A stretch of 32,000 nucleotides of DNA. It comes from Pseudoalteromonas translucida KMM 520. Lineage in GTDB: Bacteria > Pseudomonadota > Gammaproteobacteria > Enterobacterales > Alteromonadaceae. The stretch spans positions 1,800,001 through 1,832,000 of the forward strand of contig NZ_CP011034.1 of assembly GCF_001465295.1 (NCBI RefSeq), given 5' to 3'. The notes beneath the pieces were generated by a model, which made no database searches, was not told where the DNA came from, and was given only the letters and a program-made list of their open reading frames with translations. Made by a program: the position numbers and the translations under genes. Shown piece after piece: positions 1 through 32,000 of this stretch (within the stretch, counting starts at the first letter, position 1; each line of letters starts with the position of its first letter).

Positions 1-1
1 T

Positions 2-1360
2 AACCCAGCAACTGGCGAAGTTGAAGCCAGCTACCCTACTGCAAATGAACAAGATATCCAACAAGCCATCACAAAAGCTGATGATGCCTACCAAGACTGG
101 CGTGACGTCTCTCTTAGCGAGCGCAGTGCACTTCTGCACAAAATTGCCGATATCTATATTGAGCGTCAAGATGAGCTGGCAAATATGATCGCTATAGAAA
201 TGGGTAAACCTGTAGCCCAAGGTAAAGGAGAGCTCGCTCTAGTCGCTGAAATCTATCGCTACTATGCAGACAATGCAGAACAGCTATTAGCATCTAACCA
301 AATCAATGTAGACGAAGGCTCAGCTTTTGTAGAGAAACTGCCAGTTGGCGCATTGTTCGGAATTATGCCGTGGAACTATCCGCATTATCAAGTAGCACGC
401 TTTGCAGCACCTAACTTTATGGCCGGCAATACAATTATTTTAAAGCATGCCCCGCAGTGTCCTAAAACGGCAGAAGTGATTGTCGAAATTCTTAAAGATG
501 CCGGTTTACCAGATGGCGTTTATAACAATGTCTTTGCTACCAATGATCAAGCTGCAACTATCATCGAAGACAGCAGAATACAAGGCATCTCATTAACAGG
601 CTCTGAGCGCGCAGGACAAGCAGTTGCTAAAATAGCAGGCGGCGCCCTTAAAAAGGTCGTTTTAGAGCTTGGCGGTTCAGATGCCTTTATCGTTGCAGCA
701 GATGCTGATATTGAGCAAGCAGTAGCAGATGCCATCACCGGCCGCTTTGGCAATACAGGACAAGCTTGTAACGCCGCTAAGCGCCTAATTGTCGTTGAAG
801 CCGTTTATGATAAGTTTGTACAAGGCTTTGCCGATGCAGTTCGAGCGATGACGTTGTCTGATCCATTAGATCAAACAACCTTTATCGGACCGATGTCCTC
901 AAAAAGCGCTGCCGTCAACCTACAAAAGCAGTTAGATGAAGCAATAAAAGCTGGTGCTACCGTTCTAATCGAAGGTGGCATTGTCAAAGACAAGCCCGGC
1001 GCTTGGTTTGCTCCAGCAGTACTTACCAATGTTGATAACACAATGGCTGTTTATAGCGAAGAACTATTTGGTCCTGTTGCTGTTATTTATAAAGCGCGTG
1101 ATGTCGCTGATGCAATCAAAATTGCCAACGATGTTCCATTTGGTCTTGGTGCGTCAATCCAGACTAAAGACTCAGAATTGGCAGCTGAGATTGCTGATCA
1201 GTTAGAAGTCGGCATGGTGACCATAAACGCGCCTTCTGGTACTGAAGCCAACACCCCATTTGGCGGTGTTAAGCGCTCAGGATTCGGTCGTGAGCTTGGT
1301 ACCCTTGGTATTACTGAATTCTTAAACTACAAATTGATTCGTAATAAAACCAGTGCATAG
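2..1360 (+). CDS. NAD(P)+-dependent succinate-semialdehyde/aldehyde dehydrogenase, 5' end outside window
   Basis: The frame is open from base 2 (NPATGEVEASYPT...), upstream of the first Met of ORF 185..1360. ALDH hallmarks are present: LELGGSD (catalytic Glu), GQACNAAKR (catalytic Cys), EELFGPV, PFGGVKRSGFGRE. A hairpin terminator follows. Confidence 0.9.
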   Translation, partial: NPATGEVEASYPTANEQDIQQAITKADDAYQDWRDVSLSERSALLHKIADIYIERQDELANMIAIEMGKPVAQGKGELALVAEIYRYYADNAEQLLASNQINVDEGSAFVEKLPVGALFGIMPWNYPHYQVARFAAPNFMAGNTIILKHAPQCPKTAEVIVEILKDAGLPDGVYNNVFATNDQAATIIEDSRIQGISLTGSERAGQAVAKIAGGALKKVVLELGGSDAFIVAADADIEQAVADAITGRFGNTGQACNAAKRLIVVEAVYDKFVQGFADAVRAMTLSDPLDQTTFIGPMSSKSAAVNLQKQLDEAIKAGATVLIEGGIVKDKPGAWFAPAVLTNVDNTMAVYSEELFGPVAVIYKARDVADAIKIANDVPFGLGASIQTKDSELAAEIADQLEVGMVTINAPSGTEANTPFGGVKRSGFGRELGTLGITEFLNYKLIRNKTSA

Positions 1361-1392
1361 ATTTAACGTTTAATACTTATCAATGAACAACA

Positions 1393-1426
1393 AAAGCCTA
1401 GCATGTCAACGCTAGGCTTTTTTTTG
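1393..1426 (+). terminator. Rho-independent terminator of the dehydrogenase gene
   Basis: AAAGCCTAGC / GCTAGGCTTT 10 bp stem with an 8 nt loop, followed by a T run. Confidence 0.8.
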
Positions 1427-1610
1427 TTCATTGACCCCCTCTGAAATAATTTTACGAACAAGGAGCTTATGAATAAACTTATCAATCTAAGAGCAAACAC
1501 ATGACTTCCAAATAATCCCCTGCCCAAACTATAAATATTCTAGAGGTTAGGCTATCTGATATCAAATTCCACAAGCTTATTTTGAGTAAGGTCGTGCAGT
1601 ATTCGAAAAT

Positions 1611-1680
1611 ATTTAGGCACTGTTAATTATTTTATGCCTATCTTTTTATGTGCCTTTTATGCCTGCCCCTTTATTTGTCC
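1611..1680 (+). repeat. Copy 1 of an intergenic repeat family (GGCACTGTTAATTATTTTATGCC..CCCTTTATTTGTC)
   Basis: Shares GGCACTGTTAATTATTTTATGCCT and a CCCTTTATTTGTC tail with the copies at 4694-4766 and 5698-5746. The internal TTATGCC-like submotif is reiterated. Confidence 0.7.
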
Positions 1681-1780
1681 TTATATAAAACTAGATAATG
1701 CTCTATTAGCTACCTAATTACCCTTTCTAAGATTTTTTCCTAGCTATTACCATGTATAATAATTTTAAAGGGAGATATAA

Positions 1781-2410
1781 ATGCACATTGGTATCATAGA
1801 AGATCATCAACTAGTAAGAGATAGCTTTAAAAAGCTACTTGAATTACAGCCAGATTGGAAAGTAATAATAGAAGCTTGCAGCGTAAATGAAGCAAAGCTT
1901 GCGGTTGAACTAGAACAACCCGATATATTTATAGTGGATATATCGCTTAACGGTAAAGAAACTGGGCTTACTTTTTTATCTTACCTTAGTGAGTATTTTC
2001 CTAACATTAAAACCATTGTTGCCTCCATGCATGACCACGAACCCTATGTGAGTAACGCTTTGCGACTTGGCGCGTTAGGTTATGTGTCGAAACGATCGGC
2101 TTCTGAAGAATTAATAGATGCGGTTAAGTCTGTAGCTTTGGGTAAGCGCTATATAAGCGAAGACGTAAACTTTGCCCTAACCACAGAAAGTAGCGCACTT
2201 ACGCTACTAACAAATCGAGAAATAGAAGCCTTACCATTATTTTCTAAGGGGCTTAATGCCAAGCAAGTAGCACAAGCATTAGGAATAATGCCTAAAACTG
2301 CTCATGTCCATAAGGCAAATATATACACTAAGCTTAACGTTACAACTTCATTCGAGCTGTTAAAAATTGCAATAAATGTAGGAGTAATACAACTAGATGA
2401 GCTTACTTAG
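1781..2410 (+). CDS. LuxR/NarL(FixJ)-family two-component response regulator
   Basis: N-terminal receiver domain (DIFIVDISL phospho-acceptor region) and C-terminal LuxR HTH (LTNREIEALPLFSKGLNAKQVAQALGIMPKTAHVHKANIYTKLNV). Overlaps the downstream kinase gene by 14 nt. Confidence 0.9.
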   Translation: MHIGIIEDHQLVRDSFKKLLELQPDWKVIIEACSVNEAKLAVELEQPDIFIVDISLNGKETGLTFLSYLSEYFPNIKTIVASMHDHEPYVSNALRLGALGYVSKRSASEELIDAVKSVALGKRYISEDVNFALTTESSALTLLTNREIEALPLFSKGLNAKQVAQALGIMPKTAHVHKANIYTKLNVTTSFELLKIAINVGVIQLDELT

Positions 2411-3998
2411 CCTATCCCCCTCGTTTAGTTTTTTTATTACCATAGCTTTTAAACAAGTAACCAAGCAGTTACTTGTCGGGCTTGTTTATTTTGTTATATT
2501 TTCTGCAACATTTTGGCTCAGTAAAAATCTAGAAACAGTCCCTGAAAGCAGCGCAATTTTTATTCCTGCGGGTATTAAAATTGCCTTCTTTTTACTTTTA
2601 CCTACAAAGTATTGGCTAACTTTATGGGTAACATCTCGTCTTCTCGCTGCCTTTATAGGTGCTTTTAATAATGAAGTTTTAGCTCTTACACAGTGGGATT
2701 TTAACTTATTTCATGGTTTTTGGCAGGAGTTTTGCTTTGTTGCGCTTATTTATATTTTAAAAAACAGCCGTTGGCCGCCCAGCATTAACGATAGCCAAGG
2801 TATACTTTCGTTAATACTACTGGCTGTTGCTAGTACATCTATTAAATGGTTTTTATTTGCTAGTGCGTTTGAATTTACCAATATACTGGTTGCTACAGAA
2901 TTATTACAGTACCAGTTAAATATGTGCCTTGGGGATATTACCGGCACACTATTAGTCACTCCGCTAATGATGCTAATTTTTAGCGTGAGGCATAAATTAA
3001 ATAAATCACTATTACTAAAAATGATGCATTTAGGGGCTGCTTTATTGTGCCTTTTATTAATTGTAAGTTTTGTATATGCACTACGGCCCGACACCTACCC
3101 GCTACTAAGGCTAGCCTCGTTATTACCCATTATTTGGTTTTCGTATAGGTTTGGCTCTTTGGGCGCTGTAACCAGTGCCACGTTAATTAATAGCTTAATT
3201 ATACTCGAGGCAAGCTTTACTCATGCCCCTGAAAACACTTATATAAGCCAATTATTCATTTTAGCAAATGCAATTACCAGTATGGTTTTAGGCGCTGCAA
3301 TTACTGAACTAAAACGTAAAAATAATGAGTTATATAAAACGAACCAAGAACTCAGAAAGCAGTTAACTAAAAACACACACCTTGCTGCTAAAATGGTTAG
3401 CGTACAAGAAAATGAGCGAAAACATCTTTCTCAAGAGTTACACGACGAGTTGGGTCAAAATCTCACGGCTTTAAAAACTGACTTATCTATTTTGTCTCAC
3501 ATGAGTAATAAAGATACTCAGTCGTTTGTTAAAAGCTTAAAAACGAATGCCAATACCATGTACGATTCGGTATACCAATTAATGCATTACCTTCGCCCAC
3601 GCGAATTAGACGAACTTGGCTTAAATAAGGCAATAACAGCCGGGCGACTAAAAAGTTTACTGCAGAAGGCAAAAATTAATTTTCAGGCCGACTTTAAAAC
3701 TCATAAAGGCCTGTCAAAAGATCATGAAATAGCTATTTATCGAATATGCCAAGAAGCAGTAACTAACTGTGTTAAGCATAGTAATGCCAGCAAAATGCAT
3801 ATAGAACTCGTAACCGATAATAATTTTATTACACTGACCATTAGTGATAATGGCAGTTTAGCAACACCTGCTAACAACTCGGGTAATTATGGTTTAGCTT
3901 TTATTGAAGAGCGCGCAATGGCATTGGGCGGAACTTTTGAAGTGTGTGTAAAAAATGGCTTTACCATTAAGGTAAAGCTTCCTTTTTACTTTGATTAG
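2397..3998 (+). CDS. Sensor histidine kinase, HisKA_3/HATPase_c (NarX/UhpB class) with a large polytopic N-terminal membrane domain (MASE1-like)
   Basis: About 300 aa of repeated hydrophobic helices, then a coiled coil. H-box ERKHLSQELHDELGQNLTAL, N-box QEAVTNCVKHSNAS, G-boxes SDNG / GNYGLAFIEERA. Confidence 0.85.
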   Translation: MSLLSLSPSFSFFITIAFKQVTKQLLVGLVYFVIFSATFWLSKNLETVPESSAIFIPAGIKIAFFLLLPTKYWLTLWVTSRLLAAFIGAFNNEVLALTQWDFNLFHGFWQEFCFVALIYILKNSRWPPSINDSQGILSLILLAVASTSIKWFLFASAFEFTNILVATELLQYQLNMCLGDITGTLLVTPLMMLIFSVRHKLNKSLLLKMMHLGAALLCLLLIVSFVYALRPDTYPLLRLASLLPIIWFSYRFGSLGAVTSATLINSLIILEASFTHAPENTYISQLFILANAITSMVLGAAITELKRKNNELYKTNQELRKQLTKNTHLAAKMVSVQENERKHLSQELHDELGQNLTALKTDLSILSHMSNKDTQSFVKSLKTNANTMYDSVYQLMHYLRPRELDELGLNKAITAGRLKSLLQKAKINFQADFKTHKGLSKDHEIAIYRICQEAVTNCVKHSNASKMHIELVTDNNFITLTISDNGSLATPANNSGNYGLAFIEERAMALGGTFEVCVKNGFTIKVKLPFYFD

Positions 3999-4042
3999 TT
4001 AGTACATTGCTTAGTTAATATATTGCTTAATTAGTAAATTGC
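3995..4042. repeat. Three tandem 16 bp repeats (TTARTTARTANATTGC) filling the gap between two convergent genes
   Basis: ttagttagtacattgc / ttagttaatatattgc / ttaattagtaaattgc, then a partial ttagc. The array overlaps the stop codons of both convergent ORFs. Confidence 0.7.
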
Positions 4043-4585
4043 TTAGCAAATAAAAACTTGTTTAGTATAAAACTTTTGCCTTAATTGGCCTGCTTCTATA
4101 TGTTCGGGATTAACTTGTATTTCAGCTTGGTTACCTATTAGCTGCAGTAGCATACCTTGTGCTATTTGGCTGTTGCCAAGCCTTGACTTTACCACCACCT
4201 GCTTGCCTATAGCACCTTGTAATCGTGGCTTTGGCAAACTAGGTTTGCTAATTGGTTTTAACCCTTCCGACTTTGCAAATAAGTTTACGCAGTGCTGCTT
4301 AGCCGCAACTATCAAATCGTCTTTACCTTTAACCACGTCAACATTATTTAATAAATGGATAAATGCTTGATTAGCTCTATCAAACTCGGTACACACATCA
4401 GTTAAGCCCCGTATAGCTGCCCATTTACGAATGACTATGTATTTACCCTTTTTAATACGCGCTAAACTAATTGAGGCACCTGTCATTTTGCTATACCACT
4501 CAATACGATAGCAAAATGAGCCTAGGCTATGTAAAAACACCGTTATATTGCCAAATTCCTTTGTGCTTGCTTCAATTAAACTCAT
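4043..4585 (-). CDS. Hypothetical protein, 180 aa, no recognisable domain
   Basis: Long uninterrupted ORF with no signal peptide or TM helix. I recognise no motif. Confidence 0.5.
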   Translation of the reverse strand: MSLIEASTKEFGNITVFLHSLGSFCYRIEWYSKMTGASISLARIKKGKYIVIRKWAAIRGLTDVCTEFDRANQAFIHLLNNVDVVKGKDDLIVAAKQHCVNLFAKSEGLKPISKPSLPKPRLQGAIGKQVVVKSRLGNSQIAQGMLLQLIGNQAEIQVNPEHIEAGQLRQKFYTKQVFIC

Positions 4586-4693
4586 TTTACTTCCCTAACG
4601 TCCTAGTTAAATTGAGTTTATTAGCAAATAGCCTGGTATAAAATCATCCATATTCCTAATCCGCCTAGGAAAATGGCTTAGAAAATACAAGTG

Positions 4694-4766
4694 GATTAAT
4701 TTACGGCACTGTTAATTATTTTATGCCTGTCCCTTTATTTGTCTTGCCTGTCCCTTTATTTGTCTT
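4694..4766 (+). repeat. Copy 2 of the intergenic repeat family, with a perfect 21 bp tandem duplication
   Basis: GATTAATTTACGGCACTGTTAATTATTTTATGCC, followed by tgcctgtccctttatttgtct twice (4724-4744 and 4745-4765). Confidence 0.75.
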
Positions 4767-4816
4767 AAACAACATAATTGTTAGAATGCCCACCTATTTT
4801 CCCATCAAGAGACACA

Positions 4817-5533
4817 ATGGCAAACTTCAATACTCATCTTAATACTGCGCTAATCATCACAGGCTTAGCCTCAGCCACCTTATTATCTGCAGGACATATT
4901 GATTTAAAAGGCGCGCTTTGGTTATGGTTTTTAGGCTCAATCGGCGGTTTATTACCAGACATAGATTCAGATAACTCCACATCACTCGACACTATTTTTA
5001 ATTTATTTGCACTAAGCGCTGTATTACTGGTACTGCATTACATAACCACTGAGCTAATTATTAAAATTAGTTTTATCGAGTTAATTGTAGTGCCCTTATT
5101 AGTTTACGGGTTTATGAAATATATTATTAGACCACTTTTTGAATGGATCACAGTACATAGAGGCAGTTGCCACTCTTTACTATTTATACTGCTATGCGCG
5201 CTATTAACAACACAAGTAACATGGGAACTAAATGATCAATCAACCACACAAGCAGCCACCTTTGCCTGGTTAACGGGTGGGTTTATTTTACTAGGAGGAT
5301 TAATTCATTTATTGCTGGACGAAATTTACAGCGTAGATTTAAGTAATGTAACAATTAAACGCTCTTTCGGAACCGCTCTAAAAATAGCTGACTTCGATAA
5401 TAAATTAATTACGTTGGCGTCGGTTATTGCCATTGCAGGTTTAATTTATGTTGCCCCTCCTACAAAACAAACTATTACAGCGTTAAGTGATTGGTCTCAT
5501 TTTAGATTTCAATCTTTACAAATCAGATTTTAA
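4817..5533 (+). CDS. Membrane-bound metal-dependent hydrolase family protein (YdjM/DUF457-like)
   Basis: MANFNTHLNTALI.. with the LPDIDS motif and multiple TM helices. ATG at 4817 is preferred over the TTG at 4778 used by the ORF track. Confidence 0.6.
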   Translation: MANFNTHLNTALIITGLASATLLSAGHIDLKGALWLWFLGSIGGLLPDIDSDNSTSLDTIFNLFALSAVLLVLHYITTELIIKISFIELIVVPLLVYGFMKYIIRPLFEWITVHRGSCHSLLFILLCALLTTQVTWELNDQSTTQAATFAWLTGGFILLGGLIHLLLDEIYSVDLSNVTIKRSFGTALKIADFDNKLITLASVIAIAGLIYVAPPTKQTITALSDWSHFRFQSLQIRF

Positions 5534-5582
5534 GCCCTAAATACGCATAATGATACGCATAGTGAAATCAAGTGAATAACAT

Positions 5583-5626
5583 TGACACCCACCCTAGTTT
5601 TTTCAAAGTGATCAGCGTGGGTGTCA
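5583..5626 (+). terminator. Large hairpin downstream of the DUF457-like gene (possible terminator)
   Basis: TGACACCCAC ... GTGGGTGTCA 10 bp perfect stem, about 24 nt loop, T-rich tail. The loop is long for a classical terminator. Confidence 0.3.
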
Positions 5627-5697
5627 TCATGATTTTATTCTTTGTGTTTGTTTCAATTAAACTCATTCCACCTCGGAAAATAGTTTATAAAATACCA

Positions 5698-5746
5698 GGA
5701 TTTAATTTACGGCACTGTTGCTTATTTTATGCCTGTCCTTTTATTT
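5698..5746 (+). repeat. Copy 3 of the intergenic repeat family, truncated where it abuts an IS fragment
   Basis: GATTTAATTTACGGCACTGTTGCTTATTTTATGCCTGTCCTTTTATTTT, then an abrupt switch into IS110-derived sequence at 5747. Confidence 0.7.
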
Positions 5747-5923
5747 TCATCAGATCATTAGCATTTAAGTGGATAAGAATACTATTTAGGTGCTGGAAAA
5801 CACATACGCCCTACGATGAATCAACTTACTTAATCGCATTGAAAAGTAAGGGATCACCGCTGTTAAAATTTGCGGTGGAAAGTGAGCTTTAGTGCTTGCT
5901 GTCCACCTCAGGGCGTGTTGTTA
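5747..5923 (+). pseudogene. Remnant of an IS110-family element: last 146 nt of the transposase gene plus the right end
   Basis: 177 bp identical to 13885-14061 except one synonymous difference (g5886 vs a14024). Encodes ..IRSLAFKWIRILFRCWKTHTPYDESTYLIALKSKGSPLLKFAVESEL. ORF 5572..5892 is a chimera of this fragment with unrelated sequence. Confidence 0.9.
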
Positions 5924-5930
5924 TGTGCAT

Positions 5931-8279
5931 TTACAGTTCGTCATATACAATATTAATGACTTGTTCAGCTAGTGCTCTTGTGTTTTCAAGCGCGTCATCG
6001 CCAATTTCGTGCATAGGTGTGTTTAAAGTATCTCGAATCGCACTCAAGCGAGCTTCAAGTTCAGCAGTGATATAGCCGTTGTCCCTTAAAGCAGCAGTGC
6101 AAACTGACAGGTCTGATTTCGCTTCACCAAGATCAATGAGCTGTTTCTTAAAACGATGACGAATTTCTCCCTCAAAGAAAGGTCGCAAGGTTGTGAGAAT
6201 GTCGTTATTAGTTTCACGATTAACAAAAGCTTTAATTCTGTCAAAAGCAACATCATGCTCTGTAGCCATCATGTCATCAATTTCAACGGCTTCTATCGAG
6301 CAAGTTTCAGCACCATGAACTAATTTTACCGATTTAGCGCACCGCCTGAATTTCTTCACAGCTTTTGCTGCCATTCCTTTATAGTGAGTCGTTAGTACAA
6401 TTTGTTTAATAGTCCGTTGCAGCTCATCCAGTTTATTGAGAATCAGTGCTATTCGCTCATTGTCAAAACTAGTAACAGGATCATCTAGCACTAAAATAGC
6501 CTTAGCTTTCTCCTCTGCTGGAAGAGACATCACCTTAGCTAAAAATATACAAAGTGCTAGCGCTCTGCGGTCTGACTCACTAAATACTGTATTAATTTTA
6601 TCAGCAGAAATGTCCTCACCTTTAAACTTAACACGAAGGTCATAGATAACTTGTCTGCCGCGATTATTAGGTACTTTGATAATCTCAAAGTTACTTGAGC
6701 CAAGCTGACGAAACAGTCCATTTATCAAATCAAAGTAAGTATCTAAATACGCTGTTTGTGATTGTTCGAGCTGCTGCTTTTGTGCTTTATAAGTAGTATC
6801 TATCCCATTAACAGTTGCTAGCTTCTGCCTGTACTGAACACAAAGTGGCTCTAATGCTATCCGCTTTAGCGCCAAATTAGCTTGTGTTTGTTGTTGTGTG
6901 ATTTCTGTCAATTGATGATTCAGATCCACTTCATTAAGTGAGCCTTTATAAGCATTGAAGATAGCGTTAATTTGCTCTGCGACTACCCAATAGTCATAGA
7001 TAGCTTGATTATACGTTGTTGCTGCTGTATTCAGTACATCGAAGGAAACGAGTTGAGCAGGTTCGTAGGGCGTAGTAAACTTTTGCTCTAATCTCGGTAT
7101 CCAGAATTCCGTTGCTTGCTGGCTATTTGCAATAACGGCATCAAAAGAAGCGAGAATAACCTCATGCTTTTGTTCCAATGAAGCAGTTAAAGGCGCTAGA
7201 GCTTGATTGGTTATAATTTGAGGCTCCACATACAGCTCAAACACTTGTTTATTGGCTTGGTGTAGCTGAATAAGGTTTTCACGAGTATTTGGAATACTAA
7301 ATGGCTGACGAAGGCCATTTAAAGTTTGTCTTGTTTCTTTGTTAAATCTATCAAACTCAGCATTAAAAGCTTGCTGGTACGCAGCGATTAGGCCTTGAGC
7401 ATCAGCACTTAAAGCCTGCCCACAGAAAGGACAATCATCTTTTATTTGTGCGATACCTTGGCTAGCCCAACCTTTAAAAGTAGCTGAGTTGTTCACATGA
7501 TTGCTCATGTGATTTTGCAGTGACACCAATGAATCTTGATGAACATTTTGAAGGCTAGATGCTAGTACAGCATTAATTGAATCAATTGCTTGGGCAAAGT
7601 TGACCTGTGCACCAACCGCACTTAGAACATTACGATGTTTGATTTTTTCAATATTCTGAATGGTAGTTGTGACTTGCAGTTTTGATGCTTCATGTGCCGC
7701 CACGTTAGTTTCTAACTGTTCTTTAGTCTCTGAAGGCAAAGCAGAGTTAACATACGCAGGAACACTACCCACAGCGTGAGTTGTAAATTGCCCTTCAATA
7801 CCAGAAAGAAGTCTTTTTTCATCACGAAGATTGTTATTCATCTCAGCTAAAGCCGCAAACAAGGCGGTGTTACTCTCACCAAGAATAAAACTAGTCATGT
7901 TTTCAGAGTTTGGCCGCTCTTGCTTCTGACCAGTGATTACATTTCTATGTATAAAGCTTTGGTCAAAAACATACAAACCTGAACAATCAGGAGTTTTTAC
8001 TTGCCACTGGCCGTTTTCGAATTTAGATGTAACATTACCTGTCGCAGTACCGAACATGAATTCAACTTTAGGTGGTTTAGTTGGGTCATTTGGTATGCTT
8101 TTTCGGTGCATTATAAAATCAGGAGCATCTTCTGCTAGTGAATGAATAATATCACAGAGGGTACTCTTACCATTTCTGTTCTCACCATATATAACGGTCA
8201 CATCACCAAGATCTATTCCACCTGCAACGGTTTTGGTGAAATTTCCAATACCTTGTATTAGCTTTATTTTTTTTAACAT
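5931..8279 (-). CDS. rloC: RloC/PrrC-like ABC-type ATPase (AAA_13 family) with coiled-coil zinc hook and C-terminal putative anticodon-nuclease region
   Basis: Walker A GENRNGKST. Long Q/L-rich coiled-coil insert containing CPFCGQ (CxxC, nt 7422-7433). Signature-like FSESDRRAL, Walker B ILVLDDPVTSFD, H-loop LTTHY. C-terminal LRPFFEGEIRHRF ... LNTPMHE resembles the R-x3-E...H arrangement of PrrC/RloC ACNase domains. Confidence 0.6.
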   Translation of the reverse strand: MLKKIKLIQGIGNFTKTVAGGIDLGDVTVIYGENRNGKSTLCDIIHSLAEDAPDFIMHRKSIPNDPTKPPKVEFMFGTATGNVTSKFENGQWQVKTPDCSGLYVFDQSFIHRNVITGQKQERPNSENMTSFILGESNTALFAALAEMNNNLRDEKRLLSGIEGQFTTHAVGSVPAYVNSALPSETKEQLETNVAAHEASKLQVTTTIQNIEKIKHRNVLSAVGAQVNFAQAIDSINAVLASSLQNVHQDSLVSLQNHMSNHVNNSATFKGWASQGIAQIKDDCPFCGQALSADAQGLIAAYQQAFNAEFDRFNKETRQTLNGLRQPFSIPNTRENLIQLHQANKQVFELYVEPQIITNQALAPLTASLEQKHEVILASFDAVIANSQQATEFWIPRLEQKFTTPYEPAQLVSFDVLNTAATTYNQAIYDYWVVAEQINAIFNAYKGSLNEVDLNHQLTEITQQQTQANLALKRIALEPLCVQYRQKLATVNGIDTTYKAQKQQLEQSQTAYLDTYFDLINGLFRQLGSSNFEIIKVPNNRGRQVIYDLRVKFKGEDISADKINTVFSESDRRALALCIFLAKVMSLPAEEKAKAILVLDDPVTSFDNERIALILNKLDELQRTIKQIVLTTHYKGMAAKAVKKFRRCAKSVKLVHGAETCSIEAVEIDDMMATEHDVAFDRIKAFVNRETNNDILTTLRPFFEGEIRHRFKKQLIDLGEAKSDLSVCTAALRDNGYITAELEARLSAIRDTLNTPMHEIGDDALENTRALAEQVINIVYDEL

Positions 8280-8380
8280 CTAACACTTATCCTTAAGCCA
8301 TCAATGTAAACTTATTGATAGATAGACCAGTTAATTTATTTTAATCTGACCGAATTTACTGTGAGCGCGAAGTAGCGAAA

Positions 8381-8432
8381 GCACATAACGCCGCGTTCAC
8401 CGGCTTGTCCGGTGCAACGCTTTGTTAGGGGC
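8381..8432 (-). other. attC recombination site (short type) ending the Thoeris cassette
   Basis: Minus strand reads GCCCCTAAC-AAA-GCGTTGCACCGG-ACAAG-CCGGTGAACGC-GGC-GTTATGTGC. TAAC/GTTA cores flank an 11-12 bp stem with one extra base in the 5' arm, and there is no T tract. The inverse core GCCCCTAAC is complementary to the cassette start GTTAGGGGG at 9883-9891. Confidence 0.6.
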
Positions 8433-8434
8433 AT

Positions 8435-9271
8435 TTAAACCCCATTCCTTGCTGATTTAATGTCGAGAAGATTTATCTGTTTTATCTTGTCCTTATGAAT
8501 GACAATTGTAAGCCTTGCTGGATACTTGAATCGCATTTCACTAATACGAAACGTCCACAACATTATTTTCAACAGGTCTTCATCGCTAATAGTTTTGTGT
8601 CCCTTTATTCGAGTTATACCCGATCCAAATATGGGAGTCGACACACTCTCCTGTGCGTATACGTTATTTACCTTGTCCCAAAAATTTATTAGAAACTCAA
8701 GGTATTCAGGCATCGTAATTTCCGCCTTATTGCTTTCATCGAATTTTGTAAATGCAGTTAATAGATAGCTTTTGTAAACACAAACAGTCCCTATCTGATG
8801 ACGAACTTTCTTCCCTGATTTTCTCTCGATGTTGCTTTCAAGTATTTCGCTAGTTTCAAAAGCATAATCACCAATGTAGCGATCTAGCTCTGATACAGAT
8901 ACGTCAAGATGATTTTTGATAAATATGCCATTTAGCGAACTCTCTGCGATTATTTTATTATCTACTAAGGTATCAAAATATTCGTTAAAGGCGATTGCCT
9001 TTAATCCCGGTTCTAAGAAAATATCACCGACTTTTATCGTTACTTCACTTCCTTCAATGTCAATTTCAATTTTATTTAGATTGTTAGACCATACCCAAAT
9101 CATCAAATAGATTACTAATAATGCACCTATAAAAATCCATCCATAAGTGGTTTTGCATTCTTCTGGTATACCAACAAACAGAACAACCAATGACAAAGTC
9201 GCGCTTATCCCTGAGGTGATTTTTAAAAAGTTATCAATCACCCTCCTGTCAAACAGACTAACCTTACTCAT
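8435..9271 (-). CDS. thsA: Thoeris type II effector-like protein ThsA: two N-terminal TM helices plus a C-terminal Macro-like domain
   Basis: TM helices ITSGISATLSLVVLFVGIP and GWIFIGALLVIYLMIWVWS. The soluble domain begins VTIKVGDIFLEPGLKAIAFNEYFDT, reminiscent of the macro-domain GDIT..AIVNAAN strand-loop. Lies immediately downstream of a TIR-like gene in the same unit. Confidence 0.6.
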   Translation of the reverse strand: MSKVSLFDRRVIDNFLKITSGISATLSLVVLFVGIPEECKTTYGWIFIGALLVIYLMIWVWSNNLNKIEIDIEGSEVTIKVGDIFLEPGLKAIAFNEYFDTLVDNKIIAESSLNGIFIKNHLDVSVSELDRYIGDYAFETSEILESNIERKSGKKVRHQIGTVCVYKSYLLTAFTKFDESNKAEITMPEYLEFLINFWDKVNNVYAQESVSTPIFGSGITRIKGHKTISDEDLLKIMLWTFRISEMRFKYPARLTIVIHKDKIKQINLLDIKSARNGV

Positions 9272-9354
9272 AGTTTATACCAATATAAACCCGCTGCCCT
9301 CTTCGTCGCCAACATGAAGTCACTATCCTTTAAGGCTGCCTCTATGATTGCTTT

Positions 9355-9831
9355 TTACATTGGAATATGAAGAGTAGGAACCTTGTACATCGAATCTCTG
9401 AAGATAGGTAATTTGTTCCACAGGTTTTTTACTGACTGCTTCAACGATCCATTCAGCAGAAGACTTTCTTTCGAGTCATAATCTGGATAAATAACAATAA
9501 CAGGAAGTCCTTGATCGTTGATGCCATAATCAATCTCTTCTCGTAGTGCTCTTGAGCTAACTGTATTAGAGCTTAAAAATAATACAATATTTTTTGAGCT
9601 TCTAAGGCGTTCTCTCAGTCGTGGTTTCAACGTGGTTTCCCAAGCGCTATTGTCACGGACGTTATATGTCTTGCCATGTGAATCATTAAAAGGAAATGAT
9701 GCGTCCTTCCCTTTCCATGCTCGCAACATGTTGTAGTAGCAAAAATCTTTTGTAGCATGTGCACCTAGTGCGCTTGCGTTAAACGGCTCTGCAACATAAA
9801 AGGCTGCGTAATTTCCATTTCGATATGCCAT
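9355..9831 (-). CDS. thsB: TIR-like domain protein (DUF1863/MTH538 TIR-like), Thoeris ThsB
   Basis: 158 aa. NGNYAAFYV.. start, FPFNDSH...VRDNSAWETTLKPRLRERLRSSKNIVLFLSSNTVSSRALREEIDYG is the typical TIR-like (PF08937-type) pattern. GGAGG RBS 4 nt upstream of the ATG. Confidence 0.7.
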   Translation of the reverse strand: MAYRNGNYAAFYVAEPFNASALGAHATKDFCYYNMLRAWKGKDASFPFNDSHGKTYNVRDNSAWETTLKPRLRERLRSSKNIVLFLSSNTVSSRALREEIDYGINDQGLPVIVIYPDYDSKESLLLNGSLKQSVKNLWNKLPIFRDSMYKVPTLHIPM

Positions 9832-9882
9832 ATTTCCTCCACGTAATTAAGAATTTTGATAAATGCCTAGTTTGACTGCTGG

Positions 9883-9990
9883 CCCCCTAACGCTTAAATA
9901 ACAGGCTAAGTAATGGTTGGCTAAAATTGTGTAGCGAAGCGAAACGTAGCCAACTGTTACGTGTCCTTGTTTATTTTCTTGTTAGCTTAC
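9883..9990 (-). other. attC recombination site (about 108 bp) ending the HEPN cassette
   Basis: Minus strand reads GTAAGCTAAC-AAGAAAATAAACAAGGACACGTAACAGTTGGCTA...TAGCCAACCATTACTTAGCCTGTTATTTAAGC-GTTAGGGGG. It is a long imperfect palindrome with extra bases in the 5' arm. The HEPN gene stop codon lies inside the inverse core. It shares CTAACGC, AATGGTTGGCTA, GCCAACTGTT and GTTAGC blocks with the site at 12436-12523. Confidence 0.75.
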
Positions 9991-10569
9991 ATTTGTGTAT
10001 TGAGGTCTACCAATTAAATCAATGTCTATATCTTTTAGCATTGCTCCATTAGTCCATATTAATTCTAGTTGTCGAGCCGCCTCTTTATATCGGGCAGCGC
10101 TATCAATATCAGAATATGCAGCTATTTTCATGTCAGGAAATAACCTAGGAAGTTTATCATTAGGAGTATCATGTGGAACTTCATGAGTAGCTGTCGTTTT
10201 ATGAGGTTTTGCATGAGCTAACCAATTCCGGAATTTGATCATTTCTTGTATAGTCTGCCAAGGCTGTGCTGAAAAATCAGCATCAACTCCTAATTCTTTG
10301 GAAACAAGAATGATTTTTCCAATTATGGAAGTAGACTCAAAATTCTTCCACTGACTTTTAAATAGCTGTGACCCATAGACATTCGCAGTAGCTTCTACGG
10401 AAAAAACAGAAAAAATCATTGATGGAATTATCCATCTAAATTTATGGCCTGGTTCTTCTTTTTCCGCCATATTGAACTGGTTACTTGCAATAGATTGAAG
10501 CGGTATTATTTCAGGGCACTCAACAGTTATTTTTACTTTTTTGGTACGACTCAAAGGTAAACTCTCCAT
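9982..10569 (-). CDS. Stand-alone HEPN-domain protein (predicted RNase), 195 aa
   Basis: Rx4H motif R114-N-W-L-A-H119 (nt 10213-10230) within a predicted helical protein. An upstream helix ..FSVFSVEATANVYG.. is typical of HEPN helix 1. Met34 is an alternative start. Confidence 0.55.
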   Translation of the reverse strand: MESLPLSRTKKVKITVECPEIIPLQSIASNQFNMAEKEEPGHKFRWIIPSMIFSVFSVEATANVYGSQLFKSQWKNFESTSIIGKIILVSKELGVDADFSAQPWQTIQEMIKFRNWLAHAKPHKTTATHEVPHDTPNDKLPRLFPDMKIAAYSDIDSAARYKEAARQLELIWTNGAMLKDIDIDLIGRPQYTNVS

Positions 10570-10580
10570 GTAAGCTAACG

Positions 10581-12435
10581 AGCCTGTAGATTAACTCGTT
10601 TTTTTATTTGTTTTTATTGATAAACAAACCATAGCTGAGTTCCTATTTTGGTTCAATCGATTACTTATTTTATGCAGAATATAAAGTGGGAGTTTGATGT
10701 TGTTTTAATTGGCATTTTGGAAGCTATTACTGGTGTTTAAGTGGCTTTATTTTAGGTTAAAAGGGCTTCCCCTTCCTAATGCATCGTGTTTTGCAGCTTT
10801 TCTATATTATGAACAAGGCAATACAGTTGCCATTGTGCATTCACTTTCATTTGACCCCGTAAGGTCAACTTATTCATGCCTTTATTCACTGTAATGTTGC
10901 CAAACACCGGTTCAATACAACCAAGTCGTTTACTGTATTGTCGTCGACCTATCGGGCTGTCTATTTTTACTTTCATTTTGTCTACATAGCTCAGCTTTTT
11001 GCGTGATTCATTATTGATAAACTGCACTTGTCGCCCTGTTTTAATCGGCGGCTTTCGCATGCATTGTTGCTGTAGCGGACACGTTTTACAGTCTTTTAAG
11101 TAACCGCAGAACCGGGTGTATTTTTGGTTATGGCTGTTTACATTTATACCGCTTCGCCACATGGCATTGCCTGCGGGGCAGCGGCATGTTTGGGTTGCTT
11201 CATCATAATGAAAATCATCTGAGGTAAATAGTCGTGGTTTGCCTTTACTGCGTTTTAGTCTGCGCTTTTCTTGCTCCGTTTCGTATGTTTCGCTGGCTTT
11301 AAACAGCGGGTTTCTTTTTCTAAATTGGTTATCCGCAATGTAGGTATCGAACCCGCTTTTCGCCATAAATTCAAGATTCACTTCGCTGTTAAACCCACTG
11401 TCTGCAGTGAATTTAATGGTGGGTTCATCTGCCCGTTTTTCTGTATTGAGTTTAGCAAGCTGCTGTTTTAATTGTGCAATGGCTGGCTGTAAGGTTTGTT
11501 GTTCACCCACTGAACCCCACGCTTGAGCTTGCAAGATAATTTGGTGTTTATCGTCATTTATCGCGATGCCGTTGTAGCCTTGAATTGTGCCTTTTGAGGT
11601 GGTCATTTTCGCGCTGTCGGGGTCGGTGATATTACTTTTAACTGGCTTGCCTTTACTGCCTGTTTTTTCTTTGTGAGTGGCTAAGAACTCGGTGATTTTG
11701 TCTGCACTTTTATCCAGCTTTTCTTTTTGTTTTAAGTCCTGAGTTATCAACTCTTCGCCCAGTTCATCTTGTGATTGGTGGCGCTCAATAATACGTTTGC
11801 TTGCGCGTTCTAGTTTTGCTTTTTTGCGACCTAACTCATCGAATGTGCCGCTCCACTCTTTACTCGCATTGGACTTTAATTTACATCCATCAATGGCAAA
11901 CATATTGCGGCCTATCAAGCCTTCCTCATCACATATCATCAGTACTTGCGTAAAAAGCGGCTCAATCTGTTCATGCATTTTAGCCACAAAACCCGCTATA
12001 GATGTGTAATGCGGCTGGATATCCCCCGATACACTCATAAATAAAATATTATTCTCGCAAGCCTTTGCAATCCGACGGCTACTAATTAATCCATGTGCAT
12101 AACCCAGTAAAATAATCTTTAACATCACCGATGGCGGATACGCCGCCGCGCCCGTTTTGTCGTTGTTATACCACGCATCAAAGCCCGATAAATCGAGCTT
12201 GTTTTCGACAATATAACAAAGAGCATATTCAAATGTGCCAGGCAAAATTTGCTCAGCAAAATTGATAGGAATGAATTTATTTTGACAGGACAAGTCAGGC
12301 TTGTAGTTGGCCATAACGATTTACCGTGGGTGAATAATATCTATTAGATCACAGCGAACGGATGGGTTCAAGGTTAAAAAGCAATCAATTCGAAATAGTA
12401 AGATACGTTCCTAAAAAGAGTAATTCTACAGCCTC
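10581..12435 (-). mobile_element. IS1182-family insertion sequence (about 1.85 kb) inserted in the GTTA core of an attC site
   Basis: Terminal inverted repeats (G)AGCCTGTAGATTAACTCGTTTTT (left) vs GAGGCTGTAGAATTACTCTTTTT (reverse complement of the right end). Flanked by direct repeat AAC(G) at 10577-10580 and 12436-12439. Removing it restores CTAACGCCTTGCTAAGCGG.., which parallels the attC at 9883-9990. Confidence 0.8.
10776..12314 (-). CDS. IS1182-family DDE transposase
   Basis: 512 aa. N-terminal ..AYPPSVMLKIILLGYAHGLISSRRIAKACENNILFMSVSG.. (the transposase InsH/DUF772-like signature of IS1182/IS5-type enzymes). C-terminal Cys-rich region and DDE region. Confidence 0.85.
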   Translation of the reverse strand: MANYKPDLSCQNKFIPINFAEQILPGTFEYALCYIVENKLDLSGFDAWYNNDKTGAAAYPPSVMLKIILLGYAHGLISSRRIAKACENNILFMSVSGDIQPHYTSIAGFVAKMHEQIEPLFTQVLMICDEEGLIGRNMFAIDGCKLKSNASKEWSGTFDELGRKKAKLERASKRIIERHQSQDELGEELITQDLKQKEKLDKSADKITEFLATHKEKTGSKGKPVKSNITDPDSAKMTTSKGTIQGYNGIAINDDKHQIILQAQAWGSVGEQQTLQPAIAQLKQQLAKLNTEKRADEPTIKFTADSGFNSEVNLEFMAKSGFDTYIADNQFRKRNPLFKASETYETEQEKRRLKRSKGKPRLFTSDDFHYDEATQTCRCPAGNAMWRSGINVNSHNQKYTRFCGYLKDCKTCPLQQQCMRKPPIKTGRQVQFINNESRKKLSYVDKMKVKIDSPIGRRQYSKRLGCIEPVFGNITVNKGMNKLTLRGQMKVNAQWQLYCLVHNIEKLQNTMH

Positions 12436-12523
12436 AACGCCTTGCTAAGCGGATAAAAATGGTTGGCTATAATCGCGCAGCGATGGCCAACTGTTTTTAT
12501 TCCGTTTAAGCAACTTATAGTTA
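12436..12523 (-). other. Body of the attC site of the protease cassette, separated from both of its core sites by IS insertions
   Basis: Imperfect palindrome CTAACGCCTTGCTAAGCGGATAAAAATGGTTGGC...GCCAACTGTTTTTATTCCGTTTAAGCAACTTATAGTTA. Its GTTA core end is at 10571-10580 across the IS1182. Its inverse core (GAGTGCTAAC, 14058-14067) lies across the IS110 element. Confidence 0.7.
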
Positions 12524-12761
12524 CTCCGTTCCATTAATTAATGTATTTACCTATCTCATTAATACATGGAATATGCTTCTGTTGATCACGAATATTTGAG
12601 CGGAAACAATCAATGTTTGTAACAAGACTTTCGGATCAACAGGAGTAATTTGTTTCAATACGCATACTCAGGGATTGTCGTAATGCCGACTATCTATAAG
12701 ACTTGCGAGAAACACTATTAGCCTCTATTTATTCTTTCACTTTACCTCTAGGAGGCCCAAA
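12524..12761 (+). ncRNA. Candidate IS110 bridge (seeker) RNA encoded in the left non-coding end
   Basis: 238 nt non-coding leader upstream of the recombinase gene. Hairpin CCATTAATTAATG/CATTAATACATGG (12531-12569). CTCAGGGATTGTCGTAA (12667-12683) resembles the element right end CTCAGGGCGTGTTGTTA (14045-14061). CTATAAG (12694-12700) is the reverse complement of the target flank CTTATAG (12514-12520). There is no direct evidence of transcription. Confidence 0.35.
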
Positions 12762-14030
12762 ATGGAAGCCTTTAACGTCTCAGGTTTTGCTGCCCTTATC
12801 GGGATCGATTGGGCCGACCGTAAACATGATATTTGTGAAATAAACCGCGACACAAACACACAACATTTAAGTGTGATTTCCTCTGAACCTAAGTCAATTA
12901 ATGCATGGGCGCTTGAGTTAAAACAACGCTACAACGGCAGACCCGTTGCTGTCGCGTGTGAGCTAAAAAAAGGTCCACTTATATATGCACTCAGTAAATT
13001 TAAGCACATTATATTATTTGTGATTAACCCATCAAGTGTCGCCAAATACCGTGCAGCATTTTCGCACAGCGGGGCTAAAGATGATCCTACTGATGCGATT
13101 ATTCAAGTTGAAATTCTACAACTTCACATGGATAAATTAACGGTTATTAGACCTGACACAGAAGAAGTTAGGTGCCTTGCACAGCTTGTCGAATACAGAC
13201 GTAAATTAGTACAAGATCGTGTTAATTTAACCAATAAAATAGCCACAACGCTAAAAAATTATTACCCCCACGTGATTGATTGGTTTAAAGAAAAGGACAC
13301 TCAAATATTCTGTGACTTTTTACTGCGTTGGCCATCTCTTACTCACGCTAAAAAAGCGAGAAAGCAAACACTACTCGACTTCTTTAATCAACATAACTCC
13401 CGCTACCCACTCGTTAATGAAAAGCGGATAAAAGAAATAAAGGATGCTGAAATTCTCACCGATGATATGGCCGTGATCACGCCAAACTTATTGCTTATTG
13501 AATGCCTCGTTCCTCAACTCAAACATCTAATGCAGGCAATAACCCGATTTGATAACGAAATTAAAACGCTTTATAAGCAACATTCAGATCGCGCTATTTT
13601 TGATAGTTTACCAGGTGCAGGACCACAATTAGCGCCTCGGTTATTAGCCGCTATGGGGTCAAATCGTGACCGTTATAAGTGCGCTGCTGACATACAAAAA
13701 TACGCAGGCATTGCCCCTGTTACCGAGCGCAGTGGCAAGAAGGAATGGATACACTGGCGATATTCGTGCACTAAATTTTTAAGGCAAACATTTGTTGAAT
13801 GGGCAGGATTATCTGTGCGTTATTCATTTTGGGCAAAAGCATATTATCGGCAGCAAGAGGCCAAAGGAAAACCCCATAATACCATCATCAGATCATTAGC
13901 ATTTAAGTGGATAAGAATACTATTTAGGTGCTGGAAAACACATACGCCCTACGATGAATCAACTTACTTAATCGCATTGAAAAGTAAGGGATCACCGCTG
14001 TTAAAATTTGCGGTGGAAAGTGAACTTTAG
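12762..14030 (+). CDS. IS110-family DEDD transposase/recombinase
   Basis: 422 aa. N-terminal RuvC-like DEDD domain (ALIGIDWADRKHDICE). C-terminal Transposase_20 region (LPGAGPQLAPRLLAAMG ... YAGIAPVTERSGKK). GGAGG RBS upstream. Confidence 0.9.
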   Translation: MEAFNVSGFAALIGIDWADRKHDICEINRDTNTQHLSVISSEPKSINAWALELKQRYNGRPVAVACELKKGPLIYALSKFKHIILFVINPSSVAKYRAAFSHSGAKDDPTDAIIQVEILQLHMDKLTVIRPDTEEVRCLAQLVEYRRKLVQDRVNLTNKIATTLKNYYPHVIDWFKEKDTQIFCDFLLRWPSLTHAKKARKQTLLDFFNQHNSRYPLVNEKRIKEIKDAEILTDDMAVITPNLLLIECLVPQLKHLMQAITRFDNEIKTLYKQHSDRAIFDSLPGAGPQLAPRLLAAMGSNRDRYKCAADIQKYAGIAPVTERSGKKEWIHWRYSCTKFLRQTFVEWAGLSVRYSFWAKAYYRQQEAKGKPHNTIIRSLAFKWIRILFRCWKTHTPYDESTYLIALKSKGSPLLKFAVESEL

Positions 14031-14058
14031 TGCTTGCTGTCCACCTCAGGGCGTGTTG

Positions 14059-14751
14059 TTAGCACTCTTCAATTTCACGAATAAACTTAATAAGATCTTT
14101 AGCGGAATGCGCTAAACCCAATTCAACTATGCGATAAATACTCTCAGCAAATTTATCTCCGTTATCTTCAACATCTGTAAAGGAATGAACTTCTATCGAT
14201 GATTCATGATTACTGAATAACATTCCAGCTAGCTTACCTGTTTGCTCGCTAACCAAAGGACTACCGCTAAAGCCCTTTAAGGAAGGGAAAGATAATTCTG
14301 TAGTTGTATGAGCTAATGGGTGGTTAGATGTCTCCGAGTTACTAACTACATATCCTTTTAGCATTCGTGCATTAATATTAACAACCTTATTTTTTTGCCC
14401 AATATTATTAAAGCCAAAAGCTCTTACATCATGACCTGGTAAGTACTCTGTGTCATTAAGTTCAAAACACTTGTAGCTTTGGTGTTTGATAAAGTTTCCA
14501 ATGGCAAAATCATATTTAGGATGTGATTTTATGTTGTAGATAACATCAATGTCACCACTAATTAAATTTTTACCAAGTAGAACCTCGCCTTCTTGAACCA
14601 TTTCAATTATATGCCTACACGTTGCAATTTTCCCTTCGTTACCGATGAAAAAAGCAACACCAGCATAGCGGTCTATATCAAAATGAAGAGTACTCCCTTC
14701 ATGTCTTCTTTTAGCGATGAGTAATGTGATTTGATATTCGCCGTAGTTCAT
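14059..14751 (-). CDS. Cytoplasmic trypsin-fold (S1-like) serine protease, 230 aa
   Basis: Catalytic triad in canonical order: H47 (IATCRHII), D81 (KYDFAIG), S162 (LKGFSGSPL). No signal peptide. GGAG RBS 7 nt upstream. The stop codon lies inside the attC inverse core TGCTAAC. Confidence 0.65.
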   Translation of the reverse strand: MNYGEYQITLLIAKRRHEGSTLHFDIDRYAGVAFFIGNEGKIATCRHIIEMVQEGEVLLGKNLISGDIDVIYNIKSHPKYDFAIGNFIKHQSYKCFELNDTEYLPGHDVRAFGFNNIGQKNKVVNINARMLKGYVVSNSETSNHPLAHTTTELSFPSLKGFSGSPLVSEQTGKLAGMLFSNHESSIEVHSFTDVEDNGDKFAESIYRIVELGLAHSAKDLIKFIREIEEC

Positions 14752-14760
14752 TAATACTCC

Positions 14761-14876
14761 AGAGTGCTAACAGCTTATTGAACACCACTTTGGGAGGTTA
14801 TAACACCCCAAAACGGCGCATATTACATTGCTCGATAACCAAACCAAACAACTTACTTATAAACAAGTAGTTACAA
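14761..14876 (-). other. attC-like region upstream of the protease cassette; GTTA core certain, outer boundary uncertain
   Basis: Minus strand ..AAGCTGTTAGCACTCT: the GTTAGCACTCT core is the exact reverse complement of the inverse core at 14058-14068. Upstream there are imperfect palindromes (TTGGGGTGTTATAACCTCCCAA) and a possible inverse core TTGTAAC at 14870-14876. Confidence 0.4.
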
Positions 14877-15016
14877 TTGCTATTTTGTAACCTTTGTTAT
14901 TTAACCCCAAAACGACTTTTAATAATGTTATGGGACAAAACCTACAACACTGTATTTATACACAGTGTCAAATTAAATCTATTTTTTATAAAAACGCATC
15001 TGCAATTATCACTTAT

Positions 15017-15628
15017 TTAAAACCTTGAATCATTTTCACAAGGTATCCCGTCGTTATCGCCATCCATTTTTGTATTCGGGCAATTATTTATAAAAAATAC
15101 AGCTTCGGCTCGTGAGGTCATTTGGCTGCAGTGTTGTCTGCCATCGCAGCTAAAGTTTTGTGTGTTTTTAGGAGTAACTATCTTCGGATATTTTTCAGCA
15201 AAGGTGGTTAAGTCGGCATTGGTAATAACGGGGGTGTTGTTTTTATTGCCTGCATGAGTGTTTGCGAAGTACCTATTGTATGCGCTAAAACCTATGCTTA
15301 ATATAATTACCAGCGCAACAAGGTTAGCTAAAGTGCTCGACTTCTTTTTTGCTTTACTCATTTTAAAAGGTGTATTAAAAGCAGCTGTTTTTTCTAGTTT
15401 GCTTTCTACTTTACTTGCGATTACGCCTTCAATACGGCAATTTACGGCTTTGCTTTTACCATTGGGATCGGTGGCAACCTCAAAATAGATGGTGTCGCCT
15501 ACTTTGGGTTTGCGGCTCATGTGTTTAAGCGAAGATATGTGTATAAAGGTGTCGTGTGCAACGCTGCTAGATTTAATAAAGCCATAGCCTCGGTTGTCGT
15601 TCCACGACATTAACAATCCTTTGTTCAT
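15017..15628 (-). CDS. Cold-shock-domain / TM / Excalibur calcium-binding domain protein
   Basis: N-terminal CSD-like WNDNRGYGFIKS...FIHISSL...GDTIYFEV. Central TM helix LANLVALVIILSIGFSAY. C-terminal Excalibur motif CPNTKMDGDNDGIPCE. Confidence 0.7.
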   Translation of the reverse strand: MNKGLLMSWNDNRGYGFIKSSSVAHDTFIHISSLKHMSRKPKVGDTIYFEVATDPNGKSKAVNCRIEGVIASKVESKLEKTAAFNTPFKMSKAKKKSSTLANLVALVIILSIGFSAYNRYFANTHAGNKNNTPVITNADLTTFAEKYPKIVTPKNTQNFSCDGRQHCSQMTSRAEAVFFINNCPNTKMDGDNDGIPCENDSRF

Positions 15629-15913
15629 TGGTGTTCCTGATTTTTATACTTTTTATTAGTTATTTGTTTTTTATTTGTTACTTATGCAAACTATACGTTT
15701 CTAAAAGTGTTCGGTAAACTTATTTTAAGTTATTTTAAAATTAAACTACTTATAGCCATTAGCTTAGCGGTATTTTAACTAACTATTGAATAGTGATTGA
15801 ATAACGAATGAATTACATAGGGTGGTTTTAATTTGCGGTGCTGTTGATTATGATGGCGCTAGAAACACTTAATAAGTCAGTTGTGCTTTAAATTTTTTAG
15901 TAAGGATCATCTT

Positions 15914-16441
15914 ATGTCTAGCTATAACGAATCTCCAGAGCAAGTTACTAAAGCAACCGAAGGTTATGTAATGCAGCAAACTATGTTGCGAATTAAAGAT
16001 CCAAAACCGTCATTAGCATTTTATGAAAACGTATTAGGTATGAAGTTGTTGGGCAAGTACGACTTTCCTGGTATGAAGTTTACCCTGTACTTTTTAGGTT
16101 ACGAGCAACAACTGCCTGAGGGCGATGATAAAACCAAAGCTGAATGGGTGTTTCGCCGCCCTGCACTAATTGAGCTTACCCATAACTGGGGCACAGAAAA
16201 AGACGATAGCTTTGCAGGCTATGTAAGTGGTAACGAAGAGCCAAAAGGCTTTGGCCATATTGGTATTAGCGTGCCCGATGTATACGCCGCGTGCGAACGT
16301 TTTGCAAAATACGATGTAGAGTTTGTAAAAAAACCAGACGATGGCTCGATGAAAGGTTTGGCGTTTATTAAAGACCCCGACGGTTATTGGATTGAAATAC
16401 TCTCGGCCGAGGGCATTACCGAAATTATTATGTCTCAGTAA
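15914..16441 (+). CDS. gloA: Lactoylglutathione lyase (glyoxalase I)
   Basis: Long-type glyoxalase I: [62 protein letters not shown] at 15914 is preferred over the upstream TTG. Confidence 0.9.
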
Positions 16442-16469
16442 TAACTAGGTCTTATATATTTAAAATTAT

Positions 16470-16497
16470 AAAGCCAGCAGCTAAGCTGGCTTTACTG
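16470..16497 (+). terminator. Rho-independent terminator after gloA
   Basis: AAAGCCAGC-agctaa-GCTGGCTTT stem-loop followed by a T-rich stretch. Confidence 0.7.
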
Positions 16498-16510
16498 TTT
16501 GCAGGCGTTG

Positions 16511-16770
16511 TTAATTAAACTTAGTTTTTTTAGGAGCGTTTCGCTGTGAGGGATCTTTACTTTTTGGGTAAGCAAAGTGTGGTTTAAATACCGGTTCGAG
16601 CAGGTAATCTAGCGCGTCGATTAGCTCTATTTCGTGTGTACTAAATTGGCTTTGCAAACACGCTTACATGCTATATATGCTATATATGCTTGGGCTACGC
16701 GCTCGGCAAGCCTTGCTGGTTTAGGTGGTTTGCTATTGCGTACTGTGCCTAAAAATACTAAAAACTTCAT
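16511..16770 (-). pseudogene. Possible frameshifted/truncated flavodoxin-like NAD(P)H-dependent FMN reductase remnant
   Basis: MKFLVFLGTVRNSKPPKPARLAERVAQAY.. stops after 47 codons. A second frame continues EIELIDALDYLLEPVFKPHFAYP... It contains a 9 bp tandem duplication (16668-16690). The total length is far too short for an intact enzyme. Confidence 0.3.
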
Positions 16771-16819
16771 GTATATTCCCTCTTTGTTTAAATTACTTTT
16801 TTAGGGTTGGTAATTAAGC

Positions 16820-17272
16820 TCAGGGCTGCAGTGCCTGTGCAGCAAGCTCTGCAAGTACATTGGCAAGCTTTGTAGCAACAGCGCATTGCCCTGCACCATG
16901 GCGCTTAGTTAAATAGCTAGGATCGTTGTAGCTTAACCATACTTTTGCATCGGGGTCTTGCCAAACAAGTGCTTTAAGCGGTAAATCAATCCCCATTGTT
17001 TGCGCGCACTGCATTAAAGGAGTACCGTCTTGTGGATTACCAAATATAATAACTTCGGTGTAGCCAAGCTGCTGCCCTACTTTTTTAGCCCCTGCGGCGT
17101 GATCAATACGTGCAAAAATTGTTAGTCCTTTATTTTTAGCCAGTAGCTCAAACTTATTCATAGTGGCTTTGGCACTTTGCTGGCTTTGTAGTGTTATTAG
17201 GCCGTTTGTTGCTTTAGCCGGAAAAAACACAAAAAGTAACGCAAATACAAAAGTGGTGCTTAATAGTTTCAT
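16820..17272 (-). CDS. DUF302 domain protein with signal peptide
   Basis: Signal peptide MKLLSTTFVFALLFVFFPAKA. DUF302-type core ..FARIDHAAGAKKVG...VIIFGNPQDGTPLMQ...GIDLPLKALVWQD. Confidence 0.75.
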   Translation of the reverse strand: MKLLSTTFVFALLFVFFPAKATNGLITLQSQQSAKATMNKFELLAKNKGLTIFARIDHAAGAKKVGQQLGYTEVIIFGNPQDGTPLMQCAQTMGIDLPLKALVWQDPDAKVWLSYNDPSYLTKRHGAGQCAVATKLANVLAELAAQALQP

Positions 17273-17388
17273 GTATAAACTCTGGTTTGGTTAAACATAT
17301 GAGCAACTAACTTAGCATGTAATTTAGCCACAAAAAAGCCAGCGGTTAAGCTGGCTTGGTATATATGCAATAACTTTGCGCTAAAACA

Positions 17389-18258
17389 TTATTTACGCAG
17401 TGCGTCTATACGAGCGTCAAGCGGTGGGTGCGACGAAAACAACTCAGCCATACCTTTCCCACTGGCAATACCAAACGCCATCATTGAGCCTTCTAGTTGC
17501 GAAGGATGATTTTGCTTTAATCGCTCAAGGGCTGAACGCATTTTGTCGGCGCCTACTAGTTTGGCAGCGCCGCTGTCGGCAGCAAACTCACGTTGGCGGC
17601 TGTAATAAGCCACAATAACGCTGGCTAAAATGCCAAAAATTACTTGAAACAACATATCGAACAGGAAGTAGGTCCAGCTGTTGCCGCCCTCTTGTTCATC
17701 GTTGTTACTGTTTATAAAGTTATCTACTATGCCTGCTAGCACTTTAGCGGCAAATATAACAAAGGTGTTTACCACGCCTTGTATAAGTGTAAGCGTTACC
17801 ATGTCGCCATTAGCAATATGTGATACTTCGTGGGCCAGTACGGCTTCGGCTTGATCTTGGCTCATGCTGTGTAATAAACCTGTGCTTACTGCCACTAGTG
17901 AGTTGTTTTTACTTGGGCCGGTGGCAAATGCGTTCATTTCTGGGCTGTCGTAAATGGCCACTTCTGGCATTTTAATGCCGGCTTTTTGCGCTTGTGCTGC
18001 AACCGTAGTTACTAGCCAATGTTCGGTTTCGTTACGTGGTTGGGTAATAACATGTGCGCCGGTTGATTTTTTAGCCATCCATTTCGACATAAATAACGAA
18101 ATAAACGAGCCACCAAAACCAAACACAGTAGCAATCATTAGCATACCGCCTAAGCTACGATTGCTTAGTCCTAATACACTCATCACTATTGAAAGCACTA
18201 CACCTAATACCAACATAACCGCGAGGTTTGTTAGTAAAAATAAAAAAACACGTTTCAT
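17389..18258 (-). CDS. htpX: Zinc metalloprotease HtpX
   Basis: Collinear with E. coli HtpX: [15 protein letters not shown].., [11 protein letters not shown] (HExxH), [24 protein letters not shown] at 18258 with AGGA 6 nt upstream is preferred over the TTG at 18270. Confidence 0.95.
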
Positions 18259-18412
18259 ACTTGTCCTCAAAAAATAATATCGATTGCGGTACTATTAATA
18301 TATTTAGTACGTTTAGCACTAAATTGATTAAAAGCAATCATTGCGTTATGACACAGTATGTCAAAACGTCAACGCTATTCTGTGACAAACTATGTCGTAA
18401 AACAAGTGTTTT

Positions 18413-19096
18413 TTATGTGTTTAGTGCGAAATTTTCTAGCAGTGTTTTATATATTTGCAATTTAGGGGTTTGTTCACTGTATGGGCTTATTGCCAGTATA
18501 GGAAAGGGTAAACGTACTTTAAGTGAATCAAGATTAGCTTGGTACTCATCCATGTTTGGATCAACCTGATTAGCGATCCAGCCAATGCAGTTTATACCCA
18601 TGCTTTGCATATGTGCAGCCGTAAGGAGTGCATGGTTTAAGCAGCCTAACTTCATACCTACTACTAATATTACCGGCAGTTGCTCTGCTTTAACCCAATT
18701 GTATAAATAATCTGTGTTGCTTATAGGCAGCGCCCAGCCACCAGCACCTTCGGTAAGTATGTAATCGGCACCTTGCTGTTTTACGTTTTTATACGCGCTG
18801 CTTAGCTTATCTGCAGTAATAGTAACTCCTGCTTGCTCGGCGGCTATGTGCGGGGCTATAGCTGGTGCAAAGGCAAATGGGTTAATTACATCGTACTTGG
18901 CACTTACGGTTGCGCTTTCCATTAATATTAGTGCATCGGCATTTACTAGTTGATCAAACGCCATTTCGCAGCCAGACGCGAGCGGTTTAAAACCAATAGC
19001 TTGCTTTTTATGTTGGGCAAGTAGCTTTAGTAATAAACTGGTAACGTGGGTTTTTCCGGCGTCGGTGTCGGTGCCGGTAATAAAAAATTCTTTCAT
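18413..19096 (-). CDS. bioD: Dethiobiotin synthetase
   Basis: FITGTDTDAGKT P-loop, EGAGGW motif. Last gene of the bioBFCD cluster. Confidence 0.9.
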   Translation of the reverse strand: MKEFFITGTDTDAGKTHVTSLLLKLLAQHKKQAIGFKPLASGCEMAFDQLVNADALILMESATVSAKYDVINPFAFAPAIAPHIAAEQAGVTITADKLSSAYKNVKQQGADYILTEGAGGWALPISNTDYLYNWVKAEQLPVILVVGMKLGCLNHALLTAAHMQSMGINCIGWIANQVDPNMDEYQANLDSLKVRLPFPILAISPYSEQTPKLQIYKTLLENFALNT

Positions 19097-19146
19097 GGCG
19101 TTATTTACCTTTGCTGTTTTATTTAGCGATTTTTATTTAACTGCTT

Positions 19147-20031
19147 TTATTTACCAAGTGCCAATAGCATAACGTGATACGACACGTGCGCTTTATTATT
19201 TTTGAGCGGATATGCGCTGCATACCTGCTGCAAAGCGTGCTTAGTTAACAAGCCTCTGCGCGTATTACTGTGGTTTTGCGCTGTGGCACCTATGGCCTTA
19301 ATAGAGCGAATGGCATTTAATGGCGATGTAAACTCATCGCTATACAAGGCTTTTTGTATTGTATTAATAGTAAATCCAGACTTTTGGACTGATTGGTTTA
19401 TATACTGTTCGCTATTAAAGGTATTTATATGGCTGTTGTTATCAAGTGCGCTAAATGCGGTTTTTATCTCGTTAAGCGAGCCTTCAATAACGCAGCTAAT
19501 ATAAGCTTGCCCGCCAGGTTTGAGCGCAGTATAAAGCGATTTTAATAATTGCGCAAAATCGGCCGACCATTGCACTGCAAAGTTACTGTAAATAATATCA
19601 ATACTATTGGCTTGCAGCGGTAGGTTATCCATATCGGCGCATAGTCGTGGCGTATTTATTGCACTGCTTTGTAGCATGTTTAAACTAAGATCCATGGCAA
19701 TAACGCTGCCAAACAATGTTTGCAAAGTATGTGTATTAACTAATGGCCCTGCGCCTAAGTCGACACAAAGCTTGCCTTTATTGCTGCTATTTGCATGCGC
19801 TTTTATAAGTTTAAATAAATCACCTGCGGCTTGTTTTTGCACATTAGCATGCTGGTTATAACTGCTGGCCGCTTTTGAAAACTTACTCTGCGCCCCTTTT
19901 TTAAGGCTACAGCTTGGTAATAATATTGGCCCTGCTGATAATGATTGTATATTTAACGGCCGTGTATTTGGCTTTGTATTAAAGGGCTGTGTAGTTTTAG
20001 AAGCAGCATTTAAAAGTGCGTGAGCAATCAT
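19147..20031 (-). CDS. bioC: Malonyl-ACP O-methyltransferase BioC (with about 45 aa N-terminal extension if the first ATG is used)
   Basis: FSKAASSYNQHANVQKQAA, SAM-binding VDLGAGPL. Start overlaps the bioF stop (ATGA). Confidence 0.85.
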   Translation of the reverse strand: MIAHALLNAASKTTQPFNTKPNTRPLNIQSLSAGPILLPSCSLKKGAQSKFSKAASSYNQHANVQKQAAGDLFKLIKAHANSSNKGKLCVDLGAGPLVNTHTLQTLFGSVIAMDLSLNMLQSSAINTPRLCADMDNLPLQANSIDIIYSNFAVQWSADFAQLLKSLYTALKPGGQAYISCVIEGSLNEIKTAFSALDNNSHINTFNSEQYINQSVQKSGFTINTIQKALYSDEFTSPLNAIRSIKAIGATAQNHSNTRRGLLTKHALQQVCSAYPLKNNKAHVSYHVMLLALGK

Positions 20032-21179
20032 ATTAATGCACCTACTAAGCTATTAACTAAATGGTTAATGTCGTGCTTTGTATGTGCTGCGCTGAGAGTA
20101 ATTCGTAAACGTGCGGTGTTATGAGCAACAGTTGGCGGGCGAATAGCAGTAAGCCACACCCCGTATTTTTTAAGTTTATTAGCCACGTTTAAGGTGTGCT
20201 CGGCGCAGCCTAAAACAATGGGCTGAATAGCGGTACTTGACTCCATTGCGGCAATATTATGTTGTTTAGCAAGTTGCTTAAAGTAGCTAATATTTGCATT
20301 TAATTTAGCGCGTTTATCATCTGCGGTTTTAATCGCTTTAATACGAGCAAGAGTAAGCCCTGCAATAAGCGGCGACATAGCCGTGGAGTAAGTATAATCG
20401 CGATTAAATTGCAGCATGTAATCAATAAAATGTTTACTGCCTAATACACACGCGCCGCTACTGGCTACCGCTTTACCAAAAGTAATAACCAGTAACTCAG
20501 GCAGTTGCTCGCTATTTAGCGCCTCACAGCTGCCTAACCCGGTTTTACCTAATACGCCAAAGCCATGAGCGTCGTCTATCATTAGCCAAGCATTGTGCTG
20601 TTTAGCTAACACCAGTAGTTCGCTAAGTGGCGCTTTGTCGCCATCCATCGAAAATACACCTTCGCTTATAATTAGCTTATGCTGCGCTGTTGATTTTTCT
20701 AAGCGGGCGCGTAAATGGTTCATGTCGTTATGATTAAAACGTATTAAAGCAGCGTTAGCATGCAGTGCGCCGTCTATTAGGCTGGCATGATTAAGCTTAT
20801 CTTGAAAAATAGCACTGTGCTGCGCTACGGTTTTATCTTGAAACAGCGCTTTTATTACACTGCTATTAGCACTAAAGCCCGAGCTAAACAGCATGGCCGC
20901 TTCGTAACCTAACTGCGCACACAAATACTGCTCTAGTGCGTGTTGCTGCACTTGATAACCGGTAACTAACGCTGAACTGTGACTCCCTAATGCCGGTAAT
21001 TCATTTAAAGCAATTGCGTTATCGCCAAAGCCTAAGTAGTCGTTACTGGCAAAGTTAAGATAGGTTTTGTTATTAATAGTAATTTTGCGCGCCGTAGCAT
21101 GCTGTACTTGGTGGCGTTTACGCAGTAGCGCATCGTGCAAGCGAGCTTGCAGATGCGTATTTATAAATTCAAATGACAT
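20028..21179 (-). CDS. bioF: 8-amino-7-oxononanoate synthase
   Basis: PLP-dependent acyltransferase. DDAHGFGVLG and FGKA (PLP lysine) motifs. Gene order between bioB and bioC. Confidence 0.9.
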   Translation of the reverse strand: MSFEFINTHLQARLHDALLRKRHQVQHATARKITINNKTYLNFASNDYLGFGDNAIALNELPALGSHSSALVTGYQVQQHALEQYLCAQLGYEAAMLFSSGFSANSSVIKALFQDKTVAQHSAIFQDKLNHASLIDGALHANAALIRFNHNDMNHLRARLEKSTAQHKLIISEGVFSMDGDKAPLSELLVLAKQHNAWLMIDDAHGFGVLGKTGLGSCEALNSEQLPELLVITFGKAVASSGACVLGSKHFIDYMLQFNRDYTYSTAMSPLIAGLTLARIKAIKTADDKRAKLNANISYFKQLAKQHNIAAMESSTAIQPIVLGCAEHTLNVANKLKKYGVWLTAIRPPTVAHNTARLRITLSAAHTKHDINHLVNSLVGALI

Positions 21180-21232
21180 TTGGCTGTGTTTACCTAGGCT
21201 TAGTTATAGCTTAGTTATTGTTATGGGTATGA

Positions 21233-22273
21233 TTATGCTTCGTAAAATAACTTAGACGTTGCTTTGTCGGCCACTTGCGATGAAAGCGACGCGGCTACTG
21301 CTTCATCTGAATAGTCGTGACGGGTTTCTGGGTTCATCCCTAATTTTTTAATTAAGGCCATATCGGCATCGGCGTCTGGATTTTCGGTGGTAAGCAGTTT
21401 GTCGCCATAAAATATAGAGTTAGCACCAGCAAAAAAGCACATTGACTGCATTTGCTCGTTCATGGCGTTGCGCCCTGCCGACAAACGCACATAGCTGTAC
21501 GGCATCATAATGCGCGCGGTTGCAATTGTGCGTATAAACTCAAAGTGATCTAAATCGTCTACGTTTTCAAGCGGTGTGCCTTTAACTTTAACCAGCATAT
21601 TAATAGGTACGCTTTCTGGTTGTTGATCTAAGTTGGCCAGTTGCATTAATAAGCCATAACGATCGGCTGCTTGCTCGCCCATGCCTACAATACCGCCCGA
21701 ACAAACTTTCATACCCGCGTCGCGTACATTACCTATGGTATCTAGGCGGTCTTGAAAAGTTCGGGTAGATATAATTTGCTCGTAATACTCAGGCGAGGTG
21801 TCGAGGTTATGGTTGTAGTAGTCAAGCCCTGCATTTCGCAGCTCGTGTGCTTTTTCGTTATTTAGCATGCCTAAGGTCATACAGGTTTCTAGGCCTAGTT
21901 CTTTTACTTCTTTAACCATTTGCGAAATATACGGCATGTCTCTGTCTTTTGGATCTGACCACGCGGCCCCCATACAAAAACGAGTAGCGCCTTTTTGTTT
22001 GGCTAAGCGCGCTTGTTCTACTACTTTTTCTACTTCTATTAGGCGTTCACGTTCTAAATCGGTTCGGTAATGCCCAGACTGCGGGCAATATTTACAATCT
22101 TCTGGGCAGGCGCCGGTTTTAATCGATAATAAAGTAGAAATTTGCACTTCATTTGGGTTGAAATTAGCACGATGAACCGATGCGGCTTTAAATAGTAAAT
22201 CGTTAAATGGCATTTCAAATATTGCTTTAACTTCACTGTGGGTCCAGTTGTGACGAACAGGTGCAAGTTCCAT
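21233..22273 (-). CDS. bioB: Biotin synthase (radical SAM)
   Basis: [11 protein letters not shown] radical-SAM cluster motif. [12 protein letters not shown]. Highly conserved BioB sequence. Confidence 0.95.
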
Positions 22274-22339
22274 AGTTTTCTACTCTCTTTATTTTTTTCA
22301 TAACGGTGATATTGGCTTAGTCTACTTCTTGAAGTACCA

Positions 22340-22372
22340 TTGTCAACGAACCCAAGCCCACTTAAGTTTACA
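22340..22372. promoter_or_regulatory. Candidate BirA operator (bioO) in the divergent bioB/bioA control region
   Basis: TTGTCAACG-N15-AAGTTTACA. This resembles the gammaproteobacterial BirA site TTGTAAACC-N14/15-GGTTTACAA and lies between the divergent bioB and bioA genes. Confidence 0.4.
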
Positions 22373-22373
22373 T

Positions 22374-23675
22374 ATGATTAAAAAGAATACGATAGACCTA
22401 GATTTTGATCGCCAGCATATTTGGCACCCTTATACCTCTATGACCAAACCTATTATGGTTTACCCTGTTACCCATGCAAATCATAATATTATTGTGCTTG
22501 AAACAGGCGAGCAACTCATTGATGGCATGGCCTCATGGTGGAGCGCTATACATGGCTATAACCATCCGGTTTTAAATAACGCCATGGTTGAGCAAATTAA
22601 CTCCATGAGCCACATTATGTTTGGCGGATTTACCCATAAACCCGCTGTAGAGCTGTGTAAAAAGCTAGTAAGCATTACACCTGCTAGCTTAACTAAGGTA
22701 TTTTTAGCCGATAGCGGCTCGGTAAGTGTTGAAGTAGCTATAAAAATGGCGCTGCAGTATTGGCTTAGCCAAGGTATTACTAACAAACAAAAATTAATGA
22801 CTCCCTACAAGGGCTATCATGGCGACACCTTTGCCGCTATGAGTGTATGCGATCCAGTTAACTCAATGCACAGTTTGTACAGCGGCTTTTTACCCGAGCA
22901 TATTTTTGTACCAGCCCCGGTAAGCCAATTTAATAGTGAATTTAACCAAGCTGAGGCAACCGAGCTTGAAGCGTATTTTAAAGCGCACCACCAGAGCGTT
23001 GCGGCGTTTATTATTGAGCCAATTGTACAAAATGCTGGTGGCATGAACTTTTATCACCCTGAGTACTTAGCCTGCGTACGCAAATTATGCACGCAATATA
23101 AGGTGTTACTTATATGCGACGAAATAGCCACTGGCTTTGGCCGTACCGGTAAATTATTTGCCGTAGAGCATGCTAATATTCAGCCCGATATAATGTGTAT
23201 AGGCAAAGCACTCACTGGCGGCGCTATGACCCTATCGGCCACTCTTACCAATGACAAAATAGCCACAGGCATAAGCGAAGGCGAAGCTGGCGTATTAATG
23301 CACGGCCCTACTTTTATGGGTAACCCGCTTGCCTGCGCTGTGGCCTGTGCCAGTATAGATTTACTACTTGAGCAAAACTGGCAGCAGCGCATTGCCGATC
23401 TAAACAGCCAACTGCAACAACTCAATAAGTGCAAAGAGCTTGATGATGTAGCCGATGTACGCACTTTAGGCGCTATTGGGGTGGTAGAGCTAACCGCAGA
23501 AGCTGGCAATGTTGATGTGGCTAAAATTCAAGCTTATTTTGTAGCGCAAGGTGTGTGGATACGCCCCTTTGGTAAACTTATTTATTTAATGCCGCCATAT
23601 ATTTCAGACCATAGCAGCATAAAAACCCTTTGTGATGCCATTTATAACGCCATTAAAGGCAAGCATTACGCTTAA
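22374..23675 (+). CDS. bioA: Adenosylmethionine-8-amino-7-oxononanoate aminotransferase
   Basis: MIKKNTIDLDFDRQHIWHPYTSM matches the BioA N-terminus. CDEIATGFGRTGK PLP region. ATG at 22374 is preferred over the TTG at 22329. Confidence 0.95.
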   Translation: MIKKNTIDLDFDRQHIWHPYTSMTKPIMVYPVTHANHNIIVLETGEQLIDGMASWWSAIHGYNHPVLNNAMVEQINSMSHIMFGGFTHKPAVELCKKLVSITPASLTKVFLADSGSVSVEVAIKMALQYWLSQGITNKQKLMTPYKGYHGDTFAAMSVCDPVNSMHSLYSGFLPEHIFVPAPVSQFNSEFNQAEATELEAYFKAHHQSVAAFIIEPIVQNAGGMNFYHPEYLACVRKLCTQYKVLLICDEIATGFGRTGKLFAVEHANIQPDIMCIGKALTGGAMTLSATLTNDKIATGISEGEAGVLMHGPTFMGNPLACAVACASIDLLLEQNWQQRIADLNSQLQQLNKCKELDDVADVRTLGAIGVVELTAEAGNVDVAKIQAYFVAQGVWIRPFGKLIYLMPPYISDHSSIKTLCDAIYNAIKGKHYA

Positions 23676-23789
23676 ACTTACCGCTAAATTAAAGTTTTAG
23701 GGGTAAAAGTTGTATACACTTTGCCCTAATAAACAAACAGCCCTTTAACTCACCTTTAGAGTATTGATCTCAGTGATCTTTACCTATAT

Positions 23790-23808
23790 GATAATACCTA
23801 TCATTTAC
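23790..23808. promoter_or_regulatory. Candidate Fur box upstream of the iron ABC importer operon
   Basis: GATAATACCTATCATTTAC matches 13 of 19 positions of GATAATGATAATCATTATC, 23 nt upstream of the first gene of the operon. Confidence 0.5.
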
Positions 23809-23830
23809 AGTTACCTTTTCGGACTCTTTT

Positions 23831-24643
23831 ATGAACTTATTATTTAAACCAGCTAAAGCCTTAGGTGTAAGCCTGTTATTAGCCTCTGCTTTTATAACGC
23901 AACCGGTACTTGCTAATGGCCCTATTGGCGAGCATGTTAATCATCTTCAGGCTAATCTTAAAAGTTATGCAGAAGAAGTAGAGTGGATGGTTGGTAAAGT
24001 CGATACCATGGTAAGCGACTACGATACCAAAGGTGCTAAAGCGGTAAAAACAGATGATCTTATTGAATATTGGGAATCGGTTAAATTTCACAGCGCCATA
24101 GAAACCAATTTTGTACCTGTTTACGCTTCTATTTGGCAAGGTATTTACGGCGTAAAAATGGCTATCGAAAACAAACAGCCAACAACTGAAGTTCGTAAAC
24201 AACAACAAGCTATGAACAATGCCCTATGGCAAGGCCTTGGCGCTGTTAAGTTAGCGGCAAAGTTTCAGCAACAGGGTTTATTAGCAAACGTAACAACAAC
24301 GGCAACCAAAGAAATGACCCAAAGTGCCACTATCGACGAAATTAAGCACCGACTCGATCGTGTTGTTGCAAAGTTTGCTGAGCGTTTAAACGACGAAGCC
24401 ACCGAAATTGTACACGACACTTACCTACACCTATTTGAAGGCGTAGAAGGCATACTAATAGCACAAGACGCTAACTTAGTTGAAATATTAGAAAAAGACT
24501 TTAACGTAACATTGCCACTTGCTATTTCTAGCAACAAAAGCGTAGACGAAGTACGTAATGTAATAAGCGACATGCACACAAAATTAGATCGCGCTAAAAC
24601 GCTGATCGAAAAAGCCGAAAAAACACGTAAGGATGTATTTTAA
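23831..24643 (+). CDS. Secreted/periplasmic all-helical protein of unknown function, first gene of the iron-transport operon
   Basis: Sec signal peptide ..LLLASAFITQPVLA-NG. No recognisable domain. Its stop codon directly abuts the GTG start of the binding-protein gene. Confidence 0.6.
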   Translation: MNLLFKPAKALGVSLLLASAFITQPVLANGPIGEHVNHLQANLKSYAEEVEWMVGKVDTMVSDYDTKGAKAVKTDDLIEYWESVKFHSAIETNFVPVYASIWQGIYGVKMAIENKQPTTEVRKQQQAMNNALWQGLGAVKLAAKFQQQGLLANVTTTATKEMTQSATIDEIKHRLDRVVAKFAERLNDEATEIVHDTYLHLFEGVEGILIAQDANLVEILEKDFNVTLPLAISSNKSVDEVRNVISDMHTKLDRAKTLIEKAEKTRKDVF

Positions 24644-25684
24644 GTGAAGCGTAGGACCTTTATACAAGGCCTGGTAGCGCTTGGGGCTGTGGGTGCATTA
24701 CCACTGCCTCTTGCTCGCGCACTAGCGGCCAATATAGCAAACCCTGTGTCTGTAGATAGCTTACCTAAACTAGAGGGTGAGCTTACGCTTTATTTAGGGC
24801 GTGGTGAAGGTGGCTTATACGAAAACGTATTACAAGCTATCGAGAAAAAAAATCCAAACCTTAAACTCGGTATACGCCGTGGCCCAACTGCTGCATTAGC
24901 AAATACCATAGTAGCTGAAGCAAAAGCAGGCGTTCGCCGTGCTGACTTATTTTGGGCGGTTGACTCAGGCGCGATTGGTTTAGTAACCGATGCTGGCCTT
25001 GCACAGCCAATACCAAGTGATTTATCGGCTCAGTTACAGCCGCAATTTAGATATAAAGAATGGACGCCAGTAACCGGCCGAATTCGTACTTTGCCATACA
25101 ACACGTCGCGTTTAACTAAAGAGCAAATTCCCACCAGCATTATGGAAATTGCCGACAGCGATTTAAGTATTGGTTGGGCTCCTGCTTATGCATCGTTCCA
25201 GTCGTTTGTAACTGCAATGCGGATTTTAGAAGGTGATGACAAAACCGCTAAGTGGCTTAAAAAAATTAAAAAGCGCTCTAAAACCTATGCCGGTGAATTA
25301 GGTGTAGTTATGGGCGTTGAGCGCGGTGAAGTTGATATTGGTTTTGCAAATCACTATTACACACTTAGGTTAAAGTCGGGCAAGCCCGATGCTAAGTTAG
25401 ATTTAGCCTTTACCCAAAACGATGCGGGCTGTTTGGTCAATGCCTCAGGTGTATTAGCTTTAAGTGACGATCCGTTAGCAACTAATTTTATGCGTTATTT
25501 ACTAAGTACCGAAGTGCAAAGCTATTTAGCCAGTGAAGCTTACGAAATCCCGCTTGTTAATGGCATTAGTGTGCCACAGGGCATACCGTCTTTATCGAGT
25601 ATTTCGCCGCCTAAAATTGATTTAACTCAGCTCGCCGATTTACGCCCCACTATCGATTTAATGCGCAGTAGCGGCGTACTGTAA
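24644..25684 (+). CDS. Fe(3+) ABC transporter periplasmic substrate-binding protein (FbpA/AfuA-like) with Tat signal
   Basis: Twin-arginine leader MKRRTFIQGLVALGAVGA..ARALA. SBP_bac_6-like body. Sits in an operon with a two-domain permease and an ATPase. Confidence 0.8.
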   Translation: MKRRTFIQGLVALGAVGALPLPLARALAANIANPVSVDSLPKLEGELTLYLGRGEGGLYENVLQAIEKKNPNLKLGIRRGPTAALANTIVAEAKAGVRRADLFWAVDSGAIGLVTDAGLAQPIPSDLSAQLQPQFRYKEWTPVTGRIRTLPYNTSRLTKEQIPTSIMEIADSDLSIGWAPAYASFQSFVTAMRILEGDDKTAKWLKKIKKRSKTYAGELGVVMGVERGEVDIGFANHYYTLRLKSGKPDAKLDLAFTQNDAGCLVNASGVLALSDDPLATNFMRYLLSTEVQSYLASEAYEIPLVNGISVPQGIPSLSSISPPKIDLTQLADLRPTIDLMRSSGVL

Positions 25685-27183
25685 TGCGACTACCAGCATC
25701 CTACCCAATGGCGCTGCTTGCAGCGCTCATTACGCTTACCCCTATTTATGTGTTAATTACCCTTGCCAGCGACACAAGCTCAGTATTTGACAGCCATAAT
25801 CTCGACATTTTAGCTAATACCTTATCGTTAATGGCATTAACTGTATTGGGTTCTATTTTAATTGGCGTGCCATTGGCGTTTATTAGCGCTTATGTACATT
25901 TACCATTTAAAAAATTATGGCTGGTTATATTTGCAGCTCCTTTAGCTATACCTAGTTATATTGGGGCGTTTACACTTTATGCAGCTTTTGGCCCTGGGGG
26001 GGAAATAAATAACCTACTTGGTATTCCTACCCCCTCAATGGACGGCCTTAGCGGCGCAGCCATAGTAATGACCTTGTACACATTTCCGTTTGTAATGATG
26101 ACCACCCGCTCGTCCTTACTCAGCCTTGATGCCAGTATGGTAAACGCCGCACGTACGTTGGGCATGTCGATGACACAAAGTGTATTTAAAGTAATATTAC
26201 CCCGCGTAGTTAATGGTATTGCCGCGGGCTCTTTGCTTGTTGCACTTTATACTTTATCTGACTTTGGTACACCGGCAATGATGCGCTTAGATACCTTTAC
26301 CCGAGTTATTTATGTGGAATACAACGCCTTTGCTTTAGGCCGTGCGGCTATGCTCTCGTTGCAATTAATGGTTATTGTTGGCTTTTTATTAATGATTGAA
26401 TCACAAATAAAAACGGCCACTGAACGCCAAGGTAGACCACTTATTTTATTCCCTAAAAAGTGGCAGTTAAGTGCTATGTTTATAACTTTTGCGCCTATTT
26501 TGCTATTAGCCATTGGCTTACCTTTAGCTATATTTTCATTGTGGCTGGCACGAGATGGTTTTAGCGGCTTTGATTTTAGTATTGCTTGGAACTCAACGTA
26601 TGCCTCAGCAATTGCTGCTGTCGTTGCTGTAATTGTGGCCATTCCGGTTGCTCATGCGGCTCTTAGCGGCAAAGCAGGTAAAGTAATGGAGCGCGTAACT
26701 TACTTTGGCTTTGGTATTCCGGGCATAGTAATGGGCACAGCGCTTGTTTATGGCGGCTTGCAACTGCCCTTTTTGTATCAAACATTAGGGCTGCTTATTA
26801 TTGCTTATACGCTGCGCTTTTTACCTCTTGCTGTAGGCTCAGTTCGTACCAGCACCGAGCACTTAGATCCAAGCTTAGTAAAATCGGCCCGAGTACTTGG
26901 CGCCAGCCCACGCGAAGCATTTATGCGTATAACTCTGCCCTTAACTATGCGCGGTATTATTGCCGGTGCGGCATTAGTGTTTTTAGAGTCGATGCGCGAG
27001 CTAGAGGCCACCTTATTACTTGGCCCTACTGGGTTTGAAACCCTCTCTACTTATTTGTGGCGTGTATACGAAGCCGGCTATTTTGGCCGCGCTGCTATTC
27101 CGGGGTTATTATTAGTGGTGATTTCTGCGTGCGCGTTAGCTATTATGCTCACTGGCGAAAAACGCAACCAGCTCGAACATTAA
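25684..27183 (+). CDS. Fe(3+) ABC transporter permease, fused double-domain (FbpB/AfuB-like)
   Basis: 499 aa with two BPD_transp_1-type halves, each carrying an EAA-like loop (NAARTLGMS.. and KSARVLGASPREAF). ATG overlaps the upstream stop. Confidence 0.85.
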   Translation: MRLPASYPMALLAALITLTPIYVLITLASDTSSVFDSHNLDILANTLSLMALTVLGSILIGVPLAFISAYVHLPFKKLWLVIFAAPLAIPSYIGAFTLYAAFGPGGEINNLLGIPTPSMDGLSGAAIVMTLYTFPFVMMTTRSSLLSLDASMVNAARTLGMSMTQSVFKVILPRVVNGIAAGSLLVALYTLSDFGTPAMMRLDTFTRVIYVEYNAFALGRAAMLSLQLMVIVGFLLMIESQIKTATERQGRPLILFPKKWQLSAMFITFAPILLLAIGLPLAIFSLWLARDGFSGFDFSIAWNSTYASAIAAVVAVIVAIPVAHAALSGKAGKVMERVTYFGFGIPGIVMGTALVYGGLQLPFLYQTLGLLIIAYTLRFLPLAVGSVRTSTEHLDPSLVKSARVLGASPREAFMRITLPLTMRGIIAGAALVFLESMRELEATLLLGPTGFETLSTYLWRVYEAGYFGRAAIPGLLLVVISACALAIMLTGEKRNQLEH

Positions 27184-27197
27184 GGATTTAATAACAA

Positions 27198-28217
27198 ATG
27201 CTATCTGTAAGTCAGTTGTCTATAGATTATGGCAGTAACCGTGTAGTAAGCGATTTAAACCTATCATTAGGTAATAACGAAATTCTTATGCTTGTAGGCC
27301 CTACTGGCTGCGGTAAAAGTACTATTTTGCAGGCATTAGCCGGCCTTATACCTATAAGCGAAGGCGAAATAAACAGTGGTAAATGGCGGGCAACTCCTAA
27401 AATTACTGTGCCTGCGGAAAAGCGCAGTGTAGGTATGGTGTTTCAAGACTTTGCTTTATTTCCGCACTTAACCGTGCAGCAAAATATTTATTTTAGATTA
27501 AAAGACACCAGCCCAGGCGAGCATTGGATAAAGTTACTTGGCCTTGATGAGTTTAGAAATAAAAAACCGGCAACGCTTTCAGGCGGGCAAAAACAACGCG
27601 TCGCACTTGCGCGCACCCTTGCCCACCAGCCTGACTTTGTATTATTAGATGAGCCGCTTTCTAACTTAGATGCCGCACTTAAAGACATGCTGCGCTGGGA
27701 TATTCGAAACGCGCTTAAAGCAGCGGGCGTACCTGCAATTTGGGTAACGCACGACCAAGAAGAAGCACTCTCGGTTGGCGATCGTGTGGGTGTACTGCAA
27801 GGCGGTAAAATTCAGCAAATTGATACACCAGAGCGCTGTTTTAGTACGCCCAACAATCGATTTGTGGCACGTTTTTTAGGGGAAGCCAGCTTTATAAGCG
27901 GCCAGTTTAGCCAAGGCCAAGCAACCACAAGCATTGGCAATGCACCTGCCCACGGTGTTGATTGCGATAGTGGCGATGTAGATGTGCTGCTACGCCCCGA
28001 TGACGTATTACTAGTGCAAAGTAGTGTGGGTAATAATGGCGAAGTTATTTGGGTACGCTTTGAAGGTGGCAGCCGCTTATGTGCCATAAAGCTTGCCTGC
28101 GGAGCTGTAGTAACCAGCCGCGTTAGCCATGAAATAGTAGTAAACCCCGGCGATGCTGTACATGTATCTTTAAGTACTTCGCACCCGCTAGCGGTTTATA
28201 AACAACTCGCGCAATAA
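27198..28217 (+). CDS. ABC transporter ATP-binding protein (FbpC/PotA-like)
   Basis: Walker A GPTGCGKST, signature LSGGQKQRVALAR, Walker B LLDEPLSNLD. C-terminal TOBE-like regulatory domain. Confidence 0.9.
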   Translation: MLSVSQLSIDYGSNRVVSDLNLSLGNNEILMLVGPTGCGKSTILQALAGLIPISEGEINSGKWRATPKITVPAEKRSVGMVFQDFALFPHLTVQQNIYFRLKDTSPGEHWIKLLGLDEFRNKKPATLSGGQKQRVALARTLAHQPDFVLLDEPLSNLDAALKDMLRWDIRNALKAAGVPAIWVTHDQEEALSVGDRVGVLQGGKIQQIDTPERCFSTPNNRFVARFLGEASFISGQFSQGQATTSIGNAPAHGVDCDSGDVDVLLRPDDVLLVQSSVGNNGEVIWVRFEGGSRLCAIKLACGAVVTSRVSHEIVVNPGDAVHVSLSTSHPLAVYKQLAQ

Positions 28218-28235
28218 TAAAGTATGCAACACTAA

Positions 28236-28260
28236 AAAGCCCATTAACATGGGCTTTATT
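28236..28260. terminator. Bidirectional hairpin terminator between convergent genes
   Basis: AAAGCCCAT-taac-ATGGGCTTT flanked by an A run and a T run. Confidence 0.75.
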
Positions 28261-28272
28261 AATCTGTATAAA

Positions 28273-28716
28273 TTACCATTCAAACATATAGGCCATTTTA
28301 CTAATAGTTTTAAGTGGAATGTTATGGCTGTTACGCTTGGCATATAAATGCTGCATTGATTTGTCTTTTACTTCGCCCACAATCACTTCTTTTACTTGAT
28401 AACCCAGAGCGACTGCCGCTTGTGTGTACGCGATAAATTCCCACTTTTTAATATTGGTGTTATCTACAATCACCAAAGGAATATTTTGTGCTAAAGCGTT
28501 AATAAAGCGCGCTAAATTTAAATTATGGTATTGCGGCAACTTAAACTTATCAAATTGGTATTCACCTAGATCATTAATAAAATAATCATCGGTTGAGCAA
28601 ATAACATATTGGCTTTCGTCTGCACCGGCGAGTTCGTCGGCAAGATTTTGCGCATAATAAGACTTACCGCTTCCTGGTAGTCCTCGTAAAATAAAAACTT
28701 GTTTCATAGCATCCAT
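28273..28716 (-). CDS. P-loop NTPase/kinase (AAA_33, N4BP2-like polynucleotide-kinase-type domain)
   Basis: ILRGLPGSGKSY Walker A, STDDYF, VIVDNTN Walker B-like. The start may be Met4 (28707). Confidence 0.7.
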   Translation of the reverse strand: MDAMKQVFILRGLPGSGKSYYAQNLADELAGADESQYVICSTDDYFINDLGEYQFDKFKLPQYHNLNLARFINALAQNIPLVIVDNTNIKKWEFIAYTQAAVALGYQVKEVIVGEVKDKSMQHLYAKRNSHNIPLKTISKMAYMFEW

Positions 28717-29011
28717 TTTTTAGTATGTAATGGTAAAACGATTAATATAAAAATATCTGAATGTTCATAATGCCACAAAATGGGTAAACATAAGAGCAAC
28801 AAATAACAATACTCACATTTAGGCCTTAAAACTGTATAAAAATAAAGCGCATTTATAAAAATTTTTAAAGAGTTGCCCACAATAGTTTTTTTATCTTACT
28901 TTACTAGGTAAGATACAGGGTTCAAGTGCAGCGCCGTTTAAGAGCAATTTTGCCAGCGTGTGGTGCGTAGTTAAATTATATAGTTAGGCAACTTATATCA
29001 TTGGAGTGAAG

Positions 29012-30409
29012 ATGAGCCATTTAGCGATTTCAGAGCTATTAAAAGGCAAGGTATCGGTAGACAGCCAAGTTACAGTAAAAGGCTGGATCCGTACTCGCCG
29101 CGATTCAAAAGCAGGAATTTCATTTTTAGCCGTTCATGACGGTTCGTGTTTTGATCCTATTCAAGCGGTAGTTCCTAATTCACTTAATAATTATGATGAA
29201 GTCACTAGCCTAACAGCCGGTTGTTCTGTGTCGGTTACCGGTGTTTTAGTGCAATCTGCTGGCCAAGGTCAGTCTTATGAGATTCAAGCTAACTCAGTTA
29301 CTGTATTAGGTTGGGTAGAAAACCCAGATTCGTACCCTATGGCTGCAAAACGTCATAGTATTGAGTACTTACGTGAGCACGCTCACCTTCGCCCTCGTAC
29401 TAACATGATTGGTGCCGTAACCCGCGTACGTAACTGTTTAGCCCAAGCTATTCATCGCTTTTACCATGAGCAAGGTTTTTTATGGATAAGCACCCCTATT
29501 ATCACAGCAAGTGACTGTGAAGGCGCTGGTGAAATGTTTCGTGTATCAACGCTTGATATGCAAAACTTACCGCTTACCGATAAAGGCGAAGTAGATTACA
29601 GTGAAGATTTTTTTGGTAAAGAAGCATTTCTTACTGTATCTGGCCAGTTAAATGGTGAAACTTACGCGTCGGCAATGTCAAAAATTTATACGTTTGGTCC
29701 AACATTCCGTGCAGAAAACTCAAATACTTCGCGCCACCTTGCAGAGTTTTGGATGGTAGAGCCTGAATTAGCCTTTGCTGATTTAGAAGATATTGCAAAA
29801 CTAGCAGAGCAAATGTTGAAGTATGTGTTTAAAGCAGTACTAGAAGAGCGCCGCGATGACATGGAGTTTTTTGCACAACGTGTAGAAAAAACAGCGATTA
29901 CTCGCCTTGAAGAATTTGTAGAAAAAGACTTTGCACAAGTTGATTACACCGAAGCGGTAGAAATATTAAAAGCTTGTGGTAAAAAGTTTGAGTACGCTGT
30001 TGAATGGGGCGTAGATTTACAGTCTGAGCACGAGCGTTACTTAGCAGAAGAGCACTTTAAAGCACCAGTAGTTATTAAAAACTACCCACGCGATATTAAA
30101 GCGTTTTACATGCGCCAAAACGAAGACGGTAAAACCGTTGCCGCAATGGACATAGTAGCGCCAGGTATTGGTGAGATCATTGGTGGCTCACAACGTGAAG
30201 AACGCCTAGATATTCTCGATGCTCGTTTAGACGAAATGGGCTTAAACAAAGACGACTACAGCTGGTACCGCGATTTACGTAAATACGGTACTGTGCCGCA
30301 CTCAGGCTTTGGCTTAGGTTTTGAGCGTTTAGTTGCTTATGTTACCGGTATGGGCAACGTACGTGACGTTATTGCCTTCCCTCGTACTAAAGGCAGCGCA
30401 ACGTACTAA
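29012..30409 (+). CDS. asnS: Asparagine--tRNA ligase
   Basis: Collinear with E. coli AsnS throughout ([60 protein letters not shown]). ATG at 29012 with GGAG upstream is preferred over the GTG at 29006. Confidence 0.97.
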
Positions 30410-30436
30410 TACGTTAACGCTTACTGTGTACCATAT

Positions 30437-30466
30437 TAAAAACCAGCCGATGGCTGGTTTTTTTAT
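30437..30466 (+). terminator. Rho-independent terminator after asnS
   Basis: AAAAACCAGCC-gat-GGCTGGTTTTT, followed by a T run. Confidence 0.85.
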
Positions 30467-30525
30467 GTCCAAATAACCATCACATCAGGAAGTGATTAAG
30501 TAACTTAGGTTTATTAGGCACAACC

Positions 30526-30562
30526 TAAAAGCCGCAGCATCATAAAATGACACTGCGGCTTT
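30526..30562 (-). terminator. Terminator downstream of etfA
   Basis: On the minus strand AAAGCCGCAG-loop-CTGCGGCTTTT. Confidence 0.6.
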
Positions 30563-30598
30563 AATTTATAACTATAAATATAATTTTTAGTTATTAAC

Positions 30599-31525
30599 TT
30601 ATAGAGCTTGCTCTAGCTGTGGCAGTACATCAAATAAGTCGGCAACTAAACCGTAGTCTGCAACCTGAAAAATAGGTGCGTCTGGGTCTTTATTAATTGC
30701 GACAATTACTTTTGAGTCTTTCATACCAGCTAAATGCTGAATTGCACCACTAATACCCACTGCGATGTACAAGTTTGGCGCTACAATTTTACCTGTTTGC
30801 CCTACTTGCATATCATTAGGTACAAAGCCTGCGTCAACTGCTGCGCGCGAAGCACCAATAGCAGCGCCTAACTTGTCGGCAATTCCGTGTAATAAACTAA
30901 AGTTTTCGCCATTTTGCATACCACGACCACCTGAGATCACTACAGTAGCTGCGGTTAATTCTGGGCGTTCTGATTTAGTTTGCTCATCGCTTACAAAGCT
31001 ACTTAGCGCAGAATCGGATACTGTATTAACTGCTGTTATTGGCGCGCTTGCTTGCTCTGTTTGTAAGTCGAAGCTACTAGCACGTACCGTGATAACTTTT
31101 TTGCTATCGAGTGACTTAACCGTAGCAATTGCGTTACCCGCATAAATAGGACGCTTAAATGTTTCAGCGTCAACAACATCAATAATTTCTGAAATTTGTG
31201 CAACATCAAGCAAGGCTGCAACGCGCGGCATAAAGTTTTTACCTGTAGTGGTAGCACTTACCACTATGTGGCTATAAGAATCAGCAAGCGATAGCACTAA
31301 ATCTGCCATACTTTCAGCTAATTGATGTGCATAAACTGCGTTATCTGCTACCAGTACACTAGCTACGCCATTAATAAGCGCAACTTCTTCGCTCAGTACA
31401 CCTACGTTTTCGCCCGCAATAAGCACATCAATAGGAAAACCAAGTTTTGCTGCTGCGTTAATTGTTTTTGAGGTTTCTGGTTTTAATACACCGTTATCGT
31501 GTTCTGCTATTACAAGTGTTTTCAT
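30599..31525 (-). CDS. etfA: Electron transfer flavoprotein alpha subunit
   Basis: [11 protein letters not shown].. with a C-terminal FAD-binding region ([30 protein letters not shown]). Confidence 0.95.
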
Positions 31526-31526
31526 A

Positions 31527-32000
31527 TTAGATTACCTTCGCCTCTGTTTTTAATTTTTCTACAAGTTGCGCCACGTCCTCAACTATAATACCGGCAGTAC
31601 GTTTAGCTGGCTCTTCAACGCTAATTAATTGCACGCGGGCCGTTAAGTCAACACCCAAAGTATCGGCTGCAATAACCTCAAGCGGTTTACGTTTTGCTTT
31701 CATTATATTTGGCAGCGACGCATAACGTGGCTCGTTTAAACGTAAATCGGTAGTTACAATAGCCGGTAAACTAAGCGCTACTGTTTGTAAGCCGCCGTCA
31801 ACTTCACGGGTAACATTAACTTTTCCATCAACCACTTCAACTTTTGAAGCAAATGTACCTTGGCCACGTTTAGTCAATGCTGCTAGCATTTGGCCGGTTT
31901 GGTTATTGTCTGAATCAATTGATTGCTTACCTAAAATAACTAATTCTGGTGCTTCTTGTTCTACAATTTTTGCAAGTAATTTAGCAATGTGCAGCGACTC
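31527..32000 (-). CDS. etfB: Electron transfer flavoprotein beta subunit, N-terminus outside window
   Basis: The frame stays open to the window edge (..[43 protein letters not shown]..). Lies directly upstream of etfA. Confidence 0.9.

Follow-up and report, generated by a model that had tools for sequence, protein, structure and literature searches.

We are highly confident that positions 5747-14970 of the stretch analysed here (the window, 32,000 nt of Pseudoalteromonas translucida KMM 520) are what is left of a chromosomal integron, in which attI and a LexA-box promoter are kept and intI is deleted. Judged from the predicted products, it is an array without integrase that holds four captured cassettes, most of them with the look of anti-phage defence. 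In order from attI, these are an S1 protease, a HEPN-like protein, type II Thoeris (ThsB and ThsA) and PDC-S06, all on the minus strand (Table 1), and the G+C of the region is lower than that of its flanks. Since no intI or recombinase match was found in the window, the locus is classed as an integron remnant and not as a complete integron. In the IntegronFinder classification, which reportedly goes back to Cury et al. in 2016, a CALIN is said to be an attC cluster lacking an integrase. With three attC matches and no intI in 32 kb, the locus falls under this term (at least two attCs, no integron integrase nearby). A preliminary description of the window had called it a CALIN, which is right as to the attC cluster without integrase and overlooks the attI and intI promoter region still present. 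Because attI and a predicted LexA-controlled intI promoter are retained (14768-14970), the locus is an integron that has lost its intI, and not an orphan attC cluster. This kind of element is already known and has been well described since 2025.

Table 1. Features of the integron remnant, with positions counted from the first letter of the window.
Feature	Position	Strand	Details
Truncated IS110-type copy, last 173 nt	5747-5919	+	99% identical to 13885-14057; junction ..GTGTT/GTTA
Inverse core (R'') of cassette-4 attC, remainder lost	5920-5928	+	9/9 reverse complement of 8381-8389
Cassette 4 ORF, AAA_13 ATPase, 782 aa	5931-8279	-	PADLOC PDC-S06 full length, 2.2e-176; Pfam AAA_13, 1.3e-25
Short attC of cassette 3, intact	8383-8430	+ only (bottom strand)	R1 33.4 bits, E 1.6e-6
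Cassette 3 gene 2, ThsA	8435-9271	-	Pfam ThsA_Macro, 3.2e-62; PADLOC ThsA1 full length, 7e-123
Cassette 3 gene 1, ThsB (TIR-like)	9355-9831	-	Pfam ThsB_TIR, 1.5e-27; PADLOC ThsB1, 2.7e-70
attC of cassette 2, intact	9885-9987	+ (bottom strand)	R1 96.5 bits on + vs 20.6 on -
Cassette 2 ORF, HEPN-like, 195 aa, PTRA_a1986	9982-10569	-	
Second AAC (GTT) copy, duplicated by IS1182 insertion	10577-10579	+	R' crossover preceding cassette 2
IS1182-family insertion sequence	10580-12435	-	transposase 10776-12314
Rest of cassette-1 attC	12436-12516	+ (bottom strand)	R1 match 12432-12523, 72.4 bits
IS110-type insertion sequence	12517-14057	+	DEDD transposase 12762-14030
Inverse core (R'') of cassette-1 attC	14058-14064	+	parted from the rest by the IS110-type element
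Cassette 1 ORF, S1/trypsin-like serine protease, 230 aa	14059-14751	-	Pfam Trypsin_2, 1.3e-11
attI and intI-attI intergenic region (intI promoter area)	14771-14970	-	homology to the P. fuliginea (L015) and Bsw20308 (L002) loci
LexA-box-like palindrome CTGTATTTATACACAG	14950-14965	.	predicted SOS operator in the promoter of the deleted intI

The substrate bound by IntI, a tyrosine recombinase, is the bottom strand of attC folded into a hairpin, with R and L boxes, a spacer left unpaired and extrahelical bases. Strands are exchanged at G/TT (the slash marks the crossover), with excision by attC x attC and insertion at attI. A scan for the attC motif fetched 120 loci, mostly from marine Gammaproteobacteria, and a covariance model (R1) was built from 26 attCs, none of which came from the window. 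Compensatory changes occur in 13 of its 30 pairs; 96.5% of the cells in its alignment are paired, compared with 30-55% when the partners are slid, and none of 500 shuffles reached its covariation score. It turned out that R1 has three matches in the window, at 9885-9987, 12432-12523 and 8383-8430, always on the plus strand, where the attCs of minus-strand cassettes should lie; the model is specific to the attC families of the window, the two long matches are driven by homology, and its generality is probed only by the short site and by a textbook dfrA1 cassette attC from an Aliivibrio plasmid, which scores 38 bits. Nothing else in the window falls below E = 0.004: the next-best scores, 20.6 and 15.9 bits, belong to the reverse strands of two attCs, and nothing further exceeds 14 bits.

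Folded as single-stranded DNA, the short site gives -16 kcal/mol (z = -3.6) and the cassette-1 attC z = -4.9; 9878-9997 alone folds no better than shuffles (z = -1.1). The short site has one bulged C in its 3' arm, where a G is usual, and short attCs with similar scores also occur in a Tara Oceans scaffold (L131). The rest of the cassette-1 attC reads as R' triplet AAC, spacer GCCTT, L', variable loop, L'' and spacer AACTT and shares 76-99% identity with attCs from dozens of loci, while copies of the cassette-2 attC, 76-97% identical, repeat within arrays in four loci. By R1, the attC families of the window form arrays of 11-22 co-oriented sites in three loci from other marine Gammaproteobacteria. 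Family conservation halts at YAAC and GTTA, with unrelated flanks (18 loci). Together, R1 and the covariation reveal the attC layout, namely R''/R' boxes (RYYYAAC and G/TTRRRY), L boxes, spacer and extrahelical bases on one arm. The palindromes had already been read as attCs that an attC model should find, and the independent model matches all three predicted sites. The other signs named at that time were seen as well: blocks such as AATGGTTGGCTA and GCCAACTGTT are common to 9885-9987 and 12436-12516, no T tract follows the stems, and the unpaired bases lie on a single arm, the 3' arm of the window's plus strand and thus the 5' arm when read along the cassettes.

In all four units the inverse core is the reverse complement of the unit's own first bases, just as had been claimed: 5920-5928 against 8381-8389 (9/9) in cassette 4, 8424-8432 against 9883-9891 (8/9) in the Thoeris cassette 3, 9981-9992 against 10568-10579 (12/12) in the HEPN-like cassette 2, and 14058-14068 against 14761-14771 (11/11, plus one further base) in the protease cassette 1. 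Past the common GTTA anchor, the extensions match 5/5, 4/5, 8/8 and 7/7, and the joint chance of these four inverted-repeat extensions is about 1e-14, an order of magnitude that assumes uniform base frequencies. The HEPN-like ORF and the protease ORF both end inside ..CTAAC and hence within the inverse core, with stop codons at 9982-9984 and 14059-14061 respectively, again as stated before. Cassette mobility is seen in the protease cassette, the one compared, which starts at G/TT 14771/14770. With the insertion sequences removed in silico, it aligns along its whole length, with 84% identity, to a cassette of the Tara Oceans scaffold, which lies between intact attCs and has different neighbours; the homology runs from the G/TT at the start to the next G/TT, and the encoded protease is 92% identical.

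A predicted attI is present beside the first cassette, although the preliminary description had said that there is none. Positions 14768-14970 are ~80% identical to the attI and intI-promoter region of P. fuliginea, which lies between the first cassette and an intact TIGR02249 IntI (506 bits on this integron integrase model; cutoff 265), and they also align with the corresponding region of the Bsw20308 array. The homology begins exactly at TAAC 14768-14771, with different first cassettes on the other side. What is more, the attI region matches the A. salmonicida plasmid pRVS1-224 beside a dfrA1 array. The LexA-box-like palindrome is the sole CTGT-N8-ACAG in the window, and similar palindromes, exact CTGT-N8-ACAG in most cases, stand just upstream of intI in seven loci including that of P. 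fuliginea. At least 10 of the 120 loci carry an IntI1 homologue (36-53% identity), which in all 10 is on the side and strand expected of an integron. In the window, Pfam found no tyrosine recombinase among the larger ORFs tested (185-22273), and six-frame tblastn of the whole 32 kb with IntI1 and the P. fuliginea IntI gave no intI or intI remnant; the array is indeed integrase-less here and lacks a tyrosine recombinase ORF, as the preliminary description said. Only intI is deleted, being missing beyond ~14970-15000, and since attI and the promoter are kept, its loss can be read directly as a deletion that would have begun just past the promoter.

As there is no integrase in cis, the array would be static unless IntI were supplied in trans. 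Two insertion sequences specific for attC would have cut the cassette-1 attC into three parts, and the cassette-4 attC is truncated. Thoeris is the only cassette between two intact attCs, so it alone should remain excisable. It is possible, though we think it doubtful, that the array is an active satellite whose four cassettes are all shuffled in trans by an IntI elsewhere in the genome, for instance on a chromid, in which case it would serve as a working second array and not be a fossil. Annotated integron integrases are common on Pseudoalteromonas chromids (e.g. HL-AS1 and Bsw20308), the Bsw20308 array has the same attI-type region with no IntI homologue in the 7.3 kb fetched, and two attCs and the attI of the window are intact. 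Against this, insertions of 1.5 kb and 1.9 kb split the cassette-1 attC, the cassette-4 attC is truncated, at most the Thoeris cassette could be excised (insertion at attI would stay possible), and no IntI of KMM 520 was seen. In the integron remnant that we prefer, the cassettes were probably kept for phage protection, which homology shows for Thoeris only and which we infer for the others.

Positions 10580-12435 and 12517-14057 are two insertion sequences inside one attC, and both had been missed. The site 12436-12523 had been taken to end at GTTA 12521, in fact the left terminus of an insertion sequence, and the inverse core proper is found beyond that element, at 14058-14064. Joining 12516 to 14058 gives the unbroken family sequence ..AAGCAACTT/GTTA.., present in 12 of 18 comparison loci. 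The IS1182-family element sits at the attC crossover triplet, with AAC flanking both of its ends and terminal inverted repeats of ~18 bp (GAGSCTGTAGA...). Its transposase scores 263 bits on NCBIfam IS1182, slightly under the curated cutoff of 270, and matches Pfam DDE_Tnp_1_6 and DUF772. The same junctions were found in 9 genome loci and 86 metagenome ends. One might instead take 10577-12438 for a fifth cassette carrying a transposase gene, since it begins and ends at AAC/GTT, its ORF is co-directional with the cassettes and other genomes have the same unit at this attC position. This is very improbable in view of the terminal repeats, the DDE transposase and a 3-bp direct duplication; besides, the unit has no attC of its own (R1 is blank between 10577 and 10780), a related copy in another locus is oppositely oriented, and deleting the element with one AAC restores GCTAAC-GCCTT-GCTAAG, a normal R'-spacer-L'. 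Read as an insertion sequence, it belongs to the most novel by-product of the analysis, an IS1182-family lineage that, from the junctions compared, appears to insert only at the attC crossover GTT.

In the attC, the IS110-type element separates the unpaired spacer from R''. It runs antisense to the cassettes, and the core TT leaves each of its ends ambiguous by 2 nt. Its transposase matches Pfam DEDD_Tnp_IS110 and Transposase_20 and the NCBIfam IS110 RNA-guided transposase. Four full copies occupy the same attC position, and the right-end junction is common to the full copies in three other loci (the Bsw20308 array among them) and to both copies in the window. The array breaks off distally at the truncated copy, whose right end directly abuts 5920-5928. 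Group-II-intron-like 5' ends were also observed in other loci, at fixed attC positions like the IS110-type and IS1182-type elements.

That the locus is an ordinary defence island, with palindromes that are terminators, REP-like elements or 'pseudo-attC' unrelated to integron recombination, is already contradicted and hardly credible: the genes are defence-like with a G+C below the flanks, a terminator scan yields more hairpins than shuffles, and pseudo-attC sites beside defence genes are published (bioRxiv 10.1101/2024.07.02.601719), but the palindromes are 76-99% identical to arrayed repeats beside bona fide IntI genes, show the R-box/spacer/L-box layout, their bulges confined to one arm and their stems without T tracts, stand beside an attI region, and bound at G/TT a cassette that recurs in another array.

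Among the four captured cassettes, Thoeris is the only predicted defence system assigned with confidence. ThsB (TIR) and ThsA are adjacent, and ThsA combines a hydrophobic N-terminal region, probably membrane-spanning, with a Macro domain, as in a type II Thoeris effector. Such a system would act against phage by way of a signal that the TIR protein makes and that switches on ThsA. The ORF of cassette 4 had been named RloC; its full-length match is to PDC-S06, a candidate defence gene of PADLOC. For the HEPN-like and protease cassettes, a defence role is plausible from the encoded proteins. The HEPN-like ORF has its ATG 10 nt past G/TT and its stop within R'', and its product is 100% identical to PTRA_a1986 of P. 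translucida KMM 520 (UniRef name RiboL-PSP-HEPN). It contains an invariant R114-N115-x3-H119 (R114-x4-H119, cf. the Rx4-6H motif), and its AlphaFold2 model is helical (pLDDT 87). The best Foldseek matches in the PDB are to HEPN proteins, yet they are weak (2hsb, prob 0.97, E 0.16; E of at least 0.16 and TM 0.39-0.66 overall), and Pfam, PADLOC and NCBIfam gave no match. The protease has weak PADLOC matches to the protease domains of RT-Protease_XI, PDC-M35A and LmuA. The earlier view that all cassettes are of defence type is thus solid for Thoeris, stands as a candidate for PDC-S06 and is only plausible for the other two.

Like sedentary chromosomal integrons and CALINs, the window has co-oriented cassettes with attC hairpins between them and the G/TT crossover. 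Its attC families are common to arrays in Colwellia, Shewanella, Vibrio and Pseudoalteromonas, and as in CALINs there is no intI, here in 14.7 kb and 17 kb of flanking sequence. Unlike CALINs, it keeps attI and a predicted LexA-regulated intI promoter, and unlike both its array is short (4 cassettes), with a distal end broken inside an insertion sequence. The IS110-type element recalls the IS1111-attC group (ISPa21, ISPst6, ISKpn4; Tetu & Holmes 2008, Post & Hall 2009), summarised in PMC3001079 and PMC11187229, for which the published rule is insertion near the attC 5' end, antisense to the cassettes (PMC3001079). It likewise has a DEDD transposase, lies near the attC 5' end and is antisense, whereas its long non-coding part (245 nt) is upstream of tnp, with 27 nt downstream. 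Such an upstream region is typical of IS110-type and not of IS1111-type elements, according to PMC11187229. No subterminal inverted repeats and no inverted repeat with at least 10 matches were found between its ends. Since its insertion site is IS1111-attC-like and its tnp organisation IS110-type, it acts like an IS1111-attC element with an IS110-type layout.

Defence genes as integron cassettes (BRiCs) have been described by Kieffer et al. 2025, Darracq et al. 2025 and Getz et al. 2025, and the cassettes described include a two-gene one containing ThsB (PMC12614218; bioRxiv 10.1101/2024.07.02.601719). As in BRiCs, the defence genes here are packed as one- or two-gene cassettes. In contrast to the published ThsB with a non-ThsA partner, the pair in the window would be canonical type II Thoeris (ThsB with a TM-Macro ThsA), and the host is a Pseudoalteromonas, with a defence reading drawn from sequence. 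ThsB and ThsA each match the PADLOC and Pfam models of type II Thoeris full length, and the predicted system differs in nothing notable save its carriage as an integron cassette.

The palindromes between the cassettes of the array (5747-14970) are attC sites, as the preliminary description had claimed, and this reading draws on family homology, covariation, covariance-model matches on the expected strand and adjacency to IntI genes. In all four units the inverse core (R'') is the reverse complement of the start of its own unit, exactly as first described (Table). Past the GTTA anchor, the matches run 5/5, 4/5, 8/8 and 7/7 bases in the PDC-S06, Thoeris, HEPN-like and protease units, and the joint chance of these extensions is on the order of 1e-14 (our own arithmetic, with uniform base frequencies). 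Two stop codons had been placed within inverse cores, and those at 9982-9984 and 14059-14061 are both found in ..CTAAC.

GTDB genomes were scanned with a 17-mer from the site at 12436, which gave 120 loci, mainly from Colwellia, Pseudoalteromonas, Shewanella, Psychromonas and Vibrio. Since about 280 chance occurrences are expected in 596 Gb (own arithmetic), the list of loci proves nothing by itself, and the evidence comes from the homology, arrays and IntI adjacency found afterwards. The 81 nt at 12436-12516 have 76-99% identity to stretches in dozens of the loci, and 9886-9985 is 76-97% identical to repeats that occur several times per locus. Across the attC family from 18 loci, conservation ends exactly at YAAC on one side, with unrelated flanks, and at GTTA on the other side in the 12 loci with an uninterrupted site. 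The alignment of 26 members from outside the window folds in RNAalifold into a hairpin that combines a 5-pair R box (TAAC/GTTA) with unpaired spacers and a long L stem, and in which bulges are confined to the 3' arm. Compensatory changes occur in 13 of 30 pairs, paired cells make up 96.5% in the alignment vs 30-55% with slid partners, and none of 500 shuffles reached the observed covariation score.

The window was searched, with filters off, with the covariance model built from these 26 sites (R1). The plus-strand matches (Table) lie on the bottom strand of the minus-strand cassettes, as the integron model requires, and all matches other than those listed, on either strand, are below 14 bits. 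In 8 kb of each of three comparison loci (L042, L104 and L047), R1 detects 11-22 sites, all in one orientation. Canonical attCs are also within its reach, because the attC of the dfrA1 cassette on an Aliivibrio salmonicida plasmid scored 38 bits. Besides, an IntI1 homologue (36-53% identity) is encoded in at least 10 of the 120 loci, with the side and strand predicted for an integron in 10 of 10; for instance, an ORF of the P. fuliginea locus L015 reaches 506 bits on TIGR02249, the integron integrase model (cutoff 265). Rfam at gathering thresholds gave no match in the window. Two other candidate attCs, at 14771-14876 and 10580-10700, showed no structure or R1 match and were rejected, the former being attI and the latter an IS end. 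The palindromes cannot be read as terminators, since no T tracts follow the stems and attC family homologues exist.

Table. Genes, inverted repeats and R1 matches in the array (window coordinates)
Feature	Coordinates	Strand	Evidence
AAA_13 ATPase	5931-8279		top PADLOC match candidate system PDC-S06, full length, 2.2e-176
ThsA_Macro	8435-9271		Pfam/PADLOC
ThsB_TIR	9355-9831		Pfam/PADLOC
195-aa ORF (HEPN-like)	9982-10569		no family match (Pfam/PADLOC)
Trypsin_2 (protease)	14059-14751		Pfam/PADLOC
IS1182 family transposase	10776-12314		NCBIfam, 263 bits, just under curated cutoff 270
IS110 family DEDD transposase	12762-14030
PDC-S06 unit, inverse core / unit start	5920-5928 / 8381-8389		9/9
Thoeris unit, inverse core / unit start	8424-8432 / 9883-9891		8/9
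HEPN-like unit, inverse core / unit start	9981-9992 / 10568-10579		12/12
Protease unit, inverse core / unit start	14058-14068 / 14761-14771		11/11, plus one further base
R1 match	9885-9987	+	96.5 bits
R1 match	12432-12523	+	72.4 bits
R1 match	8383-8430	+	33.4 bits, E 1.6e-6
R1 match	9885-9987	-	20.6 bits
R1 match	12439-12516	-	15.9 bits

One attC is split by two insertion sequences, which leaves four cassettes. The unit at 10580-12435, which had been left unnamed, is not a cassette but an IS1182-family element with terminal repeats GAGSCTGTAGA.. (GAGSCTGTAGAAT..) and AAC flanking each side. When the element and one AAC are removed, GCTAAC-GCCTT-GCTAAG is obtained, a normal R'-spacer-L', so that the HEPN-like cassette directly follows the protease cassette; a reading with five cassettes, one of them the transposase unit, is thereby dismissed. 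The same lineage is found in other loci (L005, L047, L060, L069, L079, L083, L101, L122 and the metagenome loci L135-L254). Metagenomes were scanned by the terminal repeat alone, hence without attC bias, and it occurred 136 times: 43 occurrences follow ..YAAC, 43 follow an attC 3' arm ending ..GGCGTT, and the other 50 look like chance matches. All of the 86 ends are flanked by AAC or GTT in attC-crossover context, and at least 23 of them overlap the start of an R1 attC match by exactly 3-4 nt. These junctions indicate that the lineage targets the attC crossover triplet GTT specifically and duplicates it on insertion. No description of such a lineage was found in the literature searched, which is weak evidence of novelty.

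The second element (12517-14057) is of IS110 type, and copies 93-95% identical to it occur in L048 and on Pseudoalteromonas chromids. All full copies have their right end ..GGGCGTGTT next to GTTA and the end of an antisense ORF, and their left end next to an attC L'' arm. Joining 12516 to 14058 gives the uninterrupted family sequence, ..AAGCAACTT directly followed by GTTA..; together with the junctions of the copies, this places the element, which runs antisense to the cassettes, between R'' and the unpaired spacer. Elements of the IS1111-attC group have been described with this attC position and orientation (PMC3001079). The window element differs from that group in lacking subterminal inverted repeats, which were sought in it and not found, and in its long non-coding region upstream of tnp, an organisation typical of IS110 (PMC11187229). 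This 245-nt region (12517-12761) has a strong fold (z = -4.4), and two of its loops, TAACAAG and CTATAAG, are kept even in a 70%-identical copy (L064). These loops are complementary to the target CTTGTTA and to the donor junction CTTATAG, respectively, and we infer that they are guide loops. The region is thus a candidate bridge/seek RNA, and the element may be programmed for the attC inverse core. No Rfam family matched the region.

A truncated copy of the IS110-type element (5747-5919) keeps the right-end junction alone; it adjoins the last cassette's inverse core, and the array ends there. To the left of it, there are three co-oriented copies of a 45-80-nt repeat (1607-1685, 4696-4770 and 5702-5749) containing a 21-nt tandem, TGCCTGTCCCTTTATTTGTC. 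The third of these directly adjoins the partial IS where it is truncated, and two copies are located upstream of the ORF 4043-4585 start and of a 35-nt paralogous-start fragment (5640-5674). The repeat is not attC-like and had no match in the fetched loci or PLSDB. Other insertions were also seen at the attC position after ..AAGCAACTT: L063 and L004 hold sequence that starts GTGTACGCCC..GGGCAT..GAGGTGAAAGTCC and resembles a group II intron 5' end of the IIC-attC type, and L041 holds a different IS110-like left end.

The absence of an attI had been wrongly stated: by homology an attI is present, as 14768-14970 matches the attI-intI region of L015 and its counterpart in L002 (Pseudoalteromonas sp. 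Bsw20308). It aligns at about 80% with 7114-6916 of L015, which extends from the first cassette to the start codon of intI, and similarly with L002. The identity starts precisely at TAAC (14768-14771), and leftwards the first cassettes are unrelated in the window, L015 and L002. The region ends with CTGTATTTATACACAG at 14950-14965, the sole CTGT-N8-ACAG in the window; a LexA-type palindrome like it is located directly before intI in at least 7 other loci, in most of them with the exact CTGT-N8-ACAG. Homology fades beyond about 14970, and 15017 already belongs to an unrelated gene, at its 3' end (15017-15628). This gene now abuts the deleted intI, and its product combines a cold-shock domain with an Excalibur Ca-binding domain. 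The protein weakly matches two models, PADLOC CSD_V and the retron Se72 effector. For the window, the integrase was rightly said to be absent, as tblastn with IntI1 and with L015 IntI found no intI remnant. The retained attI region and this empty search argue for an integron remnant in which intI was deleted just past its SOS-controlled promoter, with attI and cassettes retained.

The same platform is also plasmid-borne, since both this attI type and a related IntI were found on the A. salmonicida plasmid pRVS1-224 (L255, 3912-11123), a mobilizable, 286-kb, fish-pathogen plasmid. Its attI, about 80% identical to window 14767-14978, adjoins a six-attC array including dfrA1, and its IntI is 93% identical to that of P. 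fuliginea. This sharing shows that the platform moves between marine genera. A PLSDB megablast of 1400-16500 matched no cassette gene; it returned IS elements, a short match to the attI region of an A. salmonicida plasmid and a stray 42-nt match. Besides, L002 (Bsw20308 chromid, 134419-141684) looks like a second integron of this kind without integrase. There, an ISAs1 transposase gene stands next to the attI/LexA region (5880-6075) in the place of intI, and an IS110-type element as in the window occupies the attC of the second cassette. An annotated integron integrase is present elsewhere on this replicon, about 300 kb from the array.

The gene content (Pfam, PADLOC) is what had been guessed, and the array had been taken as made entirely of defence genes. 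This is proven for one cassette, whose Thoeris II assignment is secure by homology, and an all-defence array is a plausible reading. PDC-S06, formerly called RloC, is a computational candidate defence gene. The 195-aa protein matches PTRA_a1986 of P. translucida KMM 520 exactly. Its RNxLAH motif is invariant, it is modelled with confidence as a helical protein (pLDDT 87), and its top PDB fold matches, which are weak, are HEPN proteins. Homologues are found beside a serine recombinase in a metagenome scaffold and in a small Aeromonas island. The protease has weak similarity to the protease modules of retron type XI, Lamassu LmuA and PDC-M35A. For these two proteins, PHROGs, NCBIfam and PDB sequence searches gave nothing informative, and no record was returned for the exact sequences of the protease, ThsB, DUF302 and CSD-Excalibur proteins. 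Each of the HEPN-like and S1-protease cassettes is a possible new single-gene anti-phage system.

Recombination by IntI takes place at G/TT on the folded bottom strands of attCs, and reshuffling of units at such junctions had been named as a check. The protease cassette bears this out, for it recurs with different neighbours in the Tara scaffold L131, where its homologue P0017 (92% identical) is located between intact attCs (82.9 and 93.7 bits on R1). With both IS removed in silico, the window cassette is 84% identical to L131 from end to end, from GTTAGCACTCTGG.. via the ORF and the whole attC to ..GGCGTTAG. Our working model draws mostly on established integron biology. The array has no integrase in cis, and the attC of cassette 1 is in three pieces and that of cassette 4 truncated. 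The Thoeris cassette alone, between two intact attCs, would be excisable if IntI were supplied in trans, and IntI is encoded by several Pseudoalteromonas chromids; the attI could still take in cassettes. The HEPN-like ORF begins 10 nt past G/TT and hence depends on upstream transcription, with attI now 3.4 kb of IS away. A promoter-like site is present at 8365-8338 in the PDC-S06 cassette.

The array offers a clear, dissectable example of how an integrase-less attC cluster arises, with intI deleted and attI and cassettes left, and it extends the recent finding of integron cassettes as anti-phage stores to Pseudoalteromonas. The 195-aa HEPN-like protein and the 230-aa S1 protease are short, portable candidate defence genes, both of which are found in other mobile contexts. 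The two IS lineages, reading precise attC positions, could be studied as natural site-specific, possibly RNA-guided insertion tools as well as agents freezing cassettes. Taken as a whole, a reading in which two attC-specific IS disabled the array, one from a GTT-only IS1182 lineage and one of IS110 type that is possibly RNA-guided, and in which the HEPN-like and protease cassettes are possible new systems, is tentative and rather doubtful. Anti-phage integron cassettes, two-gene defence cassettes, CALINs (attC clusters without integrase) and IS1111-attC elements are already published. If undescribed, the IS1182 lineage would be a third class of integron-specific parasites, in addition to IS1111-attC elements and group IIC-attC introns.

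Follow-up and report, generated by a model that had tools for sequence, protein, structure and literature searches.

A one-gene integron cassette of Pseudoalteromonas translucida encodes a putative solo HEPN protein, a candidate abortive-infection ribonuclease

HEPN proteins are characterized by an Rx4-6H motif at the end of the third helix, in which the arginine is followed by a polar residue, and by a conserved acidic residue in the second helix (PMC3710099). Among the closest described systems, HepS ('HEPN Solo'), encoded by the Gifsy-1 prophage of Salmonella, is an anticodon nuclease of the solo HEPN type that is held inactive in a tetramer (PMC13043305). Esos, a cassette of the chromosomal integron of V. 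cholerae N16961, contains a HEPN-like domain only and has measured anti-phage activity (10.1101/2024.07.02.601686), and a V. mimicus cassette encoding a protein with a HEPN AbiU2 domain protects against both T4 and T7 (10.64898/2026.03.17.712381). Vpc_cass2 (PDB 3JRT) represents the 'Integron cassette HEPN' family (PMC3548836; PMC3710099), while the families HEPN_RiboL-PSP (PF18735) and HEPN_MAE_28990 (PF18737) were defined by Anantharaman et al. 2013 (PMC3710099).

Here we analyse a gene of this kind in a window of 32,000 nucleotides from Pseudoalteromonas translucida KMM 520 (contig NZ_CP011034.1, positions 1,800,001 to 1,832,000). Coordinates are those of the window, and residues are numbered throughout on the 195-aa form of the protein that starts at the in-frame ATG at 10569, five residues longer than the form starting at a downstream TTG.

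The cassette and its array

The gene occupies a 688-bp unit on the minus strand (9891–10578), which begins with the TT of the G|TT junction upstream and ends with the G of the R' core of its own attC. Read on the minus strand, the upstream junction is ...ggctc G|TTAGCTTAC ATG... (G at 10579, TT at 10578–10577) and the downstream junction ...aagc G|TTAGGGG (G at 9891, TT at 9890–9889), so that the 688-bp unit bounded by G|TT junctions in the initial annotation is recovered as 10578 to 9891. Both the ORF list and the sequence confirmed the ORF of 195 aa (9982–10569, minus strand) and its attC, and no second gene would fit in the cassette. The stop codon TAA (9984–9982) lies, as had been noticed, inside the inverse core AGCTAAC (9987–9981), which is the exact complement of G+TTAGCT, the first bases of the same cassette. 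A start and an inverse core that complement each other mark a circularisable integron cassette, and the same relation was found in three neighbouring cassettes of the array (TTAGGG/CCCTAAC in Thoeris, TTATGTG/CACATAA in PDC-S06 and TTAGCAC/GTGCTAA in the trypsin-like cassette).

The attC of the HEPN cassette (9885–9987, minus strand) comprises the R'' site AGCTAAC at 9987–9981, with the stop codon, and the R' site GTTAGGG at 9891–9885. For its bottom strand, the predicted fold is a bulged R-box/L-box hairpin (−13.4 kcal/mol, z = −1.6). The attC core AACAGTTGGC...GCCAACCAT occurs in two copies in the window against none expected, and the site is ∼80% identical to attCs located on Vibrio, Aliivibrio and Pseudoalteromonas replicons. 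These sites were located with a relaxed TAAC...GTTA scan, as the strict RYYYAAC core misses real sites. DNA similarity of the cassette to Shewanella and metagenome copies starts exactly at TTAG and stops just past AGCTAAC. The 688-bp unit is a genuine one-gene integron cassette.

The neighbour annotation agrees with the location previously described, between Thoeris and protease cassettes. Directly downstream lies a two-gene Thoeris cassette (8389–9890, minus strand) with a ThsB TIR gene (9355–9831), a ThsA Macro gene (8435–9271) and a 48-nt attC, followed by a cassette encoding a 782-aa AAA_13 ATPase (5920–8388, minus strand) that matches the PADLOC candidate PDC-S06 over its full length (E 2.2e-176). 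Upstream, a trypsin-like serine protease cassette (14058–14770, minus strand; CDS 14059–14751) showed only weak PADLOC similarities, and the cold-shock/Excalibur cassette of the array gave only a weak PADLOC match (CSD_V, E 2.5e-07). The array, which the initial annotation had called defence-only, is better described as defence-rich, and the defence context of its five cassettes is weak evidence for the function of the HEPN protein. The trypsin-like protease and Thoeris were also considered as functional partners and were discarded, since neither recurs beside any relative.

Two insertion sequences now separate the HEPN cassette from the trypsin-like one. An IS1182-family element (10580–12435, minus strand) with imperfect inverted repeats (GAGGCTGTAGA / GAGCCTGTAGA) has entered the upstream attC at its G|TT, with GTT flanking both sides, and its transposase gene (10776–12314) is co-oriented with the HEPN gene. 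As had been reported, the element approaches the ATG to within 11 nt: it ends at 10580, on the upstream G|TT junction, 10–11 nt before the ATG. Behind it, the attC of the preceding trypsin-like cassette continues with its 3' part (12436–12510, minus strand), which abutted the HEPN cassette before the IS insertions. An IS110-family element with approximate boundaries (12511–14057, plus strand) follows directly after the R'' ...GCTAAC of that trypsin-cassette attC.

Translation start, selection and expression

The likeliest coding sequence spans 9982–10554 (minus strand) and encodes 190 aa from a TTG at 10554, a choice grounded in the conserved start, the homologue alignment and RefSeq, whose call is the 190-aa form WP_157756046.1. 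The earlier reading had taken as start codon the ATG directly after the 10-nt cassette start, leaving no 5' leader, and proposed Met34 as an alternative start; none of these points held. The ATG was rejected as the functional start because it is out of frame in the two closest DNA homologues, where it lies 13 and 14 nt before the TTG, versus 15 nt here. What is kept in the window copy and in both of these homologues is ACATGGAGAG, which includes a GGAG Shine-Dalgarno sequence (10564–10567, minus strand) 9 nt before the TTG, and the N-termini of the homologues read MSRTKK or LSRTKK. Taken together, these data indicate that the functional start is likely the TTG at 10554 and that the cassette carries a short leader. 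A start at Met34 was discarded as implausible, since residues 9–32 are conserved among the homologues.

The ORF is a real gene under purifying selection: it has 16 close homologues (40–85% identity), and against a 79%-identical copy we counted 67 synonymous and 40 non-synonymous codon differences.

How the window copy might be expressed is a separate matter. None of the window ORFs encodes an integron integrase, the window lacks a Pc and housekeeping genes come after the array, which looks like an integrase-less attC cluster or an IS-separated fragment. Likewise, no consensus promoter was detected in the 200 bp upstream, at the end of the IS1182 element. The window copy may thus be silent, and a stronger version of this idea regards it as a silent or decaying passenger, promoterless, cut off from any Pc by the two IS immediately upstream and without current function in the strain, as the frameshift in the Shewanella orthologue could also suggest. 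We consider this passenger reading quite improbable, since the ORF is intact, the Shine-Dalgarno sequence and all the invariant residues are retained and copies in P. nigrifaciens are >90% identical to the window protein. The common orientation of the IS1182 transposase gene and the HEPN gene moreover makes read-through transcription possible.

HEPN motif, relatives and predicted structure

The codons of the motif R114-N-W-L-A-H119 (10213–10230, minus strand) and of the acidic residue E59 (10393–10395, minus strand) mark the features on which the family assignment turns. In the AF2 model (pLDDT 95.5) the Rx4H motif sits at the C-terminal end of a helix comprising residues 104–118 and E59 within the long second helix (44–69), a layout like that described for HEPN domains (PMC3710099). 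The clean Rx4H motif in a helical context that had been noted at these nucleotides was thereby borne out, with the arginine and the histidine invariant and closing helix 104–118. In an alignment of 95 diverse relatives with a mean column identity of 23%, E59, R114 and H119 were invariant and N115 was 95% conserved; the invariance of E59 in helix 44–69 fits the acidic residue expected in helix 2. N63 was invariant as well. The hydrophobic stretch 44–66 had raised the alternative of a membrane protein, which was rejected, as this stretch belongs to a core helix that carries E59 and N63.

An exhaustive profile search retrieved single-domain relatives of roughly 190 aa falling into ∼983 clusters at 50% identity. 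Pfam matches among the 95 relatives went almost exclusively to HEPN models, including HEPN_RiboL-PSP (PF18735; 28 relatives, best E 4e-6), HEPN_MAE_28990 (PF18737; 19), Cthe_2314 (PF18730; 9), Swt1 (PF18731; 6), Apea (PF18739; 5) and HepT (PF01934; 4), while any other Pfam family was matched weakly by at most two of them. The five best Pfam matches of the family consensus were all HEPN models, the score against PF18735 (23.1 bits, E 7.8e-5) lying below the gathering threshold of 28.4 bits. Weak PADLOC matches of the relatives likewise pointed to HEPN-containing models, RTasHEPN being touched by 20 of the 95 (best E 1.5e-4).

The profile link to HEPN families is transitive, passing through the relatives and the consensus. 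The window protein itself matched nothing in Pfam (E ≤ 10), NCBIfam, PADLOC or PHROG, and a Pfam scan of the 16 close homologues returned a single HepT-like match (E 0.19). PDB sequences searched with the 16- and 95-sequence profiles and with the consensus yielded nothing at E ≤ 10 except chance matches to uS2. The view that no named HEPN defence family can be assigned stands accordingly: Pfam and the PADLOC scan, which had been suggested as a check, gave zero matches for the window protein, those to the named Abi families (AbiD/F, AbiJ, AbiU2, AbiV, ApeA) included. The hallmark contexts of RiboL-PSP-HEPN proteins, namely fusion to an endoRNase L-PSP domain or an operon with ParB, were absent from this single-domain protein and its cassette, and neither L-PSP nor ParB appeared among the precomputed Pfam calls of neighbours in related loci. 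In UniProt the exact window protein is named 'RiboL-PSP-HEPN domain-containing', hence the HEPN call is not new. On the basis of the invariant E...R-N-x3-H pattern in the 95 relatives and their near-exclusive HEPN matches in Pfam, we place the protein with confidence in the HEPN superfamily (Pfam clan CL0291).

Fold comparison was less decisive. HEPN domains accounted for 7 of the 26 first PDB fold matches, ranks 1–3 included (3o10, 1wol, 7bxo, 1ufb, 2q00, 1ylm, 4nqf), with a best E of 0.09 and TM scores of 0.27–0.45 on the query and 0.33–0.67 on the target; Foldseek searches with two models against PDB and one against BFVD gave no match with E < 0.09. The profile and structure searches that had been proposed as a check therefore split: the relatives match almost only HEPN models, but none of the fold matches, the best of which are mostly HEPN domains, is significant (E ≥ 0.09). 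The model also shows N- and C-terminal beta-strands of its own and an insert at residues 120–155.

Many HEPN domains are non-catalytic, such as the substrate-binding domains of nucleotidyltransferases (PMC3548836), and proteins of this type (1wol, 1ufb) are found among the fold matches. The protein could be an inactive HEPN-like bundle that binds nucleotide, RNA or protein and serves as adaptor, as anti-defence factor or within a system whose other part is encoded elsewhere; in one distant relative, a Rap1a-like gene starts right after the stop codon. This appears very unlikely, given that an acidic residue in helix 2 and the arginine, polar residue and histidine of the motif, all of them invariant or nearly so, form the pattern of active HEPN RNases, and that neither an MNT or nucleotidyltransferase gene next to it nor a partner recurring in 15 loci was found.

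Distribution, proposed function and relation to known systems

In Shewanella, Halomonas, Onishia and a Spirulina MAG, relatives of the gene occur as cassettes bounded by attC sites. The Shewanella metallivivens cassette has a start (GTTAGCTTACATGGAGAG) and an R'' site (AGCTAAC) identical to those of the window, and in Halomonas halocynthiae four attCs lie in a row around the gene. Other relatives are plasmid-borne (on one plasmid of 12 kb in Acinetobacter, one with Rep3/MobA and a conjugative one in Pantoea), reside in small islands of Aeromonas and Neisseria or, in one setting, lie beside a serine recombinase. None of the window's neighbour genes recurs in 27 related loci. Within 3 kb, no recurrent neighbour was detected in 15 distinct loci, the window included, apart from replication genes common to two plasmids and one weak, unrelated pair. 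The gene is solo and mobile, without a conserved partner, in line with the absence of a partner gene stated initially. Prophage carriage is typical of many Abi genes; no relatives were found in GenBank phages or IMG/VR, hence such carriage is not evident in this family.

RNase activity, toxicity and a role against phages by abortive infection are suggested by context and by analogy with other solo HEPN proteins. In the mechanism that we infer, from oligomerisation to expression, the ∼190-aa protein would form a homo-oligomer, at least a dimer, in which two R114-N-x3-H119 motifs aided by E59 would build a metal-independent endoribonuclease site. This site would be inactive in uninfected cells, which could explain how the gene exists without an antitoxin. 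A cue derived from a phage or another mobile genetic element would activate the protein, which would then cut tRNA, mRNA or rRNA, so that translation stops and the infection is aborted. As a promoterless cassette the gene is mobile, and in this genome it would be expressed by transcription from the abutting IS1182 or after relocation close to a promoter. That the protein is an RNase seems probable; for the whole chain, in which a solo HEPN RNase acts in abortive infection like HepS or Esos, we see roughly even chances. A stand-alone abortive-infection enzyme is a reasonable and unsurprising candidate role.

Instead of sensing phages, the same enzyme might be a toxin of general stress or dormancy, or might act where mobile elements compete (against plasmids, or in cassette or plasmid maintenance). 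HEPN proteins in integron cassettes have been proposed to induce dormancy under stress (Anantharaman et al., PMC3710099), some members of the present family lie beside VapBC on small plasmids, one is near psiB/ssb of the Pantoea conjugative plasmid, and the phage collections searched yielded no phage-borne copies. We nevertheless hold this alternative to be unlikely: a lone toxin that lacks an antidote cannot work as an addiction module, none of the adjacent genes is a conserved regulator or antitoxin, and the neighbours in the window are dedicated anti-phage systems.

A more specific form of the abortive-infection reading, which we put forward tentatively and with some doubt, is that these proteins constitute an undescribed, widespread family (∼1,000 clusters at 50% identity, for which Pfam, NCBIfam, PADLOC and PHROG have no model) of minimal solo HEPN immune proteins of ∼190 aa, in which the beta-sheet and the 120–155 insert would serve as a sensor or autoinhibitory clasp, and whose sequence would be unrelated to Vpc_cass2 and, compared by description, to HepS. 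If so, a single protein, among the smallest known in defence and disseminated by integrons, plasmids and small islands, would both sense infection and cleave RNA. Should the cassette protein prove to be an active defence RNase of the solo HEPN kind, it would bring a new, compact family into the anti-phage repertoire, one that is easy to test because it is a single gene for 190 aa in a 688-bp mobile unit. The recent finding that chromosomal integrons bank miniaturised defence systems would then reach past Vibrio to Pseudoalteromonas, Shewanella and the Halomonadaceae. Since this large family lacks annotation, some ∼1,000 sequence clusters would gain a label from a Pfam or DefenseFinder model based on it. 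No concept would be changed, as both defence by solo HEPN proteins and integron cassettes with HEPN genes are already documented.

Among known systems, HepT/MntA has an HEPN RNase toxin whose fold the cassette protein would share: two structures of HepT (7bxo, 6m6w) are weak fold matches, and the HepT-like Pfam model is touched by 4 of the 95 relatives. Unlike HepT, the cassette protein is ∼60 residues longer and has no MNT antitoxin gene in the cassette or beside any relative. Of all Pfam models, PF18735 and PF18737 score best with the relatives and with the consensus, and they share the R-N-x3-H motif, but the scores remain under the gathering thresholds and the window protein scores nothing; the endoRNase L-PSP fusions and the ParB or DNA methylase operons of those families are absent here, and the cassette family has its own terminal beta-strands and 120–155 insert. 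Vpc_cass2 is a HEPN-type four-helix bundle, as our protein probably is, and resembles it in its origin in a single-gene integron cassette of marine gammaproteobacteria, the extra elements between helices 3 and 4 and the relatives in Shewanella. The conserved residues differ, being K63, E66 and H109 there and E59, R114, N115 and H119 here, and 3JRT was neither matched by sequence among PDB chains at E ≤ 10 nor present in the 50 best fold matches.

Esos, compared by description, is likewise a one-gene integron cassette with a HEPN-like domain as its sole recognisable feature, is missed by DefenseFinder-type tools and defends by growth arrest or cell death, the model that we propose for the cassette protein; V. 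cholerae proteins were absent from the family members recovered in a non-exhaustive retrieval. HepS was also compared by description, the cassette protein having no detectable sequence or fold similarity to any PDB entry, and no ORF with an R100-x4-H105 motif was recognized among nine small ORFs of Gifsy-1 in LT2, from the replication genes to the antirepressor-like gene. HepS is prophage-borne, whereas the cassette family was not found in phage collections. Both are single small HEPN proteins with a canonical Rx4H motif (R100-H105 in HepS), carried by a mobile element without a partner or inhibitor gene, and HepS offers a model of how sensing and killing might be joined in one protein, as an autoinhibited oligomer that opens on a trigger.

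A distinct protein family, very probably within the HEPN superfamily

No Pfam, NCBIfam, PADLOC or PHROG model is matched by the protein encoded by the HEPN cassette, whose residues are numbered here on the 195-aa form. When 1.84 billion representative proteins were searched exhaustively with a profile, 983 clusters were retrieved at E ≤ 1e-3, including 255 at E ≤ 1e-10, and the best 150 of the 983 were mostly single-domain proteins of ~190 aa. Across 95 diverse members, aligned with a mean column identity of 23%, E59, R114 and H119 are invariant, while conservation is 94% or higher at N63, G66, W74, K85, P103 and N115. An R-x4-H in one sequence is unremarkable, since its chance in a protein of such length is by our estimate roughly 0.2; judged from the alignment, its invariance over the divergence of the 95 members is not chance, which bears out the Rx4H HEPN motif that the initial annotation had proposed at R114–H119. 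When each member was scanned separately against Pfam, the families matched by at least three of the 95 were exclusively HEPN families, namely HEPN_RiboL-PSP (28 members, best E 4e-6), HEPN_MAE_28990 (19), Cthe_2314 (9), Swt1 (6), Apea (5) and HepT (4). Against RiboL-PSP the majority consensus scored 23.1 bits (E 7.8e-5), under the 28.4-bit threshold, with four further HEPN models next in rank, and UniProt names exactly this protein 'RiboL-PSP-HEPN domain-containing'.

AlphaFold2 modelling with the 95-sequence alignment gave a pLDDT of 95.5 and a pTM of 0.86, with predicted strands at residues 11–16 and 189–194, the latter presumably pairing with the N-terminal strand, helices at 21–37, 44–69, 82–92, 104–118 and 155–178, and a mostly non-helical insert at 120–155. 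In the model, helix 104–118 is closed by R114...H119 and E59 lies within the long second helix, the same arrangement as in the HEPN layout described by Anantharaman et al. (PMC3710099). In Foldseek searches with the AlphaFold2 models, neither PDB nor viral structures gave a significant match; HEPN domains nonetheless make up several of the top-ranking, non-significant PDB fold matches, ranks 1–3 included (sacsin 3o10, 1wol, HepT 7bxo, 1ufb, 2q00 with a target TM of 0.67, YutE 1ylm and 4nqf), and no PDB sequence matched the family profiles. Membership of the HEPN superfamily is very probable, and we conclude that the protein represents a distinct, unmodelled family within it, nearest to RiboL-PSP and MAE_28990 and with terminal beta-strands and an insert of its own. 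The family is uncharacterised and lacks a model in all four databases, although a HEPN label is already present in UniProt; its kind is known, both as solo HEPN proteins on mobile elements and as HEPN proteins carried as integron cassettes.

Cassette boundaries, translation start and the surrounding array

The ORF reported at 9982..10569 on the minus strand (195 aa) is present in the window. The junctions read on that strand, ...TCTACAGGCTC G|TTAGCTTAC ATGGAGAG... upstream (G = 10579) and ...GTAAGCTAAC AAG ... TTTAAGC G|TTAGGGGGCC downstream of the stop (G = 9891), delimit 10578..9891, in agreement with the 688-bp unit claimed, and the TAA does lie inside the inverse core AGCTAAC (9987-9981). 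The 5' end of the cassette, TTAGCT, is the exact complement of this inverse core, a rule also obeyed by three neighbouring units: the Thoeris cassette (TTAGGG start 9890; R'' CCCTAAC 8430), the PDC-S06 cassette after it (TTATGTG start 8388; CACATAAC at 5927-5920) and the trypsin-like cassette (TTAGCAC start 14770; GTGCTAAC at 14065-14058). The + strand at 9885-9990, which is the bottom strand of the HEPN cassette, folds into a bulged hairpin with paired R and L boxes (computed at −13.4 kcal/mol, z = −1.6). Two copies of the attC core AACAGTTGGC...GCCAACCAT are present in the window where none would be expected, and the attC shares ~80% identity with attCs from replicons of Vibrio, Aliivibrio and Pseudoalteromonas, including Pseudoalteromonas chromids. 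Given these junctions, the start/inverse-core complementarity, the hairpin and the attC matches, the HEPN unit is a genuine integron cassette. The attC (9885-9987) is also ~80% identical to sequence at the metallo-beta-lactamase gene blaVMB-1 on Vibrio plasmids NZ_MH113855.1 and NZ_OQ622010.1, which hints at a marine attC type common to the resistance cassette and the HEPN cassette.

Sixteen close homologues are mostly 190 aa long and begin with MSRTKK or LSRTKK. ACATGGAGAG is conserved in the two closest DNA relatives of the cassette, where the ATG-to-TTG spacing is 13 or 14 nt, out of frame, versus 15 nt in the window, and RefSeq annotates the 190-aa form. On this evidence translation most probably starts at TTG 10554, preceded by the Shine-Dalgarno sequence GGAG (10567-10564), and not at the ATG at 10569 chosen initially. 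The cassette would thus bear a 24-nt leader with its own ribosome-binding site, so that of the supposed lack of a 5' leader only the lack of a promoter within the cassette stands. Met34, once offered as an alternative start, is impossible because L24, S26, I27, A28, N30 and Q31 are invariant in the 16 homologues.

An IS1182-family element (12435-10580; transposase versus NF033551, E 5.8e-78; inverted repeats GAGGCTGTAGA and GAGCCTGTAGA), correctly placed just upstream of the ORF, is inserted precisely at the G|TT junction and flanked on each side by GTT, and its in-silico excision restores ...AAGGCG|TTAGCTTACATGG. Its transposase gene points the same way as the cassette genes, and the element may be silencing the HEPN cassette or else driving its expression. 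A less favoured reading makes the cassette a silent passenger in KMM 520, given that the window contains no Pc promoter, that no consensus promoter lies in the 200 bp before the cassette, and that there are two IS elements upstream. The second, of the IS110 family (12511-14057), occupies the same attC as IS1182, that of the trypsin-like cassette, directly after R'' …GCTAAC. A truncated copy of its end (177 nt, 99% identical, 5747-5923) follows CACATAAC at the equivalent position in the PDC-S06-cassette attC, a pattern that looks like an attC-targeting IS110/IS1111-type insertion and then a deletion ending the array. A short, partly tandem repeat family, TTTTATGCCTGTCCCTTTATTTGTC, occurs at 1607-1685, 4696-4770 and 5702-5749, the last copy adjoining the truncated IS110 fragment.

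The array is defence-rich and not, as first described, defence-only. Immediately downstream lies Thoeris (ThsB TIR, ThsA Macro; 8389-9890; PADLOC E 2.7e-70 and 7e-123), followed by a 2.4-kb cassette for a 782-aa AAA_13 ATPase (5931-8279), whose match to the PADLOC candidate system PDC-S06 covers its full length (E 2.2e-176). Upstream, the 230-aa trypsin-like protease of a single-gene cassette (14059-14751; E 1.6e-8) has only weak similarity to the defence-system protease modules RT-Protease_XI, PDC-M35A and LmuA, and may be another uncharacterised solo effector; further upstream, a cold-shock/Excalibur protein with Pfam domains matches PADLOC only weakly (CSD_V, E 2.5e-07). Thoeris is here a complete system packed in one two-gene cassette, whose attC is very short (48 nt); a similar 48-nt attC occurs in a Halomonas array (L010, 7317-7364). 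The five cassettes span 15.7 to 5.9 kb with housekeeping genes on the flanks, the biotin-synthesis genes (bio operon) lie at 18.4-22.3 kb, and neither an integron integrase nor attI was found across the whole window. Overall it resembles an attC cluster that lacks an integrase.

A mobile gene without a recurrent partner

Relatives occur in attC-bounded cassettes of four other genera. The Shewanella metallivivens copy (L009, 6001-6676; 80% identity) shares the cassette 5' end and R'' and has an unrelated attC interior, and a 1-nt deletion shifts its frame, so that the copy is a pseudogene or else misassembled; in Halomonas halocynthiae the gene lies amid four consecutive attCs, and the remaining two are Onishia niordana and a Spirulina MAG. 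Other relatives reside on a 12-kb Acinetobacter plasmid adjoining VapBC, on a Rep3/MobA plasmid, on a Pantoea conjugative plasmid with psiB/ssb nearby, in Aeromonas caviae on a small island, in Neisseria subflava with iscS and iscU on either side, beside a large serine recombinase on a metagenome contig, and in many Acinetobacter baumannii genomes.

None of the window's neighbour genes recurs across 27 related loci, and within 3 kb no gene recurs in 15 distinct loci, window included, except plasmid replication genes that two of the plasmids have in common and a single weak pair that is unrelated; the solo character claimed for the gene is upheld. In a distant subfamily (L021, 4001-4891; ~32% identity) a Rap1a-like gene begins directly after the HEPN stop codon, the sole hint of a possible partner in the family. 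Relative to a 79%-identical copy, 67 codons differ synonymously and 40 non-synonymously, which indicates purifying selection on the HEPN gene.

Proposed function and relation to known systems

On the model of HEPN RNases already characterised, the R-N-x3-H motifs of two protomers would be juxtaposed and so make a metal-independent endoribonuclease site. Since the gene is maintained in many genetic contexts with no antitoxin, the protein would have to be inactive at rest. The parallel is HepS, an anticodon nuclease that is likewise a solo HEPN protein and whose closed resting tetramer opens in response to a phage tail-tip protein (PMC13043305). A trigger would activate the enzyme and lead to abortive infection. 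Anti-phage activity has been measured for two integron cassettes whose sole reported domain feature is of this kind, Esos of V. cholerae, with a HEPN-like domain (10.1101/2024.07.02.601686), and a HEPN-AbiU2 protein of V. mimicus (10.64898/2026.03.17.712381). Following HepS and these two cassettes, we favour a trigger-activated solo RNase causing abortive infection. RNase activity appears likely on this analogy, the rival being a non-catalytic binding module; an anti-phage role has about an even chance, against which stands the role first put forward for cassette HEPNs, that of a toxin acting in general stress or between MGEs (PMC3710099).

Among named systems, the family differs from RiboL-PSP (PF18735) in not reaching Pfam's own threshold and in lacking the L-PSP and ParB associations of that family. 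A HepT/MntA module was rejected because there is no MNT gene. The protein matches neither 3JRT, the earlier 'integron cassette HEPN' structure, nor any other solved structure in the PDB sequence and fold searches. Its likeness to HepS and Esos is drawn at the level of description, as solo HEPN or HEPN-like proteins on mobile elements.

Follow-up and report, generated by a model that had tools for sequence, protein, structure and literature searches.

A leaderless chymotrypsin-fold serine protease carried as a solo integron cassette in Pseudoalteromonas translucida, with kinship to phage-defence effector domains

The DNA analyzed here (the window) is a stretch of 32,000 nucleotides from Pseudoalteromonas translucida KMM 520 (contig NZ_CP011034.1, positions 1,800,001 to 1,832,000 of the forward strand), and all positions below are counted from its first letter. 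BioB assigns the host to the Pseudoalteromonas nigrifaciens/haloplanktis group. An array of gene cassettes lies between core genes, with an aldehyde dehydrogenase, a two-component system, and ydjM on one side and a CSD-Excalibur protein, gloA, DUF302, htpX, and the bio operon on the other. The cassettes are all co-oriented, in the order protease, 195-aa protein, ThsB plus Macro-domain ThsA, and AAA_13 ATPase. No integron integrase or tyrosine recombinase was found in the annotated part of the window, and the array is therefore CALIN-like. Its features are listed below, where the slash in core sequences marks the crossover point and the basis of each assignment is given in parentheses.

14765 to 14771, minus strand: left cassette boundary with the R'-type core G/TTAGCA; the cassette begins at the TT, 14770 (comparison of loci)
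14757 to 14760, minus strand: Shine-Dalgarno sequence GGAG, 5 nt before the ATG and within the cassette (sequence; shared by homologous cassettes)
14059 to 14751, minus strand: coding sequence of the protease, 230 aa, chymotrypsin-fold, stand-alone, with H47/D81/S162 (open reading frame [ORF], Pfam, alignment, AlphaFold2, Foldseek, dN/dS)
14056 to 14064, minus strand: 5' part of the attC, with the R'' core TGCTAAC overlapping the TAA stop, then AA (comparison of loci)
12517 to 14055, plus strand: IS110-family insertion sequence of 1,539 bp, with a DEDD transposase at 12762 to 14030, in the attC after TAACAA (domains, comparison of copies)
12436 to 12516, minus strand: 3' part of the attC, comprising L'', the loop, L', and the GTT of R' (aligns with the attC of homologous loci L001 and L009)
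10580 to 12435, minus strand: second insertion sequence, IS1182-like, with a DUF772 plus DDE_Tnp_1_6 transposase at 10776 to 12314 (domains, repeats)
9982 to 10569, minus strand: 195-aa cassette, helical protein with an Rx4H motif (AlphaFold2, Foldseek, alignment)
9887 to 9984, minus strand: attC of the 195-aa cassette (comparison, folding)
8435 to 9831, minus strand: two-gene Thoeris II cassette, with the ThsB TIR gene at 9355 to 9831 and Macro-domain ThsA at 8435 to 9271 (profile matches)
8370 to 8424, minus strand: short attC of the Thoeris cassette (sequence, folding)
5931 to 8279, minus strand: cassette of a 782-aa AAA_13 ATPase, PADLOC candidate PDC-S06 (profile match, E 2e-176)
5747 to 5923, plus strand: truncated second IS110 copy (right end, 99% identical) plus the TAACAA of the AAA_13 cassette's attC (comparison)

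The three cassettes that accompany the protease are defence systems or defence-like. Besides the Thoeris II pair, the AAA_13 ATPase gave a full-length match to PDC-S06, a single-gene candidate. The 195-aa protein had no Pfam, PADLOC, or PHROG match. Its AlphaFold2 model is a helical bundle (pLDDT of 87), its Foldseek matches were weak (E of at least 0.18) and included many HEPN structures, the top two among them, and the Rx4H motif (R114-N-x-L-x-H119) is invariant. On this model, the protein is probably HEPN-like.

The protease gene is carried as a one-gene, promoterless integron cassette. On the gene strand, the cassette start reads AAGCT G/TTAGCA CTCT GGAG TATTA ATG and the end of the gene reads GAG TGC TAA CAA. 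Both boundaries recur with the gene in 10 or more independent groups of loci whose neighbours differ, from Vibrio, Psychromonas, Shewanella, and marine metagenomes: G/TTAGCA(C) lies 14 to 35 nt 5' of the start codon, and a ..GCTAAC core lies at or right after the stop codon. Homology with the Shewanella locus L009 stops at 14771. In the uninterrupted copies L001 and L009, a typical attC of 90 nt comes after the stop codon. Homology of the window to these copies breaks at 14056 and picks up again from 12516 to 12436. When both insertion sequences were removed in silico, the bottom strand of the attC gave the canonical hairpin, in which the R and L boxes pair, the spacers are of 2 nt, and the bulges are single bases (-26.5 kcal/mol; z = -7.0; 0 of 200 shuffles). 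A promoter scan upstream of the protease gene gave nothing convincing, and a terminator-like hairpin lies downstream of the gene that precedes it. Thus, the shared boundaries and the foldable reconstructed attC confirmed the original prediction of a stand-alone integron cassette, and the GGAG confirmed that it has its own ribosome binding site inside the cassette.

Two different insertion sequences in the attC had also been predicted, and both were identified. The IS110-family element, with DEDD_Tnp_IS110 and Transposase_20 domains, is inserted directly after the 5' part of the attC. Copies with 94 to 95% identity occur in Pseudoalteromonas records, with ends exactly at element positions 1 and 1539, and one of these copies lies at the equivalent position of a different attC (CATAACAA^AAGTTGC). 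The truncated copy at 5747 to 5923 forms the low-coordinate edge of the array. With the two insertions in the window and that in Pseudoalteromonas sp. HL-AS1, three independent IS110 insertions at TAACAA^ were counted. Insertion at a fixed attC position and in a fixed orientation is the known behaviour of the IS1111-attC group, and the IS110 element behaves as such an attC-targeting (IS1111-attC-like) element, with a DEDD transposase. The IS1182-like element ends in 23-nt terminal inverted repeats, and a GTT borders it on either side, which places it exactly on the G/TT crossover of R'. As proposed earlier, the cassette can reasonably be inferred to be immobilized now: an insertion of 1.5 kb separates the halves of the attC hairpin, its R' core is broken, there is no upstream attC, and the window lacks intI. 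This disruption of the attC, by two attC-seeking elements, came later. The locus is a clean example of two different attC-homing insertion sequences freezing a cassette array.

The cassette encodes a protein with a full-length match to Pfam Trypsin_2 (PF13365; 45.9 bits against a gathering cutoff of 27.6; profile positions 1 to 144 of 144), with the motifs CRH47, YD81F, and GFS162GSP and a complete His-Asp-Ser triad plus the oxyanion-hole glycine. No match was found in NCBIfam or PHROGs. Conservation was followed in two alignments, one of 29 homologues with 35 to 92% identity and the other of 126 distant cluster representatives of the family. H47, D81, S162, G160, and G163 were invariant across the 29 homologues; among the 126 distant representatives, H47, D81, and G163 were invariant and S162 was conserved in at least 90%. 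In the profile of the 29 homologues, the triad lined up with the catalytic His, Asp, and Ser of Staphylococcus Jep. The dN/dS was 0.04 against the TARA copy (86% identical) and 0.17 against a Shewanella copy (98% identical), values that indicate purifying selection rather than decay of the gene.

No hydrophobic N terminus or transmembrane segment was present (maximum of 0.71 in a 19-residue Kyte-Doolittle window), and the top 12-residue hydropathy window of the first 40 residues reached 1.0. The ORF begins with the first start codon past an in-frame stop, and the cassette boundary, 20 nt 5' of the ATG, leaves no room for a longer ORF. In addition, the N terminus MNYG.Y.IPL is conserved among the homologues, and among 159 near-full-length family sequences, mostly of about 220 to 260 aa, only 2 had a borderline hydrophobic N terminus. 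The gene product is therefore an intact, cytoplasmic PA-clan serine endopeptidase of a single domain, with its activity predicted, and it is maintained by selection. This bears out the original description of a leaderless trypsin-fold protease with an H47/D81/S162 triad and neither a signal peptide nor a transmembrane helix.

The AlphaFold2 model, built from the alignment of 29 homologues, was confident (pLDDT of 92; pTM of 0.84) and all-beta with a helix at the C terminus, forming a single chymotrypsin-fold domain over the full length. A Foldseek search of the PDB returned 535 matches at an E of ≤0.001, and the best 50 of the 535 were all chymotrypsin-fold proteases. At the top of these 50 were the protease domains of DegS, HtrA1, DegP, MucD, AlgW, and Deg1 (E of about 4e-8; TMq of 0.6 to 0.68; 13 to 16% identity), with alignments of about 217 to 272 columns, gaps counted, for a query of 230 residues. 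A search of BFVD gave generic viral trypsin-like and 3C-like proteases and nothing else.

Extensions of about 45 aa at the N terminus and about 50 aa at the C terminus had been proposed as a regulatory or sensing part. In chymotrypsin, the catalytic residues are His57 and Ser195 in a 245-residue numbering, and a His at about position 47 with about 68 residues past the Ser gives the ordinary dimensions of a chymotrypsin-fold domain. These dimensions, the one-domain model, and the span of the Foldseek alignments argue that the terminal stretches are not an appended module. The suggestion of a regulatory or sensing part was therefore not supported. The model does have three elongated beta-hairpins (residues 7 to 35, 108 to 139, and 174 to 216), and the C-terminal segment is conserved family-wide (N181, E183, S184, E203, E210, G212, H215, and D219). 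The C-terminal 50 or so residues have no sequence counterpart in the PDB, where all profile matches stop near position 180.

The closest structural relatives, HtrA, DegS, and DegP (MEROPS S1C), share with the protease the His-Asp-Ser order, a GxSGxP nucleophile motif, and the lack of a zymogen-type Asp194. However, identity is 13 to 16%, and the protease has its three elongated hairpins. Whereas HtrA proteins carry one or two C-terminal PDZ domains and are exported to the envelope, the protease has no PDZ match, its chain ends with the terminal helix of the fold, and its N terminus is a beta-strand with neither a signal peptide nor a transmembrane anchor. HtrA is a core envelope gene, whereas this protease is cytoplasmic and cassette-borne. 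By sequence profile, the best PDB matches were the staphylococcal S1B proteases Jep, Spl, and V8 (Jep at an E of 1.4e-11 with the family profile), which at about 205 to 220 aa are near the protease in size. Unlike it, they are secreted with signal peptides and propeptides, and the alignment stops about 15 residues past the catalytic Ser.

Conserved neighbours were sought in 42 homologous loci, of which about 20 are independent, by clustering all ORFs of at least 60 aa with BLASTP. The only families common to independent loci were the protease itself and tyrosine recombinases, with IntI-like recombinases upstream of the arrays in L008, L012, L023, and L029. As about 20 independent loci have no common neighbour, the protease is truly solo, in agreement with the prediction that it has no partner gene. 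The survey that had been suggested thus gave recurrence in cassette arrays and no conserved neighbours. A Vibrio sp. homologue lies in a superintegron-type array, and that of Shewanella youngdeokensis DAU334 shares its array with SLFN_AlbA_2 and GNAT cassettes. The ORF of the latter is 97.8% identical to the window copy at the nucleotide level, which points to a recent between-family transfer. In Shewanella hafniensis, a lone cassette with its own short attC lies between core genes. In TARA contigs, a 346-aa gene with no convincing family match lies 3' of the protease; it was ruled out as a partner by the intervening attC and by its restriction to a single population (L001 to L004 and L018).

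An exhaustive profile search recovered 2,937 cluster representatives at an E of ≤0.001, 621 at ≤1e-10, and 71 at ≤1e-30. The best 150 were mostly about 220 to 260 aa and aligned along most of their length. The family is thus a large and widespread one of predicted stand-alone proteases, and no characterized member was found in the literature searched. A phage or plasmid origin was also considered and rejected: tblastn gave no match to the protease in 50,697 phage records and 72,556 plasmid records, PHROGs had none, and no IMG/VR locus contained a homologue. Distant members (20 to 27% identity) lie in variable regions with type I restriction-modification fragments, insertion sequences, and SLFN_AlbA_2 nearby, as well as an HTH-kinase-TPR trio, Mrr_cat, DUF4268, and DUF6602. 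The last of these is also the domain of Damona, which has been validated as a single-gene integron defence cassette of Vibrio cholerae (10.1101/2024.07.02.601686). HEPN and PADLOC NucC and PD-DExK model matches were also found among neighbours of homologues. When 126 neighbour ORFs were pooled, the PADLOC matches were scattered, with many false positives for helicases that stemmed from core DEAD-box genes.

In PADLOC, the window protease itself matched three families only, RT-Protease_XI (1.6e-8), PDC-M35A (2.5e-7), and LmuA (2e-4), with weak matches restricted to the protease core. With the 126 family members, RT-Protease_XI was matched by 92 (best, 2.4e-17), PDC-M35A by 54, LmuA by 47 (best, 7e-17), and trypsin-HamA by 19. 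The domain-level matches were not stronger than the generic Pfam Trypsin_2 match. These matches indicate kinship with defence-effector protease domains rather than membership in a system, since the defining partners (RT, LmuB, HamB, STAND NTPase, and MBL nuclease) are missing. That no named system would fit had been stated at the outset, and the weak, partial matches and absent partners agree with this.

Each candidate system differs from the cassette in its architecture. In type XI retrons, RT is fused to the protease; the window protease matches positions 347 to 500 of 510 and leaves no room for RT. Lamassu is an operon of LmuA with an adjacent LmuB. The window protease matches LmuA positions 31 to 164 of 425, whereas the AAA_13 gene, 6 kb away, forms a cassette of its own, is best described as PDC-S06, and is missing at other loci. 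The trypsin-MBL modules of Hachiman, Avs, and UG9 have an MBL nuclease as the substrate and a fused sensor, whereas the window protease is single-domain, and no MBL/Lactamase_B gene was found in the window island or the homologous locus listings. For PDC-M35, the match to PDC-M35A was partial (28.7 bits), and no PDC-M35 component was present among the window neighbours.

What these domains do share with the protease is their type: those of retron XI, LmuA, trypsin-HamA, Avs2 trypsin-MBL, and PDC-M35A are cytoplasmic, leaderless, and trypsin-fold. Such cytoplasmic domains are used in phage defence (10.1101/2025.09.03.673762; 10.64898/2026.08.25.746987; PMC9226505), where the trypsin-like domain is activated by sensor-driven release or oligomerization (10.1101/2025.09.03.673762; 10.64898/2026.08.25.746987). 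In known defence proteases, a sensor (RT, SMC ATPase, helicase, or STAND NTPase) is fused or co-encoded, usually along with an MBL substrate, whereas here the protease is the whole cassette. The format has precedents in Damona, Esos, Taranis, and Toutatis of the Vibrio cholerae SCI, which are likewise small, one-gene, promoterless chromosomal cassettes. However, none of the 16 systems described is a protease, and the main texts searched in the integron-defence literature mention no protease cassette. A further precedent is Lit of Escherichia coli e14, a single-protein abortive-infection protease that a phage peptide reportedly switches on and that cleaves the host factor EF-Tu. Lit, a zinc metalloprotease, is unrelated to the window serine protease in both sequence and fold. 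What is new here is a trypsin-fold protease of the defence-effector type that has only the bare domain and makes up a cassette by itself.

Our preferred reading, tentative and somewhat short of an even chance, is that the protease works alone as a conflict module, most likely against phages. The case is circumstantial and draws on the defence-system cassettes nearby and on the distant similarity to defence-effector protease domains. Integron cassettes are 2.2-fold enriched in defence systems, and those systems are small, with one or two genes. However, most cassettes are not defence genes, which makes guilt by association weak in cassette arrays. Also against defence, every characterized defence trypsin-like domain has a sensor and a dedicated substrate such as an MBL nuclease, and both are missing at the window protease. 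The lack of a promoter-like site upstream and of homologues in the phage and plasmid records searched likewise counts against it.

If the protease does act in defence, a soluble cytoplasmic enzyme of this kind would have to be latent or highly specific. Because its structural kin HtrA and DegS are allosterically gated, it may be held inactive until a phage-made protein switches it on; alternatively, a phage-made protein may be cleaved by it directly. A role in self-association or in capturing the substrate is conceivable for the three hairpins, together with the conserved, family-specific hairpin at the C terminus (N181, E183, S184, E203, E210, and H215). These hairpins and the conserved face of the C-terminal part might even replace a sensor, through binding of a phage protein or through cleavage restricted to a phage substrate. 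As a result, either phage maturation would be blocked or the infected cell would stop growing. It is rather doubtful, though conceivable, that this sensor-less single domain of 230 aa forms a complete anti-phage system by itself, with sensing through the hairpins or through substrate recognition.

The main rival to a defence role is an accessory protease carried as a niche-adaptive cassette, which would cleave host proteins or peptides in regulation or in stress quality control or would degrade toxins or regulators. We consider this possible, although on the unlikely side. The prevalence of nondefence genes among integron cassettes speaks for it, and cassette pools are enriched in stress and interaction functions that include "a peptidase" (PMC10661359). 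In addition, the S. hafniensis cassette stands alone between core genes, GNAT, NUDIX, and glyoxalase genes are neighbours in several arrays, and the closest structures are quality-control proteases of the HtrA type. However, HtrA-type control acts in the envelope, whereas this protease has no export signal and no PDZ or other substrate-selection domain. Its patchy horizontal spread, with near-identical copies in Pseudoalteromonas and Shewanella, is typical of conflict genes, and distant members occur in defence-island-like contexts.

It is quite unlikely that the protease is a toxin-like or addiction element that stabilizes the array, or an effector against competitors. Toxin-antitoxin cassettes are numerous in chromosomal integrons, and protease toxins exist, such as IetS of IetAS. 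However, the neighbour survey revealed no gene for an antitoxin or immunity protein, either within the cassette or as a conserved neighbour, the protease has no secretion or delivery domain, and strong purifying selection is incompatible with a lone constitutive toxin.

Very improbable is a multigene system of which the protease would be one half, separated by insertion sequences from the HEPN-like 195-aa protein, Thoeris, or an LmuB-like AAA_13. The co-orientation of the genes, the position of the two insertion sequences exactly between the protease and the rest, and weak LmuB matches of the AAA_13 protein alongside the LmuA matches of the protease would fit such a split. It is largely refuted by the neighbour survey, in which none of these proteins recurred beside the protease in about 20 independent loci, and by the separate attC of each gene or gene pair. 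Moreover, the LmuA match is limited to the protease domain, and the ATPase is matched over its full length by PDC-S06.

A miscalled start of an otherwise ordinary S1 protease, secreted or periplasmic, can be practically discarded: the NCBI label of the homologues ("S1 family peptidase") and the secreted or periplasmic nature of the nearest PDB sequences would suit it, but the cassette boundary, the in-frame stop, the conserved and nonhydrophobic N terminus, and the placement of residues 7 to 35 in beta-strands of the modelled fold refute it.

To our knowledge, protease-based bacterial immunity always pairs the protease with a separate sensor, such as a STAND, helicase, RT, SAVED, or TPR component. 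If the cassette proves protective against phages, sensing and execution would be combined in one protease domain of about 25 kDa. This would be the smallest autonomous protease-based immune module, providing a very compact tool and a new entry for defence catalogues. Even if its role is not defensive, the protease represents a large family (621 cluster representatives at an E of <1e-10), none of which is characterized in the literature searched. If the defence reading is true, a widespread class of solo proteases borne on integrons and defence islands would have been overlooked by current defence catalogues.

The DNA of the protease cassette ORF (window 14056-14771) was 97.8% identical to its counterpart in Shewanella youngdeokensis DAU334 (locus L009, 5981-6696). 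For the attC that follows the ORF (L009 6695-6780), the identity was only about 77%, and the divergence lay mainly in the central loop. In Shewanella hafniensis (locus L010, 5975-6760), the homologue formed a lone cassette, with a short attC of its own, between core genes for an ABC-F ATPase and pirin; this cassette appears to have been inserted at a secondary site rather than in an array. At some loci, two paralogous solo proteases were located a few genes apart (locus L041, 4652-5371 and 6746-7474), and a second Trypsin_2 protein, carrying a SEC-C motif, was encoded in an adjacent cassette at locus L014 (164-1081).

Further features of the array and its edge in the window were as follows.

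5747-5923: second copy of the IS110 element, truncated, 99% identical, in the attC of the AAA_13 cassette at the same TAACAA position
5931-8279 (-): cassette for a 782 aa AAA_13 ATPase, a PADLOC PDC-S06 candidate with a full-length match
8370-9984 (-): two-gene Thoeris type II cassette, flanked by attC on either side
9982-10569 (-): cassette for a 195 aa protein without a family match
15017-15628 (-): 203 aa protein (cold-shock domain at the N-terminus, Excalibur domain at the C-terminus), directly upstream of the array

The Thoeris type II pair was complete, with a 158 aa TIR protein (ThsB) and a 278 aa Macro-domain ThsA encoded in one integron cassette. The AlphaFold2 (AF2) model of the 195 aa protein was a helical bundle. 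When this model was searched with Foldseek, the best matches were weak, but many of them, including the top two, were HEPN proteins. Because of these matches and an invariant Rx4H motif (R114..H119), the modeled protein is probably HEPN-like and encoded by a single-gene cassette.

The 203 aa cold-shock/Excalibur protein gave weak matches to the retron Se72 effector and the PADLOC CSD_V model. In addition, 25-nt direct repeats (TTTTATGCCTGTCCCTTTATTTGTC), tandem in part, were present upstream of the response-regulator gene (1607-1679), upstream of ydjM (4696-4764), and at the array edge (5702-5749), and a gene start (ATGAGTTTAATTGAA..) was duplicated (4559-4593 versus 5640-5674). These repeats and the duplicated gene start may represent binding sites for a regulator or traces left by a rearrangement.

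The IS1182-like element (10580-12435), with GTT on both sides, interrupted the R' core of the attC exactly at its G|TT crossover. A related terminal repeat (..AAATTCTACAGCCTC) adjoined the GTTAGC core of the homologous protease cassette in Psychromonas sp. L1A2 (locus L008, about 7960-7985), which hints that the IS1182-like family also targets attC cores. Three independent insertions of the IS110-family element (window 12517-14055; locus L043, 3001-4539) all lay at TAACAA^AAGTTGC of attC sites; two of them were in the window, and the third was in Pseudoalteromonas sp. HL-AS1. This element appears to be an attC-specific IS, similar to IS1111-attC, that circulates in Pseudoalteromonas.
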